Origin: an uncultured Spirochaetia bacterium
GTDB lineage: Bacteria; Desulfobacterota_D; UBA1144; Nemesobacterales; UBA2774
Assembly: GCA_964586675.1 (NCBI GenBank)
Contig: CAZPHQ010000004.1
Span: 3,031-67,030 of the forward strand
Length of the DNA: 64,000 nt
Direction: 5' to 3'
The notes beneath the pieces were generated by a model. It was not told where the DNA came from and ran no database searches. It worked only from the letters and a program-made list of their open reading frames with translations. The translations under genes and the position numbers were made by a program. Of this stretch, positions 1 through 64,000 are shown one piece after another; positions within the stretch are counted from its first letter, which is position 1; each line of letters starts with the position of its first letter.

Positions 1-832
1 CGGAACGGAGATCACCGTTGCTGAAATGTCCTCGGGGCTCATGCCCGGCGCGGACAGGGATCTCGTCCGGATACTCCAGAAAAGGATCGAGGGAATATAC
101 AAAGCCGTGATGCTGGAGACGAAGGTCACGAGCCTTAAGGAAATCGAAAACGGCATGTTGGCCACTGTCGAGAAAATAAACGACAAACCCGTCCAGATGG
201 CGTTCGACAAGGTGCTCGTTTCCGTCGGCAGAAAGCCCAACAGCGAGGGCCTCGGGCTTGAAAAGACCGCAGTCGAAATAGATGCGAAGGGATTCATAAA
301 GGTGAACGAGGAGCGGCGCACTAAGGAGCCAAGCATCTTCGCCATAGGGGACGTCGCCGGGGAGCCTATGCTCGCCCACAAGGCGACCCACGAGGGGAGG
401 GTGGTTGCGGAGGTGCTCGCAGGGAAGAAGTCCGCCTTCGAGCCCAACGCGATACCGGCCGTCGTTTTCACAGACCCCGAGATCGCGTGGTGTGGGCTCA
501 CAGAAACCGAGGCCCGCGAAAAGAAGGTACCGTTCACGATAGCGAGATTCCCCTGGGCCGCATCGGGAAGGGCCTCGACGCTCGACCGCCCGGACGGCGT
601 GACGAAGCTCGTTTTGGAGCCGGAGACAGGGCGCGTTCTCGGCGTCGGGATCGCCGGGGTCGGCGCGGGAGAGCTCATTTCCGAGGGGGTCCTCGCCGTC
701 GAGATGGGCGCGCTCGCCGAAGACATCGCGCTGTCGATTCATCCCCATCCGACGCTCTCCGAAACCTTCATGGAAGCGGCGGAATCGTTCGTCAGCTCCA
801 GCACACATTTCTACAAGACAAAAAAATCCTGA
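1..832 (+). CDS. lpdA: Dihydrolipoyl dehydrogenase (E3), C-terminal part; 5' end lies outside the window
   Basis: The frame is open from the window edge. FAIGDVAG...AHKA.HEG is the NAD/central domain, and the HPHPTLSE...E dimerisation-domain signature lies near the C-terminus, typical of pyridine nucleotide-disulfide oxidoreductases. Confidence 0.85.
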   Translation, partial: GTEITVAEMSSGLMPGADRDLVRILQKRIEGIYKAVMLETKVTSLKEIENGMLATVEKINDKPVQMAFDKVLVSVGRKPNSEGLGLEKTAVEIDAKGFIKVNEERRTKEPSIFAIGDVAGEPMLAHKATHEGRVVAEVLAGKKSAFEPNAIPAVVFTDPEIAWCGLTETEAREKKVPFTIARFPWAASGRASTLDRPDGVTKLVLEPETGRVLGVGIAGVGAGELISEGVLAVEMGALAEDIALSIHPHPTLSETFMEAAESFVSSSTHFYKTKKS

Positions 833-852
833 ACCTTAGGAAGACAAAAGCT

Positions 853-2376
853 ATGAATGAAATCGCAATCGCGGAAGCCGTAGAGCAGCACGAAAGGGAA
901 ATCGCGCACATACGCATAACGCCGGAAAAGAGCCACATAAAGGCGCTCGTGGATATGGTGACCGGCATCTCCATATCGAACGGCATGGGAGCGGCCGAGG
1001 CGGAAAGGCTGGACAAAGTCCTCGCCGACATACTCGACAATATTGTGCGCCACGGTTTCGAGGGCGACACGCGAAAACCCGTCGAGGTAATCATATACCG
1101 GCGGCTCCACTCGCTCGTGATCGCCGTCGAGGACAAGGGCCTTCCCTTCGATTATGAGAAGCTCGAAAAGGGCGAGGAGGCGAGGTTCAGGGCCCACATG
1201 TCGCGCCACTACGCGGACGAGGTCAGGTTCAGGAGCCTCGGGAAGGGCGGCAACAGAACGGAGATAACGAAGAACCTTCCCGGCTCCGACATACGTAAGC
1301 AGATGGACATCTCGGAGCACCACGAGCACGTCAAATGCCCCGAGGCCCCGCACGACGAGAAGATAGACGTCGGGATGCTCGATACGAATGGGATTCACGA
1401 GCTCGTGCGTCTCGTATTCAAGTGCTACGGCTATACCTACGCGAACGACTTCATGTATTTCCCCGAGCAGATAGAGTCGCTTTTAAAATCGGGGCTCATG
1501 CTGTCGTCCGGCGCTTACAACAGCAGGAACGAGCTCATCGGGCACGTCGGCTTCATATTCAGCGCTCCGGGGGCGAGGGTCGCGGAATCGGGAGAGGCCG
1601 TCGTCGACCCGAGGTACAGGGGGCGCGGCATATTCCAGATGATGAAGAACTATCTCAAGGACTTCGTCGTGCGGGAGGACGTCGTCGGCATCTACGGCGA
1701 GGCTGTAACGGTGCACCCATACAGCCAGAAGGGGAGCATCGAGCTCGGAGGCCGGGAGACAGGATTCCTGCTAGGTTACAGTCCGGGGACGGTGAAGTTC
1801 GAGAGCATATCCGAAAACGAGAGGCCAAGGCGGCAGTCTGTCGCGATGATGTTCACTCCGCTTCTACCGAGCGGGCCAGTGACGATATACGTACCCGAGG
1901 CTTATGGGCAGGTGATTGCGGAAATATACGACAGGCTCGGCTACGGCAGGAACATCATAGCCGAGAACGACCACACCGGCGTAAAGGGGAGGCACCCCGG
2001 CGCGGCGTCGGTATCGATAAGGCACGACCACAACCAGGCGCGGATAATAATCGAGAAAATCGGCAAACTAACTATAGACGAGATTCGGTTTCACTTAAAG
2101 CACCTGACAGTCGAGCGGTTCGACTGCATATACGTCGACCTCCCCCTGAAACAGAAGGGCGCGGGGTACGTCGGATCGGTCCTCCGGGACATGGGATTTT
2201 TCTTCGGATGCGTGATACCGGAATACAGCGACGGGGACGTTTTCAGGCTTCAGTATCTTAATAACGTCGAGATTTCGAAGGACGACATCAAGACGGCGTC
2301 CGAGTTCGGGCAGAGGCTGCTGGATACTATCTTCGACGACATGGAAAGGGCGGGAGCTAGGCTGGCAAGAAAGTAA
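853..2376 (+). CDS. Fusion protein: N-terminal GHKL ATPase / anti-sigma-factor-like serine kinase domain (RsbW/SpoIIAB-like) + central GNAT acetyltransferase domain + C-terminal domain of unknown function (possibly a degenerate second GNAT)
   Basis: ATG at 853 is preceded by AGGAAG. The N-terminus (LDKVLADILDNIVRHGFEGD...VEVIIYRR..LVIAVEDKGLPFD) follows the GHKL/HATPase_c_2 pattern. AVVDPRYRGRGIFQMM is the GNAT acetyl-CoA binding motif A (R/QxxGxG/A). The longer ORF-track call from 487 is an in-frame upstream extension overlapping lpdA. Confidence 0.6.
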   Translation: MNEIAIAEAVEQHEREIAHIRITPEKSHIKALVDMVTGISISNGMGAAEAERLDKVLADILDNIVRHGFEGDTRKPVEVIIYRRLHSLVIAVEDKGLPFDYEKLEKGEEARFRAHMSRHYADEVRFRSLGKGGNRTEITKNLPGSDIRKQMDISEHHEHVKCPEAPHDEKIDVGMLDTNGIHELVRLVFKCYGYTYANDFMYFPEQIESLLKSGLMLSSGAYNSRNELIGHVGFIFSAPGARVAESGEAVVDPRYRGRGIFQMMKNYLKDFVVREDVVGIYGEAVTVHPYSQKGSIELGGRETGFLLGYSPGTVKFESISENERPRRQSVAMMFTPLLPSGPVTIYVPEAYGQVIAEIYDRLGYGRNIIAENDHTGVKGRHPGAASVSIRHDHNQARIIIEKIGKLTIDEIRFHLKHLTVERFDCIYVDLPLKQKGAGYVGSVLRDMGFFFGCVIPEYSDGDVFRLQYLNNVEISKDDIKTASEFGQRLLDTIFDDMERAGARLARK

Positions 2377-2398
2377 AGACTGCTGCGGGATCGGGGGA

Positions 2399-3112
2399 TT
2401 ACGACTTCCCGTGCACCGGCACGAAGGCCCCGCTGACGGCGCGGGCATCCTCCGAGGACAAAAACGCTATCACCTTCGCGATATCCGACGGCGGCACCCA
2501 TTTCGAATAATCACTTTCAGGCATCGCCGCCCTGTTACCGGGCGTGTCAATGGTTCCGGGGACGACTGCGTTCACGGTGATGTCGTGCTCGCGGAGCTCT
2601 TCGGCCATCGACTGCGTCAGGTTAAGAACGCCGGCCTTCGATGCCCCGTATGCGCTCATGCGAGCAGAGCCCTTCAGCGCGGGCCGGGAGCCGACGTTGA
2701 TTATCCTCCCCCAGCCGTTCATTATCATCACCGGAATAACTGCCTTCGAGCAGAGAAAAGCTGTCTTGAGATTTACGCTCATCATCGCGTCCCAGTCGTC
2801 CTCGGCAGTAGCCCCTATCGGACCCATTGCGAATCCGCCGACGACGTTAACCAGGATGTCGATGCGTGAAAATGTTTCCTCGGTTTTGGATACGAGCTTC
2901 GCGACGTGGGTCTCCCGTGTGACGTCGGCCTTTCCGAATACCACTCTCTCGCCGAAAGACTGCCGTAGCGCAAACGAGGCGTCGAGCTCTTCCTCGGTAA
3001 GATAGGTGCACATGACATTCGCGCCGCGCGTAAGGAGCTCGAACGTAACGGCCCTTCCGAGAGCGCCCGCTCCTCCCGTCACTATCGCAGTTCTGCCCCC
3101 AAGCTGGTTCAT
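2399..3112 (-). CDS. Short-chain dehydrogenase/reductase (SDR) family oxidoreductase
   Basis: Rossmann TGGAGALG motif directly after the start, then Y/K catalytic region (SAYGASKAG). The ATG at 3112 has GGAG 7 nt upstream, and the longer start at 3160 adds an unconserved extension. Confidence 0.8.
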   Translation of the reverse strand: MNQLGGRTAIVTGGAGALGRAVTFELLTRGANVMCTYLTEEELDASFALRQSFGERVVFGKADVTRETHVAKLVSKTEETFSRIDILVNVVGGFAMGPIGATAEDDWDAMMSVNLKTAFLCSKAVIPVMIMNGWGRIINVGSRPALKGSARMSAYGASKAGVLNLTQSMAEELREHDITVNAVVPGTIDTPGNRAAMPESDYSKWVPPSDIAKVIAFLSSEDARAVSGAFVPVHGKS

Positions 3113-3256
3113 CTGGACTCCGTGAATACTGGTATAATTATCAGGCCCGTCAGCCTTCAAATCAATACCGTTTCGCCCGTCTTGACTTTCACGACGCGAT
3201 AGCCATACAATAAATTCAGACCCGGGACAGCCGTAACGACCCGCGAGAGATACCGT

Positions 3257-3598
3257 ATGGAATTATTCATATCCATGAAAGCCGAACCCCTGAACAAGGG
3301 CATCTACTTCAAGGAAAGCAATATCATGCAGATGCCCACCGCCCAGTCGGCCGGGTTCTTCATAGCCGAATACAGGGAAGGCGATCCCGAAAAGCTCCGC
3401 CTCCTCCGGATGTATTCCGGCATTCTGAAGTCGAGGCTTAGCGGCGACGCCGAGTATTTCCTGGAAGAAACCGTGATCGGCTTCAAGCTCTATAAAAAAG
3501 TGGACGAGAGCAGGGAATACATGGAAGCGTGGGAAGACTGGGTCGTTTTTTCGCGCCAGCTCCTCCGAGAATTAAAGGACGTGGTCGAAGGGGACTAG
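3257..3598 (+). CDS. Hypothetical small protein (113 aa; the real start may be the internal ATG at 3326, which has an AGGAAA RBS)
   Basis: ORF only; no motif recognised. Codon usage is consistent with the surrounding genes. Confidence 0.3.
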   Translation: MELFISMKAEPLNKGIYFKESNIMQMPTAQSAGFFIAEYREGDPEKLRLLRMYSGILKSRLSGDAEYFLEETVIGFKLYKKVDESREYMEAWEDWVVFSRQLLRELKDVVEGD

Positions 3599-3738
3599 CC
3601 CCGGATTCTTGCATTTCGCCCTATCTGAGCTAATATTTTTCTTCATCTCGAACGACAAGCCGTTGTCTATCTCACCCAAGCTATTGAATATTATCGGAAT
3701 CGACGGGGCTTTCGGGGCTTAAGGAGCATTAGCGCCAA

Positions 3739-6585
3739 ATGTCAGAGGCCAAGAAGGTAAATTACAAGGACACGCTGAACCTGCCGCGTACGGACTTCCC
3801 GATGAAGGCCAACCTCGCCCAGAAGGAGCCCGAATTTCAGAAGCGCTGGAAGAAGATCGACCTCTACCAGAGAATCCGTGAGAAATCGGAGGGTAGGGAG
3901 AAGTTCGTTTTTCACGACGGCCCGCCCTACGCCAACGGACCGATACACCTCGGGCATCTCCTGAACAAGGTGCTGAAGGATATTGTCGTAAGGTCGCGCA
4001 CCATGCTCGGCTACGACGTCCACTTCGTCCCCGGCTGGGACTGCCACGGCCTCCCGATAGAGCACAAGGTCTTAAAGGAGCTTGGCGAGGAGGCGAAGGA
4101 CCTTTCACGCCTCAAGATAAGGTATAAGTGCCAGTCGTATGCCGAGAAGTATGTGAAGCTCCAGGCCGGGCAGATGCAGAGCCTCGGCACGACGGGGGAT
4201 TACGAGAATCCGTATCTTACTATGGTGCCTGGGTACGAAGCGGGCGTGCTCGAAGTTTTCGCAGAGCTTTTAAAGCGCGGCCTCATATACAGGGACTTGA
4301 AGCCTGTCCACTGGTCTATAGAAAACAGGACGGCGCTCGCCGACGCGGAGCTGGAATATTACGAAAGAGTAGACAGGAGCGTTTACGTTCTATTCGAAGT
4401 TGAAAATACGGACGCGCTGCCTCCGGGGCTTAATGTCCCGGAGGGCGGAAAGCCTTCGCTTCTGATTTGGACGACGACCCCGTGGACGCTTCCGGCGAAC
4501 CTCGCGGTCGCCATATCGCCTGACGGCGACTACGGGCTTTATAAAGTTACGAAGAACGGAAAGGAAATATTGGCGATACTCGTCGACAATCTCGCCGAGA
4601 CGGTATTCAAGAAGGCCGGGGCGGAAGAGTACGTGAAACTCGGAGGCGCTAAAGGCAGGGACATAGCGGCCGCCGGGGTGAAGTACGTGCACCCCTTCGC
4701 CGGCCGGACGAGCAGGGTTGTCACCGCCGATTACGTACTCTTCGACGAGGGCACGGGGCTTGTACATACCGCCCCCGGGCACGGCGTCGAGGACTACCAG
4801 ACCGGGCTCAGGGAAGGGCTCGACATATACTGCCCCGTTCTCGGCGACGGCACGTTCGACGACACGGTGCCGGAATGGCTCCGGGGCATGGATGTCTGGA
4901 AGGCGAACGGCGTAATCGCCGGGCGTCTCGCGGAATCGGGACACCTCTTCCACGAAGAGGAATACCCGCACAGCTACCCCCACGACTGGCGGAGCAAGTC
5001 GCCGACGATATTCCGCGCGACTGAGCAGTGGTTCATCGCCGTCGATAAGAAAATGGACGAGTTCGGAGGCTCTCTCAGGGACCTCGCGCTCAAATACTGC
5101 GAGTCTGGAATAGACTTCTACCCCGAGTGGGGGCGGAACAGGCTCCGGGGCATGCTCGAATCGAGGCCCGACTGGTGCATAAGCCGCCAGCGCGCGTGGG
5201 GCCTCCCGATACCGGCGTTTGTGAACGATAAGGGCGAGTGCCTTCTCACGCCCGCGTCCGTGAACGTCATAATCGAAAAAATAAGGCAGAAGGGCTCAAA
5301 CCTCTGGTTCCAGGGGGAGGACGAGGAAATACTCGAAGGGTACGACCCGCTCTCCGACCCCGACGCACCGGCATGGGCGAAGGAAGAGGGCGCGCTCGGG
5401 AAGCTCACGCGCGGGATGGACATATTCGACGTTTGGTTCGAGTCGGGCTCGTCGTGGCATGCCGTCCTCGAGCAGAGAGGTATTGGATTCCCGGCGGACC
5501 TTTACCTCGAAGGCTCGGACCAGCACAGAGGATGGTTCCAGCTATCCCTCCTGCCTGCGCTCGGCACGCGCGGAAGGCCGCCCTTCAAAGCGCTCCTCAC
5601 GCACGGCTTCATGGTCGACGCGCAGGGGAGAAAGATGAGCAAGTCCGGCGGGAACGCGCTCGAAGTCGATGAGCTCTTAAAGCAGCACGGAGCCGACATA
5701 TGCAGGTGGTGGGTGAGCTCGCTCAAGTATACGAACGATATAAAAGTCGACTGGGAATTCTTCCGCGTCGCCGGGGACGAGTATAGAAAAGTCAGGAACA
5801 CGATAAGGTTTCTCCTCGGCAACATAAGCGACTTCAACCCCGAGACGGATGCCGTCGGATTCGGAGAGGAGGACAGATATTCCCTCGACGCGTGGGCAAT
5901 GACGGAGCTCGCGAAATTCATACGCGAGACGGTCGAGGCCTACAGCGTCTTCCAGTACAAGCTGGCGAACGAAATAATATTCAGATTCTGCTATGACACA
6001 CTGAGCGCCGTTTACCTCGCAGCCACGAAGGACAGGCTCTACTGCGAGAGGTCTGACAGCCGGAAAAGGCGGAGGTCGCAGACGGCGATGTACCGCATCA
6101 CGGACGCCCTCGTAAGGCTCCTCGCCCCTATACTCGTTCACACGGCCGACGAGGCTTATCTCTCGCTGAAGGGACTCCCCCCGGATTCAGAAGAGAGCGT
6201 TCACCTGACGGGTCTGCCCGAGTTCATTGACGTTCCGTCGGACCAGGCATGGGACGAAGTTCTGGAGCTCAGGGGAAGGGTGCTGAAGGCGCTCGAAGAG
6301 GCCAAGGATGCGCAGGGAATATCCAATCCCCTGGACGCGGGCGTCGAGGTAACTGTTGACGGAGGGCTTTACAAAAAGCTGAAGCCGTTCGAGCCGGAGC
6401 TGCCCGACATCGCGGGCGTGAGCAGGTTCGAGATCCTCGAAGGGAAAGAGGTTCGAATAAAAATCGTCGACCTTTCGGGAGAGCCGCGCTGCGAGCGCTC
6501 GTGGAAGAGGGACGGGACAGTTAAGGAGCGCCCGGGCGGCGGACTACTCTCCGACAGGGACGCCGAAGCGCTGGGCGTGGATTAA
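3739..6585 (+). CDS. ileS: Isoleucine--tRNA ligase
   Basis: Class I aaRS HIGH motif (PYANGPIHLGH) and KMSKS motif. Size ~948 aa with the IleS-typical editing region (GTGLVHTAPGHG) and C-terminal Cys-containing tail. Confidence 0.95.
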   Translation: MSEAKKVNYKDTLNLPRTDFPMKANLAQKEPEFQKRWKKIDLYQRIREKSEGREKFVFHDGPPYANGPIHLGHLLNKVLKDIVVRSRTMLGYDVHFVPGWDCHGLPIEHKVLKELGEEAKDLSRLKIRYKCQSYAEKYVKLQAGQMQSLGTTGDYENPYLTMVPGYEAGVLEVFAELLKRGLIYRDLKPVHWSIENRTALADAELEYYERVDRSVYVLFEVENTDALPPGLNVPEGGKPSLLIWTTTPWTLPANLAVAISPDGDYGLYKVTKNGKEILAILVDNLAETVFKKAGAEEYVKLGGAKGRDIAAAGVKYVHPFAGRTSRVVTADYVLFDEGTGLVHTAPGHGVEDYQTGLREGLDIYCPVLGDGTFDDTVPEWLRGMDVWKANGVIAGRLAESGHLFHEEEYPHSYPHDWRSKSPTIFRATEQWFIAVDKKMDEFGGSLRDLALKYCESGIDFYPEWGRNRLRGMLESRPDWCISRQRAWGLPIPAFVNDKGECLLTPASVNVIIEKIRQKGSNLWFQGEDEEILEGYDPLSDPDAPAWAKEEGALGKLTRGMDIFDVWFESGSSWHAVLEQRGIGFPADLYLEGSDQHRGWFQLSLLPALGTRGRPPFKALLTHGFMVDAQGRKMSKSGGNALEVDELLKQHGADICRWWVSSLKYTNDIKVDWEFFRVAGDEYRKVRNTIRFLLGNISDFNPETDAVGFGEEDRYSLDAWAMTELAKFIRETVEAYSVFQYKLANEIIFRFCYDTLSAVYLAATKDRLYCERSDSRKRRRSQTAMYRITDALVRLLAPILVHTADEAYLSLKGLPPDSEESVHLTGLPEFIDVPSDQAWDEVLELRGRVLKALEEAKDAQGISNPLDAGVEVTVDGGLYKKLKPFEPELPDIAGVSRFEILEGKEVRIKIVDLSGEPRCERSWKRDGTVKERPGGGLLSDRDAEALGVD

Positions 6586-6618
6586 TTTAGACAGCAATCC
6601 GAACCCGCGCTGTCCTCG

Positions 6619-6960
6619 TTATCCCGGGGGCCACTCCATCTGCCGTCCGCCGAGGATGTGAAGGTGGATGTGATACACGGCCTGCCCGCCATCCTTGTTC
6701 GTGTTTATCACGACGCGATAGCCCGAATCCGAGAAGCCCTGATCCCTGGCTATCTCGGCCGCCTTGACCAGCAGATGCCCGAGGAGCGGCGCGTCCTCTT
6801 CAGTTGCTTCCGCGAGTGATTTTATCTCCTTCTTCGGGACGAGAAGTATGTGCTGCGGGGCCTTCGGGTCGATGTCGCGAAAGGAGATGCAGAGCTCGTC
6901 CTCGTAGACTATGACTGCCGGGATTTCCCTATTTATTATCTTCGTAAAAATCGAGCTCAT
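6619..6960 (-). CDS. HIT-family (histidine triad) nucleotide hydrolase
   Basis: HxHxHxx motif (VYHIHLHILGG) at the C-terminus; ~113 aa. Confidence 0.85.
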   Translation of the reverse strand: MSSIFTKIINREIPAVIVYEDELCISFRDIDPKAPQHILLVPKKEIKSLAEATEEDAPLLGHLLVKAAEIARDQGFSDSGYRVVINTNKDGGQAVYHIHLHILGGRQMEWPPG

Positions 6961-7025
6961 CTTGCACTCCTGAACAGTTTCTTGTCTCGCAGGTATCCAA
7001 GCATAACACGGCGGAAAGACACGGG

Positions 7026-8090
7026 CTATAAGTTTATGCCGGGCCAGCCCTCTATCGGATCAGTCGAACGGACGACGTGCATTCCCGCGGCCTCGAATTC
7101 GCCGAATGCCGCATCGGCCTCGTCGGTATAGTCGATCACGTTCGGAACGACGACGGGCGACGTGCAGTCTTCGAGGAGATATATCTTCCTGACGAGCGTG
7201 GCGTCTCCCTCGCGCGCCTTCTTGAGAAGATCGGCGATGGTCCACGCGACGCAGTGGCTTTTCGCCTGCCCGGCGATTACGACGGCGTCGAAGTCCGCAA
7301 GCTTCCCGTAAATCGCCTCCGACGCCATTGGTTTCTGAAATAGCGACTCTGTTCTCTGTTTCAGCGGCTTCCCGTCGGGCCCCGTCGATACTTCCGGCGC
7401 GAGGACGGAGTAGTGCTCCGTCAGCGGATGGTCGCCCTTGACGTGTATGTCGGGCTGGCTGTGCCGTGCTATCGAGTGAAAGAAAACGGCCTCCTCGACG
7501 CACGAGGCGAGGGCGTGCCCGATGCCGCCCAGCATTGCGTGGTAGGGCCACACGGTTAGCTCGTACTTCCCGGATTTCCGGAGCTCCTTCACGTAATGAA
7601 GGAGATGTTTTTCGATGTAGTCGTCGGCGTATGCAAGGTTACTGCTCAGCATCGTGTTGAATTTCCATTTACCGCTTTCTATGTCTTCGACCGATATGTT
7701 CGTGTAGGGGGCCGGGTGCTCGCCTGTGGCGTTAACGAAAAATATCCCGTGGAATATCTGCATCGCCTGGTGGGTGTCCATCGTCGGCGCGATCTCGGTT
7801 ATTGCCCCGAGGTTCCTGTATATGAACTCGCAGAGCCTCCGGTTGTCGTCCACTGCCCCCGTGCCCGAGCGGCCTCTGACGAAAAGCTCGAACCCGGGAA
7901 TGCAGAACGTATTCTGCGCGTCCACTATCACGAGCGAGACCCGGGGCGCGTCACCCGAGGCGGGGGCGAGGCCGTGCACGTCGGCCCATTCCCGTGCCGA
8001 CCGGGCAAGCGCTTCGTACTCGACCCGCCAGACCTCTCCCGCCTTTTCGGGTTTGTAATGTGAGGGCAGGGGCAGTTTCAGTTTGTTCAT
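7026..8090 (-). CDS. Isochorismatase-family cysteine hydrolase with N-terminal extension
   Basis: [11 protein letters not shown] (catalytic Asp region) and [16 protein letters not shown] (catalytic Cys region) are arranged as in the isochorismatase/nicotinamidase fold. Confidence 0.6.
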
Positions 8091-8232
8091 GAAGAGCTCC
8101 GTTAATGCTATCTCCCCGCTTCCGCGTGTATAAATCTAACAGAAGGGGCCGCGTTCTCCCAATCCACGGTTTGAAAAAAATATGCCTATAGACGATAATG
8201 AAATAGTCCGCTGTCCTGCGGTCGAGATTGAG

Positions 8233-8985
8233 ATGAGAGCTAATCTTTTCATTACCTGCCTCGTGGATACGTTCTTCCCGCAGGTGGGCGAAAGCATGGT
8301 GAAGGTCCTCGAAAGGCTCGGCGTAGACGTCCACTTTCCCGGAGAGCAGACGTGCTGCGGCCAGCCCGCTTTTAACAGCGGATACAGGAACGACGCGCGC
8401 GCAGTCGCCGAGAGGTTCGTCTCGGTCTTCGGGGATGCCCTTTCGAAGGGCGGGGAAGAGGAATCGTACGTGGTTTGCCCCTCCGGATCGTGCACTACCA
8501 TGGTTAAAGTATTTTATAAGGAATTATTCCATAACGAGTCTTTGATGCTTGATAAATTAGACTATATCGTCGGCAGGACGTACGAATTCTCGGAATTCCT
8601 TGTAAAGGTCCTCGGGAGAACGGACGTCGGAGCGAGATACGACGGCGTAGTCACGTATCACGACTCCTGCCACCTCCTCCGTGAGCTCGGAGTAAAGGAC
8701 GCGCCGAGGGAGCTTATCGCATCCGTTGAGGGGCTCGAGTTCAGGGAGATGGCGCTCCACGACTCCTGCTGCGGCTTCGGCGGAACATTCTCGATAAAAT
8801 TCCCGAAGGTGTCAGTCTCCATGCTCGACGAGAAGATAGAATCGATAACCGGGACAGGGGCAGATACGGTCGTCTCGTCAGACATGGGATGCCTCATGAA
8901 TATAGGCGGCGCGATAAGCAGGCGAAAGCTCCCAGTGAAGGTGATGCACTTGGCGGAGCTACTGGCAAGTACCGGTAAAGGGTAG
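8233..8985 (+). CDS. lutA: Lactate utilisation protein A (Fe-S oxidoreductase with CCG cysteine-rich domains)
   Basis: LFITCLVDTFFP...EQTCCGQPAFNSGY matches the LutA/YkgE N-terminus. The start is placed at MRANLF by alignment to B. subtilis LutA; the ORF track begins at 8182. Confidence 0.8.
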   Translation: MRANLFITCLVDTFFPQVGESMVKVLERLGVDVHFPGEQTCCGQPAFNSGYRNDARAVAERFVSVFGDALSKGGEEESYVVCPSGSCTTMVKVFYKELFHNESLMLDKLDYIVGRTYEFSEFLVKVLGRTDVGARYDGVVTYHDSCHLLRELGVKDAPRELIASVEGLEFREMALHDSCCGFGGTFSIKFPKVSVSMLDEKIESITGTGADTVVSSDMGCLMNIGGAISRRKLPVKVMHLAELLASTGKG

Positions 8986-9009
8986 GGACCGAAAATCAGC
9001 CACGAGAGA

Positions 9010-10434
9010 GTGAATTTCGAAAGGGACTCCGCGCGCGCCGTCGAAGACAAGAATCTTCAGCGGGCGCTCGTAAACGTTACAGACCGCTTCAGGGCCGCGA
9101 GGAAGCGAGCGAGCGACGAAACGCCCGGGTGGGACGCCCTCAGGGACCGCGCCCGTGAGATCAAGAAGCATACGATTGCGCATTTGGGCGATTACCTCCT
9201 CCAGCTCGAAGAGAACGTCGGGAAGGCGGGCGGACACGTCCACTGGGCGAGAGATGGCGAAGAAGCGCGAAATATCATAATCGACATCGCGCGCAGGAAC
9301 GGTGTGAAATCCGTCGTCAAGAGCAAGTCCATGGCGACGGAGGAGATAGAGCTCAACGCCGGCCTCGAGGCCGCCGGGATAAGGGCAGTTGAAACTGACC
9401 TTGGAGAGTACATCATACAGCTCGCCGGCGAGCACCCGTCGCACATAATCGCCCCCGCCATACACAAGACCCGTCACGACATATCGGAGCTCTTCGCGGA
9501 GAAGCTCGGTGTGCCGTACCTTAGCGAACCGCAGGAGTTGACGAAGGTGGCGCGTGAAAGGCTCAGGGACGAATTCCTCGGCGCGGGGATGGGCGTTTCG
9601 GGAGCGAACTTCGGCGTCGCCGAGACGGGCACAATCGTCATCGTCGAGAACGAGGGCAACGCGCGCCTGACGACAACTGTGCCCCGCATACACGTCGCCC
9701 TCATGGGCATCGAGAAGATGCTTCCGCGATTCGGGGACCTTTCGCTGTTCCTTCCCCTGCTTGTGAGAAGCGCGACGGGGCAGAAGACGTCGACATACAT
9801 ATCGCTCATCACCGGCCCACGGCGGGCCGGGGACAAAGACGGCCCCGAGGAATTTCACCTTGTTCTTCTCGACAACGGGAGGTCCGGTATACTAGCCAAC
9901 CCCGAAACGAGAGAATCGCTATACTGCATAAGGTGCGGGGCATGCCTCAACAACTGCCCCGTCTACAGAAAGGTGGGCGGGCACTCCTACGGATGGGTGT
10001 ATTCCGGCCCGATAGGCGCGATTATAAATCCCCAGCTCATGGGCATAGACGAGGCCCCGGAGCTTCCGTTCGCGTCTTCCCTCTGCGGGGCGTGCAGGGA
10101 CGTCTGCCCTGTGAAGATCGACTTTCCGAAAGTCCTGCTGGAGCTGAGGAGCGAGGTGGTAACCCGGAAAGAAAAGACCGGCGGGGCGAGCGCCCTGCTC
10201 GAAGCCCTGTCGTTTAGATTCTGGCGCGCGGTCGTCATGCGCAGAAAAATATACGAGCTCGCGCTCAGGCTTTCTTACCATGTGCAGCGGCCGTGGAAGG
10301 CGAGGGGAGGGGTGTTGAGATCCCTCCCGTATCCCTTTTCGAGGTGGACCGACGAGAGGGATTTTCCGGCTGTTAGCGAAACGCCCTTCAGGGAAAGGTG
10401 GAAGAAAATGAGCCGGAAAGGAGACACGCTGTGA
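9010..10434 (+). CDS. lutB: Lactate utilisation protein B (4Fe-4S ferredoxin-type iron-sulfur protein)
   Basis: Strong full-length similarity to LutB/YkgF as I recall it: EFHLVLLDNGRS, CIRCGACLNNCPVYRKVGGHSYGWVYSGPIGA, CGACRDVCPV. Confidence 0.9.
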   Translation: MNFERDSARAVEDKNLQRALVNVTDRFRAARKRASDETPGWDALRDRAREIKKHTIAHLGDYLLQLEENVGKAGGHVHWARDGEEARNIIIDIARRNGVKSVVKSKSMATEEIELNAGLEAAGIRAVETDLGEYIIQLAGEHPSHIIAPAIHKTRHDISELFAEKLGVPYLSEPQELTKVARERLRDEFLGAGMGVSGANFGVAETGTIVIVENEGNARLTTTVPRIHVALMGIEKMLPRFGDLSLFLPLLVRSATGQKTSTYISLITGPRRAGDKDGPEEFHLVLLDNGRSGILANPETRESLYCIRCGACLNNCPVYRKVGGHSYGWVYSGPIGAIINPQLMGIDEAPELPFASSLCGACRDVCPVKIDFPKVLLELRSEVVTRKEKTGGASALLEALSFRFWRAVVMRRKIYELALRLSYHVQRPWKARGGVLRSLPYPFSRWTDERDFPAVSETPFRERWKKMSRKGDTL

Positions 10435-11120
10435 CGACGGGCTCCCGCGAAGAGATACTCCACAGGATTAGAAAGGGCCTCGGGCGAGGGGAGGGCGCCG
10501 GGCACGCGGATTCGGAAGCCCCGCTGCCTCGGAATTCCGGGCCGTCTTCGGGTGCCCGCGAGCAGCTATCCAAAGACGACCTCGCCGATGTATTCGCGCA
10601 ATCGCTCACGGGAGTCAACACGTCCGTCTATAGAGAGAACGGGACGGACGGTATACGTGAATTCATAGCAGGCTTTGTCAGCGAAAGGGGCCTGGAATCG
10701 TTTTCGATATGGGAGACGGAGTTTTTAAACTCGCTCGGCATAAAAGAATCCCTCGAAGGCAGTGGGCTCGCCATTAAATCCGCCGAGAACAAGGCCGAGA
10801 TCGCGCTTTCGAGCGTGGGAATCACGGAGGCGGACTACGCCATAGCCGACACTGGCACGCTCGTTCTGCTCTCGGGCCCCGAGAGGCCGAGGGGCGTATC
10901 GCTGATACCGCCCGTACACCTTGCAATAGTCAAAAAAGAAAATATAGTGAGTAATATAGAAGAGTTATTTGGCATAGTTAATAAATTTTATGAAGACCAT
11001 AAAACCACCCCGGCCTCCGCTACATTTATCACAGGCCCCAGCAGAACGGCCGACATAGAGCTCAACCTGACCCTCGGGGTTCATGGCCCGAAAGAGCTCC
11101 ACGTCCTTATAGTATGCTGA
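10398..11120 (+). CDS. lutC: Lactate utilisation protein C (LutC/YkgG family)
   Basis: Third gene of a lutABC arrangement, in frame and overlapping the lutB stop (GTG at 10431 overlaps TGA in a GTGA junction, so the real start may be 10431). LUD-domain-like ADTGTLVL motif. Confidence 0.75.
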   Translation: MEENEPERRHAVTTGSREEILHRIRKGLGRGEGAGHADSEAPLPRNSGPSSGAREQLSKDDLADVFAQSLTGVNTSVYRENGTDGIREFIAGFVSERGLESFSIWETEFLNSLGIKESLEGSGLAIKSAENKAEIALSSVGITEADYAIADTGTLVLLSGPERPRGVSLIPPVHLAIVKKENIVSNIEELFGIVNKFYEDHKTTPASATFITGPSRTADIELNLTLGVHGPKELHVLIVC

Positions 11121-11135
11121 TTTGAATGTGTCCGA

Positions 11136-11645
11136 CTAATTCCCACCCGGAAAGTCGATGTAAGGTCCTTCCGGTGCCTCGCCAGGCGGAAGGTATTCGG
11201 GCATCGGCTCACCTGAAGACCCGAGCGCCTTCACGAAATAGTGCATGTCGGCCAGGTCAGATTCCTTCATATCGTGGAGTATCCACCACGGCATCGGCGG
11301 CATCCACTTGGTGTTTTTCGCAAGGTGAATCCACTCCTCCTCCGTCATCGAGCTCATGAGCAGCCTGAGATTTGATGCGTAAGTGGTGCCCCACGGACCG
11401 TGCCAGCCGAGAGGGCTGCCGGTGAGCCATTTTTCGATCGGGATATTCCCTCCCGCTTCAGGATATCCTGCCGTATGGCAGTCGTTGCATCCGGCCATCC
11501 TCGTCATGTACTCCCCGTTGGCGAACCTTTCCTGCTCCGTTCTTTTCACGGGCGCGGTGGTTTTTTCAGGCGTGCATGAAACAAAAAAGGCCGCTCCCGA
11601 AAGGGCCGCGGCCACGATTAACAGACTCGATATGATAAATCTCAC
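11136..11645 (-). CDS. Monohaem c-type cytochrome, probable lipoprotein
   Basis: CNDCH haem-binding motif (CxxCH); N-terminal signal peptide ending FFVSC (lipobox-like); Met-rich C-terminal half. Confidence 0.6.
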   Translation of the reverse strand: MRFIISSLLIVAAALSGAAFFVSCTPEKTTAPVKRTEQERFANGEYMTRMAGCNDCHTAGYPEAGGNIPIEKWLTGSPLGWHGPWGTTYASNLRLLMSSMTEEEWIHLAKNTKWMPPMPWWILHDMKESDLADMHYFVKALGSSGEPMPEYLPPGEAPEGPYIDFPGGN

Positions 11646-11847
11646 CTCGACCTCCCTACATTAGTTTATGTGTTTTCCGCGTGCGCTCATAAACCTGGAG
11701 ACCGCGACAATTCACCCTCGAATCGCTCGTCTCGCGCGGGATGACATAACATATAAGAAAGGACAGATAAAGGCAATAGGGCAGAATCCGGCTCGTCCGA
11801 ATCTTTGTCAGCCGTCTATCGAAGACACAGTGAGAAAAGTCGGAGGG

Positions 11848-12567
11848 CTACTTCATTATCCAGTCCCGGGCGTTGAATTCTTTCCCGCTGACGTCCGCTG
11901 ATTCGTCGGAGGCTAGGTAGACGAACACGTGAGAAATATCTTCCGGGGCAGGGAGGGTTTCGGGGTCTTCGTCGGGATACGCGTCGGCCCTCATGTCGGT
12001 CCGCGTGCCCCCGGGATTGATGGAATTGACTCGTATATGCATATCCGAGAGCTCGTCCGCGAGGACCTGCGTCAGCCCTTCGAGCCCGAACTTCGAGGCA
12101 GCGTAGGCGCCCCAATCGCGCTTTCCCTTCCTGCCGACGCTCGAGCTGACATTTATTATCGACGCGCCCGGCGAGAGGAACGGGAGGATAGCTTTCGTAA
12201 CATAAAACTGCGCGTTCAGGTTTATCTGAATGACTTCGTCCCAAACGTCTTCCGGGTATTCGGCTATCGGGGCCCTCACGCCGAGGATGCTGGCGTTATT
12301 GACGAGGACGTCGAGGGATTTCCACCTTTCGGCAACTGCGGCGGCAAGAAGCGTGGCTTCACCTTTATTCGCTATATCCGCCACGACATAGTCTATATCG
12401 CCCGAGCCGGAAAGCTCGTTGCAGGCAGATTTCAGATTGATCTCGTTACGGCCGCAGATGAGAACGGACGCGCCTTCCCTGAGGTAGGCTTCGGCCACGC
12501 CCCTTCCTATCCCCTTGGCTCCGCCAGTTATCAGCGCCTTTTTGCCTTTGAGCTTCATGGTACTCAA
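11848..12567 (-). CDS. SDR-family oxidoreductase
   Basis: KKALITGGAKGIGRG Rossmann motif; NNAS and YAASK catalytic motifs. Confidence 0.8.
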   Translation of the reverse strand: MSTMKLKGKKALITGGAKGIGRGVAEAYLREGASVLICGRNEINLKSACNELSGSGDIDYVVADIANKGEATLLAAAVAERWKSLDVLVNNASILGVRAPIAEYPEDVWDEVIQINLNAQFYVTKAILPFLSPGASIINVSSSVGRKGKRDWGAYAASKFGLEGLTQVLADELSDMHIRVNSINPGGTRTDMRADAYPDEDPETLPAPEDISHVFVYLASDESADVSGKEFNARDWIMK

Positions 12568-12641
12568 TTCTACCTGCTAAGCGGCCGTGTCCGAACCGTT
12601 TCTTTTCGTCGAGAATATCACGGCTCGCCCTGGCCGGAATA

Positions 12642-13625
12642 TTATGTGCCGGCCTCTGTGGGCTTCGTTTTAAAGAGCGACACCACCACCCCGCCCGCAA
12701 GCAGGAGAAGGGTTACGGAGAGGGATATGAGCGGATCAATCTTGCCGAAGAAGTGATTCCAGAATATCTTGCCGCCGATGAATATAAGAACGGCGGAAAG
12801 GGCGTACTTGAGATAAACGAACCTCGTCACCATGCCCGCCAGGGCGAAATAAAGGGCCCTCAGGCCGAGTATGGCGAATATATTGCTGGTATATACGATA
12901 TATGTATCGGTGGTGATGGCGAATATTGCCGGGATCGAATCGACGGCGAATACGATGTCCGCCCCCTCGACCATTATCAGGGCTAGAAAGAGCGGCGTTG
13001 CGAGCTTTATCATTTTTCCCGAGGCCGGGTCAGGCTGGTTGACGAAGAACTTCTCGCCGTGGAGCCTGTCTGTCACCGGAATGTGGTTCCTGAGGAACTT
13101 CAGGAACACGTTGTCCGTCATGTCCGGATCGTGGTCCGCCGAAAAAAGCATCTTGATCCCCGTGAGGACGAGAAAGCCGCCGAATATGTAGAGTATCCAT
13201 TCGAACCTTTCGACGAGGGTCGCGCCGACTCCTATCATTATCGCGCGGAGGATTATAACCCCCAGAATGCCCCAGAAGAGAACCCTGTGCTGGTAAAGCC
13301 GGGGAATGCCGAAATACGAGAATATAAGCGAGATGACGAAAATGTTGTCCATCGACAGGCTCTTTTCCACGAAATAGCCCGTGAGATAATTTATTCCGGA
13401 CACCTGGCCCATCGACCACCATATCCATACGCCGAAAAGAAGGGCGATCACTATATACCCCGCACTCAGTAGAAGGCTCTCCTTTATCGAAATCTCCCGC
13501 TTCTCCTTGTGAAGAACGCCGAGGTCGAGCGCCAGCAGCGTGAGCACGAGCGCCAGGAAAATGACCCACATCCAGAGGTCTTTTCCCATCAAGTCGACTG
13601 TAAAAGCTCCCGTTAATAATTCCAT
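12642..13625 (-). CDS. TerC-family integral membrane protein
   Basis: Multi-pass hydrophobic protein with the TerC signatures LSMDNIFVI and repeated membrane DxxxFA segments. Confidence 0.8.
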   Translation of the reverse strand: MELLTGAFTVDLMGKDLWMWVIFLALVLTLLALDLGVLHKEKREISIKESLLLSAGYIVIALLFGVWIWWSMGQVSGINYLTGYFVEKSLSMDNIFVISLIFSYFGIPRLYQHRVLFWGILGVIILRAIMIGVGATLVERFEWILYIFGGFLVLTGIKMLFSADHDPDMTDNVFLKFLRNHIPVTDRLHGEKFFVNQPDPASGKMIKLATPLFLALIMVEGADIVFAVDSIPAIFAITTDTYIVYTSNIFAILGLRALYFALAGMVTRFVYLKYALSAVLIFIGGKIFWNHFFGKIDPLISLSVTLLLLAGGVVVSLFKTKPTEAGT

Positions 13626-13985
13626 TTCAGTCTATCGTCTCCGTTTATCGGTTATAGTCCGCGCCTGTGCGGGCGGCTGTGAATCCACCCGCTCGAGCTC
13701 CCGACTTTTCGTCGTGGGGGGCATACGCTAGCCGCGTCTGCCCGGGCGAAGGGTGTGCGTCAAAAAACCGGTTATATGATACATGTTTCCGTGTGCAATG
13801 TAATTACAAATTTAAGTCGTAATAAAAACCGCCGGTACAGAAATAACGGTAGCTAAAGGCATTCAGCCCCGGATGATTCATCCGCATTATTCAAGAATAT
13901 TCACGATAATTCCGGAGACAAGCTGTACGGGGCCGCAGTTTTCGTGTCATGATATAATCTTCTGACAAACCGGAGACGACGCTAC

Positions 13986-15251
13986 TTGGCCTCATTCAGC
14001 TTCATACACACCGCGGACATTCACCTCGACAGCCCCCTCAGGGGCCTCGACGGCATGGAGGGCCCCTCTGTCGAGCGCATCCGGACGGCGACACGGAGGG
14101 CCTTCGATAACCTCATCACAGAGGCCGTGGAGCGGAAAGTGGATTTCGTCATCATAGCAGGCGACCTCTACGACGGCGACTGGCGGGACTACCAGACGGG
14201 GCTCTTCTTTGTCGGCCAGATGGGACGGCTTTCAAGGGCAGGTACCCCGGTGTATATACTTTACGGCAACCACGATGCGGAAAGCCAGATCACGAAGCGG
14301 CTTACTCTGCCCGATAACGTGAGGGTATTTTCAGCGAGAAAGCCTGAGACATTCAGCCTCGAAAACATCAACGTTGCCCTTCATGGGCGCGGGTATTCCG
14401 ACCGCGACATCACGGAGAATCTTGCCGCTTCCTATCCGGCCCCGGTCCGCGGTGCTTTTAACATAGGAGTTTTGCACACGGGAATGGGCGGCATGGACGG
14501 GCATGCCAACTATGCACCATGTGTCCTCGGCGAGCTTCTCGCGAAAGGGTACGACTACTGGGCGCTCGGCCACGTGCACCAGGGCCGCGTGATCAGCGAG
14601 AACCCGCACGTCGTCTTCCCTGGAAATCTTCAGGGGAGGCACATACGCGAAACGGGGCCCAAGGGCGCTTATATCATAGCGGTCGATGATAATGAAATAT
14701 CCTCGTTCGAACCCGTTTACACCGACGTCGTAAGATGGGAGCTTCTCAAGATCGACGCGGGCGGATGCGAGCGTCTTTCGGACATTTACGAGAGGATGCG
14801 GAGCGCGATAGAGGAGGAGGCGGGAAAATCCGATGGCAGGCTCCTGGCCTGCAGGATCGAGCTCTACGGACAGAGCGCGATACACGATAATCTGATAATA
14901 TCGGGCGACAATCTCCTGGCCGAGGCGCACGGAGCGGCTCACGCCCTCGGCGACGGGGCGGCGTGGGTGGAGCGCGTCGTGGTATCGACGGATCCGGACC
15001 GCCGTCATGATACAGACACCGGAGAGATCCTTGGCGATCTTTACGGCATACTGCGCGGCGCGGAGGAGGATGCGGACCTTCAAAATCTTCTTAAATCCGA
15101 TTTAAGCGAAATAATATCGAGGCTGCCGTCCGACATAAGAAGCGATATAGAGGACGCCGTCCTGGGCGCGGCTGTGCAGTCCGATTACCGGGCGCTGGCG
15201 GAGCACACGGGAGAATATTTAAGGGCGCTCCTCAAGACGAGAGAGGGCTGA
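13986..15251 (+). CDS. Metallophosphoesterase / SbcD-like DNA repair exonuclease (YhaO-type)
   Basis: Calcineurin-like motifs FIHTADIHLD, IIAGDLYD, GNHD and GHVH. TTG start; it sits immediately upstream of the large ATPase partner. Confidence 0.75.
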   Translation: MASFSFIHTADIHLDSPLRGLDGMEGPSVERIRTATRRAFDNLITEAVERKVDFVIIAGDLYDGDWRDYQTGLFFVGQMGRLSRAGTPVYILYGNHDAESQITKRLTLPDNVRVFSARKPETFSLENINVALHGRGYSDRDITENLAASYPAPVRGAFNIGVLHTGMGGMDGHANYAPCVLGELLAKGYDYWALGHVHQGRVISENPHVVFPGNLQGRHIRETGPKGAYIIAVDDNEISSFEPVYTDVVRWELLKIDAGGCERLSDIYERMRSAIEEEAGKSDGRLLACRIELYGQSAIHDNLIISGDNLLAEAHGAAHALGDGAAWVERVVVSTDPDRRHDTDTGEILGDLYGILRGAEEDADLQNLLKSDLSEIISRLPSDIRSDIEDAVLGAAVQSDYRALAEHTGEYLRALLKTREG

Positions 15252-15254
15252 GCG

Positions 15255-18200
15255 ATGCGCATACGACGGCTCGACCTCACACGATACGGGTGCTTCACGG
15301 ACAGGCGGCTCGACATACCCGCCATGCCCGCCGACTTCCATATAGTATTCGGCCCGAACGAGGCCGGGAAGTCGACCGCGCTTTCCGCCATCGAAGACCT
15401 TCTGTTCGGGATCGACCCGAAATCGAAATTCGGATTCCTTCACGAGTATAAGAACATGCTGCTGGGCGCGGCGCTCGAAAATGGAGTCGAGACAATAGAC
15501 GTCCGCCGCAGAAAGGGCAACAAGGACACCCTTCTCACGCCGGGCGGCGTCCCAGTGAGGGGAGGGGAGGGTGCCCTCGCGCCTTTTCTGGGCGGAGCAA
15601 GCGAGGAATTTTTCACTCGTATGTTCAGCCTCGACCATATTCGCCTCAGGAGGGGAGGGCAGGAAATCCTCGACTCCGAGAGCGAAGTCGGCCAGACGCT
15701 CTTTTCCGCGGGGACAGGTTTATCGGGGCTAAGAGAGAAGCTCCGGGGTCTGAATGCAGAGGCGGAGGAACTATGGGCTCCAAGAGCACAAACTCGAAAA
15801 TATAACCAAGCTCAGGCCCGTCTCAATGAAGCTGAGAAGGCGATACGCGAGCATACAGTCACGGCTGCCAATTGGCAGGAGCTCAGACGGGCGTTCGACG
15901 AGGCGCAGAAGCACTACCATACGCTCGACGAAGCGAGGAGAAATATCTCACATGAGCTTAGGAAACTGCTCAGAATCCGCCAAATTTATAACTACGTGGA
16001 AGATCTCTCTGATACGGAAAGAAAGATGCTCGAATTGGGTAGTGTTGTAAGATTCCCCCAAAACGCGCTCATCAACTTCGATAAAGCAGAACGCGAGCTC
16101 GACAAGTGGTTACATCAAGCCGGAACTTTAAAGCTGGAGCTAGAAGAGGCGAATACCGAGCTCGAAGGAATGAAATATGACGAGGAACTCCTTCTCCGCG
16201 AGAGCATAATCCTGTCATTCCGCGACCGCCGGATAGAGGTCAGGAAAGAGAGGGTGGACCTCCCCAACCGCGAGGCAGAGCTCGCGGCCGCCAAGGCGAA
16301 TATCAGAAGACTCGCTAGCGAAGCTGGGCTGGAAGGCGACGACGCGGAAGTCCTACTAAATCGCATACCAAAACGGGCAAAGGTGGAGACAACGCGGGCG
16401 CTTCTGAATGCCCGAGGCAAGATAATCTCGGCAATCTCCAACACAAGAGACGGCGCAGTGGAAGTGGAATATCAAATCACAGACTTGGAGCGAAAAATAA
16501 AGAATATGGGCGAGCCCAGAGACATTTCGGGGCTCTCAGCAGTGCTCAGGGCCATACGCGCCGGGGGCGATATTGCATCTCTGATACGCTCGGCCGGGCT
16601 GGAAATGAAAGCCGCCGAAGATGCTGCTGCGCTCCACCTGAAATCACTCAATCCAAGTGTCGAGGAAAACGTGCTCATTGGCGTTTCCGTCCCGATCAGG
16701 GAGGCCGTTCAGAATCACCGCGACGAAAGACGCTCACTCGACCTCAGGGTAAAGCAATGCGAGGAGGAGATTCGTGGCACCGGGCAGGAGCTCGAAAGAT
16801 ACAAAAAAACATATGAACGGCTCTTGAAAGAAGGGCACGCAGTGTCCATCGACGAGCTCGTGAAGGCACGTGAAGCCAGGGACACCGGGTGGTCTCTATT
16901 AAAACGGCGCTACGTCGCGGGTGAGGCCGTGCCGGAGGCGGAAATAGCGGCGTTTACAGGCAGCGAGGCTTCACTGACGGAAGCGTACGAATCCGCTGTC
17001 GTCGAGGCCGACACGACGGCCGACCGACGCTTCGACAACGCGCAGTCTGCCGCAGAGATAACGACAATCTCACGGCAAGTCGCCGAAAAAGAGGAGCTCC
17101 TCGAAAGCCTCTTCAAGAACGAGAGAGCGCTTTCGGAGGATTCGAAGTCACTGGAAGCGGCGTGGAGAAAGATGTGGGAAGGGGCTCCGTTCGAGCCCGC
17201 ATCTCCGGATTCCATGCTCGGATGGCTCGCCGCCAGAAGCGATATAATGAGGCTCGTCGAAAACCGCCTGGAGGCTTCGCGAAGACTTGAGGCCTTATAC
17301 AACGAAGAATCTAAAGCAAAGGCCTCCATAATCGCAGAGCTTTCATGGCTTGCCGCGAACGAATCCGCGCTTGCAGAAAATCCGCTCGGCGTAATTATAG
17401 AAGCCGCGTCCGACATTCTCGCGGAGCACGATAAGAAAGCGGCCCTGAGAAAAGAGCTTCTAGAGAATCTGGCCAAGCTCGAGGCCGAAGCCGAACGGAA
17501 GCGAAGGGCTTTAAAGATCGCCAAAGAAGAGGGGGATTCGTGGCGGGAAAAGTGGGCGGAAGCACTCAGGGCATTAGGTATCTCGGAAAACACTCCGCCC
17601 GAGGAAGCTGCACCCAAGCTAAGCGCCATAGAAGAAATGAGGGAGATCGCGGTCGAAATAAACCATATCCTCTATGAGCGGATCGAAAAGATAAAACGCG
17701 ATATCGAGAACCTTACACATGACGTAAGAAATTTCGTGAGCGCGGCGGCAAAAGACCTCGCAGCCGAAGACGACACCGAAAATGCCGTAATTAAGCTCGA
17801 ACAGCGCCTTGATGAAACGAAAAGAACGAGCGAGCAGAGAAAGGAAAAAGAAAAAGAGATATCCCGGCTCGAACGAAGAATTAAAGAGGCCGGAGACTCG
17901 GCCGCGGAGGCGCGCGAAACTATAAGCTTCCTTCAAAAATCTGGACGGACGGAAAACACCGCTCAATTGCGTGATGCAATCCTGAAATCGGACAAGCTGA
18001 GAGAGCTCGAAGACAAAAAACAGCGCCTGACGGACAGGCTCGTCCAAGACGGCGACGGGCTCAGATTAGAAGAGCTAATTCATGAATGCAGCGGGGCAGA
18101 TATTGAACAGGTCCGGGATAGGATCGAAGAGTTCGAAGAACAGCAGAATGATTTAAAGATACAACTCGAAGCCACAGCTATCGATCTATCGCAAAAGAAA

Positions 18201-18770
18201 AAGGATTTCGAAGCTCTCGGCGGCTCAGGGCGTGCGGCCGAGGCGGCATCGAGGAAAGAATCGGCGATCGCCGAGATGAAGCAGGTTGCCGAGCGCTATG
18301 TCCGGGTCCGCTCGGCCGCCAGAATGCTCGAATGGGCGATTGACCGCTACGGACGCGAGAAACAGGCTCCGCTTCTCGGGCGCGCCGGGGAATTATTCGC
18401 AGCTCTCACGAATGGCTCGTTCTCCGGGCTCGAAATCATATTCGACGAGAACGATCGCACGCGGCTCGCGGGAGTCAGGACCGGTGGCGATAAGGTCGAG
18501 GTCTCTGGAATGAGCGACGGTACGGCCGACCAACTTTACCTGGCGCTTCGCATAGCGGCAGTCGAGGATTATCTCGAAAGCTCGAACGCGCTGCCGTTTA
18601 TCGCGGATGATCTCTTCATTAACTTCGACGACACTCGCTCGGCCGCCGGATTAAAAATACTCGACCAGCTATCCAGAAAAACCCAGGTTCTTTTCTTCAC
18701 CCATCACGCGCACCTCGTCGAGCTTGCGCGTGAAACCCTCGGCGAATCCGTGAATGTCGTAAGGTTGTAA
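15255..18770 (+). CDS. SbcC/Rad50-like AAA ATPase with long coiled coil (YhaN-type)
   Basis: N-terminal Walker A (GPNEAGKST), ~900 aa of coiled-coil-like E/K/R/A-rich sequence, and a C-terminal signature/D-loop region (LPFIADDLFINFDD...VLFFTHHAHL). Confidence 0.75.
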   Translation: MRIRRLDLTRYGCFTDRRLDIPAMPADFHIVFGPNEAGKSTALSAIEDLLFGIDPKSKFGFLHEYKNMLLGAALENGVETIDVRRRKGNKDTLLTPGGVPVRGGEGALAPFLGGASEEFFTRMFSLDHIRLRRGGQEILDSESEVGQTLFSAGTGLSGLREKLRGLNAEAEELWAPRAQTRKYNQAQARLNEAEKAIREHTVTAANWQELRRAFDEAQKHYHTLDEARRNISHELRKLLRIRQIYNYVEDLSDTERKMLELGSVVRFPQNALINFDKAERELDKWLHQAGTLKLELEEANTELEGMKYDEELLLRESIILSFRDRRIEVRKERVDLPNREAELAAAKANIRRLASEAGLEGDDAEVLLNRIPKRAKVETTRALLNARGKIISAISNTRDGAVEVEYQITDLERKIKNMGEPRDISGLSAVLRAIRAGGDIASLIRSAGLEMKAAEDAAALHLKSLNPSVEENVLIGVSVPIREAVQNHRDERRSLDLRVKQCEEEIRGTGQELERYKKTYERLLKEGHAVSIDELVKAREARDTGWSLLKRRYVAGEAVPEAEIAAFTGSEASLTEAYESAVVEADTTADRRFDNAQSAAEITTISRQVAEKEELLESLFKNERALSEDSKSLEAAWRKMWEGAPFEPASPDSMLGWLAARSDIMRLVENRLEASRRLEALYNEESKAKASIIAELSWLAANESALAENPLGVIIEAASDILAEHDKKAALRKELLENLAKLEAEAERKRRALKIAKEEGDSWREKWAEALRALGISENTPPEEAAPKLSAIEEMREIAVEINHILYERIEKIKRDIENLTHDVRNFVSAAAKDLAAEDDTENAVIKLEQRLDETKRTSEQRKEKEKEISRLERRIKEAGDSAAEARETISFLQKSGRTENTAQLRDAILKSDKLRELEDKKQRLTDRLVQDGDGLRLEELIHECSGADIEQVRDRIEEFEEQQNDLKIQLEATAIDLSQKKKDFEALGGSGRAAEAASRKESAIAEMKQVAERYVRVRSAARMLEWAIDRYGREKQAPLLGRAGELFAALTNGSFSGLEIIFDENDRTRLAGVRTGGDKVEVSGMSDGTADQLYLALRIAAVEDYLESSNALPFIADDLFINFDDTRSAAGLKILDQLSRKTQVLFFTHHAHLVELARETLGESVNVVRL

Positions 18771-19473
18771 CAATTTGAAGACTTACCCGGAAGATCCGAC
18801 TACAAAGGCTCGTCCATAAACCGCCCAGCAGAAGGCTGCCGACTCGATCCGACCTCCACGAAACCCCGAAGACGCATCGCTCCCGGCGGCGTAGACTTAA
18901 CGTCCGATAATATATATTATGTTAACTCATAAATCTTACATTTATAAGGCCTGTTTTTCTGCTTAAAATCGCCCATTGTCATCATCCCTATTCGGCTAAG
19001 CCAGCGGGCAAGCAGACTTATTGCACTATAGGCGAGCACTCGAATCTAAATTCACCCGCGCCGTCGAGGCTGGACAAACCGGCGATATTACTGTTGTCCA
19101 ATATTTCCTCGATTGATAAAACAGCATCGGCGTTGGGGAATCCATTGAAGCCGGCTACGCCGCATTCTACGTTGAAGCAGTCTATAACTGCGCAGTTGAA
19201 AAATTCGACTCTCCCTTGCAGAACGAGCGGACTGGTGGAAAGATCGCCTTCATAGAAATTGCAGCCGTAAGGATTACAGATTTCCAGAGAACAGACTGCG
19301 CTGCATTATTTACTATATCATATTAAACAACTTATTAGTCAATTATCATTACTGCTTCCACTATCCTTATCTACCGCTCGCGCAAACGGAGTGCGCTTCG
19401 CCTACGGCTTGAAAAATCCCTCGCAATCATTATATTAAATCGAAAACCGAATACATGTTTTGAGGTCAACGGT

Positions 19474-19833
19474 ATGCCGATATACGAATATGAGTGCAAG
19501 AAATGCGGGAGAATAACCGAGGCGCTTCAGGGATTTAACGATCCGCCCTTAAAGAAATGCAAGCACTGCAAAGGAAAGCTCGAAAAGCTTATCTCCCTCT
19601 CTTCGTTCCAGCTACAGGGCACGGGATGGTATTCCACCGACTATGCCAAGGGGCCGGGAATACCGCCCCACGCGAACGACTTGGGCACAGCGCCAAAAGA
19701 CGGAACCGAGACCAAGGAAACGAAACCAGTGACGGGCCTCCCGTCCGAAGCCGCTGCCGTATCCGGTGCTTCCACAGTGGACTCTATAAAAAAGGATACT
19801 GATAAGGCCAAGGCGAAGACAAAGTCTGCGTAA
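19474..19833 (+). CDS. FmdB-family zinc-ribbon protein
   Basis: MPIYEYECKKCG...CKHC, two CxxC pairs, then SFQLQGTGWYSTDY, all characteristic of FmdB putative regulatory proteins. Confidence 0.7.
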   Translation: MPIYEYECKKCGRITEALQGFNDPPLKKCKHCKGKLEKLISLSSFQLQGTGWYSTDYAKGPGIPPHANDLGTAPKDGTETKETKPVTGLPSEAAAVSGASTVDSIKKDTDKAKAKTKSA

Positions 19834-19923
19834 ATAGAGCGGAGGTCGGCCCTACCCCCCCTGCGCCAGAACTTAAAGTAAATAATTTAAAGTTTATTTG
19901 TCTGATTTTTATAGAATGTTCTC

Positions 19924-20715
19924 ATGGACTTACAAATAAAAAATAAAGTAGCGATTGTGGCTGCGGCGAGTAAGGGATTGGGCAGGGCAACAGCCCTTGG
20001 GCTTGCCCGTGAAGGCGCGAGACTCACGATTTGCGCGCGCGGCGCAGAAGAGCTCGAGAAAACGGCCCGTGAAATCAGGGAAGAAAGCTCCGCTGAAGTC
20101 CTCGCCATAGCGGCCGACGTATCCAGAACAGAGGACATCCGGAATGTAGTCTCGGAGACCCTCGAAAAATACTCGACCGTCGACATCCTCGTAAACAACG
20201 CGGGCGGGCCACCCGTCGGCGGCTTCCTCGATTTCTCTCTCGACAACTGGCAAAAGGCAGTCGAGCTCAACCTCTTCAGCACCATAACCTTTTGCCGCGA
20301 GGTGATCCCCCACATGAGGAAAAACAACTGGGGCCGCATCGTGAATATCACGTCCGTTGCCGTAAAGGAGCCGATAGACGGCCTCATACTCTCGAATACA
20401 GTCCGCGCGGGAGTTACAGGGCTCGCCAAGTCGCTCTCGAAGGAATTCGGACGCTACAATATAACTGTCAACAACATCTGCCCCGGAAGGATACTCACAG
20501 ACAGGATAATTCACCTGGCCTCGATGCGCGCAGAGAAGGAAGGGAAAACGGTAGACGAGGCGCTCGCCTCCATGGGCAGCGACATTCCCGTTGGAAGGAT
20601 CGGAAGGCCCGAGGAGCTCGCGAACCTAGCTGTCTTTCTCGCATCCGAGCGCGCGAGCTATATCACTGGAACGAGCATCCAGGTAGACGGCGGGCTCGTC
20701 AAGGGACTTTTCTGA
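19924..20715 (+). CDS. SDR-family oxidoreductase (FabG-like 3-oxoacyl reductase)
   Basis: KVAIVAAASKGLGRA Rossmann motif, NNAG, and the catalytic S...Y...K arrangement. Confidence 0.8.
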   Translation: MDLQIKNKVAIVAAASKGLGRATALGLAREGARLTICARGAEELEKTAREIREESSAEVLAIAADVSRTEDIRNVVSETLEKYSTVDILVNNAGGPPVGGFLDFSLDNWQKAVELNLFSTITFCREVIPHMRKNNWGRIVNITSVAVKEPIDGLILSNTVRAGVTGLAKSLSKEFGRYNITVNNICPGRILTDRIIHLASMRAEKEGKTVDEALASMGSDIPVGRIGRPEELANLAVFLASERASYITGTSIQVDGGLVKGLF

Positions 20716-20736
20716 CCGTCTCCCGGGCGTAAACAA

Positions 20737-21261
20737 ATGCCTAAAGAAAAAACGCTCAGCGGTACTCCTAGCAAATCCATTTTATACCTCACACTCCTCT
20801 GCATTCTTTTCTACCTGGCTTTCATATACGGAAGAGGCGCCCCCTACCCCGTTTATGAAGTGAAATCGCCCGGCAACGTTTACGTCGAGGTGGAAGACAA
20901 CGGCGTAAGCACTGTTCAAGTTCTCAGAACCCCTTCAGACATCGCGGAATTCTCGGACAAATACGGTGTCGACAGAGATATAGAAAACGGAGTCAAAATA
21001 GTCCTGAACTACGGCTCGGCGAACGCATATGGAAGAATAAGCGGGCTCAGGAGCATATCGCTCGGCGTGCCTATAGGCATCAACTCCGCAGGGCCCGACG
21101 ACCTCGCCGCCCTCCCGGGGATAGGCGAAGAGCTGGCCGCACGTATAATCTCATACAGGGAAGAAAAAGGCGGGTTCGCCTCGGTTTCGGAGCTTCTGGA
21201 GGTAAGGGGGATCGGGGAAAAAAAGTTCGCCGCAGTAAGCGGGCTCGTAAGCCTCGATTAG
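20737..21261 (+). CDS. comEA: ComEA-family helix-hairpin-helix DNA-binding protein
   Basis: N-terminal TM segment; C-terminal tandem HhH motif (INSAGPDDLAALPGIGEELAARIISYREEKGGFASVSELLEVRGIGEKKF). Confidence 0.7.
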   Translation: MPKEKTLSGTPSKSILYLTLLCILFYLAFIYGRGAPYPVYEVKSPGNVYVEVEDNGVSTVQVLRTPSDIAEFSDKYGVDRDIENGVKIVLNYGSANAYGRISGLRSISLGVPIGINSAGPDDLAALPGIGEELAARIISYREEKGGFASVSELLEVRGIGEKKFAAVSGLVSLD

Positions 21262-23996
21262 TTCCTCATGAGGAAGTCGATTTCGGTTTCGGTATCGCCC
21301 TTCCCCTTTTCGTAATCCGCCGGGTAGTAGATGCCTTCGGGGCTCTTGATCATTTCCTGCCCGTTAATCATGACGCTGTCCCTGATGGAATCTATCACGC
21401 TGTGTCTGAGTGATTCCAGGCTGTAGGGAATACTTCCATAAGGGGTGCTGACGATCTTGATACCCGACGGCTGCTTGAAGGTGCCGCCGGGATATTTGGC
21501 GAGCGCGTCTTCCATATAATCCACCCATATCGGGAGCGCCGCGGCCGAGCCCGATTCTTTTTTACCGAGAGGCTTGTTGTCGTCCCTTCCGACCCATACA
21601 GCCGTCGTGATCCTCGGGCTGTATCCGACGAACCAGGCGTCGGTAAAATCGTTCGTCGTTCCTGTTTTTCCCGCGACAGGCGCGATAGAGGCGAGCTTGA
21701 GCGCCCTCATGCCCGTGCCCTCGCTGACTACGGCCTTGAGAAGGTCCGTCATTATAAATGCCGTTTCGGGGCTCAGCGTCTGCTTGGTGTTTCCGGGAGA
21801 CGTGAAGTCCGCAGCGCCGCTCTTTATGAGATCGAGGAACTCTTCCGGCGAAAGAAAGGCGTATTTGTCTGGGGCCGGAGCCGTCTTGCTGGTGAGGTCC
21901 TCTTCCTTTATATACTCGGGGCTTTCCACTGCGTCCCGTCCCGCCTTCCTGGCTATTTCGTTAAGCACTTCCAGGCGGGCATTTTCCCTGTCGACCTTGA
22001 GCGCCTCTTCCTTCGACAGGAATTTCCCGCCGGTATTGTCTTCTATGATTATTCCGTTCCTGTCGTAAATGCGGAGTATGAACTGCGGCTCGACGAGCTT
22101 TCCTCCCGTCGCGAAAACGTTAAAGGCCTCGGTCATCTCGAGGACCCTTACCCCCGACCCGCCGAGCGCAAGCGACGGATAGGGGTTCAGCTTCGATGTA
22201 AAGCCGAAGTTGTTCTTCGAGTACTTGACGACATACTTCGGGTCGATGTCCATTATGAGCCTTATTGTGGCGAGGTTCCGCGACTTGGCGAGCGCCTTTC
22301 GGAGAAGCATCGGCCCGTCGAAGGAGCCGTCGTAGTTCTGGGGGGCCCAGTCCTTGACAACAACGGGCATGTCGTAGAGCACCGAGGTTTCGGTATAGCC
22401 CTTGTCGAGGGCCGCCGCGTATATCATGGGCTTAAACGAAGAGCCCGGCTGCCGGAGCGCCTGGACGGTGCGGTTAAACTGCGACTGGTCGAAATCGTAT
22501 CCGCCGACGAGGGCCCTTATTTTCCCGGTCGTTTCCATGGAAAGGAGCGCCCCCTGGGCTACAGGCTCGATGACGAGCGAATACTCGAAGCCGCTCTCGG
22601 GGCCTTCCGTGGCGAGGACCTTTACAACGTCTCCCGGCTTGAGCTCGACCGGCGAAAGGCTTATGCCGCCGTATCCCCCGGCGGGGGCGAGCGTCTTCGA
22701 ATACTTCGATTCGAACCCGGGTATCGCCTTTCCGAAAGGAGAGCTGACTGCGTAATCGAGCCTGCCGTCGACGTCGCCTATGCCTATGCGGGCGTTAAAC
22801 ACCGGCCTTGCCGCCGGCTCCTCCTTACCCGTTTTTTTGTCGTCCTTAGCCTGCTTTTTGGTCGTTTCAGGCTTGTCGACGTTCGCGACCCTCGTAACGA
22901 CGGCCTCGTATACCTCGCCCGCCTGAACGCTCTTTATGCCCTGGTTGTCCCTGAATTTTCTTATCTGCCCCGCGCTCCCGACGTTACGTGATACGACCTT
23001 CCTCCCATGCCGCGCTTCGACATCCAGTATCCCTCTCCTGAGGGCCCACTGCGCCTCGAGGTTAAGCTCGATGTCGAGGGTGGTGAATACCGTGTATCCG
23101 CCGTTTATGAAATCCTTGACGCCGACCTTGTCCTGGAGATATCTCCTTACATGCTCGACGAAATACGGGGCGAGGTCGTTGTTTATTCTCTGCCTCGGGA
23201 GGATCTTTATCTCCTCGTCCACGGCGTCGAATCTCTCGTCCCTCGTTATGAACCCCGCGTCTTCCATCTTGCTGAGGACGAGCCTCTGCCTCTCGATCGC
23301 ACGGTCGAGATGCTTCCGCGGTGAATAGTATTCCGGCTTTTTCGGGAGCCCCGCGAGGAGCGCCGCTTCGGCTACAGTCATCTCGCGGGCCGGCTTTCCG
23401 AAGTAGGCCCGGCTCGCGGCCTCTATGCCGTAGTTCCCGTCGGCGAGGTATATATGGTTAAGGTAGAGGTAAAGTATTTCTTCCTTCGAGAGGTTGTTCT
23501 CTATTCTATGGGCGAGTATCGCTTCCTTTATCTTACGCGACATCGTCCTCTCGGGCGTGAGTATGATGTTCTTTATAACCTGCTGGGTTATGGTGCTGGC
23601 GCCCCTCACCCAGTCGCCCTCCTGGATGTTCTCGAACATAGCGCCGACGATGCTCTTTATATCGACCCCTTCGTGCTCGAAAAAGCGCCTGTCCTCTATT
23701 GCGATGAAGGCTTCGATCACGTGAGGCGGAATGCTCTCGTATGCGATGAGCTTCCTCCGCTCGGCAGCGAATTCTGCTATGAGGGTGCCGTCGGACGAAT
23801 ACACCTCCGTTATGAGCTTGGGCTTATAGCCGGTTATCGCCCTGAAATCGGGCAGGTCGCGCGTATAGTAGAGGTAGCCGCCATAGACCGCGAGCGCGGC
23901 CGCCGTAAGCAGTATGAAAAAGCTCAGGAACAGGAACGCAATGAGCTTGCTTTTTGTGCGCTTTGTTTTAAATTTTACTTTCTTTTTTGTAGCCAT
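21258..23996 (-). CDS. mrcA: Penicillin-binding protein 1A (bifunctional glycosyltransferase/transpeptidase)
   Basis: N-terminal TM anchor; GT51 motifs (AIEDRRFFEHEGVD, RGASTITQQ); transpeptidase SxxK/SxN/KTG region; ~912 aa. Confidence 0.9.
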   Translation of the reverse strand: MATKKKVKFKTKRTKSKLIAFLFLSFFILLTAAALAVYGGYLYYTRDLPDFRAITGYKPKLITEVYSSDGTLIAEFAAERRKLIAYESIPPHVIEAFIAIEDRRFFEHEGVDIKSIVGAMFENIQEGDWVRGASTITQQVIKNIILTPERTMSRKIKEAILAHRIENNLSKEEILYLYLNHIYLADGNYGIEAASRAYFGKPAREMTVAEAALLAGLPKKPEYYSPRKHLDRAIERQRLVLSKMEDAGFITRDERFDAVDEEIKILPRQRINNDLAPYFVEHVRRYLQDKVGVKDFINGGYTVFTTLDIELNLEAQWALRRGILDVEARHGRKVVSRNVGSAGQIRKFRDNQGIKSVQAGEVYEAVVTRVANVDKPETTKKQAKDDKKTGKEEPAARPVFNARIGIGDVDGRLDYAVSSPFGKAIPGFESKYSKTLAPAGGYGGISLSPVELKPGDVVKVLATEGPESGFEYSLVIEPVAQGALLSMETTGKIRALVGGYDFDQSQFNRTVQALRQPGSSFKPMIYAAALDKGYTETSVLYDMPVVVKDWAPQNYDGSFDGPMLLRKALAKSRNLATIRLIMDIDPKYVVKYSKNNFGFTSKLNPYPSLALGGSGVRVLEMTEAFNVFATGGKLVEPQFILRIYDRNGIIIEDNTGGKFLSKEEALKVDRENARLEVLNEIARKAGRDAVESPEYIKEEDLTSKTAPAPDKYAFLSPEEFLDLIKSGAADFTSPGNTKQTLSPETAFIMTDLLKAVVSEGTGMRALKLASIAPVAGKTGTTNDFTDAWFVGYSPRITTAVWVGRDDNKPLGKKESGSAAALPIWVDYMEDALAKYPGGTFKQPSGIKIVSTPYGSIPYSLESLRHSVIDSIRDSVMINGQEMIKSPEGIYYPADYEKGKGDTETEIDFLMRN

Positions 23997-24126
23997 TTGG
24001 CCAGGCTCATCCCCCTGGAAGCGGCTTGCGATTGACTTTCAAATAATTGAGGATAATTATACCTGAGCCGTTAACATTAATTAAACATCATTTTTAAACT
24101 GGACTTATATTCGATAAGCTAATAAA

Positions 24127-24318
24127 ATGGAAGATGAAACGCTCGATTCGTACATAAGGAAAATGGAAGACCAGGAGCTCAAGGGACTCATGCTGAAGCT
24201 CAAGAACGAGCTCAGGAGGCCCGAAGCGACCTGGGAGCCCATAAAGCAGATACTGACCGCGATCCGCCGCAAGAACAGCGCTGCTTTCACCGAGATATCC
24301 GGCCTCATTTTGAAGTAA
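24127..24318 (+). CDS. Small hypothetical protein (63 aa) immediately upstream of cysK
   Basis: ORF only; its stop overlaps an ATG (TAATG) at 24318. Confidence 0.3.
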   Translation: MEDETLDSYIRKMEDQELKGLMLKLKNELRRPEATWEPIKQILTAIRRKNSAAFTEISGLILK

Positions 24319-24392
24319 TGAGAACCGGACTTCACGGCGGCCCCGAAGGCAGAAGTTCCAGGCAAATATATATACCCCAGGGAGATGGAAAA

Positions 24393-25316
24393 ATGGGGAA
24401 CCAGGTAGTAGACAACATACTATCCCTCATAGGGAGTACGCCCGTCGTAAAGCTGAGGAATATCGTGCCGGGGGGCTCGGCCGATATATGGGCGAAGCTG
24501 GAGAGCGCAAACCCGGCCGGGAGCATGAAGGAGCGCATTTCGCTCGCCATGATAGAGAGGGCGGAGGAAGAGGGGCTCATCGAGCCCGGAAAGAGCGTCA
24601 TAGTCGAGGCGACGACAGGCAATACGGGCATCGGTCTCGCGCTCGTCTGCGCCGTGAAGGGATACAGGCTCATACTGACCGCGCCCGACGACATGAGCTT
24701 AGAGAGAAGGCAGACCCTCTCGGCATACGGGGCCGAGGTGGTTCTCATCCCGGCGGCGCAGATGGAAGACTCTCTCGCGATGGCCGAGGAGATAGCGTCT
24801 CAAACCCCGGGTGCCTTCAGGCCGCATCATTTTTCGAATCCTGAGAACCCCGAGACGCACAGGCTCCATACCGGCCCTGAGATACTGGAGCAGGTCCCCG
24901 GCGTTATAGATGCTTTCGTATCCGGGGTCGGTACCGGTGGGACGATCTCGGGCGTCGGGAAAATACTCAGGAAAGAAAATCCGGGCGTGATAATCGCCGC
25001 TGTCGAGCCGGAGGAATCGCCGGTTCTGTCAGGCGGCTCTCCCGGAGCGCACGAAATAATAGGTATAGGGCACGGCTTCATTCCATCGACGCTGGATACG
25101 GAAATTTACGACGAGGTGATAAGGGTGAGCACCGGGGAAGCCAGAAGGCTTACGAGGGAGCTGGCGAAAAAGGAGGGGCTCCTGGTCGGAATCTCCTCCG
25201 GCGCGGCGTGCGCCGGTGCGCTCATTTTAGCCGAGAGGCTCGGCGAAGGGAAACAGGTAGTGACGATTTTCTGCGACACAGGCGAGAGATATCTCAGCAC
25301 GGGGCTCTTCGGATGA
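24393..25316 (+). CDS. cysK: Cysteine synthase A (O-acetylserine sulfhydrylase)
   Basis: PLP-fold motifs SMKERI and TTGNTGIGLA; the N-terminus aligns to CysK from ILSLIGSTPVVKL; GGAGAGRW SD-like sequence before the ATG at 24393. An alternative coupled start at 24318 would add a 25-aa non-conserved extension. Confidence 0.9.
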   Translation: MGNQVVDNILSLIGSTPVVKLRNIVPGGSADIWAKLESANPAGSMKERISLAMIERAEEEGLIEPGKSVIVEATTGNTGIGLALVCAVKGYRLILTAPDDMSLERRQTLSAYGAEVVLIPAAQMEDSLAMAEEIASQTPGAFRPHHFSNPENPETHRLHTGPEILEQVPGVIDAFVSGVGTGGTISGVGKILRKENPGVIIAAVEPEESPVLSGGSPGAHEIIGIGHGFIPSTLDTEIYDEVIRVSTGEARRLTRELAKKEGLLVGISSGAACAGALILAERLGEGKQVVTIFCDTGERYLSTGLFG

Positions 25317-25447
25317 GGCGGAAACACAGGCTGGACATAATGTAATCATGCTTCATAATTAGGGAATCTAAGTTGAAAACAGGGCCTTCGTGTGCTATCA
25401 TACTTTAGTATAATTCTGCATTCAATTTCATATAAACTGAGGTACGA

Positions 25448-27343
<1,896 letters not shown>

Positions 27344-27463
27344 ATTTTGCCGGGCGGTAATCGTCCGCTTTTAATAGCGTATAATTTGTATGAATGAAGC
27401 GTTCCGGGCGCGGGGCTCCATACTATTTCCTCGCGTCAAGCATCGGCCGGAATATGGATTTTT

Positions 27464-28375
27464 ATGCTGAGAGCACATTCGGAAAAACATACCTCAGCCG
27501 CAATAACTTCAAATAACGATAGTGCTTTATCCAAAACAGCTAACGCAGTTCTTTTACTTCGCGGCAAGCCCTTCCCTGTCGGCGATAGAACCCTCGTTAT
27601 GGGCATTCTGAACGTAACCCCCGACTCGTTCCACGACGGCGGAAGGCATACCTCCCTCGATGACGCCCTCCTGCACGCCGAGAGGATGGCTGGGGAAGGC
27701 GCAGACATTATAGACATTGGCGGGGAATCGACGAGGCCCGGCTCCGAAGGGGTTTCGGAAGAAGAAGAGTTAAACAGGGTCGTGCCCGCAATAAAAGAAA
27801 TAGTGAAGCGCTTTGATATCCCCCTTTCGATAGATACGACCAAGCCCGGGGTCGCCCGCGCCGCGCTCTCCGAAGGGGCGTCGATCGTAAACGACATAAG
27901 CGGGCTCAGGTTCGGAACGGGTCTTGCCGAGGCGGCGGCGGAATACGGAGCGGCGATGGTGCTCATGCATACGTCCTCCCGCCCGCGCGACATGCAGCAG
28001 AAAACGGAGTACGAATCCCTCATAGACGACATAATCGCATCCCTCCGCGAGTCGGTGCGGAAGGCTGTCGACGCGGGCGTCGGTGAGGGGAATATAATTG
28101 TCGACCCCGGTTTCGGGTTCGGAAAAACAGCCGCACAGAATCTCACGATATTAAAAGAGCTCGTGAGATTTCTCGAAATCGGAAGGCCACTTCTTATCGG
28201 CACGTCGCAGAAGTCCTTCGTAGGAGCCGTCACAGGCTCCGGAGACAGGCTCGAAGGCACGGCTGCCACGGTCGCCATAGGAATAATAAACGGCGCGTCC
28301 ATCGTGAGGGTGCACGATGTAGGCTACATGAAGAAAGTTGCCCTGATGGCCGACGCCGTGAAGAATGTAAATTAA
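27464..28375 (+). CDS. folP: Dihydropteroate synthase
   Basis: GILNVTPDSFHDGG pterin-binding start motif; DIGGESTRPG. The N-terminal ~40 aa extension is uncertain, so the true start may be downstream via a non-ATG codon. Confidence 0.9.
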   Translation: MLRAHSEKHTSAAITSNNDSALSKTANAVLLLRGKPFPVGDRTLVMGILNVTPDSFHDGGRHTSLDDALLHAERMAGEGADIIDIGGESTRPGSEGVSEEEELNRVVPAIKEIVKRFDIPLSIDTTKPGVARAALSEGASIVNDISGLRFGTGLAEAAAEYGAAMVLMHTSSRPRDMQQKTEYESLIDDIIASLRESVRKAVDAGVGEGNIIVDPGFGFGKTAAQNLTILKELVRFLEIGRPLLIGTSQKSFVGAVTGSGDRLEGTAATVAIGIINGASIVRVHDVGYMKKVALMADAVKNVN

Positions 28376-28436
28376 ATCCGCGCAGGTCATGGGAGCCTGG
28401 CGTCCCATAGAGCGGAACCGGCGCGCAGCGGAAAAA

Positions 28437-29267
28437 ATGTTCGACGCAATATTCAACTACAGATACGTTTGGGACACGCTCGATATAGTCCTCGTGGCGT
28501 TCATCATCTACTACGTCCTCCGGATGCTCGAAGGCACGAGGGCGCTACAGGTGCTCTTCGGCTTCGTCCTCCTCGTCGTCCTGTATTACGTCTCCCAACG
28601 CGGCCTCTTCACGCTTAACTGGATACTCGGGCAGTTCCTGGGCTCGATTATCATCATCGTCGTAATCATATTCCAGAACGACATACGCCGCGGGCTCGCG
28701 GCCATCGGGCGGCGGCCCTTCCTTTTGAAAATGTCGCCCGGCAAATCGAAAGAGCAGTACCTCGAAGAGGTGGTCAAGGCTTCGAGCTACCTCGCCAACA
28801 GGTACATAGGCGCGCTCATAGCGATAGAGCGCAATCAGACGCTGTCCGACTACATCGAAATAGGAATGAGGGTGGACGCTCTCGTTTCGAGAGAGCTCAT
28901 AATCAGCATATTCAATCCCTCGTCGCCGCTTCACGACGGGGGTATCATAATCGTCGGCAACAGGATAATATCCGCCGGTTCGTTCTTCCCGCTGACGACT
29001 GACCCCGACCTCGAAAGGGAGCTCGGCACGCGGCACAGGGCGGCGCTCGGGCTATCGTCCGAGACGGACGCCGTCGTCATAGTCGTCTCGGAGGAAACCG
29101 GCACGATATCCCTGGCGCTGGGCGGCGAGATAACGCGCGGCCTCGACGCGACGTCGCTCCACAACAGTCTCCTGGACTCGCTCGAGATCAAGCGGCCGAA
29201 ATCGAAAAAATCCGGGCTCGTGAACAGGCTCATCAATAAAGAGGAGGGTGAGGATACGAACCTCTGA
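28437..29267 (+). CDS. cdaA: Diadenylate cyclase CdaA (DAC domain, membrane-anchored)
   Basis: Three N-terminal TM helices followed by DAC-domain motifs (GALIAIER, HDGGIIIVGNRIISAG, GTRHRAALGLSSETDAVVIVVSEETG). Confidence 0.85.
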   Translation: MFDAIFNYRYVWDTLDIVLVAFIIYYVLRMLEGTRALQVLFGFVLLVVLYYVSQRGLFTLNWILGQFLGSIIIIVVIIFQNDIRRGLAAIGRRPFLLKMSPGKSKEQYLEEVVKASSYLANRYIGALIAIERNQTLSDYIEIGMRVDALVSRELIISIFNPSSPLHDGGIIIVGNRIISAGSFFPLTTDPDLERELGTRHRAALGLSSETDAVVIVVSEETGTISLALGGEITRGLDATSLHNSLLDSLEIKRPKSKKSGLVNRLINKEEGEDTNL

Positions 29268-29275
29268 CGCGCTTC

Positions 29276-30253
29276 ATGACACGGTGGCTGAAAAAAAGAG
29301 ATGCCTACGGCTCGAGGGAAGGCGAAAAAGAGCCCATATACAGGGACCTGGGCAAAAAGGTGCTCGCCCTTCTGATAGCCATATCGCTATGGCTCGTGGC
29401 CAACCTTCAGCATGATGTGGAAAAGAACGTCGCCATAGACATAAACTACACGAACCTCCCGCCGGGACTCATCGTCCTTAACAATCCTCCCGAAAAGCTC
29501 AACATCCGGGCGCGCGGCCCGAGGAGCCAGCTGTCGTCCGTATCCCCGGAGGACATGGTATTTACGATAGACCTCGCCAACGTAAGCGAGGGGGCGTCTG
29601 TCTTCGAAATAAGGACCGACATGATAATACCGCCGAGGGACGTACAGGTGACTGGCGTCAGCCCCTCCGAAATAAGAATAGAGCTCGACAAGCTCGCGCA
29701 GAAGGAAGTCCTCGTCGCGCCGAAGATCGGTCCGCCCGATCCCGGGTACGAAATCGTCGGGCAGTCGCAAATCTCCCCCGGCATGGTCAGGATAAGCGGG
29801 CCGGCCTCGCTTCTAGGCAGGATAAACGAGCTGGGCGGCGACCAGATATCGCTCGAAGGGGAAAAGTCGAGCTTCTCGGTGGAGATACCGCTCCGGACCC
29901 CATACACGCTCGTCAACATACTCGGCCGGAACACGGCCCGCGTCACGATCGACTTAAAGGAAACGATACTCGAAAAGGAGTTTAACAACCTCGACATCAA
30001 CTTCGTCAATTTCGGCAACATCGATTTTGAAACGGTCGGCAACATCGAAACCGAGGTGGCTTTCGAGGGCCCCTACAGCATAATCAACAAACTCAACAGT
30101 AAGGATATAGAATTATATGTGGATGGCTCGGGGCTGGCGGAGGCAGGGGACAAGAAAACCCACAAACTCGACGTCAACGTCGAGTACCCGCACAAAGGGG
30201 TGCTCAAGATGACGAAGCAGTCGCCGAGGACCATAAACATCAGGTTGAACTAG
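29276..30253 (+). CDS. cdaR: CdaR/YbbR-domain regulator of diadenylate cyclase
   Basis: Position between cdaA and glmM; one N-terminal TM segment followed by repeated YbbR-like beta-rich modules. Confidence 0.7.
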
Positions 30254-30269
30254 AGAGGAGCCAGGAATT

Positions 30270-31652
30270 TTGAGCGGCAAAAGGAAAAAACTTTTCGGAA
30301 CGGACGGGATACGGGGCGTAGCAAACCAGGAGCCGATGACGCCCGAGATGAGCCTCAGGCTCGGAAAGGCGCTCACATATCTCTTAAAGCAGCGCGCGGA
30401 AGGGCAGCACACGCTGAAGATAGTTATAGGCAAAGACACGAGGCTCTCGGGATATATCTTCGAGCAGGCGCTCTCGTCCGGCATAGCGGCCATGGGGGCC
30501 GACGTGCTCCTCGTAGGACCTCTCCCCACCCCTGCCATAGCGTTCATCACGCAGAGCATGCGCGCCGACGCCGGCATAGTTATTTCGGCCTCGCATAATC
30601 CATACGAAGACAACGGGATCAAGATATTCGACAGGTACGGCTACAAGCTCCCCGACGAAGAGGAAATACGCATCGAGGAGATGATGCAGAACGGCGAGAG
30701 CGATTACCTTAAAGCCTCCCCGGGCGACATAGGCAAGGCCTACAGGATAGAAGACGCCCCCGGGAGATATGTAGTCTTTGCGAAGAATTCCTTCCCGCAT
30801 AACCTCACCCTCGAAGGTATAAAGATCGTGCTCGACTGCGCGAACGGCGCGGCGTATAAGGTTTCGCCGACGATATTCCAGGAGCTCGGGGCCGAACTCG
30901 TAACGATAGGCTCGAGCCCTGACGGTAAGAATATAAACACGGACTGCGGATCGCTTAATCCCGAGCTTTTAAGGAGCCGGGTGCTCGAAACGGGGGCTGA
31001 CCTCGGCATTGCGCTCGACGGCGACGCCGACAGGGTCATATTCTGCGACGAGACGGGCGATATAGTCGACGGCGACAAGATAATCGCCATCTGCGCCGAC
31101 GAGATGATACGTAACGGGAGCCTCCGGGGCAACACCGTCGTCACGACTCTCATGAGCAACATGGCGCTCGAGAATTTTGTAAAGGGCAAGGGGGTCGATT
31201 TCGTGAGGACGGAAGTCGGCGACAGGTACGTATCCGAAGCGATGCGCGCGCGGGGATGTAACCTCGGCGGCGAGCAGTCGGGGCACATCATTTTCCTCGA
31301 CCACACCACGACGGGCGACGGCACGCTCGCAGCGCTCCAGGTGCTAGCGATAATGAAAAGGGAAGAAAAAAAACTTTCCGAGCTCGCGAGGATAATAGAC
31401 CTCTACCCCCAGCTTCTTCTTAACGTGAGAATAAGGGAGCGTAAAGAGCTCAGCGAGATAAAGAACCTCGACGGCCTCATCCGCTCGAACGAAAACAGGC
31501 TTTCCGGAAAGGGGCGCATAAATATCAGGTATTCAGGCACCGAGCCGATATCGAGGGTCATGGTCGAAGGCGAGGACGTTACTCTGATAAAGGAGATAGC
31601 CGACGAGCTTGCGGACGCGATACAAAAAGACATAGGAGCGGAAGCGTTATGA
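30270..31652 (+). CDS. glmM: Phosphoglucosamine mutase
   Basis: Active-site [16 protein letters not shown] (phospho-serine loop) and GDGDADR metal-binding loop. Confidence 0.95.
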
Positions 31653-32374
31653 CACGGCTTAACGTCAACGTCGACCACGTTGCGACTGTAAGGCAGGCAA
31701 GAGGAGGCATAGAGCCCGATCCCGTGCTCGCCGCGTATCTGGCCGAGCTCGCCGGCGCTGAAGGGATAGTGGTGCATCTCAGGGAAGACAGGCGGCACAT
31801 ACAGGAAAGGGACGTCTGGATACTAAGGGAAACCGTGAAGACGAAGCTCAACCTCGAAATGGCCCCCACGGCCGCGATGGTCAAGATCGCTTCGGACGTG
31901 AAGCCCGACATGGCGACGCTGGTGCCCGAAAAAAGGCAGGAGCTGACGACAGAAGGCGGGCTCGACACGGCTGGGAACCCGAAAGAAATAAAATCCGTCG
32001 TAAAGGAGCTTCAGAAGGCCGGGATATTCGTGAGCCTCTTCATCGATCCCGACCCTGCACAGATAAAAGCCTCCCTGGCGGCAGGCGCGGATATGGTCGA
32101 GATACACACGGGGGCATATGCCGACGCCCCGGACGAGGCCGGCAAGGAAGCGGAGCTTTCCCGCATACGAAAGGCCGTCAAAAAGGCGTACGGCTCCGGG
32201 CTAAGGGTATCAGCCGGACACGGGCTAAATTATTTCAATGTCGTTCAGATCGCCGAGATAGAGGAAATAGAAGAGCTGAACATTGGGCACAGCATTATTT
32301 CGAGGGCTGTAACCGCAGGCATGGACCTCGCGGTCAGGGATATGATAGACCTCATACGTATGGGAAGCTTCTAA
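31649..32374 (+). CDS. pdxJ: Pyridoxine 5'-phosphate synthase
   Basis: [16 protein letters not shown]-terminal signature. The start overlaps the glmM stop (ATGA). Confidence 0.9.
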
Positions 32375-32381
32375 GCCGGGC

Positions 32382-32398
32382 AGATCCCCTGCCCTTCG
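32382..32398. terminator. GC-rich hairpin (GGGCAG-atcc-CTGCCC) between convergent pdxJ and fur
   Basis: Perfect 6-bp stem read directly from the sequence and placed between two convergent stop codons. The flanking U-run is weak. Confidence 0.3.
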
Positions 32399-32413
32399 CC
32401 CCGCCAGCCGTTC

Positions 32414-32884
32414 TCAGGCCGTTTTGGCTGCTTTACAGTCGGAGCAAAGGCCGTAAATCTCCAGCTTGTGGTTCGTAAGCTGGAACTCGTTCAGCTTCGC
32501 GATCTGGTTGAGGCAGGACTCGACCTGGTTATTCGCGAACTCGTATATTTTCCCGCACTGGTTGCAGATCATGTGGTGATGGTGCTCCCTTTCGGAGCGG
32601 ATCGGCTCGTAACGTGCCTTTCCGTCGCCGAAATTCCTTTCGGAGGCTATCCCGCACTCCATGAAAAGCTTTAGGGTTCTGTATACGGTGGCGAAGCCGA
32701 TGAACGGGTGGCGCTTCTTTATATCTTCATAAAGTTCTTCAACTGTAACATGTTTCCCCATGTAATTGCCAAAGAATTCTTCGAAGATTATGTCCCGCTG
32801 CTTCGTCGATTTGAGGCGTTTCTTCGCTATATACTCGTAGAAGGTTTTTCGTCTTTCCATTTTCTTTATGGCCACAGGAGTCAT
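32414..32884 (-). CDS. fur: Fur-family metalloregulator (Fur/Zur/PerR)
   Basis: Winged-helix N-terminus; HHHHMIC...C metal site and C-terminal CxxC (CSDC). Confidence 0.8.
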   Translation of the reverse strand: MTPVAIKKMERRKTFYEYIAKKRLKSTKQRDIIFEEFFGNYMGKHVTVEELYEDIKKRHPFIGFATVYRTLKLFMECGIASERNFGDGKARYEPIRSEREHHHHMICNQCGKIYEFANNQVESCLNQIAKLNEFQLTNHKLEIYGLCSDCKAAKTA

Positions 32885-33045
32885 GTTGGCAGCTCCCCGC
32901 GAAATTGATTTACGTTTTCAAATTGTATACTAAAATGAAGCAAATAGCAAGAGGTCATTTTTATTAACTGGAAATAATTACCATAACCGGATTCTCCTGA
33001 CATAACAAAGGATTATGATAGACTTTTCGCTGTGGAAGCCCTCTT

Positions 33046-34326
33046 ATGACAACAAATGATGCTTATTCCTATCTCGATTCTCTCGGGTTCCACAAGATAA
33101 AACCGGGCCTGGAAAGGATAAAGGGCCTCCTTCGAAGGCTCGGAAGCCCGCACGAGAAGGTCCCCGCGGTAATTGTGGGCGGGACGAACGGCAAGGGCTC
33201 AGTGACGTCGGCAGTATCGTCCGTCCTGAGGGCGGAAGGCTACCTCACGGGCGACTACACATCGCCCCACCTCGTAAACCTCACGGAGAGGATAAAGCTC
33301 GGCGGGGATGAGATAAACCTGGACGAGCTAGCCTCGCTCATACTCCGCGTAAAGGACGCGGCGGAAGCCGATGGAGAGTCGCCGAGCTATTTCGAGGTCG
33401 TCACGGCCGCCGCCTTCCTCTATTTCGCCGAGCGCGGGGCTGAGTTCATGGTGCTCGAAGTCGGCATGGGCGGAAGGTGGGACGCAACGAACGTGACGAC
33501 GCCTCTTGTCTCGGTTATAACGAACGTCTCGAAAGACCACATGGAATATCTCGGCCGCACGATAGCCGCTATCGCCCTGGAGAAGGCCTGCATAATAAAG
33601 CCCGGTGTGCCGGTCGTAACGGCGGCCCGCGGGAGCGCGCTCAGGGTAATAAAGGACTACGCCCGGGACGCCGGGTCGCGGATTTACGTCTACGGGAAAG
33701 ACTATGAATCTTCGGGCGGCGGCACTAAGGGCTTCTCCTACTCGGGCAGGGAATGGAAGCTCGAAGGACTTTTCTCGACCCTGGCCGGACCCTACCAGCT
33801 CGATAATCTCTCGACGGCGATTTCCGCGCTCGAAACGCTAAGCCTCGACTGCGGCGTCCGAATAAGCGAGAGAAGTGTCAGGGAAGGCATATCCGACATA
33901 AGGTGGCCGGGGCGGCTCGAAACGCTCCGCGAGAACCCGCCCCTCATACTCGACAGCGCCCACAACCCCGGCGGCGGGAAGGCGCTCGCGAAGGCGCTCC
34001 GGGCCCTCTACCCGGGAACCCGTTTCACATTTCTCCTCGGCATGCTCGACGACAAGCAGCACGCCCCGTTCGTAAAGGAAATAGCTCCCCTGGCCGGAAA
34101 GCTCATCATAACCAAAGTTCCCTCATCGAGGACCGCGCCTGCTGAAAAGCTCCTCAGCGTCGCCGCCAGATACTTCGACTGCGAGATACGTGTAATAGAA
34201 GACTACGCCTCGGCCTACGAGGAGCTCATCGGCATGAACGAGCCCTCATGCATCGCCGGCTCCGTATACCTTGCCGGCGCGATAAGGAAGCTCATCGGGA
34301 GCGGAGCTAAAATCGACGCCCTTTGA
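33046..34326 (+). CDS. folC: Bifunctional folylpolyglutamate synthase / dihydrofolate synthase
   Basis: Mur-ligase P-loop VIVGGTNGKGSVTS; overall Mur ligase middle and C-terminal domain layout. Confidence 0.85.
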   Translation: MTTNDAYSYLDSLGFHKIKPGLERIKGLLRRLGSPHEKVPAVIVGGTNGKGSVTSAVSSVLRAEGYLTGDYTSPHLVNLTERIKLGGDEINLDELASLILRVKDAAEADGESPSYFEVVTAAAFLYFAERGAEFMVLEVGMGGRWDATNVTTPLVSVITNVSKDHMEYLGRTIAAIALEKACIIKPGVPVVTAARGSALRVIKDYARDAGSRIYVYGKDYESSGGGTKGFSYSGREWKLEGLFSTLAGPYQLDNLSTAISALETLSLDCGVRISERSVREGISDIRWPGRLETLRENPPLILDSAHNPGGGKALAKALRALYPGTRFTFLLGMLDDKQHAPFVKEIAPLAGKLIITKVPSSRTAPAEKLLSVAARYFDCEIRVIEDYASAYEELIGMNEPSCIAGSVYLAGAIRKLIGSGAKIDAL

Positions 34327-34379
34327 GCCCGCCGCATAGTGTGCTACGTTTATCACATTAATTTCCGGAGGCGCGCGAA

Positions 34380-35414
34380 ATGCCCAAAGTAGGCATAGTC
34401 ATCGACAAGCTCTTCGTCGATCACGATAACGGCATGGGACATCCAGAATCGAGCGAGCGTATACTCGCGATAGCCGATATGCTGAGGCACACAGGCATGA
34501 GGGACGAGGTCACGATACTGGAGCCGAGGGACGCGGCGAAGGAAGAGATATGCCTCGTTCACACGCCGGAGCATTACGAGAAAATGGCGGCGACAAGGGG
34601 AAGGCCGCGCGTATTCCTCGACGCCGACACCACGACCAGCCCGGCATCGTTCGACGCGGCTGTGAGGGCGGCGGGCGGGATGCTGTCGTCCATAGACGCG
34701 ATACTAGAAGGCAGTATAGACCGGGCGTTTCCGTTCGTGAGGCCGCCTGGACATCACGCCGAAGCCGACAGGGCGATGGGCTTCTGCCTCTTTAACAACG
34801 CCGCGGTCGGCGGCGCGTATCTTACGCAGCTAAAAGGCGTCGAGCGGGTGCTCATAGTCGACTGGGACGTCCACCACGGGAACGGCACTCAGCACATGTT
34901 CTACGATAGAAACGATGTGCTTTACTTTTCTACGCACCAGTTCCCGTTCTACCCCGGCACAGGGGCGCTCCACGAAACAGGCTTGGGAGAGGGCGAGGGA
35001 TATACTGTTAACGTCCCGCTGCCGGAAGGCATGGGCGACGCCGAATATATCAAGATATTCTCCGAGATACTGGGCCCTGTTATAGAACAGTATAAGCCGG
35101 GATTCATACTCGTCTCCGCCGGGTTCGATACCTTCTTCGAAGACCCGCTCGGCGGGATGCGCGTCACCCCCGAAGGCTTCGCGCAGCAGGCGAGGTTCAT
35201 GCTCGACGCAGCGGATAAACATTCCAATGGTAAGATTGCATTTATACTCGAAGGCGGATACAACCTCGACGGGCTATGGATCTCGACGAAGGAAGTGCTC
35301 GAAGAGCTCCTCGACAAGAAGCGGACCGATTACGACATCGGCCAGCAGGCGACGGCGGCCGACGAAGTGATCGAAAAGGTGAAAAAGGAGCACTCCCGGT
35401 TCTGGGAGTTTTAG
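34380..35414 (+). CDS. Histone deacetylase-family protein (AcuC/AphA-like deacetylase)
   Basis: HDAC class motifs HPESSERI, RPPGHHA, GFCLFNNAAVG and DWDVHHGNGTQ (Zn-ligand Asp/His). Confidence 0.8.
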   Translation: MPKVGIVIDKLFVDHDNGMGHPESSERILAIADMLRHTGMRDEVTILEPRDAAKEEICLVHTPEHYEKMAATRGRPRVFLDADTTTSPASFDAAVRAAGGMLSSIDAILEGSIDRAFPFVRPPGHHAEADRAMGFCLFNNAAVGGAYLTQLKGVERVLIVDWDVHHGNGTQHMFYDRNDVLYFSTHQFPFYPGTGALHETGLGEGEGYTVNVPLPEGMGDAEYIKIFSEILGPVIEQYKPGFILVSAGFDTFFEDPLGGMRVTPEGFAQQARFMLDAADKHSNGKIAFILEGGYNLDGLWISTKEVLEELLDKKRTDYDIGQQATAADEVIEKVKKEHSRFWEF

Positions 35415-35417
35415 GGC

Positions 35418-36248
35418 TTAAGCCTTACGGGCTTTCCTTCTGTAGTCTTTACCTTCAAGGTACAGGAACTCGCACATCTCGAAGAGCCGCGACGCTATCC
35501 TCTCCCCTACCCTCGCCTCGAGTATCTCCGTCGTGTCGCCCTTCTCGCGCGCTATCTCGCGCGTGACGTAATTCGTCGTGGCGAGCGTCTGACGCGAGGC
35601 GTTGTAGCGCTTGGATATGAGCTGATCGAGTATGTTGAGCTCCCACTCGCTGCTCCTCCCCTTCCCGAGCTCGTCTATGACGAGCACCTCGGCCTCGACG
35701 AGCGGCAGTATGACGTCGTTCTCCGGCGTGCCTTCAGAGTAGGCCTGCTTAAGCTCGGAGAGGAGATAAAAGAAATCCTTGAACATGCACTTCACGCCGT
35801 GCCCGAGGGTCAGCTCCGCAATCGTGCCGACTGCAAGGTGCGTCTTCCCGAGCCCGGACGCCCCCATGAGCAGAAACCCTTTTTTAGTCGGGAATTTTTT
35901 TACGAACTCCTCCTTGGCATAAATGAGCGCCTTCTGGAGCGACTGGTTCATGGAGCCGGGAGAGAGCCCCGCGTCCACCTGGTTGACGTGTAAGTACTTG
36001 GCCGGGATGCCCGCGCCGTTATATAGCCTGACGTTCCGCCTGACGACCCCGCACGCGGCGCAGGAAGAGATTTTTGCGTACCCGTTCTCGTTCCGTTTCA
36101 TGACGTTGCCGCTGCCCTCGCACGTCTCGCAGTTATCGACGCACTGGCAGAGGACAGCCCGCGCATAGTTCCCGCTCGTCCTGACAGTGTACCCGGCGTA
36201 GTGGCATTCCTCGCACCCGGCGGATTTTTTCTTCTTCGAAAGTATCAA
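35418..36248 (-). CDS. DnaC/DnaI/IstB-like AAA+ ATPase with N-terminal Cys-rich zinc-ribbon domain (putative helicase loader)
   Basis: N-terminus has 10 Cys in CxxC-type pairs (CEEC...CQCVDNCETCEGSG...CAAC). Walker A GASGLGKTHLA, Walker B VLVIDELG and sensor/arginine-finger regions follow as in DnaC/DnaI. Confidence 0.6.
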   Translation of the reverse strand: MILSKKKKSAGCEECHYAGYTVRTSGNYARAVLCQCVDNCETCEGSGNVMKRNENGYAKISSCAACGVVRRNVRLYNGAGIPAKYLHVNQVDAGLSPGSMNQSLQKALIYAKEEFVKKFPTKKGFLLMGASGLGKTHLAVGTIAELTLGHGVKCMFKDFFYLLSELKQAYSEGTPENDVILPLVEAEVLVIDELGKGRSSEWELNILDQLISKRYNASRQTLATTNYVTREIAREKGDTTEILEARVGERIASRLFEMCEFLYLEGKDYRRKARKA

Positions 36249-36249
36249 G

Positions 36250-36903
36250 CTACACCACGCTCTCTATCGAATATTTCCTGCTCAGTATCTCGTTCCTGAA
36301 CGATACCAGGCTCTCGGCATAAGCCTTTTCGGTCATGAGCCGTGCCCTCTCGCCCAGCTTCCCGCGCGCCTCGGCCTCTATCTTCTCCCGCTCTTTTTCC
36401 GGGAGGGATGCGAAGAGCTCGTCCATCGCTTCACCTATCAGTTGCGGTAACGGCGCATCATCTTCGCCGCTCTCCGACTTTAATATGCGTGTCCTGAGGC
36501 CGGAGTAATATTTCTTCACCTGCTCCCTCTTCTCGGACTCGATCAGCCTGCCGAGCCTCTCGGTTATAGAGAGCTCGGGGCCTGCGCCGCTGCCAGTCTC
36601 CGCCATACTTATTCTGCTTTTCACGCCGGGCGCGCCGTACCCGTATTCCTCCGCGCACGTCTCTATGAATTCGGCGCACTGCCTGAGCCCCCTTATCGAG
36701 CCGCCCGGCATGGCCTTCCGCCCCTTGTCGCCGAAGGCCCGGCTTATGCCCCTCATAACTATCTCTTCAGGCAGGCCGGCGTCTCTCCAGCCGCGTATGA
36801 GGTCGTAGTCTATGGATGAGAGCATTATCCCCTCGCCCGCGAGCGAGAGGAAATATTCTTCCACGCGTTTTATATAATTTGCCCCCGGGCTCATTCCTGG
36901 CAT
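36250..36903 (-). CDS. DnaD-domain (DnaB_2 / replication initiation and membrane attachment) protein, probable partner of the downstream loader ATPase
   Basis: LSSIDYDLIRGWRDAGLPEEIVMRGISRAF fits the DnaD C-terminal consensus (LSP.E.E.I..W..E.G...ELI..AL..A). It lies 2 bp upstream of the DnaC-like gene on the same strand. Confidence 0.45.
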   Translation of the reverse strand: MPGMSPGANYIKRVEEYFLSLAGEGIMLSSIDYDLIRGWRDAGLPEEIVMRGISRAFGDKGRKAMPGGSIRGLRQCAEFIETCAEEYGYGAPGVKSRISMAETGSGAGPELSITERLGRLIESEKREQVKKYYSGLRTRILKSESGEDDAPLPQLIGEAMDELFASLPEKEREKIEAEARGKLGERARLMTEKAYAESLVSFRNEILSRKYSIESVV

Positions 36904-37000
36904 AACAATTTTAAACCAATAACGGCTTAACCGGAAGCGGGCGCGAATCCGGGAAGCCGTGGGCTCCGCGCTAACGGCAGTCGCGGCAGCGCGGAACGGC

Positions 37001-37672
37001 TTATTTACCCGAGACCGCTTTTCTCATGAGAGCTATGGTTTCGGCGTAGCTTTCCGTGTGAAAGATGCCCGAGCCGGAGACTATGGCGTCCGCGCCGGCC
37101 TCGGCTATGACGTGTATGTTGTCGAGCTTTATGCCGCCGTCCACTTCTATAAGCGGCTTATGCTCCGAGCGGTCGATGATATCCCGGAGCTTTCTCACCT
37201 TCGGCACCATCGAGTGTATGAACTTCTGCCCGGCGAACCCCGGCTCGACAGTCATTATCAATATCATGTCGACGTACTCGAAAACCTCTTCGAGGGCGGA
37301 GAGCGGCGTAGTCGGGTTGAGCGCTATTCCTGCGCTCACTCCCCGCGACTTGATCGCCGATATAGTGCTGTAGAGGAGCTTGCAGGTCTCTATCTGGACG
37401 GTTACGCCCCGGACAGCGTCGCCGCCGGCGTCGATGAACTTTTCCACGAACTCGTCCGGGTTGTCTATCATAAGGTGTATATCCATCGGCGGTGGGTCCG
37501 ACTTCGCGAGGGATTCGACGACCGGGATGCCTATGCTGATGTTCGGAACAAAATGCCCGTCCATGACGTCCACGTGAATCCAGTCGGCCCCGGCCTCCTT
37601 AACCGCCCTGACCTCGTCCCCGAGCTTGGCGAAATCCGCAGAAAGTATTGACGGCACTATTAATTTTTTCAT
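37001..37672 (-). CDS. rpe: Ribulose-phosphate 3-epimerase
   Basis: PSILSADFAKLG...HVDVMDGHFVPN N-terminal signature. TIM-barrel size ~223 aa. Confidence 0.9.
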   Translation of the reverse strand: MKKLIVPSILSADFAKLGDEVRAVKEAGADWIHVDVMDGHFVPNISIGIPVVESLAKSDPPPMDIHLMIDNPDEFVEKFIDAGGDAVRGVTVQIETCKLLYSTISAIKSRGVSAGIALNPTTPLSALEEVFEYVDMILIMTVEPGFAGQKFIHSMVPKVRKLRDIIDRSEHKPLIEVDGGIKLDNIHVIAEAGADAIVSGSGIFHTESYAETIALMRKAVSGK

Positions 37673-37897
37673 TGTATCCTTCCCGTTGCTTGTTTTTCGG
37701 GACCGCCTTCCCCCCGATTTCCGGGTACGGATTATACCATGCCATGCCGCCCGTGGAAAAATCTCCCCCGCGCCGCCGTAAATCCCCGGAGCGAGGGGCC
37801 GATACGCGCCTCCCGGGCTTCTTGACAGGGCTTTTAAAACTATTTACGCTATCCCGTTTTGTTACAAAATACTCATTCCATACAAAGGACTTAATAC

Positions 37898-40358
<2,461 letters not shown>

Positions 40359-40377
40359 TATAGTAGAATGAAAATCA

Positions 40378-41265
40378 ATGAACGACCTTCTCGACTCATT
40401 CCTTTCGTTTCTGGTGGTTGAAAAAGGTCTTTCAGAAAACACGCTGGAATCTTACGGGAGGGACCTTAAAAAGTTCCTCCTTTTTATTGAATCCCGGGGC
40501 ATAACCTCCGCCCGCGAAATCAGGTACGGCGACATACTCGACTTCATGACCCATTCCCGCGAGGAAGGCCTCGGCGCGACCTCGATCGTGAGGAGCATGG
40601 TCTCGGTGAAGCAGTTCTTCAAGTACCTCCTCTCGGAGAAGGTGCTCTCCGAGGACCCGACCGCTCACATAAAAACCCCGAAAATGAAAAAGGCCATACC
40701 CGGCGTGATATCCCTGGACGACGTCGAGAGCATACTCGGCGCGCCCGACGAATCCACCCCCGAGGGGCTCCGCGACGCCGCCATGCTGGAGATTCTATAC
40801 GCGACGGGGATAAGGGTGTCGGAGCTTATCGGGCTCAAGCTGAACGATGTCAACTTCGAGCTCGGCTTCGTCGTCGTTTACGGCAAGGGCTCTAAGGAGC
40901 GGGTCGTCCCCATAGGGGATAAAGCCAGGGACAAGCTCCTTTTATACCTCCGCGATTCGAGGCCCGCGCTCCTCAAAGGCCGGGAGTCGAAGGCCCTCTT
41001 CGTCACGCGGCGCGGCGCCGGGATGACAAGGCAGGGGTTCTGGAAGATAATAAAGGCCCAGGCGCTTAAGGCCGGGGTAACGAAAAAGATAAGCCCGCAT
41101 ACCCTCCGGCACTCGTTCGCGACTCATCTGCTGGAGCGCGGGGCCGACCTCAGGACAATACAGATAATGCTCGGGCATTCAGACATTTCGACGACCCAGA
41201 TTTACACCCACGTCGAGAGCGAGCGCCTGAAGGAGATTCACAAAAAATATCATCCGAGATCGTAA
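40378..41265 (+). CDS. xerD: Tyrosine site-specific recombinase XerD
   Basis: N-terminal SAM-like core-binding domain (LSENTLESYGRDL); catalytic R...HxxR...Y tail (HTLRHSFATHLLERGADLRTIQIMLGHSDISTTQIYTH). Confidence 0.85.
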   Translation: MNDLLDSFLSFLVVEKGLSENTLESYGRDLKKFLLFIESRGITSAREIRYGDILDFMTHSREEGLGATSIVRSMVSVKQFFKYLLSEKVLSEDPTAHIKTPKMKKAIPGVISLDDVESILGAPDESTPEGLRDAAMLEILYATGIRVSELIGLKLNDVNFELGFVVVYGKGSKERVVPIGDKARDKLLLYLRDSRPALLKGRESKALFVTRRGAGMTRQGFWKIIKAQALKAGVTKKISPHTLRHSFATHLLERGADLRTIQIMLGHSDISTTQIYTHVESERLKEIHKKYHPRS

Positions 41266-41318
41266 TCTCCCCGGAATCGAGTATATTATTCCGGACAAGA
41301 TAAAGTTCCACACAACCT

Positions 41319-42005
41319 ATGAATTTCGACTTTCTCAATAATATAGATCTCTTGCTTATACAGGCCCCGGTGATACTCCTCTCCCTCACGGTGCACGAGT
41401 ATTTTCACGGCTGGACAGCCAACAAGCTCGGAGACCCGACGGCAAAGATGCAGGGAAGGCTCACCTTAAACCCCATAGCGCATCTCGACATACTGGGGAC
41501 GATACTCATGTTCGTCGTAGGCTTCGGGTGGGCTAAGCCGGTTCCGATAGACCCCCGTAACTTCAAGGACCCGAAAAAAGACACGATACTCGTCGCCATA
41601 GCCGGCCCGCTTTCGAACCTCGCCATGGCGCTCGCCGCAGGCCTTGCGCTAAGATACATGATCCCAAAGATGGTGAGCGGCGAGATAAACTCCGAAGGCG
41701 TGTATCCCGTAGTTGCCATCATACTGATTCTCACCCTGTTCTACGGGATAGCGTTGGCTGTTTTCAACATGATACCGATACCGCCCCTAGACGGCTCGCG
41801 CGTGCTTTACGGAATACTTCCCAACCGCTATGCCTACGCCTACAGCAGGTTCGAGCCCTACGGCGTCATTTTCCTGTTCCTGCTCTTCATATTCGGCGGG
41901 GGGGTCTTCAAATACCTCCTCCTGCCCGTCTCATACATTTCCGTCAAGCTCTCGGGGTACAATTCCGGCACGCTTTGGGGTATTATAGATGCGTTGCTGA
42001 AATGA
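41319..42005 (+). CDS. Site-2 protease-family (M50) membrane metalloprotease
   Basis: HEYFHG (HExxH) within the first TM helix; multi-pass hydrophobic protein; LDGSRV motif near the third zinc-ligand region. Confidence 0.75.
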   Translation: MNFDFLNNIDLLLIQAPVILLSLTVHEYFHGWTANKLGDPTAKMQGRLTLNPIAHLDILGTILMFVVGFGWAKPVPIDPRNFKDPKKDTILVAIAGPLSNLAMALAAGLALRYMIPKMVSGEINSEGVYPVVAIILILTLFYGIALAVFNMIPIPPLDGSRVLYGILPNRYAYAYSRFEPYGVIFLFLLFIFGGGVFKYLLLPVSYISVKLSGYNSGTLWGIIDALLK

Positions 42006-42034
42006 ACGGAAACGCCGGACACGAAGCCGAATCG

Positions 42035-42781
42035 ATGCAGACCCGGGAGCCATGCCTCGTTAAGGTGCAGCTCTTCGAGGGCCCGCTCGACCTCCTTCTC
42101 CACCTCATCAAGAAAAACGAAGTAGACATATACGACATCCCGATAGCGGCGATCACCGAGCAGTACATCGAGTACCTCGAATTCATGAAGGACCTCGACC
42201 TCCAGGTCGTTGGCGAATATCTAGTCATAGCGGCTGAGCTGAGCCTGATAAAGTCGCGCATGCTGCTGCCGAAGCCCGTCATAGAAGAGGACGAGACAGA
42301 CCCCCGCGCCGAGCTCGTGAGGAGGCTCATCGAGTACCAGAAATACAAGGACGCCGCTTCGGACCTCATCGAAAGGCCCATACTCGGGCGGGATGTGTTC
42401 AAGAGGGACTTCGACGGCTCGGAGGCTCTAGTCGAGGAAGAGGTCGAGCTCGTCCCTGTGAGCCTCTGGGCGCTTATCGAAACCTTCCGCGAGTTCTACA
42501 ACCGGAGGAGCCATCTCTGGACGGAAGACATAGTCTACAAAGTCGAGAGCGTAACCCTCGAAGAGAAAATACACGAGATAATGACGAGGCTCAGGCAGAG
42601 GCATACGCTGAAGTTCACGGAATTCCTCGACGACTGCTCGTCCAGGTTCGACCTCGTCCTGACATTCCTCGCGATCCTCGAGCTCGCGCGCTCGGAGAAT
42701 ATCAGGATCACCCAGGAGGCCCACGCGGGCGACATCATCATATCCCACCACACCGGAGAGAACGAGCTTGGAGCCTACTGA
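42035..42781 (+). CDS. scpA: Segregation and condensation protein A
   Basis: LFEGPLDLLLHLIKKNEVDIYDIPIAAIT is the kleisin N-terminal signature. The start is set at the ATG at 42035; the ORF track begins at 41975, overlapping the preceding gene. Confidence 0.8.
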   Translation: MQTREPCLVKVQLFEGPLDLLLHLIKKNEVDIYDIPIAAITEQYIEYLEFMKDLDLQVVGEYLVIAAELSLIKSRMLLPKPVIEEDETDPRAELVRRLIEYQKYKDAASDLIERPILGRDVFKRDFDGSEALVEEEVELVPVSLWALIETFREFYNRRSHLWTEDIVYKVESVTLEEKIHEIMTRLRQRHTLKFTEFLDDCSSRFDLVLTFLAILELARSENIRITQEAHAGDIIISHHTGENELGAY

Positions 42782-43343
42782 CATCAGAAAAGCCATCGAG
42801 GCCGTGATATTCATATCGGACCAGCCCGTAACCGTCGACAAGCTCATGCAGGTATTCACGGAGCTCGAACGGGCGGACATTAAAAGACACCTGAAAGAGC
42901 TCATAGAGGAATGGGCCGGGTACGGCAGGGGATTCAGGCTCGAGGAAGTGGCTGGAGGTTACCAGTTCAGGACAGACCCCGTACACGCCGACTTCATAGC
43001 GAGCTTCAACAAGAAAGTCCGGAAGTTCAGGCTCAGCCGCGCTGCGCTCGAAGTGATAGCCATAATCGCATACAAGCAGCCGGTGACGAAAGTGGAAGTC
43101 GAAAGCATAAGGGGCGTCGATTCCTCGGGCGTCATCAATGCCCTCCTCGAAAGGCGCATACTCGAAATAAAGGGCCGAAAAGAAGTCATCGGGAAACCGT
43201 TTCTTTACGGGACGACAGAGGAGTTTCTGGAAGTCTTCGGCTTAAAGAGCCTCAACGACCTCCCGACGCTCAAGGAAATAGACGACATAAGCAAGAACCT
43301 CGACCCCGGCATATCCCAAACCCCCGAGGCGCTGGCCGAATGA
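42768..43343 (+). CDS. scpB: Segregation and condensation protein B
   Basis: IEAVIFISDQPV N-terminus, tandem winged-helix layout, overlap with the scpA stop. Confidence 0.85.
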   Translation: MEPTDIRKAIEAVIFISDQPVTVDKLMQVFTELERADIKRHLKELIEEWAGYGRGFRLEEVAGGYQFRTDPVHADFIASFNKKVRKFRLSRAALEVIAIIAYKQPVTKVEVESIRGVDSSGVINALLERRILEIKGRKEVIGKPFLYGTTEEFLEVFGLKSLNDLPTLKEIDDISKNLDPGISQTPEALAE

Positions 43344-43366
43344 GGCCGGGCGCGGAGGGATAGGCC

Positions 43367-44164
43367 ATGACCCCCGACGAAACCTTCGGCGAGATCAAAA
43401 GCCTCCTTTCCGAATCAGGATTCAACATATTCGTCAGAATAAGAGCGGCCGATTACGACGGCTCCGTTCCGTCCAATCGGCGGACAGAGGCGACAATGGA
43501 CGGCGCGGAATCGATAATACTCGCCGGCTTCGGCGGGAACTCGTTCTGGAAAATCTTCAACGCATATCTCGATAAAAATCCCGCCTTTCGAGAGAGCCAC
43601 ACGGACCTCATAGACAGCTACACCGTTCTCAATATGAGCCGCGCGGGGGAGATGCTCGACTCTTCAGGCTTCAGCTACGCCCTTTCCTACCCCTTCGGCG
43701 AGAACGCGCTCGGGCTCGATTTCGTCGCGCTAGGAAGGCTCGGAGGCGCGGGTGTCGGGAGCCTGCTCGGGATACTGATCAACCCCGTCTTCGGGACGTG
43801 GATTTCCCTCCGGGCCGCCATACTCACCGACGCCGGGCTTTCGGAATACGACAACCCGTTAGAGGGGTTCGACCCCTGCCCTTCCTGCGACAAGCCCTGC
43901 ATCGCCGCCTGCCCCGCGCATACGGTTTCGGAAAGCGGATGGGACTGGGAATCGTGCATGGAGTGGAGGATGGAAACTGATGTATGCTCGGCGCGCTGCG
44001 CCTCGCGGGTCGCGTGCCCGTGGGGGAGCGAAGAGAGATACAGCCCCGAGCAGATGGCGTATCACCATTCCTTCGTCCTTAAAAGCGCACGCGCCTGGTT
44101 CTCCAAGCACCCGCGCACTGGCCGCGCGCCTTCGGACAAAGACAACCGTGTAAAATCCCGGTAA
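43367..44164 (+). CDS. Putative iron-sulfur cluster protein (QueG/DUF1730-like ferredoxin-domain protein)
   Basis: Cys cluster CPSCDKPCIAACP, then a second Cys-rich stretch (C..C...C.....CP). The resemblance to the epoxyqueuosine reductase N-terminal region is only loose. Confidence 0.4.
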   Translation: MTPDETFGEIKSLLSESGFNIFVRIRAADYDGSVPSNRRTEATMDGAESIILAGFGGNSFWKIFNAYLDKNPAFRESHTDLIDSYTVLNMSRAGEMLDSSGFSYALSYPFGENALGLDFVALGRLGGAGVGSLLGILINPVFGTWISLRAAILTDAGLSEYDNPLEGFDPCPSCDKPCIAACPAHTVSESGWDWESCMEWRMETDVCSARCASRVACPWGSEERYSPEQMAYHHSFVLKSARAWFSKHPRTGRAPSDKDNRVKSR

Positions 44165-44282
44165 TATTAATCCCGGCTGAAGAATCGCAAAATTCATAAA
44201 TAACACCGCCGGATAGTCGCCCGGGGCACGAAAACTAGCCCTGAAGCGTGGCTTTTTACATCCCGGCCGGAAGGCTTTCGAA

Positions 44283-45653
44283 ATGAAGGAAAATAATAAC
44301 ACGGCCCGGCACCGGAACCTCCCGCTTGTCGCCATAATCGGGAGGCCGAACGTCGGAAAATCGACCCTCTTCAACAGGCTCATAGGCGAGAGGAAGTCCA
44401 TCGTCGAAGACATACCCGGGGTCACGAGGGACAGGATATACGCCGATACGGAATGGGACGGAAAGGAGTTCAGCATCGTCGACACGGGCGGCTTCGACCC
44501 CGAGGACGAAGAGCTCTATCCCTCTCTCGTAAAGAACCAGATATCTATCGCCCTCGACGAAGCAGAGGTCATAATATTCGTCCTCGACGGGAAGGAAGGC
44601 GTCATGCCGCACGACTCCGACGTCGTAGAGCTCCTTCGAAGGGCCGGAAAGCCGGTAATATTCGCCGTCAACAAGATCGATCACTCCAAGCACGAGCAGG
44701 CCGCGATCGAATTCCACTCACTCGGCATAGAAGACTATATAGAAATCTCGGCGCTCCAGGGCCGGAGAATAAACGACCTCCTCGACATGATCGTCGAGCT
44801 CCTTCCCGGGAGCGAGGAAACCGGCGACGACGATGAAGACGACGGCACGATAAAGATAGCAGTCCTCGGAAAACCCAACGTCGGAAAATCGACGCTGGTC
44901 AACAAGCTCATAGGCGAGGAAAGGTCGATAACGAGCCCTATCCCCGGGACGACGAGGGACACGATAGACACCCGCATCGAGCGGGGCGGCCAGCCATATC
45001 TCATCGTCGACACGGCGGGCATAAGGCGGAAGTCGAAGATAAGCTTCTCCGTCGAGCGGCACAGCGTCTTCCGCGCGATAAGGGCCATGGAAAAGGCAGA
45101 CATCACGCTTTTGATGATAGACGCCGAGGAAGGCCCGACGCACCAGGACGCGCGTCTCGCGGAGCTCATATCAGACAAGGGACGGGCGTGCATCGTTCTC
45201 CTCAACAAGTGGGACCTCGTCCCTAAGGAAGTCGCCGAGACACCGGACATCGAGGGCATACTGAAAGAGCGCCTTCTCGCGGTGTCGTACGCGCCCGTCA
45301 TGATAATTTCGGCGCTGACAGGCAGGGGAGTAGAGAAGATATTCCAGAGGGTAAACGAGGCCTACGCGAATTTTTCGAGCCGCATTCCGACCAAGAGCCT
45401 TAACTCGTTTTTAAAGAGAGTGACCGGCACGAACCCCCCGCCGATCTACAAGGGGAAGGAGATAAAGTTTTACTACATCTCCCAGCCGCTGACTCAGCAG
45501 CCGACATTCGTCATATTCACCAACGACATAAAGGGAGTCCCCGAGAACTACAAGCGCTTTTTGGAAACGCGCCTCAGGGAAGAATTCCCCCTCGAAGGCA
45601 CGCCTGTCAAAATAATGTTCAGATCGGCCCGTAAGAAAGACAGGCCCGATTAG
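44283..45653 (+). CDS. der: Ribosome-associated GTPase Der (EngA), double GTPase domain
   Basis: Two G-domains with G1 motifs GRPNVGKST and GKPNVGKST, DTAG/DTGG G3 motifs and NKxD, and a C-terminal KH-like domain. Confidence 0.95.
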   Translation: MKENNNTARHRNLPLVAIIGRPNVGKSTLFNRLIGERKSIVEDIPGVTRDRIYADTEWDGKEFSIVDTGGFDPEDEELYPSLVKNQISIALDEAEVIIFVLDGKEGVMPHDSDVVELLRRAGKPVIFAVNKIDHSKHEQAAIEFHSLGIEDYIEISALQGRRINDLLDMIVELLPGSEETGDDDEDDGTIKIAVLGKPNVGKSTLVNKLIGEERSITSPIPGTTRDTIDTRIERGGQPYLIVDTAGIRRKSKISFSVERHSVFRAIRAMEKADITLLMIDAEEGPTHQDARLAELISDKGRACIVLLNKWDLVPKEVAETPDIEGILKERLLAVSYAPVMIISALTGRGVEKIFQRVNEAYANFSSRIPTKSLNSFLKRVTGTNPPPIYKGKEIKFYYISQPLTQQPTFVIFTNDIKGVPENYKRFLETRLREEFPLEGTPVKIMFRSARKKDRPD

Positions 45654-45661
45654 AATCGGCC

Positions 45662-46900
45662 TCACCCCTTTTCGGGAGTCTCTCCGAGGGCGAGGAATAT
45701 ATTCTTCTCCACCTCGCGCGCCACTGCCTCGGCGGAGAATTTCGCGATCACGCGCTCCCGCCCGGCGTCGCCCATGGATTTTCTCAGCGCCGGATCCAGC
45801 GCGAGCCTCGCTATCGCCCTCCCCATGTCTCCGGTATCCCCCGGCGCGCTAAGAATTCCCGTAACGCCGTCGTCGACAGCCTCGACGATGCCTCCGGCTG
45901 CCTTGAACGCAACGACCGGCAGCGCGAACGACATCGCCTCTATCACAGAGCGCGGGAACGGGTCCGGGTAGTTCGACGGTATGACGAATACGTCGAAATC
46001 CTTGAGGCACGGCCTCACATCATCCCTGTAGCCTGTGAAAATGAAATTCTTTTCGAGCCCCTTTTCCACGACGAGCTTTTTCAGATAAGAGAGGTGGTCG
46101 CCCTCGAAGAAATAGGGAGTGTCGCCGACTACCGCGAATTTGAGCCCCCCTGCCCTCTCGCCGTATTCCTTTATTGCGACGGCGGCGGCCTCGATGAAAA
46201 GGTCGTACCCCTTTCTCGGGACTATCCTTCCCGTGCCGCCGACTACGACGGCGTCCGCCGGGATGTTATACGCCTCTCTCAGACCGCCTTCCGTTTTAGC
46301 GGGATCGTAATCGTCGACGTCTAGGCCGTTGTAAACGACCGTTAATTTTTCCTTACCGTGCGTGAACTGCGCCGCCGCCGCGCCGGAGACGCAGATTATG
46401 CGCTTCACAGACGGGAGCGCCGCGAGCGAGTTGATTATTGTGCCGAGGAGGCGCGTCTGCTGTATGTTCCTGACGTGCCACACGACGGGCCTCAGGTTTA
46501 TGAGCCCCATCAGCGCGCCGACGACCTTCGCCTGCGTGCCGTTACAGTATATGACGTCTATCTTGTGCCGCCTGAGCCACACAGGCGACGTGATCACGAG
46601 CGAGGCGAGGTCTATTATATTGAGAGCGAGCGACGCGAATCGCCCCGCCGCGCCCTGACCTTTTCCCCCGCCGGAGAACCACGGGCGCTTAAGATTCTCG
46701 GGAAATCTCCTGTCGATTATTATATTCTCGTAGAGCCCTTCGGCCTTTAGCCTCTCCGAGAACACATCGTCTTTCGGTATCAGGACGAACGGCGTTATCT
46801 TCGCCCTGTCTAAGAACCTGAGTATGTAGTAGAGGCTCTTTCCGGGGCCGCCGTCCCTGATCGAATGGTTGATGAAAAGAACCCTGGGGGATGAGCTCAT
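45662..46900 (-). CDS. Glycosyltransferase family 4 (GT-B, group 1)
   Basis: C-terminal EX7E region (GGIVEAVDDGVTGIL) and the overall GT4 layout. The ATG at 46900 has a GGAAGG RBS; the track start at 46915 is a TTG. Confidence 0.8.
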   Translation of the reverse strand: MSSSPRVLFINHSIRDGGPGKSLYYILRFLDRAKITPFVLIPKDDVFSERLKAEGLYENIIIDRRFPENLKRPWFSGGGKGQGAAGRFASLALNIIDLASLVITSPVWLRRHKIDVIYCNGTQAKVVGALMGLINLRPVVWHVRNIQQTRLLGTIINSLAALPSVKRIICVSGAAAAQFTHGKEKLTVVYNGLDVDDYDPAKTEGGLREAYNIPADAVVVGGTGRIVPRKGYDLFIEAAAVAIKEYGERAGGLKFAVVGDTPYFFEGDHLSYLKKLVVEKGLEKNFIFTGYRDDVRPCLKDFDVFVIPSNYPDPFPRSVIEAMSFALPVVAFKAAGGIVEAVDDGVTGILSAPGDTGDMGRAIARLALDPALRKSMGDAGRERVIAKFSAEAVAREVEKNIFLALGETPEKG

Positions 46901-47045
46901 GAACGCACCTTCCAAGAAGCTATGCTATCGTACCATGATATGCGCGGAGCCGCTATTTTCCCGGCTTATGAAATTCCCGGACGTAAAGGTATAATATAAA
47001 ATTAAGGAATTTGAGGAATTACCGGAAGGATATAAAGGAGGATTA

Positions 47046-47720
47046 ATGTTTAAAGGCTGCGGAAGAATACTACCGAAAGGGATTCTTACAATCCTCGCGA
47101 TTGCGCTCTTCACAGTCGGAGGCTGCGACATAGACTTCGGCACCGGCGGAGACGATAACGGCGGAGGCGGAGGCGGAGGCGGGAACCAAATTGAAACGAT
47201 ACAGGGCTCCGTTACAGACGTAATACCCGAAGAGCCGCTCGAAGGCATACTCGTCGACGTTTCCGTCGACGGCCTCAACCTTGAAAACGGCGTCACCGAC
47301 GATACGGGCTTCTTCTCGATCGAAGGCCCCATAGCGGGAACCGCGCTCCTCGAATTCACGGGCGAATCCGGCATGCTCCTCGGCTCATATTCCGTCGAAA
47401 TATTCCCCAGCGCGACAGTCGAGCTCGGAGACATACTACTCGAAAACGGCGTAGTCCAATTACAGAACACTAACCCCGAGGTCACGTTCAACGCCGAGGT
47501 GATCCAGAATAACTGCACAGGGAACTCGGGCTCCATGCAGGTAGAGGCCAGAAACGACCAGGACAATCTTACTGTAGTCGTCCAGGTATCCCCCTCGACC
47601 GATCTCATAATAGACGGCGACGACGTGAACTGCGAAGACATGACTGTGGGAAGAAACGTCGAGGTGCAGGGCGAGCTCGTATCCAGCAGCACAATCGACG
47701 CGTCGCGCATAGAGATCTAA
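47046..47720 (+). CDS. Lipoprotein with poly-Gly linker and carboxypeptidase-regulatory-like beta domains
   Basis: Signal peptide plus lipobox (LFTVGGC); G8 run; repeated GSVTD...TDDTGFF motifs resembling CarboxypepD_reg-like folds. Confidence 0.4.
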   Translation: MFKGCGRILPKGILTILAIALFTVGGCDIDFGTGGDDNGGGGGGGGNQIETIQGSVTDVIPEEPLEGILVDVSVDGLNLENGVTDDTGFFSIEGPIAGTALLEFTGESGMLLGSYSVEIFPSATVELGDILLENGVVQLQNTNPEVTFNAEVIQNNCTGNSGSMQVEARNDQDNLTVVVQVSPSTDLIIDGDDVNCEDMTVGRNVEVQGELVSSSTIDASRIEI

Positions 47721-47786
47721 TAGCCGCGGCTTTCAGGATATATACCGGGGCGGACAAGATACGGCCCCGGGGGATGAGAAAACCCT

Positions 47787-48383
47787 CTATTTTTCGTCGA
47801 GGGATTTAACCTTTTTTTCGAGCTCCTTGATTTTTTCCATCAGAAGCTCGACGTCGTTCGACTTCTCGGGATTAGCGGCAGGGCCGGCCTTGCGCTCGGC
47901 GGCGTCGCGGCCGTCTGAATCCATGAAAGGCATCCCCGGCTTGAAATCGCCCGGCGTGAAATTTTCCATGTCTGGCGGAAGGGAAACCCCGGGAGGAAAC
48001 CAGCCCATCTCCTGCCAGAGCTTCATGTTCTTCTTGAAATTCTCCTGCACGGAAAAGTAAGGCTGGAACATCATCAGAAAATAGTTCTCGAAAAAATCCT
48101 TGGCGACCTTGTTGCCATACTTTATAAGCATGTGAAGAAAAGAGACGGGAAGTATATCTTCCTTGTTTTTTTCGCTCTCGAGGACGACCTGTATGAGGAT
48201 CACCTTTGATATGTCGGCCCCGGTCTGGGAATCTATGACTTTAACCTCGTTCCCCTCCCGTATGAGCGCAGCTATGTCGTCGAGCGTAACGTAACGCTTG
48301 TTGGTCGAGTCGTAGAGCCTCCGGTTACTGTATTTTTTTATAGTAACCTGGCCGGTCGCTTCGGTATCCTGTTTACCGGGCAT
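47787..48383 (-). CDS. phaR: Polyhydroxyalkanoate synthesis repressor PhaR-family DNA-binding protein
   Basis: IKKYSNRRLYDSTNKRYVTLDDIAALI is the PHB/PHA accumulation regulator DNA-binding signature. ATG at 48383; the longer track ORF starts at a TTG. Confidence 0.7.
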   Translation of the reverse strand: MPGKQDTEATGQVTIKKYSNRRLYDSTNKRYVTLDDIAALIREGNEVKVIDSQTGADISKVILIQVVLESEKNKEDILPVSFLHMLIKYGNKVAKDFFENYFLMMFQPYFSVQENFKKNMKLWQEMGWFPPGVSLPPDMENFTPGDFKPGMPFMDSDGRDAAERKAGPAANPEKSNDVELLMEKIKELEKKVKSLDEK

Positions 48384-48517
48384 AAGTATTATAATTATTC
48401 GAAGAAACGGCAATCAGTCAAGAAAGATGAAAATTAGACACTTGACAATTTCCCTGAAAAAAAGGAATATTTTATACAATATACAAATACCAGGCAGGTG
48501 TGACAGGAGCATTTGGC

Positions 48518-49474
48518 ATGACCAGTAAGCCTTATCGGATATGGTTTGACGGTGAGTTCGTCGCGTGGGAGGACGCGCAGGTACACCTGCTTACGCACAC
48601 GCTCCACTACGGCCTTGCGGCCTTCGAGGGGATTCGCGCGTATAGGTGCAGCGACGAGCGTTCGGCCGTGTTCAGGCTTCCGGAGCATGTCGACAGGCTC
48701 TACGCATCGGCTCACATAGCGCGTATCGAGATACCTTTCACAAAAGAAGAAACCCACAATGCCATAATCGAGCTGCTGAACGTCAACTACCTCGAAGAGG
48801 CCTACATACGCCCTATAGCCTATATTGGCGGCGGGAAGGTCGGCCTTCACCCGGGCGATAACCCGATACACCTCGCGATAGCCGCATACCCCTGGGGGAC
48901 ATACCTCGGCGAAGGCGCGCTCTCCAAGGGCATAAGCGCAAAGGTCTCGTCCTACACGCGTATGGGCGTCAACTCCTTCATGACGAAGGCCAAGATAAGC
49001 GGCAATTATGTCAACTCCGTCCTCGCCAAGGTAGAAGCCACGACTTACGGCTCCGACGAAGCCATCCTCCTCGACAGCGAGGGGTATGTCGCCGAAGGCT
49101 CGGGCGAGAACATCTTCATAGTCAGGAACGGCAAGCTCAAAACCCCTCCCCTCACCTCTATTCTCGAGGGCATAACCAGGGATTCAGTCATCAAGATAGC
49201 CCAGGACGAAGGCATAGAGGTCGACACGGAGCGTTTCACGCGTGACGAGCTTTATATTGCGGACGAGGCCTTTTTCACAGGTACGGCCGCCGAGATCACC
49301 CCTATCAGGGAAGTCGACAAGCGCACCATAGGAAAAGGAAAGCCCGGCCCTATAACGAAGAGGCTCCAGTCGAGGTTCTTCGACATCGTCGAAGGAAAGG
49401 ACCCGAAATTTCTCGGCTGGCTCGAATTCTTTTCGGCCTCAGCCCCGCTCAAGGTAAAGAGCGAGTCCAAGTAG
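48518..49474 (+). CDS. ilvE: Branched-chain amino acid aminotransferase
   Basis: Fold-type IV PLP enzyme: IWFDGEFVAWEDAQVHLLTHTLHYGLAAFEGIRAY, and E.G.NIF, T....GITR motifs. AGGAG RBS before the ATG at 48518. Confidence 0.9.
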   Translation: MTSKPYRIWFDGEFVAWEDAQVHLLTHTLHYGLAAFEGIRAYRCSDERSAVFRLPEHVDRLYASAHIARIEIPFTKEETHNAIIELLNVNYLEEAYIRPIAYIGGGKVGLHPGDNPIHLAIAAYPWGTYLGEGALSKGISAKVSSYTRMGVNSFMTKAKISGNYVNSVLAKVEATTYGSDEAILLDSEGYVAEGSGENIFIVRNGKLKTPPLTSILEGITRDSVIKIAQDEGIEVDTERFTRDELYIADEAFFTGTAAEITPIREVDKRTIGKGKPGPITKRLQSRFFDIVEGKDPKFLGWLEFFSASAPLKVKSESK

Positions 49475-49540
49475 AATCACCTTCTAACAGCTACAGTAAA
49501 AGGAAAAGTTCCTTAACGGGGAAGTTGCGTTTCCCGGGAT

Positions 49541-51178
49541 TCACTTCACGTCGATTTTAAATGGCATGACGGCGAAGAAGCCTTCGCGCGCCAGGGACTG
49601 TGCGAGGTCGAGCAGCGCCGACGCCTGACCCGAGAACCCGCCTGCTCCAAGGAGCGCAGCCGGCCTGAAACCCCTGTCGACGGAATAATATTTAACCTGT
49701 GGGAGCTTCGTATCCGGCAGTCCGGCCTGCCTCGCGGCCAGAGAAACGGCGTCGTGGAGCCCGCCGAGCTCGTCCACGAGCGCGAGCTCCTTCGCCTGCG
49801 CGCCTGTCCAAACCCTGCCCCCGGCCGCCGATTCGGCCTTCGCCCTGTCCATTTTCCTTCCCTCGGAAACAGAATCCACGAACGTGTCGTAGTAAACCCG
49901 CAGCATCTCGTCGAGCCTCTTCTCTTCGTCCCCGGAAAACCCCCTGCTCGAAGAGTACATGAGGGAATTTTTCGAGGTCGGCATAAGCTCGGTGCTGACC
50001 CCGAGCTTTTCCCTGAGCCCGCTGAGGTCGAACTTCCCGTAGACGATACCTATCGAGCCCGTGAGCGTCATGGGGTCGGCGACTATAGAGCCCGCCCCCA
50101 AGGATATTAGATACCCGCCCGACGCCGCGACGTCCGACATCGACACCACCACCGGGATCCTTTCAGATATGCGCTTCAGCTTTTCCCTGATTACGTCCGA
50201 CGCGATACCCGAGCCGCCCGGCGAGGATATCCTCAAGACGAGAGCCTTCACGCTTTTGTCCTTCGATATGTGCGAGAGGAGCCTCACGAGAGGGCCCGGC
50301 TGTATGGTTTTCATCCCGGAGCCCCTCCCCGAGCCGCTCGTTATGGCCCCGGTGCATGCGACGACGGCTACAACGGGCGGAGAGCCTGTAAAAACCCTTC
50401 CGAAAGCTAAAAGTTTTTCTTTAAGTCTTAAATATCTATTGAATCTGCTGGCTGTTATAGCATGTACTTTATGTCCTGTCACATCTCCCGCTCTGTCCTT
50501 AATATCGTCCCCGTATGCTATTCCGTCAACGAAATTCTCGGCGGCAGCCTCCCCCGCGGTGTAGGGAGCGCGGTCTATTTTATTCCTGACATCGGCAAGC
50601 CCGATCCCCCGGCCCTCGGAAATCGCGCGCTCGAGCTCCGACGACAGGCTGCCGAGGAGCGACTCCATCATCTCCCTGTGGGCGGGAGACATGGAATCCC
50701 TCGTAAAGGTGTCCTTGGCGCTCTTGTAGTCGCCGAGGCCCTTGATCTGGGCGTCTATGCCGAGCTTTGAAAGCGTGTCCTTGAAGAAAGAGACTTCGGC
50801 GGCCAGGCCGATCACGTTAAGCGTCGCCCAGGGAGAAACGTATATACGGTCCGCGGCCGACGCGATCAGGTATTCGACGTTTCCGCAGTCCTCGAGATAT
50901 ACGATTATCTTCTTGCCCGCGGCCTTGAGCTCCGAGAGCCGCTTTCGTAAGGAATTCGCCCTGCCGACGCCGATACTGAGCGTTTTGATCCGGACTATGA
51001 CGCCGAGTATGTTTTCCGTGCGCTCGGCCCCCGTGATTATGCGCTCGACGTCTCCCGAGGAAAGCGGTCCTTCGCCCCCTATGAAGCCGAGCATCTTTTT
51101 ACCGGGCTCTTCCGGGATGTCTCCCGAAAGCTCGATGTCTAAAAAGTTAAAGCGCCTTAGCGGGCTGAGCGGATTCAT
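49541..51178 (-). CDS. sppA: Signal peptide peptidase SppA (S49 family, 67K type)
   Basis: Two tandem ClpP/crotonase-like S49 halves (MSDVAASGGYLIS around the catalytic Ser; the first half has GxSxG-type geometry). Confidence 0.85.
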   Translation of the reverse strand: MNPLSPLRRFNFLDIELSGDIPEEPGKKMLGFIGGEGPLSSGDVERIITGAERTENILGVIVRIKTLSIGVGRANSLRKRLSELKAAGKKIIVYLEDCGNVEYLIASAADRIYVSPWATLNVIGLAAEVSFFKDTLSKLGIDAQIKGLGDYKSAKDTFTRDSMSPAHREMMESLLGSLSSELERAISEGRGIGLADVRNKIDRAPYTAGEAAAENFVDGIAYGDDIKDRAGDVTGHKVHAITASRFNRYLRLKEKLLAFGRVFTGSPPVVAVVACTGAITSGSGRGSGMKTIQPGPLVRLLSHISKDKSVKALVLRISSPGGSGIASDVIREKLKRISERIPVVVSMSDVAASGGYLISLGAGSIVADPMTLTGSIGIVYGKFDLSGLREKLGVSTELMPTSKNSLMYSSSRGFSGDEEKRLDEMLRVYYDTFVDSVSEGRKMDRAKAESAAGGRVWTGAQAKELALVDELGGLHDAVSLAARQAGLPDTKLPQVKYYSVDRGFRPAALLGAGGFSGQASALLDLAQSLAREGFFAVMPFKIDVK

Positions 51179-51232
51179 ACAAATACCGTCCGTTGTGAAG
51201 CATATGACTGTCTATATTATGCCGGACAAATC

Positions 51233-52705
51233 CTAGAGGCCGAGTATGTAGTCGATTATCGTTCTCACGCCGAACCCGGTGCCGCCCTTGGGATAGAACT
51301 CCCCTTCCCTCTCCGAGTACGCCGGCCCGGCCAGGTCTATGTGGGCCCACGGGGTGTCCGCGACGAAATGCTCGAGGAACATCGCGGCCGTTATCGCCCC
51401 GCCCCACCTGCTGCCGGCGTTCTTTATGTCGGCGACGTCGCTCTTTATATCGGCCCGGAGCTCGTCGTCGAGCGGCAGCTCCCATATCTTCTCGCCCGCT
51501 TCCCCGGCGGCCTTGAGAATCCTGCCGACGAGCTTGGGATCGTTCCCCATGACTCCGGCCGTATAGAGCCCGAGGCCCACGATACACGCCCCCGTCAGGG
51601 TCGCCATGTCGACGATTTCCGCGGCCTTTAATTCGACAGCGTAGGAGAGCGCGTCCGAGAGGATCACGCGCCCCTCGGCGTCGGTGTTTATAACCTCTAT
51701 GGTTTTCCCGTTGTATGCCCTGATGACGTCGTCTGGCTTATAGGCCTTGGGGCCGGTCATGTTCTCGCAGGAGGCTATGAGGCCGTGCACCCTGACGCGC
51801 GGTTTAAGCGCCGGAAGTGCTTTCATCACTCCGAGCACCGCGGCGGCGCCCGCCATGTCCATCTTCATTGTGCGCATGCTGTCGGCCGGCTTTATGCAGA
51901 GGCCGCCCGAATCGAACGTTATGCCCTTTCCGACTATGGCGACTGTTTTTGCCGCCCTCTTTTCGGGCTCGTATGTCAGGTGTATGAACCTCGGCTCCTG
52001 GTCGCTCCCGGCCGTAACGGCCTGTATGCCGCGCATGCCGCGCCTGTCTATCTCGTCCGGGCCGAATATCTCGCACCTGAGGCCGCCCTCTTCGGCGATG
52101 CCATTGGCAGTCTCCGCGAGCTTGGTGGGCGTCATGTATACAGGCGGCTCGTTGACCAGGTCGCGGACGAGATTGGTGGAATCGCCCACAACCTTTGCAA
52201 GCCCGGTTTCGGCGGCGAGACGCTTTTCGTTGAGGCCTTCCAAAGACAGGATTATCTCCGACAGCCTGCTCCCGCCGTTATCGCTGGATTTGTATTTGTT
52301 GAATTCGTACGAGCCGAGGTAGATGCCTTCAGCGAGCGCCCGGACGTATCCCGGCTTCTTCGAAAACTCGGAGCCGAAGGCAACGGAACCGGAGGATCTC
52401 CGGAGTTTCTTCGCAGATACGATACCGGCCTTTCTTAAGGCCACGGAGCCCAGGCCGCGCTTATCGCCGAGCCCGACGACGAGTACGCGCTTTACACCTA
52501 TGCGTCCGAACGTCGAGCCCAGGAGTATGGCCTTTCCTGCCTCCCCGTCGAATTTTTCCGATTCGACTAGGGCCTTGAGCTCGCCTCCGAGAGCCTTGTC
52601 GACGTCTTTCAGATCGCCCGATATTCCCTCGCCCTTAAACGCCGCCAAAACAAGCGCATCCGCTTTTACTTTCCTTTCGTCTTCCCTGCCAATTATAAAT
52701 TTCAA
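51233..52705 (-). CDS. pepA: Leucyl aminopeptidase (M17 family)
   Basis: NTDAEGRVILSDAL signature, plus the catalytic VGKGITFDSGG and K..D...DM.GAA regions. Confidence 0.9.
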   Translation of the reverse strand: MKFIIGREDERKVKADALVLAAFKGEGISGDLKDVDKALGGELKALVESEKFDGEAGKAILLGSTFGRIGVKRVLVVGLGDKRGLGSVALRKAGIVSAKKLRRSSGSVAFGSEFSKKPGYVRALAEGIYLGSYEFNKYKSSDNGGSRLSEIILSLEGLNEKRLAAETGLAKVVGDSTNLVRDLVNEPPVYMTPTKLAETANGIAEEGGLRCEIFGPDEIDRRGMRGIQAVTAGSDQEPRFIHLTYEPEKRAAKTVAIVGKGITFDSGGLCIKPADSMRTMKMDMAGAAAVLGVMKALPALKPRVRVHGLIASCENMTGPKAYKPDDVIRAYNGKTIEVINTDAEGRVILSDALSYAVELKAAEIVDMATLTGACIVGLGLYTAGVMGNDPKLVGRILKAAGEAGEKIWELPLDDELRADIKSDVADIKNAGSRWGGAITAAMFLEHFVADTPWAHIDLAGPAYSEREGEFYPKGGTGFGVRTIIDYILGL

Positions 52706-52916
52706 TTGTTATATGCTCCTCTGGTCTTTATATTATTTAATCGTAGAACGGATTATCTAATCTTAGCATACAGGCGCGCAATTGTAAGCACGCGGGGCGA
52801 ACGGGGATTTGCCGAGCGGCCCTTTTTCCGGCGATGATGAGCTAAACCTGGATATGTCTATATACTATACAATTTATTTAATATAGTGGAATGAAAGTTT
52901 TACTGGCCCCGGCGGT

Positions 52917-52939
52917 CAGTATTAGGTAAATTAATACTG
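52917..52939. promoter_or_regulatory. Perfect 8-bp inverted repeat CAGTATTA-n7-TAATACTG, candidate ArsR-type operator ~40 bp upstream of arsR-like gene 1
   Basis: Read directly from the sequence: arms 52917-52924 and 52932-52939 are exact reverse complements. Located in an AT-rich promoter region before a GGAGG RBS. Confidence 0.35.
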
Positions 52940-52977
52940 AACATAAAATCTTTAAATTTAGTAAGGAGGTAATTATA

Positions 52978-53256
52978 ATGGGTTGCCCGTATAAAGCCAT
53001 AGCAGACGATACGAGAAGGAAGATCCTCGAGTTTTTAAGCGAGGGCGAAAGCGCAGCAGGAGATATCGCAAGCAAGTTCGATATATCCAAGCCCGCTATC
53101 TCGAACCATCTGAAGATTTTAAAGGAAGCCGATATTGTCAACGAGCGGAAGGTCAGACAAAACCGGCTTTATTCCTTAAACGGCGATATGATAAACAACA
53201 TGAAGTTCTTTCTCACATCGCTGACGGGGAAAGGCAGTCAGAATCTGAGGGCATAG
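52978..53256 (+). CDS. ArsR/SmtB-family winged-helix transcriptional regulator (paralogue 1)
   Basis: DDTRRKILEFL...GDIASKF.ISKPAISNHLKILKEADIV is the canonical ArsR HTH. No alpha-3 CxC metal site; Cys3 only. Confidence 0.8.
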   Translation: MGCPYKAIADDTRRKILEFLSEGESAAGDIASKFDISKPAISNHLKILKEADIVNERKVRQNRLYSLNGDMINNMKFFLTSLTGKGSQNLRA

Positions 53257-53330
53257 CGGCTTGGCGATCGACGCGTCGCACACGATGCATTCGGCGGGAC
53301 AGCTCTCAATCTAAAATTCAATCGACCCAG

Positions 53331-53363
53331 GGCCGTTTTCGGTCAGAGCACTCGGAAACGGCC
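53331..53363 (+). terminator. 11-bp stem hairpin (GGCCGTTTTCG ... CGGAAACGGCC, one G-U) ~75 bp after the arsR-1 stop and ~85 bp before the PKS start; possible terminator or attenuator
   Basis: Stem complementarity checked base by base; downstream TTCTATACTT is only moderately U-rich. Confidence 0.3.
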
Positions 53364-53448
53364 TTCTATACTTAAACCCCGAAGACGTGCGGCGCGCCGA
53401 CGAAGCAGCCGAACGGAACCGGCTCGATCAGGCCCGGAGACGCGTTAT

Positions 53449-54513
53449 ATGCCCGGTATAGTTTCAGCAGGCACCAATGACGCTCCGCATGCTTACCGGC
53501 AGACGGAGCTCAAGAGAATTGCGCGCGATCTCTTCTCAAAAAAGGGCCGCGACTTCAGAAGGCTCCTCGACGTCTTCGACAACTCGCTCATAGATTCGCG
53601 CCACTTCATTAATTCGCTCGGGTGGTTCGAGGCTCCTAAGAGCTTCAAGGAGAGGTCTATATCCTATGCCGAGAACGCAGCGTCGCTCTCGCTCCCGGCT
53701 ATAAAGTCCTGTATGGAAAGCGCCGGCGCCGATTACGGAGACTTCGATCATATTATCTTCGTGACGAGCACGGGCATCTCGGCGCCGTCGGCCGACGCTC
53801 TAATACTGAACGAGCTCGGGCTCGACAGGCACGTCAGGCGCACACCTATCTGGGGGCTCGGATGCGCGGGCGGCGCGGCCGGCATGAGCAGGGCCTACGA
53901 ATACGCAAGGGCGTTCCCCGAAAGCGCAGTCCTCCTCGTGGCCGTGGAGATGTGCAGCCTCGCCTTTCACGACGACGATTATTCGAAGAGTAACGTCGTG
54001 TCGCTCGCCCTCTTTTCAGATGGCGCAGCCGCCGTGCTCGTCGCCGGGGATAAGCACAGGCTCTTCGGGAAGTCGAAGGCGCGGATGACTCGGACCCTCT
54101 CGACGACCTGGCCCGATACGCTCGACGTGATGGGCTGGGAGATTGTGGACGACGGGCTCCGCGCGATATTCAGCAAGGACATACCGTCCATCGTCAAAAG
54201 CCGGATCAGGGAGAATATAGACGAGCTCCTGGGTCCGGAAAGACTCGACGCTGCCGACCTCCGGCACTTCGCCGTTCATCCCGGCGGCCCCAAGGTGCTG
54301 AGTGAATTCGAGGCGGCGATCGGGCTCGGAGAGGGAGCGTTCGAATATTCGAGGAAGGTGCTCCGCGAGCACGGAAACATGTCGTCCCCGACAGTCCTCT
54401 ACGTCCTCAAGGAGATACTCGAAGCCGAGGATTTTAATGAAAGCGATTACGGAATAATCTCCGCCCTCGGCCCCGGGTTCAGCTCGGAGCTCGTGCTGCT
54501 CGAATCCGCATGA
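53449..54513 (+). CDS. Type III polyketide synthase (chalcone/stilbene synthase superfamily; alkylresorcinol/alkylpyrone synthase-like)
   Basis: Catalytic Cys in GLGCAGG, His in FAVHPGGPKV, Asn in GNMSSPTVLYVL. ~354 aa, typical of bacterial type III PKS. Confidence 0.85.
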   Translation: MPGIVSAGTNDAPHAYRQTELKRIARDLFSKKGRDFRRLLDVFDNSLIDSRHFINSLGWFEAPKSFKERSISYAENAASLSLPAIKSCMESAGADYGDFDHIIFVTSTGISAPSADALILNELGLDRHVRRTPIWGLGCAGGAAGMSRAYEYARAFPESAVLLVAVEMCSLAFHDDDYSKSNVVSLALFSDGAAAVLVAGDKHRLFGKSKARMTRTLSTTWPDTLDVMGWEIVDDGLRAIFSKDIPSIVKSRIRENIDELLGPERLDAADLRHFAVHPGGPKVLSEFEAAIGLGEGAFEYSRKVLREHGNMSSPTVLYVLKEILEAEDFNESDYGIISALGPGFSSELVLLESA

Positions 54514-55025
54514 AGATATTCCTCATATTTCTGACACTGATAATCCTCCAGCGTTTGAGCGAGCTTCTGCTCGCAAAGAGGAACGAGAAGACCGTAAGGA
54601 GCGAGGGCGCTGTCGAGTACGACGCACCGGGTTACAAGGTTATAGTCCTTATGCATACCGCCTTTCTCGTATCCTTCGCGGCTGAATACTTTCTCCTCGG
54701 AAGGTCGCTCTCGCCCTACCGGCTTCCGCTCGTATGCGTCTTCGTGCTGGCGCAGCTGCTGAGATACTGGGCGATAAGGAGCCTCGGGAAATTCTGGAAT
54801 ACGAGGATACTGATCGTGCCCGGAGAGCGGCTCGTGACGACGGGTCCATACAAATACCTCAGGCATCCGAATTACGTTTCCGTCGTCATAGAAATCGCCG
54901 TCATTCCGCTCATCTTCTCGTGCTACATTACTGCGGCCGTTTTCACGGCGCTCAACATTCTCGCCCTTCGGAGAAGGATACGTATAGAGGAGAGCGCCCT
55001 TTCGAGCCTCCAGAGCACCCGATAA
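54510..55025 (+). CDS. Isoprenylcysteine carboxyl methyltransferase (ICMT)-family membrane methyltransferase, translationally coupled to the PKS
   Basis: LVTTGPYKYLRHPNYVSVVIE is the ICMT/PEMT SAM-binding signature; 4-5 TM helices; ATGA overlap with the PKS stop. Confidence 0.8.
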   Translation: MKIFLIFLTLIILQRLSELLLAKRNEKTVRSEGAVEYDAPGYKVIVLMHTAFLVSFAAEYFLLGRSLSPYRLPLVCVFVLAQLLRYWAIRSLGKFWNTRILIVPGERLVTTGPYKYLRHPNYVSVVIEIAVIPLIFSCYITAAVFTALNILALRRRIRIEESALSSLQSTR

Positions 55026-55555
55026 AACGTTCTTGGGCAATGTCGTGTCGAGACGCGGCCCGAGCCCCGAAACATTCACATTATCTATAAAAAATACCGC
55101 TCATATACGCGCCGTAAAAGATAAAAGGTATATATGTTATTGCTCCGATATAGGGGTGATTCAGAATGTAATTATAGTCCGGATATATGTTCTATGCTTT
55201 TCCGGCCGCTTTCCGGGCGATTTTTCCTTTAAGTTTTCGCGAAAACCTATACTTTACATTAGGTGGCACTTATTCTTTGATTACAGAGGGTTATTAAAAG
55301 GACCTCTTTTCCGTCTTTAAAGCCAAAACGGAAAAATATCCAGACATAAAGAATCGAAAAAACAGTTAATTACAATGTTTAAGTAATTTAATTGCATAAC
55401 GACAGTATATTACAGTGCATTTATAATGTATTTTATGACAGGATGCCAACCCCTAAAGCCTTTTATCAACTACTTTAAAGCCCGGGTTAAGGGTCTTCAA
55501 CCGTCAGTGCGCCCCTCGTCCGACGAAGCCCGGCAGGCGAGCCAAGGAAGATACA

Positions 55556-55575
55556 ATATATATATAATATATATA
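55556..55575. repeat. (AT)n-like low-complexity microsatellite inside an 800-bp AT-rich non-coding gap
   Basis: atatatatataatatatata read directly from the sequence. Confidence 0.5.
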
Positions 55576-55833
55576 AACCGGCCAATACATATATTTGTGC
55601 CCCCGGGTTTTTGGAAATATCAGGCCTTTGGATTGCCGGACCGCCGCCGGCTATCAACTCGTCGGGTATCGGCGCACAGGTCGCACTGCCTGTGAGCTTG
55701 GGACAGATGCCGGAATAAAGTCGCGCCCGGGCTCCGCGGACTCCGGTCCGTAAATTACCCCCGGAGCCGCACTTGAATACAAACTCGAAAATAATATAGA
55801 CTCTATCCTAGAACGGCTTTCGGGGAGGAACCT

Positions 55834-56277
55834 ATGCTGAGATATATATTTCAGACAAATGACGATGCGGCCGCGCTTATCGCAAGGCTCGCGCTCGGTA
55901 TTGTAATACTTCCTCACGGGCTTCAAAAGCTGCTCGGGATGTTCGGAGGGGCGGGCTTTACAGGAACCGTCGACTATTTCGTCAGCAGCGGAATACCTGC
56001 ATTCCTGGCTGTTCTGATAATCCTGGGCGAATCCTTCGGCGCGCTCGGGCTCATAATCGGTTTTCTAAGCCGTGTCGCCGCCCTCGGTATAAGCATCATA
56101 ATGCTGGGCGCGATAGTTACAGTGCATGTCAAGTTCGGCTTTTTTATGAACTGGGCGGGTACGCAGGCCGGAGAGGGTTTCGAGTTCCACATTTTAGCCA
56201 TAGGTCTCGCACTCGTCGTCCTCATCAAGGGCGGAGGACTATGGTCCGTAGACAGGGCCATAACAAAGTCGGCCTAG
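55834..56277 (+). CDS. DoxX-family membrane protein
   Basis: LARLALGIVILPHGLQKL and following TM helices are typical of DoxX. Confidence 0.8.
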   Translation: MLRYIFQTNDDAAALIARLALGIVILPHGLQKLLGMFGGAGFTGTVDYFVSSGIPAFLAVLIILGESFGALGLIIGFLSRVAALGISIIMLGAIVTVHVKFGFFMNWAGTQAGEGFEFHILAIGLALVVLIKGGGLWSVDRAITKSA

Positions 56278-56432
56278 CATGCAGCCATATAATTTTTCAG
56301 CGTAGACAAATTACTTCCGGTGGGCTGCACAAAGTGCCTTTAATCTTGATATTTAAGCTCAGTCGCATGTAGCAGCATATGCACCTAGTTCCCCGGGCTC
56401 ACTTGATAATTTGCTTTCCATCAGGCTTTAAT

Positions 56433-56448
56433 TTAGAATAATTTCTAA
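56433..56448. promoter_or_regulatory. Inverted repeat TTAGAA-TAAT-TTCTAA ~35 bp upstream of arsR-like gene 2, candidate operator
   Basis: Arms are exact reverse complements. AT-rich region, so chance occurrence is possible. Confidence 0.3.
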
Positions 56449-56483
56449 TTTACCTAATCCAGAATTACCAGGGGGATGTATAT

Positions 56484-56744
56484 ATGGGATGCAGCTTTAA
56501 AGCACTTAGTGACGAGCGCAGGCGCATGATCCTCTCCATACTCGGCGAGAACGATGCTTGCGCCGGCGATATAGCGCGCAAGTTTTCTATATCACAGCCT
56601 ACAGTTTCGAATCATTTGAAGATACTCAAGGAAGCAGGACTCATCACAGAGCAGAAGATCAGACAGAACAGGATTTATTCCCTTCACAAGCCCGGTATTC
56701 AAAATGTGATAGAGACCCTCAAAAGCATAGTCAAAGAATCTTAG
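56484..56744 (+). CDS. ArsR/SmtB-family transcriptional regulator (paralogue 2, ~60% identical to the one at 52978)
   Basis: DERRRMILSIL...GDIARKFSISQPTVSNHLKILKEAGLI; both paralogues start MGC..KA. Confidence 0.8.
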   Translation: MGCSFKALSDERRRMILSILGENDACAGDIARKFSISQPTVSNHLKILKEAGLITEQKIRQNRIYSLHKPGIQNVIETLKSIVKES

Positions 56745-56961
56745 AAACCTGTAAAGACTGCCTGAGGGCGTGAAGTAACCGAACGAATAGACGGCGAAAC
56801 TGCGTCAGCAGTTCATGCCGCTGTAGAGCTTTGTCCCCTGCTCGATCCTGCCGCACACACCGGAGATGACTTCGACGCCCCTGGCATGGACGGCGCTCTG
56901 TTTCTAAAGTCGCGCCTCTTGGGTTATACTGAATACTGCCTACAACCGCCGGGACAGAACC

Positions 56962-58131
56962 ATGATAGACAAAAACAGAATGACAGAACACGCGATGGAT
57001 CTCATCAGGATAGACAGCCTTTCCCGAATGGAAAAGGAGGTCGCGCTCAAGCTCGAAAGCGAGATGAAAGACCTCGGCGCCGAATGTTTTTACGACGAGG
57101 CATGGGAAAAGGTCGGCGGCAACGTCGGGAACCTTATCGTCAGAATGGAAGGTAGCGAGCCCGGCGCCCCTCCCCTCCTCCTCTCGGCGCACATGGACAC
57201 CGTCGGCCCGGGCGAAGGAATCAAGCCGCGGGTCGAGAACGGCATAATGAAGAGCGACGGCACCACCATCCTCGGAAGCGACGACAAGAGCGGCCTTGCC
57301 GTCATCGTAGAAGTCTTGCGGACGCTCAGGGAAAAGAACATCCGGCACGGCGACATAGAAGTCGCGTTCACGATTTGCGAAGAGGTCGGGCTCCTCGGGG
57401 CCAAGCACATAGACATCAAAAAATTCAGGGCGAAGCACGGAATAGTCCTCGACAGCAGCACACCGTCGAGGCTCGTGCTCAGGTGCCCTTCGGCCGCGAA
57501 AATGGAATTCACAGTGCACGGCCTCGAAGCCCACGCGGGCCTCTGCCCGGAGAACGGGATAAGCGCCGTGGAGATCGCGAGCCGCGCCATCGCCCAGATG
57601 AAGCTCGGAAGGATAGACGAGATCACGACGGCGAACATCGGCATAATCGAGGGCGGCCGGGCCACGAACATTGTTCCGAACCTGGTCCGCGTCGTCGGCG
57701 AGGCAAGAAGCCACAGCGAGGAGAAGCTCGATGCGCAGGTCGGCCACATGAGAGGCTGTTTTCACGACACGGTCTCCAAGTACGAGGTCACCCTTCACGA
57801 CGATCTTTCGATCGAAGGCGTCACGTATACGGCACGGCTCGACGAGAAAATAGAAAGAACCTACGACAGGATGGACGTCCCGCTCACATCGACCCCGGCC
57901 AGGCTCGTGACCGACGCGGTGAAGAACCTCGGCTATTCGATAAGCCCGCACACGAGCGGCGGCGGATGCGACGCGAACTATTTCAACAGGATGGGCGTCG
58001 AGTGCGTAAACCTCGGCACCGGTATGTACGAGCTCCACACGGTAAACGAATACCTGGTGCTCGAAGAGTTCTACAGGGCCGCCGAAATAGTGCTCGAAGC
58101 CGTGAGGCTCAACGCCGTGAACGGCGGCTGA
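56962..58131 (+). CDS. M20-family metallopeptidase (peptidase T / tripeptidase-like)
   Basis: LSAHMDTV (His/Asp metal ligands), GSDDKSG, and the TICEEVGLLGA Glu-Glu catalytic region. Confidence 0.75.
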   Translation: MIDKNRMTEHAMDLIRIDSLSRMEKEVALKLESEMKDLGAECFYDEAWEKVGGNVGNLIVRMEGSEPGAPPLLLSAHMDTVGPGEGIKPRVENGIMKSDGTTILGSDDKSGLAVIVEVLRTLREKNIRHGDIEVAFTICEEVGLLGAKHIDIKKFRAKHGIVLDSSTPSRLVLRCPSAAKMEFTVHGLEAHAGLCPENGISAVEIASRAIAQMKLGRIDEITTANIGIIEGGRATNIVPNLVRVVGEARSHSEEKLDAQVGHMRGCFHDTVSKYEVTLHDDLSIEGVTYTARLDEKIERTYDRMDVPLTSTPARLVTDAVKNLGYSISPHTSGGGCDANYFNRMGVECVNLGTGMYELHTVNEYLVLEEFYRAAEIVLEAVRLNAVNGG

Positions 58132-58172
58132 CTTCAGCGACATAAACTCCGTCCGGGCATCTCTAAGAAAAA

Positions 58173-58541
58173 ATGAACAGGAAAGCGCTCATAATAGTCG
58201 ATCACGGGAGCACCGTCGAAGAAGCCAACGACATGCTCGCCGATGTGGCCCGCCTGGTGGAGTCCGCGGAAAGCGGATTCGACATCGTCAAATACTGCCA
58301 CATGGAGCTGGCCGAGCCGACTATAGGGCAGGCCTTCGACGCATGCGTCGGCGAAGGCGCCGGGAGCGTCGTAGTTCATCCCTACTTTCTCTCCCCCGGA
58401 AGGCACTCAACGAGAGATATACCGGCTATGGTCGAGGAGGCGGCTCGGAAGCATCCGGGCGTTGTTTACAAGGTCACCGAGCCTCTCGGGATTCATAGTA
58501 AAATAATAGAGGTCATCCTCGAAAGGGCCGGAGAGGATTGA
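58173..58541 (+). CDS. cbiX: CbiX(S)/SirB-type sirohydrochlorin chelatase, small form
   Basis: ALIIVDHGSTVEEAN and HPYFLSPGRHSTRDIP are class II chelatase motifs. ~122 aa single-domain form. Confidence 0.7.
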   Translation: MNRKALIIVDHGSTVEEANDMLADVARLVESAESGFDIVKYCHMELAEPTIGQAFDACVGEGAGSVVVHPYFLSPGRHSTRDIPAMVEEAARKHPGVVYKVTEPLGIHSKIIEVILERAGED

Positions 58542-58581
58542 GGCCCTGTCCCATTTCAGATACGACGCTAAAGGTGATTTC

Positions 58582-59337
58582 GTGAAAAAGTACGGCGTTC
58601 TTTTCTTCGACCTTTTCGATACGGTGATAAACTTCAACTTCACGAATCTGCCCCTGGTCGAGCTCGGCCACGTCAGGGCGAGAAGCACAAGCAAGGAGGT
58701 GTACGATGTATTCCGGAAAATCCACCCAGAGGTGCCCTTCGAAGATTTCTACACTCACTTCATAGAAAGCTACAGGGAGTTCCAGGATTTAAAGCTTGTC
58801 GAGCACAAAGAATACCCCAACCGCGACAGGTTCCTTATGATGCTCTCGCGGATGAATTTACCCCGGGACGGGGACGCGCTGGAGCTTTCGGACGAGATGG
58901 TCAAGGCACACATGAACGAGCTGGCCTCAGCCGTCCTGTTTCCGACCGAAAACGAATCGGCGCTCCAGGCGCTGAAGGACGCCGAATACAGAATGGCGAT
59001 AGTATCAAACTTCGACTATTCGCCGACTGCGTACTCGCTCATAGAAAAATACGGGCTCATGAGGTTTTTCGAGAAGGTGATAATTTCCGAAGAGGTTGGC
59101 TGGAGAAAACCGAGCCCGGTCATATTCGAGGACGCTCTCAGAACGATGGGGGCGGAGCCCGGGGAGTCGCTATTCACGGGCGATAATTTCGGCGCGGACG
59201 TCGTCGGCTCGAAGAATGCCGGCATGGATTCCGTTTGGCTCAACCGCCGTAACGAGAGCGAGGAAGGGCTCGACCCAGAGCCGGATTATATAATTCCCAC
59301 CCTGCCTGGGATGCTCGAGATACTTCGAATAGACTGA
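58582..59337 (+). CDS. HAD-superfamily hydrolase (subfamily IA)
   Basis: Motif I FDLFDTV (DxDxT/V), motif II SN, motif III/IV K....GDNFGADVVGSKNAGMDSVW. Confidence 0.75.
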   Translation: MKKYGVLFFDLFDTVINFNFTNLPLVELGHVRARSTSKEVYDVFRKIHPEVPFEDFYTHFIESYREFQDLKLVEHKEYPNRDRFLMMLSRMNLPRDGDALELSDEMVKAHMNELASAVLFPTENESALQALKDAEYRMAIVSNFDYSPTAYSLIEKYGLMRFFEKVIISEEVGWRKPSPVIFEDALRTMGAEPGESLFTGDNFGADVVGSKNAGMDSVWLNRRNESEEGLDPEPDYIIPTLPGMLEILRID

Positions 59338-59382
59338 CCCCTCCGGATCACCACACATAGCAGCCGGATTCACGCACGCGTG

Positions 59383-59404
59383 ACGCACACATCGTGTGCT
59401 TTTC
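59383..59404 (+). terminator. Rho-independent terminator candidate after the HAD gene: GCACAC-atc-GTGTGC followed by TTTTCG
   Basis: Perfect 6-bp stem plus a T4 run, 46 bp after the stop. A second similar hairpin plus TTTT lies at 59496-59516. Confidence 0.4.
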
Positions 59405-59607
59405 GACGCAGCAGCAGACGCTATCTATCGCACCTCTCGCACAAAAACGATTACAGCATCGTCCACGCTACGCCGGTCGCCAGCAGGCGCTGCCCGGACA
59501 CGTAGTGTCGTTTTCGACGAAGCACCTTCGGAGGCCCATGTACCTGAAGCGCGTCAGGTGATAATGGTTACACGTCGCTACTTCGATTTCCCGCATGCGT
59601 TGCGTGC

Positions 59608-61053
59608 CTATTCGACCTTGAGGTCCAAGTCGTACTTGTTTGCGGACCTCTTGTCGGGCGAGCCGTATGGCTCGACGAGTATGTACACCATTTCCTGGTC
59701 TGCCGGCGCGGTCCAGTTGAGCCTGACTATGGCCCCGTCGTTGGCCGACGCCTTCGCTTCCGTCCTGACCCTGTCCTGGTCGTATACCGTGACCCTGAAC
59801 CCCGCATCCGTCTCCGGAGTTATCTTTATGCTGAGCTTCTGCTCGGTCGTCATCGGAAGGGTGTAGTAGTCCTTATCGTCGCTGCCCCAGGGGCCCGAGA
59901 GGTAGCCCGTCTGCTTCCCCGCCTCTATCGGCAGAGTGTCGTCGAATGTGGCGCCTGCGTCTTTTCCGCTGCCGATGTCGAAGTTGTCGGTGACGGATAC
60001 GGAGTAGGCGGTTCCCTCGGCGTTGGCGTCGTAAGTGTTCCCGACGCTGAAGTAGTAGGTATATTCGTCTTTACCTGCGGCGGTCAGCCAGCTTATGGTC
60101 TTCGAGGCACCTGGCGCGCCGATTATTATGTCGGAGACGATCTGGTTGCCGGTCTCGTCGTATATCGCTGCGCCGGCGTAAGGATTGCCAGTGTCCGGCG
60201 TTCTGAACGAAACGCCGAGCGTCTGACCCGGCTTTATCTTTACGGCGTAGTATTCCTTTCCGTTCTTATCGACGGCGTGGCCGGTGAAGTAGTCGCCGAG
60301 CTCGAGCGCGACAGCAGTCTCAGGCCTGTCGCCGCCAGTGGGAAGAATGTTCTTCTTCGGCTCGGGGGCCTTCTTTACCACAACCTCCTGCTCCACCTCC
60401 GCCAGCGCCTCTTCGAGCTGGGCCGCGCTGTCGGCCGCGAAATACTTCCCTCCGCCCGCCTCGGCTATACAGCTAAGCTGCTCTTTTTCCTTGGCGCCGA
60501 CATCGAACCCGACGACGTGCACCTTCACTTTTATTCCCTTCTCTTTCAGACTCTTCACGAGCGCGCACGGGTCGCCCTCGCAGGTTTCCTCGCCGTCGCT
60601 GACGAGTATGACAGTAGTCTCGTCTTCCATGGCCCCGAGCTTTTCGCCGGCTACTTCGAACGATTTGGTTATGGGAGTTTTACCCATGGGCTTTATCGAA
60701 TTGATTTTCGATATGAGAGCTTCCTTGTCGGTCGGTCCCACTTCGGCCAGCGTCTCAATGTCGGCGCAGTCGCCCTTGCTCCTGTGCCCGTAAACCTGGA
60801 GCCCGACGTTCACATTATCCGGGAGACTCTTTATGGCGTTTATCATGACTTCCTTGGCGACGTCCATCTTGGGCTTTCCGTCGATCTGGGCCGCCATGCT
60901 GCCCGAGCCGTCGAGTATGAAAAGAACGCCTCCGGCCTCCGGAGCGTCTTCGGACTGAGCGCGGGCTTCGACGTGCGAAACCGGGCTCAGTAAAAAAGCC
61001 GTGATAAAGAGCCACGCGGCGAAACTTGTATATGCCTTTTTGCTTCTACTCAT
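59608..61053 (-). CDS. Secreted von Willebrand factor A-domain protein with two C-terminal beta-sandwich (PPC-like) repeats
   Basis: Signal peptide (AWLFITAFLLSPVSHVEA); VWA MIDAS motif DGSGSM and the downstream T/D ligands; two YY..K..PG/ T.YD repeats. Start placed at the ATG at 61053, which has a GGAGG RBS. Confidence 0.7.
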   Translation of the reverse strand: MSRSKKAYTSFAAWLFITAFLLSPVSHVEARAQSEDAPEAGGVLFILDGSGSMAAQIDGKPKMDVAKEVMINAIKSLPDNVNVGLQVYGHRSKGDCADIETLAEVGPTDKEALISKINSIKPMGKTPITKSFEVAGEKLGAMEDETTVILVSDGEETCEGDPCALVKSLKEKGIKVKVHVVGFDVGAKEKEQLSCIAEAGGGKYFAADSAAQLEEALAEVEQEVVVKKAPEPKKNILPTGGDRPETAVALELGDYFTGHAVDKNGKEYYAVKIKPGQTLGVSFRTPDTGNPYAGAAIYDETGNQIVSDIIIGAPGASKTISWLTAAGKDEYTYYFSVGNTYDANAEGTAYSVSVTDNFDIGSGKDAGATFDDTLPIEAGKQTGYLSGPWGSDDKDYYTLPMTTEQKLSIKITPETDAGFRVTVYDQDRVRTEAKASANDGAIVRLNWTAPADQEMVYILVEPYGSPDKRSANKYDLDLKVE

Positions 61054-61349
61054 TTGACCATCCTCCATTTCGGTTATTAACCGTATTCTATACACGAGGT
61101 ATAAGTATTTTTCATCTCGATGTCAAGGGATATTTTGCTATTTATCAAATGATATAAGGCTCTTGCCGCAGCTATTCAGGGTGCGGAGAGCCTACCCCCG
61201 GAAACCCCGATTTTCCCCGGGGCAGAGGCTGCCGATTTTTTCGCAATTCTTGGATTTGGCGGACGCGAATTTTATAATTCATTTCACATTCAGCGCCCCG
61301 CCCCGAAGAGATAATAAAAAGGGATTCCTGGGCAAGGAGCATACAGAGC

Positions 61350-61676
61350 ATGGCAACGGTTGCACTCCTCGTGCTTTCCAATATTTTTATGACCTTCGCA
61401 TGGTACGGGCACCTCAAATACACCAGCTACCCCCTGTGGACGGTCATCATCGTGAGCTGGCTCATAGCGCTTCCCGAATACTGTTTTCAGGTCCCAGCCA
61501 ACAGAATCGGCTACGGACAATTCTCGGGCGTAGAGCTGAAAACCATACAGGAGATAATCTCGCTGACCGTATTCTCGGTGTTCAGCGTGCTCTACCTTAA
61601 CGAGCAGTTCAGATGGAATTACCTTATAGGATTCGGATTCCTCGTCGTCGGGGCATTTTTCATATTCAAAAAATGA
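61350..61676 (+). CDS. Small DMT-superfamily-like membrane protein (DUF486-type)
   Basis: Three to four TM helices in 108 aa; FMTFAWYGHLK motif resembles half-size DMT/EamA units. Confidence 0.5.
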   Translation: MATVALLVLSNIFMTFAWYGHLKYTSYPLWTVIIVSWLIALPEYCFQVPANRIGYGQFSGVELKTIQEIISLTVFSVFSVLYLNEQFRWNYLIGFGFLVVGAFFIFKK

Positions 61677-61691
61677 AGCTATTCTGACGTT

Positions 61692-63377
61692 ATGAGTAAA
61701 TACACGAAACCCTCTGGAAAAATACCGGTACACAGAAGCAGCCTCGGCATCGGCACACTGGCCGAGCTCGTAGGGTCGAGCGCGGATAAATATTCCGGCC
61801 GCACCGCCTACAGGACGCCAGGCCTCGGGGGGGTTATCGACATTTCGTACGGCAGGGTCTTCGAGGTCGTTACGAAATTCGCGCGGCACTTAAAAGAGCT
61901 CGGCATAGAAAAGGGCGACCATGTCGCCGTGCTGGGCGAGAACAGGCCCGAGTGGGGAATGTCCCTTTTCGCCCTCGCCTGGATCGGGGCCGTAGCGGTG
62001 CCGCTCGACGCGCGCGCCTCGGCCGAAAGCCACAAATTCATACTCTCTTTCTCTTCGTCGAAGGCGGTAATCGCATCGAACGAATTCCTCAGCGAGATAA
62101 AGATGTTCGCGCACGAGCTGCCTCAATTAAAGCACGTCGTAAGTATGGACGGTATATACGACTCCGGCTCCGGGTACGCGCAAGGCACGCCGATGGAGAA
62201 CGTAAGACCGGGCGACCTCCTCGAGATACTGTTCACCTCGGGAACGACGGGCGACCCGAAGGGCGTCATGCTCACGCACGGGAATATAATGTCTAACGTG
62301 GACGACATATACAGGACTATAGAGTATTATCCGACGGACAGGGCCTTTTCGATCCTCCCGATTCATCATTCCTACGAATGCACGGGCGGGCTGATTACAA
62401 CTTTCGGAAGCGGCATGAGCGTATTCTACGCGCGCGGGATGAAGCCGAGGGAGCTCCTAGAGGATATGAAATCGGCGAAACCGACTATATGGCTGAGCGC
62501 GCCTCTCATCATGGAGAAACTCTATCTCAGGATCAGAAAAGAGATAGCCTCACAAACCGGACTGAAGAAGATAGTGACCGGCATTCTGCCCGAAAGCTTT
62601 CTGAAAAAGAAAATAAGACAAAGCCTCGGCCTCGAAGACGCGAGGCTGATAGTGTCCGGAGGCGCCGCCCTCCCCCCCTGGGTCTCGGAGGGACTTGCAG
62701 GATACGGCCTCGACGTTATACAGGGATACGGCCTCTCGGAAGCCTCGCCCCTCATAACCGTCAACCCTCCCTCGCGGCCGAAGCCCGAGAGCATTGGCAT
62801 GGCGATACCGAGCGACGAGGTGGAGATACGGGAGGTAAACGACGAGGGAGTAGGCGAGATCGCCGCCAGGGGACCCAACATTATGCAGGGCTATTATAGG
62901 AACAGTAGCGCGACAGGCGAAACGCTCACGCCGGACGGCTGGCTGCTCACGGGCGACGTCGGATACTTCGACGACGAAGGCTACCTCTACATCACGGGTA
63001 GAAAGAAATCCGTCATAGTCACGAGAGGGGGCAAAAACGTCTATCCGGAGGAAGTCGAAGAAAAGCTCACGAAGTCCCCGCTCATAGAGGAGGCGCTCGT
63101 ATTCAGCCCCGATGATTCGGATATACAGGCTGTCATATACCCCTCGTTCGAAGAGGCCCGGATACGGCTCGCGTCTAATGGCATGTCGGACTCGCCCGAG
63201 AACATGTGGGAGCTCGTAAGGGAAGAAGTGCGGGCAGTGAACGCGGGGCTCGAGCCATACAAAAGGGTGAGGCATTTCGCTTTAAGGACCGAGGAATTCC
63301 CGAAAACCACGACCCGCAAGATAAAACGGTACCTTTTCAAGGGCCTAAGCCTGACGCCGGACACGAAAATTTTATGA
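61692..63377 (+). CDS. Long-chain fatty acid--CoA ligase (AMP-dependent synthetase/ligase)
   Basis: AMP-binding motif LFTSGTTGDPKGVMLTHGNI, YGLSE and GWLLTGD motifs, and the C-terminal K of the adenylation domain. Confidence 0.85.
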   Translation: MSKYTKPSGKIPVHRSSLGIGTLAELVGSSADKYSGRTAYRTPGLGGVIDISYGRVFEVVTKFARHLKELGIEKGDHVAVLGENRPEWGMSLFALAWIGAVAVPLDARASAESHKFILSFSSSKAVIASNEFLSEIKMFAHELPQLKHVVSMDGIYDSGSGYAQGTPMENVRPGDLLEILFTSGTTGDPKGVMLTHGNIMSNVDDIYRTIEYYPTDRAFSILPIHHSYECTGGLITTFGSGMSVFYARGMKPRELLEDMKSAKPTIWLSAPLIMEKLYLRIRKEIASQTGLKKIVTGILPESFLKKKIRQSLGLEDARLIVSGGAALPPWVSEGLAGYGLDVIQGYGLSEASPLITVNPPSRPKPESIGMAIPSDEVEIREVNDEGVGEIAARGPNIMQGYYRNSSATGETLTPDGWLLTGDVGYFDDEGYLYITGRKKSVIVTRGGKNVYPEEVEEKLTKSPLIEEALVFSPDDSDIQAVIYPSFEEARIRLASNGMSDSPENMWELVREEVRAVNAGLEPYKRVRHFALRTEEFPKTTTRKIKRYLFKGLSLTPDTKIL

Positions 63378-63553
63378 TCGAAACACGCCTTAATTGATAT
63401 ACCGGATAGCCGAAATATAACTTTGACATTATAATAATGCGTGGCCGGTCGAGCGTATTTTTAATTCACACCGGCGTAAATATCAGTTATCATTAATTTT
63501 ACGGGGTTATAAAGATTAATTTTGGTTAGGCCGTCTGGTTTAAAGGATAAAAA

Positions 63554-64000
63554 GATGGGGAGATTTCGGAATATAACCGGAAAAGGTATTTCCGTACTGA
63601 TACTTGCGCTTTCGGTAAAGATGGCGCTCCTGGCATGCGTTCCGGCCAGCCAGCAAACGACCGTCGAGCCTGAAACCCCGCCCGCCGCCGTATACGACCC
63701 TTCCCAAAAGGTGCGGCTTAGCAACGCGATAAACCATAAGGTCACGGCCTCCGCCGCTTCACGCAGCATCACCGCCGGCGGCAGGAACATGAGATTAAGC
63801 CCAGCCCTGCCGGGCTTTTACCAGAAGCGCGCCTACGAAGCGGTCTGGATAGACGATAACGGCAACCCCCGCCAGGCCGACGAGCTGGTCGAAGCCGTAA
63901 AGGCCAGTTATTACGAAGGACTAAACCCCGAAGACTACGGCCTCACGCAGATGGAGGCGGTGCTCGCGAGGGTCAAATCGGCCGGGAACAAGGCCGATAC
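63554..64000 (+). CDS. L,D-transpeptidase-family protein (YcbB/LdtD-like), N-terminal fragment running off the window
   Basis: Signal peptide, then FYQKRAYEAVWIDDNGNPRQADELVEAVKASYYEGLNPEDY, which resembles the N-terminal region of YcbB-type L,D-transpeptidases. Open frame to the window end. Confidence 0.4.

Follow-up and report, generated by a model that had tools for sequence, protein, structure and literature searches.

A previously undescribed family of predicted three-domain acetyltransferases with an RsbW-like module, encoded at the end of a pyruvate dehydrogenase operon in Dadabacteria-type genomes

The window (the whole 64 kb stretch of DNA that was analysed) opens with the 3' part of lpdA on the + strand (positions 26-832), truncated by the window start. 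It is followed on the same strand, at 853-2376, by a complete gene read in frame +1 from an ATG at 853 to a stop codon at 2374-2376. The 507 aa product comprises an RsbW-like GHKL domain, a GNAT domain and a degenerate GNAT-like domain. The partial upstream ORF matches the Pfam families Pyr_redox_2 (E 1e-19) and Pyr_redox_dim (E 3e-35), and is therefore the C-terminus of a dihydrolipoyl dehydrogenase (E3), the gene's upstream operon partner. The lpdA TGA stop codon lies at 830-832, leaving a spacer of exactly 20 nt (833-852) before the ATG, as the first-pass annotation had recorded. Reading this spacer directly reveals a Shine-Dalgarno-like AGGAAG on the + strand at 838-843, 9 nt ahead of the start codon. 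A consensus-based scan of positions 1-3800, a weak form of evidence, found no promoter-like or terminator-like site on the + strand between the two genes.

The same arrangement recurs in related genomes. Positions 1-11763 of the window are collinear with the closest relative, L007 (88.5% nucleotide identity), in which aceE and aceF lie directly upstream of lpdA. The order aceE-aceF-lpd followed by the target gene, seen in L007, L002, L004 and L005, characterises about 27 Dadabacteria-type loci. The gap between lpd and the gene is 6-37 nt in 25 of 27 loci, and 80 nt in L005 and L030, which are two copies of one contig. Given these short gaps, and the absence of promoter and terminator patterns from the + strand of the scanned spacer, the suggestion that the gene is co-transcribed with lpdA is plausible. 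Relative to L007, synonymous codon differences outnumber non-synonymous ones in the N-terminal domain (23 to 4), the GNAT domain (46 to 4) and the C-terminal domain (37 to 11), a pattern indicative of purifying selection acting on all three.

The three-part architecture is close to certain. In the AlphaFold model of the protein (pLDDT 84, pTM 0.82), both the HATPase_c_2 and the GNAT folds are confirmed. The N-terminal domain (aa 14-141; 892-1275, + strand) has the Bergerat, or GHKL, alpha/beta fold and sequence homology to the RsbW/SpoIIAB family, scoring 32.3 bits against HATPase_c_2 over aa 24-140 (Pfam gathering cutoff 27.4), which bears out its initial identification from sequence. Like RsbW and SpoIIAB (PDB 6m36, 1l0o, 1th8), it has an N-box of the form E/D-x-x-x-N, a G1 motif of the form D-x-G-x-x-F-D and a terminal G-x-(N/T)-R-T strand. 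When it is aligned with RsbW from the PDB and with stand-alone RsbW-like proteins, the N-box equivalent falls at D59-I-L-D-N63-I-V (1027-1047, + strand), aligned to the RsbW E-x-x-x-N, with both the acidic residue four positions before the asparagine (D59) and the Mg-binding asparagine itself (N63) retained. The G1-like motif, E93-D-K-G-L-P-F-D100 (1129-1152, + strand), aligns with ADEGDSFD of RsbW and has the D-x-G-x-x-F form that the G1 box (otherwise D-x-G-x-G) takes there. In alignment A2, a cross-clade alignment including two stand-alone RsbW-like proteins, D94 and G96 are the only invariant N-domain columns other than methionine; alignment A1, of 39 sequences, contains more.

The resemblance breaks down at the ATP lid. 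Alignment A2, a per-locus table and low model confidence (pLDDT 51-56 at aa 100-120) together delimit a remodelled segment, EEARFRAH (aa 108-115; 1174-1197, + strand), in which A110-R111-F112-R113 occupy the positions of GGLG in stand-alone RsbW-like proteins and of SGLG in Cloacimonadota members of the family. The G2 box (GxGxG) of the lid, which is required for holding the phosphates of ATP, is lacking here, as it is in all Dadabacteria, Nitrospirota and Rubrobacter members, and the two stand-alone RsbW-like neighbour proteins used in the alignment have a lid nine residues longer. What replaces it, GE[DE]xRF, is a conserved motif in its own right throughout the Dadabacteria/Nitrospirota clade. 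By contrast, distant members from Cloacimonadota, Dehalococcoidales, Ignavibacteria and Sumerlaeota retain the full canonical set of kinase motifs. Across the family, the N-box acid, the asparagine and GxG occur together in only ~36% of representatives, with the asparagine, the G2 box or both lost in about two thirds. Since the G2 glycines are replaced throughout this clade and the lid is shortened, an active serine kinase is unlikely here, and the domain is probably kinase-inactive. This argues against the kinase, or dual post-translational modification, activity originally proposed for the protein. As the N-box asparagine and the G1 aspartate and glycine persist, the domain may nevertheless bind nucleotide, or even have weak kinase activity.

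A linker (aa 146-170; 1288-1362, + strand), with a conserved DIRxxMDIxEHxxH motif and a helix at aa 153-160, connects this domain to the catalytic-type GNAT domain (aa 172-336; 1366-1860, + strand). The latter is marginal by sequence, its Acetyltransf_1 match over aa 190-280 scoring 21.3 bits against a Pfam cutoff of 20.7, and a profile of the GNAT and C-terminal domains found only marginal matches in the PDB, through motif A (E ~0.03). The GNAT fold is a β1-α1-α2-β2-4-α3-β5-α4-β6-7 arrangement, and structural comparison of the model matched it clearly (Foldseek E 1e-8, target TM 0.84 to RimI and other GNATs). Motif A, the loop that binds the acetyl-CoA pyrophosphate, is P253-R-Y-R-G-R-G-I-F261 (1609-1635, + strand). 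It matches the R/Q-x-x-G-x-G/A consensus through R254-Y-R-G257-R-G259, and aligns to the VVDPxYRGxGL of solved GNATs. R254, R256 and F261 never vary, and conservation at G257 is at least 90%. The RGRGIF that had been read as a clear motif A was thus correctly placed, at aa 256-261. By these residues, the acetyl-CoA P-loop of the GNAT is both intact and invariant, and the protein is likely, with good confidence, to be an active acetyltransferase.

The nature of the substrate is more evenly poised, and we consider a protein to be no more probable than a small molecule. The closest structural neighbours of the GNAT domain include acetyltransferases of both kinds, with RimI and NatA acting on proteins, and SpeG, AAC(6') and PaiA on small molecules. 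The putative substrate-side residues (YGYTY, HPYSQKG, ETGFLLGY, RRQS, DHNQA and GDVLRLQYLNN) are very strongly conserved across phyla, a pattern more easily reconciled with a single substrate common to all than with protein targets that differ between lineages. Conservation overall is strongest in the GNAT and C-terminal domains, exceeding that of the N-terminal domain.

The C-terminal domain (aa 338-507; 1864-2373, + strand), of ~170 aa, matched nothing in Pfam or the PDB by sequence. Its modelled topology, β-α-β3-α-β-α-β2 over aa 343-469 followed by a long terminal helix at aa 484-506, is that of a GNAT-like alpha/beta fold without a P-loop, and its best match among solved structures is the N-terminal domain of NUDT6/7. 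The possibility that the C-terminal third is a second, degenerate GNAT, raised at the outset, is thereby answered in the affirmative. GNAT+C also occurs as a stand-alone protein with no N-domain in its vicinity, so the two domains form an autonomous core. That these proteins are split versions of the longer gene was rejected, as six such loci gave no signal of an N-domain or of STAS. One stand-alone GNAT+C clade sits after rpsF-ssb-rpsR-rplI.

Searches at E<=1e-3 recovered 713 homologues, which are full length even at <40% identity. At E<1e-30 there are 895 representatives (~900 clusters at 50% identity), mostly of ~490-505 aa, in which the GNAT+C module spans ~160-495. In GTDB, at least 152 species in six or more phyla carry the family, with homologues in Dadabacteria, Nitrospirota, Rubrobacteraceae, Cloacimonadota, Chloroflexota and others, every one of them from a metagenome or MAG of an uncultured organism. 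The first-pass annotation had allowed that the gene might be an artefactual fusion of two ORFs, separated by a frameshift in other assemblies. Hundreds of independent full-length homologues rule this out, the architecture being conserved and split only in L026, a long-read MAG in which the N-domain sits in another frame. Existing annotation wrongly labels the family 'RsbW kinase' or 'anti-sigma regulatory factor', and NCBIfam returned only RsbW/SpoIIAB matches, all sub-threshold. The full-length protein had no match in the PDB by sequence, nor in the PADLOC defence models, and literature searches did not find the architecture described. The gene is real and conserved, and it belongs to a large family of predicted three-domain acetyltransferases that had not been described before.

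The genomic context of this family varies between lineages. An acetyl-CoA hydrolase/transferase gene directly adjoins the gene on the same strand in seven loci labelled Rubrobacteraceae/Actinomycetota and one Dehalococcoidales locus. In Cloacimonadota this position is taken by an AMP-forming acyl-CoA ligase, a class of enzyme known to be an acetylation target. At L067 the same-strand neighbour resembles an enoyl-CoA hydratase gene on reading the sequence, while the Nitrospirota loci have no metabolic neighbour. Cloacimonadota are anaerobes that may lack pyruvate dehydrogenase (PDH), and their loci carry no PDH genes next to this one, hence PDH cannot be the family-wide partner. The link to 2-oxoacid dehydrogenases that had been drawn from the adjacent E3 gene therefore holds in a more specific form, as a position in an AceE-type aceE-aceF-lpdA operon, but one restricted to Dadabacteria-type genomes rather than general to the family. 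In this lineage, the place of the gene at the end of the PDH operon means it may link acetyl-CoA production to the acetylation of proteins or metabolites.

The partner-switching role suggested by the RsbW-like fold finds little correspondence in these neighbourhoods. A Pfam scan of ~55 ORFs in the window (of 60 ORFs >=80 aa) turned up no STAS, sigma-factor or PP2C gene, and no sigma-factor gene was found beside any family member examined. Dedicated STAS HMMs found nothing in the window, nor in any Dadabacteria, Nitrospirota or Rubrobacter locus, although these were narrow models of 3-5 sequences (the STAS proteins encoded near three family members, either alone or with Bacillus subtilis SpoIIAA and RsbV added) that a distant STAS domain could escape. 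STAS genes occur near family members in only three of ~80-86 loci, all within the distant clade with a canonical kinase domain, and adding the SpoIIAA and RsbV sequences to the HMM returned the same three. A STAS gene, a stand-alone RsbW-like gene or both lie nearby in these loci, the STAS gene being directly upstream in L086. Relative to RsbW and SpoIIAB, the protein differs in its fusion to two GNAT-type domains and its altered lid, and in having neither a STAS antagonist nor a sigma-factor gene nearby within the 64 kb window. Partner-switching components can themselves be fused, as in Mycobacterium tuberculosis Rv1364c (PDB 3ke6), in which RsbU, RsbW and RsbV form one chain, whereas here an RsbW-like domain is joined to an acetyltransferase module, with no STAS or PP2C domain.

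Parallels also exist among acetyltransferases. Bacterial protein acetyltransferases are divided into types I-V, of which type III combines an N-terminal sensor with a GNAT, as in the cAMP-GNATs MtPat and MsPat, the ACT-GNATs and the NADP-binding MxKat, and type V consists of tandem GNATs, with no RsbW-like module in the scheme (PMC8556138). The protein has the layout of type III, an N-terminal regulatory domain preceding a GNAT with motif A, and several members of its family adjoin enzymes that form acyl-CoA, the classical targets of Pat. The resemblance is nevertheless one of layout only, as Pfam detected none of the described sensors (cNMP-binding, ACT or NADP-binding Rossmann), their place being taken by the RsbW-like GHKL domain, and an extra pseudo-GNAT follows the GNAT, which itself has no detectable sequence relationship to those of Pat-type enzymes. 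Tandem GNATs (type V Eis, mycothiol synthase MshD, VipF and NAT16) likewise pair a GNAT with a functional P-loop with a GNAT-like domain lacking one. However, at most ~177 of their residues align with the protein, meaning the two-domain arrangement is not shared, and the second domain is much more degenerate in the present family. Nor is this an Eis-like type V enzyme, as there is neither an SCP2-like C-terminal domain nor a Pfam Acetyltransf_9 or Acetyltransf_17 signal.

Our preferred explanation, held tentatively as a whole and at a little under even likelihood, is that the protein is a regulated, acetyl-CoA-dependent N-acetyltransferase with a pseudokinase regulatory module. The GNAT would form the catalytic unit together with the pseudo-GNAT, which would offer the substrate a platform to bind on, as happens in tandem-GNAT enzymes. 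The RsbW-like module would no longer phosphorylate anything, acting instead as a cis-regulatory, dimerising, or partner- or nucleotide-binding domain that gates the GNAT, analogous to the N-terminal sensors of type III lysine acetyltransferases. Co-transcription with pyruvate dehydrogenase would make the dosage of the enzyme follow acetyl-CoA production, and its activity would do the same because acetyl-CoA is its predicted substrate. The likeliest targets would be acyl-CoA metabolic proteins, which in this lineage could mean a PDH component or an enzyme of a neighbouring pathway, such that acetylation would provide product feedback. That PDH is itself the target is doubtful. A fuller version has the pseudokinase docking on the complex or sensing adenine nucleotides, with the GNAT/pseudo-GNAT unit reading acetyl-CoA and acetylating E1, E2 or E3 to throttle flux. 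The family of ~900 clusters would then rank, by architecture, as a sixth class of bacterial protein acetyltransferases, one whose ancestral partner-switching kinase persists intact in Cloacimonadota-type members but was repeatedly turned into a pseudokinase; we regard this extended reading as improbable.

The principal alternative, which we consider rather unlikely, is an enzyme acetylating a small molecule, such as an amino acid, polyamine, amino sugar or thiol-type metabolite, in a pocket between the GNAT and pseudo-GNAT. The RsbW-like domain would then be a mere oligomerisation or regulatory appendage, and the operon position would reflect only expression coupled to acetyl-CoA. Such a universal substrate would suit the near-invariance of the putative substrate-side residues from Dadabacteria to Actinomycetota and Cloacimonadota, the existence of stand-alone GNAT+C proteins, and the heterogeneous genomic neighbourhoods. 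Yet no conserved biosynthetic neighbourhood points to a metabolite, the neighbours in several lineages belong to enzyme classes that are acetylation targets, and it is protein acetyltransferases that typically carry a regulatory domain at the N-terminus (PMC8556138). The homology of the N-domain to RsbW/SpoIIAB allows two further readings. A bifunctional regulator, combining an active RsbW-type serine kinase with an acetyltransferase, and switching partners with a STAS antagonist and perhaps also a sigma factor, would account for the retention of D59, N63, D94 and G96, and for both the canonical motifs of the distant clades and the STAS or RsbW-like genes at three of their loci. It has a low probability in view of the A-R-F-R replacement and shortened lid throughout the present clade, the motif losses across two thirds of the family, and the empty searches for STAS, sigma-factor and PP2C genes, limited as the sensitivity of the STAS models was. 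Non-kinase anti-sigma factors bind a partner without phosphorylating it, and an anti-sigma or sequestering factor of this type, holding a sigma factor or another protein whose release is controlled by acetyl-CoA binding or auto-acetylation by the GNAT, would explain why the remodelled lid has kept a conserved motif instead of decaying. This is very unlikely, however, when no family member examined has a sigma-factor gene beside it and conservation peaks outside the N-domain.

The position of a GHKL-fold domain at the end of aceE-aceF-lpdA, tightly spaced in ~27 loci, also invites comparison with mitochondrial PDK. The eukaryotic kinases PDK and BCKDK, which regulate 2-oxoacid dehydrogenase complexes, belong to the GHKL group; they bind the lipoyl domains of E2 and are responsive to acetyl-CoA and NADH. 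The present protein likewise has a GHKL fold and is tied, genetically, to a PDH complex, with acetyl-CoA a plausible input. A bacterial analogue would dock on the complex through its GHKL module and inactivate E1 by phosphorylation, with the GNAT sensing acetyl-CoA. But the PDH-linked clade is exactly that without a G2 box, and the family is also found where PDH is not adjacent or is probably absent. Furthermore, membership of the PDK-like kinases was rejected, as the domain belongs to the RsbW branch of GHKL proteins, has no match to the Pfam PDK N-terminal helical domain (BCDHK_Adom3), and scores 21.4 bits against HATPase_c, below the cutoff of 26.4. We also know of no regulatory phosphorylation of bacterial AceE-type E1, and consider this reading extremely improbable.

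Control of bacterial pyruvate dehydrogenase complexes is thought to be mainly transcriptional and by metabolites, and to our knowledge no dedicated modifying enzyme is encoded within a bacterial PDH operon. The fourth gene of aceE-aceF-lpdA, a predicted acetyl-CoA enzyme with a GHKL-derived module, is therefore a concrete candidate for such control. Were it a regulator of PDH, it would represent a convergent, acetylation-based counterpart of the control exerted by PDK in eukaryotes. More broadly, the family joins two signalling currencies, the fold of partner-switching kinases and acetylation, in an architecture that the current scheme of bacterial acetyltransferases does not include, and its kinase-competent and pseudokinase versions offer a natural series for the repurposing of GHKL kinases.

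The 507-aa open reading frame on the + strand, running from the ATG at 853 to the stop at 2374-2376, begins exactly 20 nt after the TGA (830-832) of a partial lpdA gene for dihydrolipoyl dehydrogenase, the C-terminal part of which lies at 26-832 (+; Pfam Pyr_redox_2 and Pyr_redox_dim). The ATG is preceded by a Shine-Dalgarno-like AGGAAG at 838-843 (+), and a longer in-frame start at GTG 487, overlapping lpdA, was rejected because homologues begin at the Met equivalent to 853. The first-pass annotation had reported this frame, its 20-bp spacer and the string RGRGIF (aa 256-261), together with HATPase_c_2 and GNAT domains, all of which were correct, the Pfam matches exceeding their cutoffs for both HATPase_c_2 (aa 24-140; 32.3 bits against 27.4) and Acetyltransf_1 (aa 190-280; 21.3 bits against 20.7). 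Its caveat that two frames might be artefactually fused by a frameshift was rejected, as 713 homologues were found among 5.8 billion proteins searched, and nearly all of the 120 best-scoring ones were full length (495-520 aa, 95-100% query coverage, identity down to 39%). The gene is genuine and conserved, with hundreds of full-length homologues and a sole split copy encountered, in a long-read MAG (L026, 9731-11468), where the RsbW-like part is in a different frame from a 352-aa GNAT and C-terminal ORF (P0078), through a frameshift error or because the copy is a pseudogene. Relative to the closest relative (L007; 88.5% nucleotide identity over 11.8 kb, 95% amino acid identity), synonymous/non-synonymous codon differences numbered 23/4 in the N-terminal domain, 46/4 in the GNAT domain and 37/11 in the C-terminal domain; all three are under purifying selection.

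The N-terminal domain (aa 14-141) was annotated as RsbW/SpoIIAB-like, with the fold of anti-sigma-factor serine kinases, which holds for its homology and fold: the family profile matches SpoIIAB at ~1e-10 and, more strongly, B. subtilis RsbW (6m36; E 6e-18). The N-box (D59-x-x-x-N63) is followed by a G1 motif (E93-D-K-G-L-P-F-D100, versus A-D-E-G-D-S-F-D in RsbW) and a last strand of L129-G-K-G-G-N-R-T-E137. However, the G2 box of the ATP-binding site is absent, so an active kinase is unlikely: A110-R111-F112-R113 align to the G-G-L-G seen in two stand-alone RsbW-like neighbours of distant family members, and likewise to the S-G-L-G of Cloacimonadota family members; compared with the two stand-alone proteins, the ATP lid has nine residues fewer. 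In an AlphaFold2 model (39-sequence alignment; mean pLDDT 84, pTM 0.82), the lid is the least confident region (aa 100-120, pLDDT 51-56). Of 129 N-domain sequences, comprising 120 family representatives (440 aa or longer) and the reference rows of a cross-clade alignment, among them the two stand-alone proteins, only ~46 retain the acid, Asn and GxG together. The canonical motifs E-A-C/S-L-N-V-I-E-H and S-G-L-G-M-V-L-M occur in clade C (Cloacimonadota, Dehalococcoidales, Ignavibacteria, Sumerlaeota, Gemmataceae). In clade B (Rubrobacteraceae, other Actinomycetota), the acidic residue four before the Asn and the G2 box are both gone, with GEDxTVLExLH instead. In clade A (Dadabacteria-type loci, including the window's gene, and Nitrospirota), most members keep E/D-x-x-x-N, a few having K or T at the Asn, and G-E-[DE]-x-R-F-x-S-[YF]-[LM]-S replaces G2. 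As this lid motif is conserved and the domain is under purifying selection, we read the change as remodelling rather than decay, and infer an ancestral working RsbW-type kinase, of which the window's version is probably a pseudokinase. It may still bind nucleotide, since the N-box Asn and G1 Asp are retained; alternatively, it may bind a partner, or mediate dimerisation and autoinhibition.

A conserved linker (aa 146-170, DIRxxMDIxEHxxH) leads to the middle domain (aa 172-336), a true GNAT whose P-loop is intact: motif A reads R254-Y-R-G257-R-G259, and R254, R256 and F261 are invariant in family alignments. Its sequence is remote from all solved GNATs (best E 0.03, through the VVDPxYRGxG segment only). 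The C-terminal domain (aa 338-507) matches nothing in Pfam, nor any PDB sequence, even with a profile, yet modelled alone it reached pLDDT 92.8, its elements running beta-alpha-beta-beta-beta-alpha-beta-alpha-beta-beta and ending in a long terminal helix. At the beta4-alpha3 junction, where a GNAT carries its P-loop, it has E-K-I-G404-K-L-T rather than R/Q-x-x-G-x-G/A. This modelled order and missing P-loop support, at the level of fold, the suggestion of a second, degenerate GNAT.

With one genome scanned for each GTDB species, relatives were present in 152 species, spanning Dadabacteria/Thermodesulfobacteriota-labelled MAGs, Nitrospirota, Rubrobacteraceae and other Actinomycetota, Cloacimonadota, Dehalococcoidales, Ignavibacteria, Gemmataceae and Sumerlaeota; every homologue came from a metagenome or MAG. 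Searched against representatives of 50% identity clusters, a GNAT and C-terminal profile matched 895 at E<1e-30, rising to 1874 at E<1e-10. The matches are mostly 480-510 aa with the module at ~160-495, hence an N-terminal domain of equal size is present in most family members. Existing annotations are generic ('ATP-binding protein', 'GNAT family N-acetyltransferase', 'anti-sigma regulatory factor', 'RsbW'). The 347-aa stand-alone GNAT and C-terminal proteins P0269-P0282 (cluster of P0189; L089/L090, 6001-7044) are labelled 'serine/threonine-protein kinase RsbW' by JGI although they have no GHKL domain, an annotation-transfer error presumably originating in the fused family; the genes of this clade come immediately after rpsF-ssb-rpsR-rplI. 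The literature search found no description of an RsbW-like, GNAT and pseudo-GNAT architecture. Type III (sensor plus GNAT) and type V (tandem GNAT) acetyltransferases are similar in layout, but their defining features are not found in this protein, and it is no PDK/BCKDK homologue. Rather, it is a variant of GNAT enzymes with regulatory domains, within a large, uncharacterised family.

The proposed link to 2-oxoacid dehydrogenases holds for one lineage. The window begins within lpdA and is collinear with L007, in which lpdA comes after aceE and aceF. In 27 Dadabacteria-type loci (42-95% protein identity to the window's protein), lplA and lpd on the opposite strand are followed by aceE-aceF-lpd with the target gene last, then by a convergent short-chain dehydrogenase (SDR) gene, a 113-aa hypothetical gene and ileS; the E1 is of the 894-aa AceE type (PDH_E1_N, Transketolase_N, PDH_E1_M). 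These loci are not independent observations, because their synteny extends well beyond the operon. The lpd-to-gene gap is 6-37 nt in 25 of the 27; in the other two, L005/L030, which represent the same contig twice, it is 80 nt. Negative values reflect the ORF caller's longest possible start, and no promoter-like or terminator-like pattern was found on the + strand in or near the lpdA-gene spacer. In L002, L004, L005 and L007, the divergent genes upstream of aceE, outside the window, are a second lpd paralogue, giving two E3 genes at the locus, and a lipoate-protein ligase (LplA-B_cat). In the window, the SDR gene (2399-3160, -) is separated from the target gene by 22 nt; this adjacency is wider than the pyruvate dehydrogenase (PDH) linkage, being kept in the Dadabacteria CSP1-2-type loci L028 and L031, which have no PDH genes among the immediate neighbours.

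Neighbours differ in other lineages. Nitrospirota loci have no metabolic neighbour, whereas an acetyl-CoA hydrolase/transferase gene lies directly upstream on the same strand in seven Rubrobacteraceae/Actinomycetota-labelled loci (AcetylCoA_hyd_C, E 5e-56) and directly downstream in one Dehalococcoidales locus. Cloacimonadota loci have an AMP-binding acyl-CoA ligase gene 31 nt downstream, sharing a Pfam family with the AMP-binding acyl-CoA ligase at 61692-63377 (+) in the window; in L067 the upstream gene is enoyl-CoA hydratase-like, as judged from its sequence. Roughly, ~4 of ~8 lineages place an acyl-CoA-handling enzyme beside the gene, which is unlikely by chance (a rough estimate of order 1e-3, assuming such enzymes are ~4% of genes).

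Elsewhere in the window, the PDH operon is followed after a few kb by a lutABC-like operon (8182-11120, +; CCG domain protein, LUD/4Fe-4S LutB-like protein, LUD protein), syntenic in the Dadabacteria-type loci L001-L005; lactate oxidation would supply PDH with pyruvate. Conserved hypothetical genes without a Pfam family at 3257-3598 (+; 113 aa) and 7026-8090 (-; 354 aa) keep their place beside ileS, a HIT gene and the PDH operon in most Dadabacteria-type loci. The genes at 28389-31652 (+), for a diadenylate cyclase (DAC and CdaA_N), a YbbR-domain regulator and a phosphoglucosamine-mutase-like protein, form the classical cdaA-cdaR-glmM arrangement of a conserved c-di-AMP module. An IstB-like ATPase gene (IS21 helper) and a 217-aa ORF without a Pfam match (35418-36903, -) may be a mobile-element remnant, and the Xer/phage-integrase-type recombinase gene at 40378-41265 (+) may simply be xerC/D, as it adjoins scpA/scpB. 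Further genes encode a PhaR-type PHB regulator (47787-48413, -) and a chalcone-synthase-like type III polyketide synthase (53449-54513, +).

The proposal of a dual modifier within a partner-switching circuit is unlikely for the window's protein, given the lost G2 box and the absence of STAS, sigma-factor and PP2C genes from the 64 kb (Pfam, ~55/60 ORFs of at least 80 aa). Despite its homology to RsbW/SpoIIAB, it is not called an anti-sigma kinase, since both the G2 box and a nearby cognate STAS/sigma partner are missing. STAS genes occur near family members in only three loci, all of clade C, and two of these also have a nearby stand-alone RsbW-like gene; STAS and/or RsbW-like genes near or adjoining the family member are at 4501-4905 and 9485-9961 (L072), 6105-6940 (L077) and 9590-9931 (L086). 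These neighbourhoods hint that partner switching may operate in the canonical-kinase clade C lineages only. As a recent report (PMC13555669) describes a partner-switching-like module that controls a glycosyltransferase, an enzyme rather than a sigma factor, a kinase-controlled acetyltransferase is by analogy plausible for clade C.

For the window's gene, the reading should change to an acetyltransferase that depends on acetyl-CoA and carries a pseudokinase regulatory module, its gene being the last in a PDH operon. The GNAT and pseudo-GNAT would form an autonomous catalytic module, because they are found alone in several lineages, at loci with no N-domain or STAS signal nearby, and acetyl would pass from acetyl-CoA to an acceptor held at their interface. 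The N-terminal domain may modulate this module in cis, much as the GNAT of type III bacterial lysine acetyltransferases is gated by an N-terminal cAMP, ACT or NADP domain (PMC8556138). The position after aceE-aceF-lpdA would tie protein amount to PDH expression, and the co-substrate, acetyl-CoA, would be the PDH product. The main rival, that the acceptor is a small molecule, is rather unlikely but retained, because presumed acceptor-side residues are almost invariant across phyla (Y192-G-Y-T-Y196, H288-P-Y-S-Q-K-G, E302-T-G-F-L-L-G-Y309, R326-R-Q-S, D392-H-N-Q-A and G461-D-V-x-R-L-Q-Y-L-N-N), as would suit one universal acceptor, and small-molecule acetyltransferases are among the structural neighbours, although protein acetyltransferases are too. 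A classical Zn-dependent deacetylase gene 32 kb from the target gene (34380-35414, +; 344 aa; Pfam Hist_deacetyl, E 3.5e-96) could possibly provide this genome with an 'eraser' of acetylation on proteins or polyamines. The most economical proposal for the acetyltransferase itself would be acetyl-CoA-dependent feedback on PDH or neighbouring acyl-CoA metabolism, with an architecture and PDH operon position that are both unusual and experimentally tractable.

Follow-up and report, generated by a model that had tools for sequence, protein, structure and literature searches.

We suggest that two adjacent genes of a Candidatus Dadabacteria (Thermodesulfobacteriota) genome, encoding a DnaD-like protein and a DnaC-type AAA+ ATPase, form a resident module that probably loads the replicative DnaB helicase. 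The pair is chromosomally resident and vertically inherited, and belongs to a putative rpe-dnaD-like-dnaC-like operon (Table 1) within the 64-kb stretch of DNA analysed here (the window). The analysis of family assignments, conserved motifs, operon layout, synteny, conservation and homology to phage genes bears out an earlier reading of the locus (the preliminary description) as a two-gene module among housekeeping genes that is native to its lineage, and changes what was said there about the zinc module and the DnaD similarity.

Gene layout and genomic context

The stop codon of the partner gene and the TTG start of the ATPase gene are separated by one base, and the junction is consistent with translational coupling of the two genes. 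The likely true start of the partner is Met4 (36894), giving 214 aa, where its homologues and the gene callers begin. The ATPase gene is bordered by the DnaD-like gene and rpe on one side, after a gap of 1 base, and by a histone deacetylase-family (HDAC) gene on the other, after a gap of 3 bases. The promoter consensus scan yielded one site, with 1.1 expected by chance.

Table 1. Features of the rpe-dnaD-like-dnaC-like locus (positions in the window)
Feature	Position	Strand	Basis
rpe (ribulose-phosphate 3-epimerase), leading the putative operon	37001-37672	minus	PF00834, E=1.2e-77
Sigma-70-like promoter match 5' of rpe, TTTCCA-17-TATAAT with extended TG	37731-37759	minus	consensus match only
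DnaD-like partner ORF, 217 aa	36250-36903	minus	ORF list
Partner N-terminal four-helix DDBH2/DnaB_2-like domain, residues 6-86	36646-36888	minus	AF2, family matches
Partner C-terminal helical domain, residues 113-210	36274-36567	minus	invariant motif R-x-R-x-M-T-x2-A-x2-E-S-x2-S-F-R-x-E
Junction TAG-C-TTG	36246-36252	minus	sequence
DnaC-type AAA+ ATPase ORF, 276 aa, TTG start	35418-36248	minus	ORF list, PF01695
ATPase N-terminal 8-Cys module (CxxC, CxC, CxxCxGxG, CxxC)	36051-36215	minus	conserved Cys
AAA+ domain	35424-35957	minus	motifs, 3ECC alignment
Walker A GASGLGKT (K135)	35841-35864	minus	alignment A3
Walker B VLVIDELG (D192, E193)	35664-35687	minus	alignment A3
TTN (N226), sensor-I-type polar residue	35571-35579	minus	alignment A3
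GERIASRL (R250, R254), conserved arginines	35484-35507	minus	alignment A3
Terminator-like hairpin and T-run right after the ATPase stop	35392-35409	minus	consensus match only, within chance expectation

According to Pfam, the neighbouring genes encode Rpe, the histone deacetylase-family protein, a FolC-type Mur ligase, MetK, AhcY, Fur, a XerC/D-type recombinase and ScpA/B. Neither a transposase nor phage structural genes were detected near the pair, in agreement with the preliminary description. No dnaA, dnaB or dciA gene was recognisable among the window ORFs (about a third of them Pfam-checked), so the link of the pair to the helicase is one of homology only. Extending the contig by 10 kb past one window end revealed metabolic genes only, and no dciA. 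A GC-skew maximum near 33-35 kb was considered as a replication landmark and rejected; in the 64-kb window it tracks gene orientation.

The DnaC-type ATPase

The ATPase matched PF01695 (IstB_IS21) over residues 121-275 with E=1.7e-16 and 60.9 bits (cut-off 24.1), upholding its first assignment as a DnaC/IstB-type AAA+ protein, and phrog_50, 'DnaC-like helicase loader', with E=3e-38; 702 homologues were found. The top PDB match was Aquifex aeolicus DnaC (3ECC, E=1.2e-23, residues 101-270), and the AAA+ domain aligned nearly without gaps with 3ECC residues 16-185. Weaker matches were detected to Escherichia coli DnaC (6QEL, 6.6e-11), a DnaI-type 'putative primosome component' (9e-11) and IstB (4e-9). 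The Walker A, Walker B, TTN and GERIASRL motifs are all invariant in 29 homologues (alignment A3), and the near-gapless 3ECC alignment implies that an initiator/loader-specific helical insertion (ISM) may be present. The scores for the NCBIfam equivalogs lie far below the cut-offs, at 49.4 bits against 357 for DnaC (NF005931), 51.9 against 228 for DnaI (NF006505) and 66.5 against 200 for IS21_help_AAA (NF038214). A defence-system function was considered and rejected, the sole PADLOC match being a weak one to DrmD (2.6e-5) through the generic ATPase core.

The name of the Pfam family and the E-value of the IS21_help_AAA match (2.7e-18) could suggest that the ATPase is a transposition helper of the IstB type, surviving from a decayed IS21-family element, but this match is below its equivalog cut-off, the solved IstB structures match less well than Aquifex DnaC, and other genomes conserve the locus. 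The gene is flanked by the abutting rpe/DnaD-like and HDAC genes and by no IstA ORF or IstA remnant, and the matched IstB chains of known structure (IS21/IS5376), which share PF01695 membership with the ATPase, have no zinc module. Neither IstA nor a grouping with IstB, an outcome that the preliminary description had envisaged, was found. Context and scores contradict an IstB origin, which we regard as scarcely credible.

The N-terminal module contains eight cysteines (C12, C15, C34, C36, C40, C43, C63 and C66), 8/8 invariant in the 29 homologues, and the remaining two cysteines of the protein, C154 and C259, are within the AAA+ domain. The preliminary description had counted about ten cysteines in CxxC-type pairs in the first 70 residues; the cysteine module stands, with a count of eight. 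These cysteines probably form two zinc sites, and the module is predicted to fold mainly into beta-hairpins. Pfam detected no DnaI_N domain in the ATPase, and neither the profile nor the model of the module matched anything significantly, DnaJ and DnaI-N included. In sequence and in predicted fold alike, the zinc module does not resemble that of DnaI, and the earlier label of a DnaI-like zinc module has to be dropped.

The DnaD-like partner

The 217-aa partner alone gave zero Pfam or NCBIfam matches, and its only match was phrog_7498, 'DnaD-like helicase loader', with E=3.6e-5. Its isolated N-domain scored 15.1 bits against PF07261 (DnaB_2), under the cut-off of 22. At the level of the family the picture is clearer: 79 of 88 N-domains matched phrog_7498 (best E=1.2e-14), 50/88 matched phrog_16826, and 21/88 matched PF07261 (best 3.5e-5). 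The profile of the N-domain family found no DnaD chain in the PDB, and the DnaD homology therefore rests on the family-level PHROG and Pfam matches. By these matches the N-domain is DnaD-like, an assignment that is solid only for the family; the DnaD/DnaB_2 consensus first ascribed to this protein is supported by its family, while the single sequence scores below the Pfam threshold. A profile of the whole partner returned coiled-coil noise from the linker and C-domain among the PDB sequences (ComR, haemagglutinin) and was discarded.

The AF2 model of the partner is all-helical, with N-domain helices at residues 6-22, 30-41, 46-62 and 73-86 (pLDDT 82-92) and no strand anywhere, hence no beta-wing. 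The DDBH1 winged helix is absent from the partner, in which the DDBH2-like domain begins at residue 6. Having the DDBH2-like domain only, the partner does not qualify as an orthologue of DnaD. All 86 of its close homologues carry the name 'hypothetical' and lack Pfam domains, and the wider family comprises 1498 clusters at 50% identity (E<=1e-3).

Residency of the gene pair

The same locus was found in five further distinct Dadabacteria/Thermodesulfobacteriota genomes, and homologues of the pair are not confined to prophages, an outcome that had been raised as the sign of a phage remnant. The distinct Dadabacterial loci are L001/L002 (copies of one locus), L003 and L005-L007. The rpe gene immediately precedes the pair in L001, L002 and L005 and was found in L006 and L007 as well; genomes whose ATPases are 56-69% identical share rpe/metK/ahcY/xerD and HDAC/folC/fur/pdxJ as common flanks. 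The DnaD-like gene directly precedes the ATPase gene in 6/6 Dadabacterial loci (L001 and L002 being one locus) and 2/2 Nitrospina loci, and does so too in three additional distant lineages (L161-L163), with a 4-base overlap in L161 and L163. The position of the locus is conserved and its distribution is congruent with species, the features by which residency was defined previously (Brezellec 2016).

Identity of the ATPase across relatives is comparable to that of Rpe, PdxJ, HDAC and FolC. The GC and GC3 values of the pair, a check proposed with the first reading, match those of the neighbouring genes and reveal no compositional anomaly. The best phage relatives of the ATPase are at most 33% identical to it. 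In a crude neighbour-joining (NJ) tree without bootstrap, cellular ATPases including Aquifex DnaC separate from most phage ones, with the IMG/VR contigs L086 and L094 within or adjoining the cellular cluster. Conserved synteny, native composition and the distance of the phage relatives lead us to consider the pair native to the lineage rather than a mobile remnant, as had been proposed first among the alternatives.

The other alternative offered in the preliminary description was a lone leftover of a mobile replication module, which here would mean one brought in recently by a phage or plasmid. The order of a DnaD-like and a DnaC-like gene is typical of phage replication modules, and a tyrosine recombinase gene is located 4 kb away (40378-41265). 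However, synteny among Dadabacteria is kept down to 56% ATPase identity, conservation is at the level of housekeeping genes, and no phage genes are nearby. The recombinase gene is 0.7 kb upstream of scpA/scpB, with an M50 peptidase gene between, and is itself syntenic in the relatives; by this proximity and synteny it behaves as XerC/D-like. A recent integration is contradicted already and is highly improbable.

Comparison with known helicase loaders

E. coli DnaC is a member of the same PF01695 AAA+ family and shares a GER(I/V)xSR(L/M)-type arginine motif with the window ATPase. It is not known to have a zinc module or a DnaD-like partner, and the low equivalog and 6QEL scores also set the two proteins apart.

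The closest solved relative, Aquifex aeolicus DnaC (3ECC/3EC2), a resident loader of the Aquificae type, is only about 30-35% identical to the window ATPase. The Aquificales homologues L058, L062 and L067 likewise have an N-terminal cysteine ribbon, in their case CxxCxxTGW...CxC, and fell among the cellular ATPases when the NJ tree (without bootstrap) was built. They have four cysteines, whereas the module of the window ATPase is a doubled one with eight, and their genes have no DnaD-like partner within 3-6 kb, in contrast to the dedicated partner described here.

In Bacillus subtilis, the zinc-binding N-terminal domain of DnaI contacts the helicase (PMC2673437). The DnaI and DnaD/DnaB proteins of this species resemble the window pair in combining an AAA+ loader that has a zinc N-terminus with DDBH2-domain adaptors, and the partner N-domain is DnaB_2-like. 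The window ATPase differs from DnaI in its eight cysteines, mainly beta-hairpin prediction and undetected DnaI_N, and its partner differs from DnaD and DnaB in lacking DDBH1 and in having an unrelated C-domain.

The phage modules (phrog_7498/16826 with phrog_50) share both domains and the gene order with the window pair. In the IMG/VR contigs L109, L110 and L113 the DnaD-like domain (E about 2e-17, family profile) overlaps the zinc-ribbon DnaC-like gene. The phage partner has 295 aa with the DnaD-like domain at its C-terminus, after an N-terminal region that, judged by its sequence, may be a winged-helix DNA binder; in the cellular partner this domain is N-terminal and a different helical domain follows. 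The cellular genes also differ in their fixed housekeeping contexts. The Vibrionaceae VdhL virus-derived loaders illustrate that phage loaders can enter chromosomes with 'preprimosomal' dnaD-like or lambda-O-like genes (PMC11087808); they share the presumed cellular role with the window proteins and are unrelated to them.

Proposed function and relation to DciA

In the proposed mechanism the ATPase is a DnaC-type AAA+ loader of the broad clade of Aquifex aeolicus DnaC, in which the experimental data concern the Aquifex AAA+ domain. The cysteine module at its N-terminus would, on the model of DnaC and DnaI, bind two zinc ions and dock on the helicase, and the AAA+ domain would oligomerise with ATP and single-stranded DNA, so that the helicase ring is opened or assembled. 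The product of the upstream, putatively coupled gene may serve as the adaptor, with a divergent DnaD/DnaB_2 (DDBH2) N-domain, bridging the loader to the initiator/origin complex or to stalled forks. A helical C-domain conserved in the lineage would stand in the cellular adaptor in place of the N-terminal region of the phage protein.

Another explanation is that the conserved AAA+ ATPase and its partner do something other than load the helicase, for instance in other DNA-protein remodelling or alongside chaperones, and that their similarity to DnaC and DnaD comes only from an ancestry shared with phage replication proteins. In Acidobacteriota and Dormiibacterota, lineages that retain DciA, genes for ATPases of a sister clade are located downstream of dnaK-dnaJ-hspR in 17-23 loci; the CxxCxGxG motif is reminiscent of DnaJ, and no known fold was matched by the partner C-domain or the zinc module. 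Against this, the similarity to DnaJ is insignificant (E about 0.07-2), among characterised relatives the closest one loads a helicase, the partner domain specifically adjoins DnaC-like loaders in phage replication modules, and the matches in the NCBIfam and PHROG libraries all bear helicase-loader names. We therefore consider a non-loading function unlikely and retain helicase loading as the probable role of the pair.

Helicase loading has been viewed since 2016 as a dichotomy between the ancestral DciA of most phyla and its phage-derived DnaC/DnaI replacements in a few phyla, and DciA and a resident DnaC/I are reported to be mutually exclusive, never together. In the same survey, Aquificae lack dciA and possess a single PF01695 protein, and PF01695 proteins are in company with dciA for Acidobacteriota in the supplementary table (Brezellec 2016). 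DciA (DUF721, the ancestral helicase operator) has the same presumed cellular role as the window module and is an unrelated protein. Relatives of the module appear to coexist with DciA in Acidobacteriota and Nitrospinae and not to replace it. In Acidobacteriota related ATPases and DnaD-like proteins are widespread and unlinked, and DciA is present too; Pyrinomonas has DciA, and Pyrinomonadaceae MAGs carry both module genes. DciA-TPR fusions are present in Nitrospinae. Because its relatives appear to coexist with DciA, against the reported exclusion, the ATPase clade may not be a primary loader. No report on helicase loaders of Dadabacteria or Acidobacteria was found in the literature searched.

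If the pair does load the helicase, the chances are slightly better than even that it is the main origin loader of a lineage that lost DciA, and just short of even that it is a second loader beside DciA, with a restart or specialised role. We also propose, speculatively and with considerable doubt, that the cassette represents an ancient, widespread and unrecognised helicase-loading system that coexists with DciA in several phyla, the two loaders sharing out origin and restart work between them.

The operon form was detected in Dadabacteria, Nitrospinota and at least three other lineages. Outside the operon, both genes are found unlinked in Acidobacteriota, and the ATPase only in Dormiibacterota and in Aquificota, including Aquifex DnaC. 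The partner is an unannotated family of about 1500 clusters at 50% identity.

Taken together, these results describe a resident DnaC-type ATPase, a probable loader, with its own DnaD-like candidate adaptor in Dadabacteria, a lineage unsampled by the 2016 survey, and the locus ties it to a wider clade that includes Aquifex DnaC and conserved acidobacterial genes. Loaders of this kind thereby probably reach phyla in which helicase loading had been attributed to DciA, an unrelated protein. Should the module not load DnaB, it would be a conserved AAA+/adaptor pair, wrongly annotated at present as 'DnaC' or 'IstB'. Should it load DnaB, at least one additional event of loader fixation would have occurred, Aquifex-type DnaC would gain a candidate partner family that is unannotated, and the coexistence of DciA with an AAA+ loader would have a natural test. 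If the system proved to coexist with DciA in several phyla, as we tentatively propose, the strict exclusivity of DciA and resident DnaC/I would be broken.

Results

The DnaD-like partner and the DnaC-type ATPase form a native, conserved operon and not a mobile remnant. ORF calling confirmed the two neighbouring genes of the preliminary description and placed both on the minus strand (see the table); they are joined by TAG-C-TTG, the stop and start codons lying 1 base apart, which fits translational coupling. The rpe gene is on the same strand 97 bases upstream, and a histone-deacetylase-family gene is convergent with the ATPase gene (3-base gap). A promoter-like site 5' of rpe and a terminator-like hairpin 3' of the ATPase stop codon are consensus matches only, within chance expectation. 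Pfam supported the proposed housekeeping setting (Rpe, Hist_deacetyl, FolC-type Mur ligase, MetK) and additionally detected AhcY, Fur, an XerC/D-type recombinase, an M50 peptidase, ScpA and ScpB. The pair resembles its neighbours in composition (GC 0.58, GC3 0.73-0.80, inside their range).

Features of the pair, its window and related loci
Feature	Sequence	Coordinates	Strand	Description
DnaD-like partner	window	36250-36903	minus	ORF call, 217 aa
DnaC-type ATPase	window	35418-36248	minus	ORF call, 276 aa, TTG start
Antisense ORF	window	36959-37651	plus	230 aa, over rpe
Antisense ORF	window	38000-39085	minus	361 aa, over metK
Nuclease-ATPase genes	window	13986-18770		metallophosphoesterase (421 aa), then AAA_27/AAA_23 protein (1171 aa)
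ArsR-type regulator	window	52978-53256		paralogue of the next ArsR
Type III polyketide synthase	window	53449-54513		
DoxX	window	55834-56277		
ArsR-type regulator	window	56484-56744		
Partner ORF	L008, Nitrospina	5651-5971		~105-125 codons
Partner ORF	L009, Nitrospina	5618-5995		~105-125 codons
TPR protein	L005, Dadabacterial	5042-5947		301 aa, between rpe and DnaD-like gene
Pair	L161, GCA_024277675.1			birA-coaX-[pair]-guaB-guaA
Pair	L162			asd-[pair]-guaB-like

The long antisense ORFs over rpe and metK are almost certainly spurious products of the high GC3. The cumulative GC skew of the window (1-64000) climbs as far as about 33-35 kb, where it peaks beside the pair, and then declines; this turn is probably no replication landmark, because it coincides with gene-orientation changes. 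Elsewhere, the metallophosphoesterase and AAA_27/AAA_23 genes are an SbcCD-like or YhaO/YhaN-like nuclease-ATPase pair. The two ArsR paralogues flank the polyketide synthase and DoxX genes, an arrangement also present in a 137-kb contig (L164), and the bracketed segment (52978-56744) contains the lowest-GC part of the window (0.46-0.49 at 55-57 kb).

The ATPase matches PF01695 IstB_IS21 (60.9 bits, threshold 24.1, residues 121-275) and the phage family phrog_50 'DnaC-like helicase loader' (E 3e-38). Its NCBIfam scores are far under every curated cut-off (PRK08116, 102 vs 189; IS21 IstB, 66.5 vs 200; DnaI, 51.9 vs 228; E. coli DnaC, 49.4 vs 357), and therefore it belongs to none of those curated groups. 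The solved structure that it matches best is 3ECC, the AAA+ domain of DnaC from Aquifex aeolicus (E=1.2e-23, residues 101-270), followed by E. coli DnaC (6.6e-11), a DnaI-type 'putative primosome component' (9e-11) and IS5376 IstB (4e-9). Walker A GASGLGKT, Walker B VLVIDELG, TTN and GERIASRL are invariant in the alignment of 29 homologues (55-91% identity), as are all eight cysteines of residues 1-66, arranged as CxxC, CxC, CxxCxGxG and CxxC. The Cys-rich N-terminus described previously was thus retained, but with eight cysteines; the reported ~10 is the whole-protein count, since C154 and C259 sit in the AAA+ domain. The module is predicted from its sequence to form two zinc sites. Acidobacterial and Aquificales proteins carry a single CxxCxGTGW...CxC ribbon, in contrast to the doubled 8-Cys version of the window ATPase, found in Dadabacteria, Nitrospina and the distant locus L163. 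The ATPase most resembles DnaC of the Aquifex type; its doubled cysteine module is novel.

The partner alone has no Pfam or NCBIfam match, and its sole PHROG match is phrog_7498 'DnaD-like helicase loader' (3.6e-5). The family is unannotated: all 86 close homologues are 'hypothetical' proteins without a Pfam domain from the same MAG lineages, and an exhaustive profile search at E<=1e-3 collected 1498 clusters of 50% identity, of which 303 reach E<=1e-10; most of the matches are full-length (200-280 aa). In the AlphaFold model (pLDDT 79.8), residues 6-86 form a four-helix N-domain, which a disordered linker joins to a helical C-domain (113-210) with the invariant motif RxRxMT...ES..SFR.E. When 88 diverse N-domains were scanned individually, 79 matched phrog_7498 (best 1.2e-14), 50 phrog_16826 (also 'DnaD-like helicase loader') and 21 Pfam DnaB_2 (best 3.5e-5), with no other recurrent family among them, suggesting a divergent DDBH2-type domain. 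The earlier assignment to DnaD-domain proteins holds at this family level and fails as DnaD orthology, which we rejected: the DDBH1 winged-helix domain is missing and the window partner scores 15.1 bits against DnaB_2 (threshold 22).

The nearest ATPase homologues belong to MAGs named Candidatus Dadabacteria or Thermodesulfobacteriota. The pair occupies the same site in a 3.1-Mb contig (ATPase identity 69%), a 1.78-Mb contig (62%), GCA_973788895.1 (59%) and two more genomes (56%), between rpe/metK/ahcY/xerD/M50/scpAB and HDAC/folC/fur/pdxJ/glmM. ATPase divergence across these relatives (56-69% identity) is like that of housekeeping genes (rpe 62-68%, pdxJ 64-67%, HDAC 51-73%, folC 41-52%), and the partner evolves faster (30-41%). 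The closest viral relatives of the ATPase, among 2.9 million viral contigs, are at most 33% identical. A prophage remnant and an IstB transposition helper, the two readings that would have refuted the preliminary description, are rejected by this synteny, divergence and viral distance; of its own alternatives, the native system of the lineage fits, and vertical inheritance of the pair is shown.

Among the matches listed from a scan of species-representative genomes, ATPase relatives occur in Nitrospina (39-40%), many Acidobacteriota (25-37%), Aquificales/Hydrogenothermaceae (29-34%) and Dormiibacterota. Within these matches, a DnaD-like gene lies immediately 5' of the ATPase in all Dadabacterial and both Nitrospina loci, and near it in none of the other 76 (flanks up to 6 kb per side, shorter on small contigs). 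The Nitrospina partner appears to be the DnaD-like N-domain alone, without the helical C-domain. The TPR protein of the Dadabacterial relative L005 has no DciA domain listed. The partner family additionally led to overlapping pairs in housekeeping context in three distant lineages (L161, L162, L163). In Blastocatellia (L004) the DnaD-like gene stands alone after birA-coaX, where L161 has the ATPase next, and Pyrinomonadaceae MAGs carry the ATPase at another place than the partner, suggesting that an ancestral operon was split.

Discussion

The best-supported reading is an adaptor and loader module for the replicative helicase. The analysis shows that the two proteins belong to these families, that the ATPase motifs are intact and the cysteines conserved, that the operon is coupled, that adjacency is conserved in cells and in phages, and that inheritance is vertical. 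By analogy with DnaC and DnaI, the cysteine/zinc module would dock on DnaB, the AAA+ domain would assemble with ATP and ssDNA and in this way open the helicase ring or build it, and the DnaD-like protein may bring the loader to the initiator/origin or to stalled forks.

Three phage contigs encode a 295-aa protein with a C-terminal DnaD-like domain (family profile, E ~2e-17), its gene overlapping a zinc-ribbon DnaC-like gene, so that the cellular pair is homologous to a phage initiator-adaptor and loader module; the N-terminal region of this protein reads like a putative winged-helix DNA binder. Such phage modules are the proposed source of resident DnaC/DnaI (PMC5109545), and in Vibrionaceae a loader is described as having been transferred together with 'preprimosomal' genes in a comparable way (PMC11087808). 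The Aquificales MAG proteins share 43-48% identity with the A. aeolicus DnaC fragment and the acidobacterial ones 33-41%, and a crude NJ tree (no support values) gathers the cellular proteins in one cluster, separate from most phage proteins. In the same tree, DnaC-like genes of two IMG/VR contigs classed as viral fall with the cellular cluster, L086 (37.5% identical to Aquifex DnaC) within it and L094 at its edge; these could be misclassified cellular DNA, or phage relatives close to those from which the cellular genes came.

According to Brezellec et al., no genome combines resident dna[CI] with dciA, and their list gives resident dna[CI] for five phyla only (PMC5109545). This exclusivity is complicated by their supplementary table, where a PF01695 protein and dciA are together in Acidobacteria (e.g., Granulicella MP5ACTX9, Terriglobus saanensis, Solibacter), by DciA in Pyrinomonas and by the DciA-TPR fusions reported in Nitrospinae. 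The acidobacterial ATPases look resident, not mobile, and their chromosomal contexts are fixed: dnaK-dnaJ-hspR-X in at least 17-23 species-level loci (Acidobacteriota/Dormiibacterota, among the matches listed, L010-L049 and others), and acetyl-CoA carboxylase genes (biotin carboxylase, BCCP) 5' of the ATPase relatives in Bryobacterales. The hspR gene, directly upstream of ATPase relatives together with dnaK and dnaJ, encodes a MerR/HspR-type regulator. Acidobacteriota, the phylum in which a PF01695 protein holds these fixed positions, also has DciA. No dnaA, dnaB or dciA was recognisable among the window ORFs (about one third checked against Pfam) or in the 10 kb past one window end. This leaves two possibilities: exceptions to the exclusivity rule, or an accessory or different role for this ATPase clade. 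The finding would gain interest if coexistence with DciA, or its replacement, were demonstrated.

Follow-up and report, generated by a model that had tools for sequence, protein, structure and literature searches.

A probable BpsA/BpsB-type phenolic-lipid operon accompanied by doxX and two SdpR-like arsR genes on a Candidatus Dadabacteria chromosome

The stretch of DNA analysed here (the window) comprises 64,000 nucleotides. The first-pass annotation of the window had placed five open reading frames in the region of interest, and all of them were recovered at their positions on the + strand. The genes and the features between them are as follows.

52706-52977, + strand: spacer between the M17 peptidase gene and arsR1, 37.9% GC, carrying a motif, an inverted repeat, a 13-mer and a ribosome-binding site
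52978-53256, + strand: arsR1, 92 aa, SdpR-like ArsR-fold winged-helix regulator (Pfam HTH_5/HTH_20)
53329-53365, + strand: hairpin 3' of arsR1, homologue of an intrinsic terminator, from RNA folding
53449-54513, + strand: type III PKS, 354 aa, BpsA-like alkylpyrone/alkylresorcinol synthase (Pfam Chal_sti_synt_N and _C)
54510-55025, + strand: ICMT-family membrane methyltransferase, 171 aa, BpsB-like (Pfam ICMT, 101 bits)
55026-55833, no strand: ICMT-doxX spacer, 44.2% GC, with a non-coding block, hairpins and a doxX promoter-like site
55834-56277, + strand: doxX, 147 aa, four-TM DoxX-family membrane protein (Pfam DoxX, 75 bits)
56278-56483, + strand: doxX-arsR2 spacer, 39.3% GC, with a promoter-like site, an inverted repeat and a 13-mer
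56484-56744, + strand: arsR2, 86 aa, SdpR-like paralogue of arsR1 (Pfam match)

The Pfam assignments of all five genes scored above the curated cut-offs. The complete Cys/His/Asn triad ascribed earlier to the PKS was confirmed: Cys139, His277 and Asn310 were invariant in a 17-sequence alignment and lie in the contexts GLGCxGG, HPGG and GNMSS. Among solved structures, Pks11, CylI and THNS come nearest, close homologues are labelled 'alkylresorcinol/alkylpyrone synthase' in their source records, and homologues from Bacillales, which also have a downstream ICMT gene, are 43-49% identical. The possibility that the protein is a KAS III (FabH-like) enzyme of fatty-acid synthesis was considered in view of its weak matches to ACP_syn_III Pfam domains and NCBIfam FabH models, and of certain NCBI records that call homologues '3-oxoacyl-ACP synthase III C-terminal domain-containing protein'. 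This identity was rejected on the sequence and is extremely improbable. The chalcone/stilbene synthase N and C domains scored 76-78 bits versus about 25 bits for ACP_syn_III, the FabH models reached only 59-60 bits with cut-offs of 249-292, the best 60 solved-structure matches listed were type III PKSs throughout, and both the residue contexts of the triad and the BpsB-like partner gene speak against it.

The Thr108/Cys169/Phe173 tunnel pattern and Trp230 at the cyclisation-determinant position, placed by offset from the catalytic residues and not by structure-based alignment, correspond to the tunnel residues and Trp determinant described for BpsA-like enzymes in PMC7064976. On the grounds of family membership, the tunnel residues and Trp230, the PKS is predicted to load a long-chain fatty acyl thioester starter, to extend it with malonyl-CoA and, by cyclisation, to yield alkylpyrones and/or alkylresorcinols.

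The stop codon of the PKS gene and the start codon of the ICMT gene overlap as ATGA at 54510-54513, in agreement with the translational coupling proposed before. The ICMT protein aligns with the solved ICMT 5v7p, the RHPxY and EE motifs included, and has at least three hydrophobic segments. The two enzyme genes are neighbours in 79 of 80 related loci belonging to many phyla. Judged from its sequence, the core pair belongs to the known BpsA/BpsB type of phenolic-lipid operon, and by analogy to BpsB the methyltransferase would O-methylate the PKS products to give membrane-resident phenolic-lipid methyl ethers.

Pairs of the PKS-ICMT type have been described as BpsA/BpsB and DquA/DquB (PMC9827899). 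The locus shares with these systems, from Bacillus subtilis and Sporomusaceae, respectively, a type III PKS gene followed directly by that of an ICMT-family membrane methyltransferase, as well as the offset-placed Thr/Cys/Phe tunnel pattern and Trp determinant (PMC7064976, PMC9827899) and the expected products, long-chain alkylpyrones, alkylresorcinols and their methyl ethers. It differs from them in the host, a member of a non-sporulating candidate phylum, in the ATGA stop/start overlap, and in the fixed position of the operon beside doxX and SdpR-like arsR genes, unmentioned for bps and dqu in PMC9827899 and PMC7064976. Phenolic lipids are implicated in the properties of membranes and of the cell envelope (PMC9827899). 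As a small conserved cluster that pairs a type III PKS gene with one for a methyltransferase in an uncultivated lineage, the locus also resembles CepA/CepB of the 'Entotheonella' sponge symbionts, whose products, alkylpyrones and alkylresorcinols, undergo autoxidation to quinols and quinones (PMC7064976). CepB, however, is a soluble class I SAM methyltransferase and not a member of the ICMT family, and no DoxX or ArsR has been reported for CepA/CepB.

The enzyme pairing had originally been likened to the Srs and Ars systems. The assignment of a type III PKS plus ICMT to methylated alkylpyrone/alkylresorcinol lipids was sustained, but BpsA/BpsB is the closest counterpart. SrsABC of Streptomyces griseus and ArsABCD of Azotobacter vinelandii are likewise type III PKS phenolic-lipid systems, and a methyltransferase is also present in Srs. 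The Srs genes include that of the SrsC hydroxylase and the Ars genes those of the type I fatty-acid synthases ArsA/ArsD; since the cassette has neither an SrsC-type hydroxylase nor ArsA/ArsD, by gene content it belongs to neither the Srs nor the Ars type.

The doxX product has four hydrophobic segments. It shares the Pfam DoxX domain and four TM segments with MhqP and CatD of B. subtilis, YqjF and YphA of E. coli and DoxX of M. tuberculosis, whereas partner enzymes (SseA/SodA or a dioxygenase, for instance) are absent here. A promoter-like site TTGAAT-N18-TAGACT, with hexamers assigned by our own judgement, is located upstream of doxX at 55773-55802, and relatives carry it as TTGATT-N17-TAGAAT. 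The DoxX family has been tied to the redox handling of quinones and thiols (PMC7189620, PMC10501769), and it may be speculated that this member processes quinol/quinone forms of the lipids.

The two ArsR proteins are 54% identical and not about 60% as estimated at first. The best NCBIfam match of ArsR1 is the SdpR family with 91.1 bits, and ArsR2 scored 90 bits, both below the cut-off of 100; the nearest solved structure to ArsR1 is SrnR (7p6f). Metal-ligand sites were sought in ArsR1 and ArsR2 and none was found in either. By best score, and as metal-site-free proteins, both would be of the SdpR-like autorepressor type. Like SdpR, the autorepressor of B. subtilis sdpRI and the best-scoring curated family for both (about 90 bits, under the cut-off), they are small and metal-site-free and have a presumed autoregulatory operator, and their genes adjoin that of a membrane protein (PMC2910880). 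Unlike in sdpRI, there is no SdpI homologue and the arsR genes are monocistronic rather than co-operonic with the membrane protein gene. ArsR1 starts with an invariant Met-Gly-Cys, its residues 1-67 are almost invariant, and its identity amounts to 79-98% in relatives in which PKS identity is 56-91%. In ArsR2, Cys3 is kept in seven of eight orthologues and Cys26 is particular to this lineage.

The M17-arsR1 spacer contains a conserved motif, ATTAGGTAAATTAATAC, and an AAGGAGG ribosome-binding site, and its identity to the L090 spacer (89%) equals that of coding DNA. The motif is conserved as far as L092, L012 and L014. Inside it lies the perfect inverted repeat TCAGTATTA-N7-TAATACTGA at 52916-52940, with 9-bp arms at 52916-52924 and 52932-52940, which is mildly unusual (P = 0.025, dinucleotide shuffles) and the outer arms of which are not kept in relatives. 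It had been claimed that each arsR gene is preceded by its own perfect inverted repeat; this stands for arsR1, but the repeat of arsR2 (TTAGAA-TAAT-TTCTAA, 56433-56448) does not exceed chance level (P = 0.45, dinucleotide shuffles). The region upstream of arsR2 also contains a promoter-like site, TTGCTT-N17-TAGAAT, at 56411-56439 (our own assignment). Its features are conserved in L090 and L091, and in other lineages the palindrome TAATTAGCTAATTA takes the same position.

An exact 13-mer is common to both arsR upstream regions (shared-k-mer P about 0.005), with copies only at 52921-52933 and, on the minus strand, at 56446-56458; the latter would sit roughly at the predicted arsR2 transcription start. 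The operon is accompanied by two small monocistronic ArsR-fold regulators of a kind typical of this lineage. The promoter of each bears an AT-rich, operator-like motif, and because of these motifs auto- and cross-regulation of ArsR1 and ArsR2 is most likely. The 13-mer was searched for upstream of the PKS gene and doxX and is absent there, so that gating of the PKS by a repressor is only a hypothesis. It is weakened, too, by the structurally conserved hairpin that follows arsR1, by the dispensability of arsR2 and by genomes that keep both arsR genes without PKS-ICMT-DoxX. Control of the PKS by ArsR1 could come about by read-through of the terminator, weakened in this GC-rich lineage, or at an unrecognised site. 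The hairpin at 53329-53365 has a folding energy of -20.8 kcal/mol (z = -4.3), and orthologous loci have a canonical hairpin with a T-run 3' of arsR1, the pairing being retained despite changed sequence. The hairpin was not called in a + strand terminator scan, and the arsR1 terminator may be leaky here, since its U-tract is degenerate in the GC-rich lineage.

In Dadabacteria the cassette is found between the same peptidase genes at loci ranging from 32% to 56% GC, and the flanks, S49/M17 on one side and M20/CbiX/HAD on the other, consist of the same genes in relatives with a PKS identity of just 56-65%. In a census of one Dadabacteria subclade arsR1 was followed by the PKS gene at 34 of 36 loci, and ICMT by doxX at all 22 ArsR1-clade loci where the flank was long enough; within this subclade the four genes arsR1-PKS-ICMT-doxX form a conserved unit. 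The optional members are arsR2, missing in L087, L110, L121, L123 and L135, and an SDR gene, which stands beside doxX in some relatives and is not present in the window. Part of what the first-pass annotation had named as evidence against its own reading was observed: in the more distant Dadabacteria L013, L015 and L016 the enzyme pair lies at the same position beside M17 with no ArsR or DoxX. The PKS-ICMT operon type is known, and the exact regulator-PKS-ICMT-doxX-regulator order does not appear to have been described, as first supposed, but it represents a synteny variant specific to the clade, not a system of its own.

These data make it probable that the locus is chromosomal and vertically inherited in Candidatus Dadabacteria, with a BpsA/BpsB-type pair as its core, a separately promoted doxX and two SdpR-like arsR genes alongside, and spacers that are not foreign. 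The first-pass annotation had instead proposed an island gained by horizontal transfer, its phenolic-lipid cassette bracketed and gated by two ArsR repressors. Its spacer GC of about 40% was reproduced in the values listed above, but the flanking housekeeping genes have 58-60% GC and not about 62%, and the other 27 intergenic gaps of the window average 47.6% versus 45.9% in the cassette, so the spacers are not special. In favour of the island, both arsR genes have 46-47% GC versus 56% for the window, they bracket the cassette on the same strand, arsR1 is nearly always beside the PKS gene in the clade, and read-through into the PKS gene is conceivable where the arsR1 terminator has no good U-tract. 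The enzyme genes, however, have host-like GC3 (PKS 0.75, ICMT 0.70, host about 0.72), and the somewhat low values of arsR1 (0.60), arsR2 (0.55) and doxX (0.61) are tentatively attributed to small size and constraint. No tRNA genes, flanking repeats or Rfam families were found in the window and no integrase among the ten cassette and flanking genes scanned. The chromosomal position is shared by relatives and PKS divergence follows that of the flanking M17 peptidase (identity correlation r = 0.98), deeper relatives have PKS-ICMT beside M17 without arsR, arsR2 is dispensable, and the operator motif is missing upstream of the PKS gene and doxX. An AT-rich composition is ordinary for intergenic and regulatory DNA in this lineage, where the coding DNA has drifted towards GC, and does not mark the spacers as foreign. 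The gated island is thereby rendered very unlikely and recent transfer of the cassette is largely refuted; an ancient acquisition of arsR1, doxX and arsR2 at the base of the subclade is possible, because deeper Dadabacteria do not have these genes.

A more serious, though not favoured, alternative is that the arsR genes are unrelated neighbours, lineage-expanded small autoregulators answering another signal, with doxX(-SDR)-arsR2 an independent stress module in an M17-M20 interval that is syntenic as a whole. The genomes concerned have arsR paralogues at other sites, e.g. beside RND efflux and PAS/GAF kinase genes, arsR1 is its own transcription unit, the shared motif is confined to the arsR promoters, and the locus varies on its right-hand side. 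In L088 and L132 arsR1 and arsR2 were retained after loss of PKS-ICMT-DoxX, yet the joint loss of these three genes as a unit argues in the opposite direction, as do the near-constant arsR1-PKS and ICMT-doxX adjacencies and the finding that no DNA of the locus is more conserved than arsR1 and the spacer upstream of it. Conserved adjacency is weak evidence for functional linkage, since the entire neighbourhood is syntenic.

Unusual features of the locus are the exact 13-mer common to the arsR upstream regions and the non-coding share, 40% in the cassette versus about 11% window-wide. The ICMT-doxX spacer includes a conserved non-coding block (about 55212-55325) that has no reading frame open across all six sequences compared, no Rfam match and no further copy elsewhere in the window, and its consensus RNA fold is weak. 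The block is flanked by terminator-like hairpins at 55201-55219 and 55306-55336 and can be aligned to L012 and L092 although PKS identity is 63-65%.

The five open reading frames that the first-pass annotation had assigned to the cassette were all present where it had placed them, all on the plus strand, and the anatomy described there proved largely correct. The region comprises the following genes:

51233-52705, minus strand, M17 leucyl aminopeptidase, left flank (Pfam)
52978-53256, plus strand, arsR1 (Pfam HTH_5/ArsR, above the curated cut-off)
53449-54513, plus strand, type III polyketide synthase, PKS (Pfam Chal_sti_synt_N and Chal_sti_synt_C, above the curated cut-offs)
54510-55025, plus strand, ICMT-family membrane methyltransferase, ICMT (Pfam ICMT, above the curated cut-off)
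55834-56277, plus strand, doxX (Pfam DoxX, above the curated cut-off)
56484-56744, plus strand, arsR2 (Pfam HTH_5/ArsR, above the curated cut-off)
56962-58131, M20 peptidase, right flank (Pfam)

The PKS stop codon and the ICMT start codon overlap by 4 bp (ATGA at 54510-54513). S49, CbiX and HAD genes were recognised by Pfam beyond the M17 and M20 flanks. The identity of the two ArsR paralogues, put at about 60 %, was 54 % when measured on the proteins. A 470-codon ORF on the minus strand (56731-58143), antisense to the M20 gene and overlapping the 3' end of arsR2, was dismissed as a shadow ORF (GC1 0.77, GC3 0.57).

The PKS matched the N- and C-terminal Chal_sti_synt domains with 75.8 and 77.6 bits, respectively (cut-off 27). 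Cys139, His277 and Asn310 were invariant across an alignment of 17 sequences, and the motifs surrounding them were checked. The best 60 solved-structure matches listed were all type III PKSs, the closest among them being M. tuberculosis Pks11 (an alkylpyrone synthase, E = 4e-57), CylI and THNS. Since FabH-type models scored far under their cut-offs, a KAS III (FabH-like) identity was rejected. The ICMT is strongly hydrophobic and aligns with the eukaryotic ICMT 5v7p; the alignment covers the RHPxY motif and the EE motif at the C-terminus.

Several residues may bear on the products of the PKS. The invariant Trp230 was taken, by its offset from the catalytic residues, as the equivalent of ArsB Trp281, the "resorcinol" determinant at the Trp/Gly cyclisation position. 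The conserved Thr108, Cys169 and Phe173, placed in the same way by offset from the catalytic residues, would fall at positions 144, 205 and 209 of the Pks18 tunnel for long-chain acyl groups, and this Thr/Cys/Phe combination is the BpsA pattern (PMC7064976). DquA, the PKS of the Sporomusaceae DquA/DquB pair, has the Trp yet yields pyrones only, so that the residue is no reliable predictor of resorcinols (PMC9827899), and the prediction for the PKS studied here is therefore limited to alkylpyrones and/or alkylresorcinols, nothing finer.

The proposal of a phenolic-lipid PKS with an ICMT partner stands at the family level, as a BpsA/BpsB-like pair, and falls as far as an Srs or Ars type is concerned. 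An SrsC-type flavoprotein hydroxylase belongs to the Srs operon (SrsABC), whereas no gene for such an enzyme lies within 52706-56961. In the Ars cyst-lipid system (ArsABCD) the type I fatty-acid synthases ArsA and ArsD feed two type III PKSs; the cassette, in contrast, encodes a single PKS, and neither within it nor next to it is there a large synthase gene. The likeness is to BpsA/BpsB of B. subtilis, where an ICMT-family gene comes directly after the PKS gene and on its strand. BpsA/BpsB is highly conserved and produces long-chain alkylpyrones and alkylresorcinols, which BpsB O-methylates (PMC9827899). Judged by its genes and their order, the cassette is a member of the BpsA/BpsB-type operons with clade-specific neighbours.

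In the first-pass annotation the cassette had been regarded as a horizontally acquired island of anomalous composition. The GC content is 56 % in the window, 58-60 % in the housekeeping neighbours and 37.9 % (52706-52977), 44.2 % (55026-55833) and 39.3 % (56278-56483) in the cassette spacers. However, the 27 intergenic gaps outside the cassette average 47.6 % GC as compared to 45.9 % for its five gaps, and several of the former are as low as 30-40 %. The GC3 values of PKS (0.75) and ICMT (0.70) are inside the host range (about 0.61-0.80, typically 0.72), and those of arsR1 (0.60), doxX (0.61) and arsR2 (0.55) are in or just under its lower tail. With spacers equal to other spacers and host-like enzyme genes, the composition of the cassette is not anomalous. 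What is unusual is the non-coding share, 40 % of 52706-56961 versus approximately 11 % window-wide. No tRNA gene was found in the 64-kb window, no Rfam family reached its gathering score anywhere in it, and no Rfam match with E <= 1 was obtained over 52000-57500. Neither flanking direct repeats of at least 10 bp around the cassette nor an integrase beside it were found, the neighbours being peptidase genes (Pfam). A repeated or mobile element in the cassette spacers was ruled out, as they have no second copy in the window. Two long gaps elsewhere, 18771-19473 (703 bp) and 61096-61691 (596 bp), have 46-48 % GC and are also without a tRNA or Rfam match.

The chromosomal position of the cassette is shared with relatives. 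The order S49-M17-arsR1-PKS-ICMT-doxX-arsR2-M20-CbiX-HAD was found in relatives with a PKS identity of 59-91 %, and the same full order occurs in metagenome contigs with a locus GC of 32 % to 56 %. An identical PKS protein is encoded on 17 metagenome contigs with the same gene order and flanks, and the names given to the sources of close homologues point to MAGs of Candidatus Dadabacteria or Thermodesulfobacteriota. PKS identity follows M17 identity with r = 0.98 (identities compared at 14 loci). The occurrence of PKS/ICMT at the same position in relatives lacking ArsR, which the first-pass annotation had named as evidence against an island, was partly found: at three deeper Dadabacteria loci (L013, L015 and L016; PKS 51-54 % identical) S49-M17-PKS-ICMT is present without arsR or doxX and is followed by another gene. 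Composition, the lack of insertion landmarks, position and co-divergence all count against horizontal acquisition, and the interpretation of the cassette as a horizontal island is wrong. The three deeper loci indicate that the PKS-ICMT pair is ancestral at the M17 site in Dadabacteria and that arsR1, doxX and arsR2 mark one subclade. Dadabacteria loci with the same syntenic neighbourhood (L007-L016, L087, L088 and L090-L136, compared with the window) span 32-56 % GC; the lineage of the window is GC-enriched, and its regulatory spacers and small arsR genes stay relatively AT-rich. The cassette is a clean case of AT-rich regulatory spacers mimicking a foreign island in a GC-drifted genome.

A genome collection yielded 80 related loci, and tblastn with the window proteins placed an ICMT gene about 1.06-1.16 kb 3' of where the PKS begins in 79 of these, so that the PKS-ICMT order is kept there, Bacillales included. 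These 79 loci span Dadabacteria, Ignavibacteria, Kryptoniota, Latescibacterota, Acidobacteriota and many Bacillales. Type III PKS clusters have been seen by genome mining in sponge-derived Dadabacteria MAGs (PMC12795557). The widespread BpsA/BpsB-type operon is now placed in Candidatus Dadabacteria, where it is ancestral at a fixed chromosomal site, and phenolic membrane lipids are therefore probably part of the core physiology of Dadabacteria and not an accessory trait. The current understanding of phenolic-lipid systems is not overturned by the cassette.

The linkage of the cassette parts was followed in the tight ArsR1 clade, defined by an identity of 68 % or more and represented by 44 metagenome loci. 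The PKS gene is directly 3' of arsR1 in 34 of the 36 M17-adjacent loci with enough flank, and doxX comes after ICMT in 22 of 22 loci with enough flank. The right side of the locus varies between doxX-arsR2, doxX-SDR-arsR2, doxX-SDR and doxX alone. As synteny extends over the whole neighbourhood, adjacency by itself says little about function. Two lineages, L088 and L132/L133, have retained arsR1 and arsR2, or a gene like arsR2, in the M17-M20 interval, and in both the PKS, ICMT and DoxX genes are missing together. PKS-ICMT-doxX thus behaves as a unit. By this census arsR1 is its near-constant neighbour and arsR2 an optional one. In L088 (7001-10355) an ABC/UPF0014 fragment, an SDR gene and a 122-aa ORF replace PKS-ICMT-DoxX, and the corresponding region of L132 is 6001-7824.

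Both ArsR proteins have the ArsR fold and matched the winged-helix domain HTH_5 (59-61 bits, cut-off 22) and NF033788 (74 and 80 bits, cut-off 55). The best curated family is that of the SdpR autorepressor (NF033789), at 91.1 and 90.0 bits, below its cut-off of 100; no SdpI-type gene is present at the locus, where the neighbours are PKS and DoxX. The nearest solved structure is SrnR. None of the metal or metalloid ligand sets sought in ArsR1 and ArsR2 (alpha3 CxC, alpha3N, alpha5 His/Asp/Glu) was recognised, and their C-terminal helix has no His. The single Cys of ArsR1 is Cys3; Cys26 of ArsR2 is lineage-specific and not conserved. Residues 1-67 of ArsR1 are almost invariant across the clade. 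Between the window and the related locus L090 the nucleotide identity is 95 % for arsR1, 94 % for arsR2, 89 % for the M17-arsR1 spacer and 84-89 % for the enzyme and flanking peptidase genes. Conservation at least as high as that of the enzymes suggests unusually strong constraint on the arsR genes and this spacer, possibly at the nucleotide level.

Paralogues of the ArsR1 family (68-78 % identical) were found at other genomic sites in L089 (from the same MAG as L011), L125, L127, L134 and L136, one of them beside RND efflux genes and a PAS/GAF sensor kinase; by these matches the family is expanded in the Dadabacteria lineage of the window. PKS-linked relatives of ArsR1 outside Dadabacteria were not supported, the 44 %-identical matches on contigs of 64-69 % GC having no PKS, ICMT or DoxX nearby. 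Around Bacillales PKS loci only weak ArsR matches were seen, 2-8 kb away and mostly on the opposite strand.

Of the perfect inverted repeats described before each arsR gene, the one at arsR1 (52916-52940, 9-bp arms) is mildly unusual (P = 0.025, shuffles), and the one at arsR2 (6-bp arms) was rejected as a significant feature, being at chance level (P = 0.45). The outer arms of the arsR1 repeat are not conserved in the related loci L091 and L092. The 13-mer ATTAGGTAAATTA occurs exactly only twice in the 64 kb, once upstream of each arsR gene, at 52921-52933 (plus strand) and 56446-56458 (minus strand), and a shared k-mer of this length between the two upstream regions has a shuffle P of 0.005. 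The arsR1-proximal motif is still present in L092, L012 and L014, and AT-rich relatives carry related palindromes at the arsR2 site, e.g. TAATTAGCTAATTA. In the arsR1-PKS spacer the 13-mer is missing even when 4 mismatches are allowed, and the ICMT-doxX spacer has only weak matches with 3-4 mismatches, so an ArsR operator at the promoter of PKS or of doxX was rejected. The presence of the 13-mer upstream of both arsR genes and not at PKS supports autoregulation and cross-regulation of the regulators; for the PKS itself, control by ArsR, the repressor gating suggested in the first-pass annotation, can only be inferred. One possible route would be read-through of a terminator downstream of arsR1, weakened in the window lineage. 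A hairpin is found 3' of arsR1 in every lineage, its pairing kept despite sequence change, with a canonical T-run in most relatives and a degenerate U-tract in the window (53329-53365, -20.8 kcal/mol, z = -4.3). doxX has its own conserved, predicted sigma-70-like promoter.

Close relatives share about 500 bp of the 808-bp ICMT-doxX spacer at a conservation of roughly 80 %. Inside this stretch, a core of 75-86 bp (about 55212-55296, also delimited as 55218-55300, the block extending to about 55325) aligns even with L012 and L092 (PKS 63-65 % identical), loci with which the other spacers fail to align. The invariant pieces of the block are TTTTTCYTTTAAGTTTT, a GTTTT-loop-AAAAC hairpin, YACATTAGG, TTGATTAC, GGTTA and CTTTAAA, and its position is constant, about 190-220 bp 3' of the ICMT stop codon. 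In the AT-rich clade, where the spacer is short, it is unrecognisable, and no second copy was found in the window. A small protein encoded in the spacer was rejected (the 95-codon ORF 55033-55320 has a GC3 of 0.41 and is frameshifted in L091), and no frame of the block is open in all six aligned sequences. A structured RNA was likewise rejected (RNAalifold consensus just -4.2 kcal/mol, no Rfam match), as was a sigma-54 or sigma-70 promoter, no hexamer pair being conserved across lineages by eye.

DoxX matched PF07681 with 75.4 bits (cut-off 23.6) and has four hydrophobic/TM segments. Its family has been connected with the redox handling of quinones and thiols (PMC7189620, PMC10501769). As alkylresorcinols undergo autoxidation to quinols and quinones (PMC7064976), DoxX may plausibly have a part in lipid redox chemistry. 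It is conceivable, although improbable, that in one Dadabacteria subclade arsR1-PKS-ICMT-doxX forms a functional unit in which phenolic lipids, or quinol/quinone products handled by DoxX, feed back on the SdpR-like regulators. Such feedback might act through thiol modification of the invariant N-terminal Cys3 of the regulators, as in the quinone sensors QsrR and YodB, or alternatively membrane proteins might sequester the regulators as SdpI does SdpR; the non-coding block 55212-55325 would belong to the circuit. If true, this would be a regulation of bacterial phenolic-lipid synthesis not described before. The recurring doxX and SdpR-like arsR neighbours are a modest, testable lead towards a possible coupling of phenolic-lipid synthesis with redox sensing at the membrane.

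An SDR gene lies directly 3' of doxX in many relatives (L008 4003-4776, L010 4912-5559, L087 10196-10912; also L110, L111, L114-L116, L129 and L135), is absent from the window lineage and could cooperate functionally with DoxX. A decayed copy in the window cassette was rejected, as tblastn with the L008 SDR matched nothing but unrelated SDR genes (2474-3094 and 19918-20481). On five metagenome contigs (L098, L112, L121, L123 and L128) the PKS or ICMT tblastn matches are in two pieces; either assembly errors or, in some populations, frameshifted or pseudogene copies could account for this. In L007 an insertion of 4.3 kb (9256-13830) separates arsR2 from M20; it has two ORFs on the minus strand, 506 and 610 aa long, the latter resembling a thiamine-diphosphate enzyme by eye.
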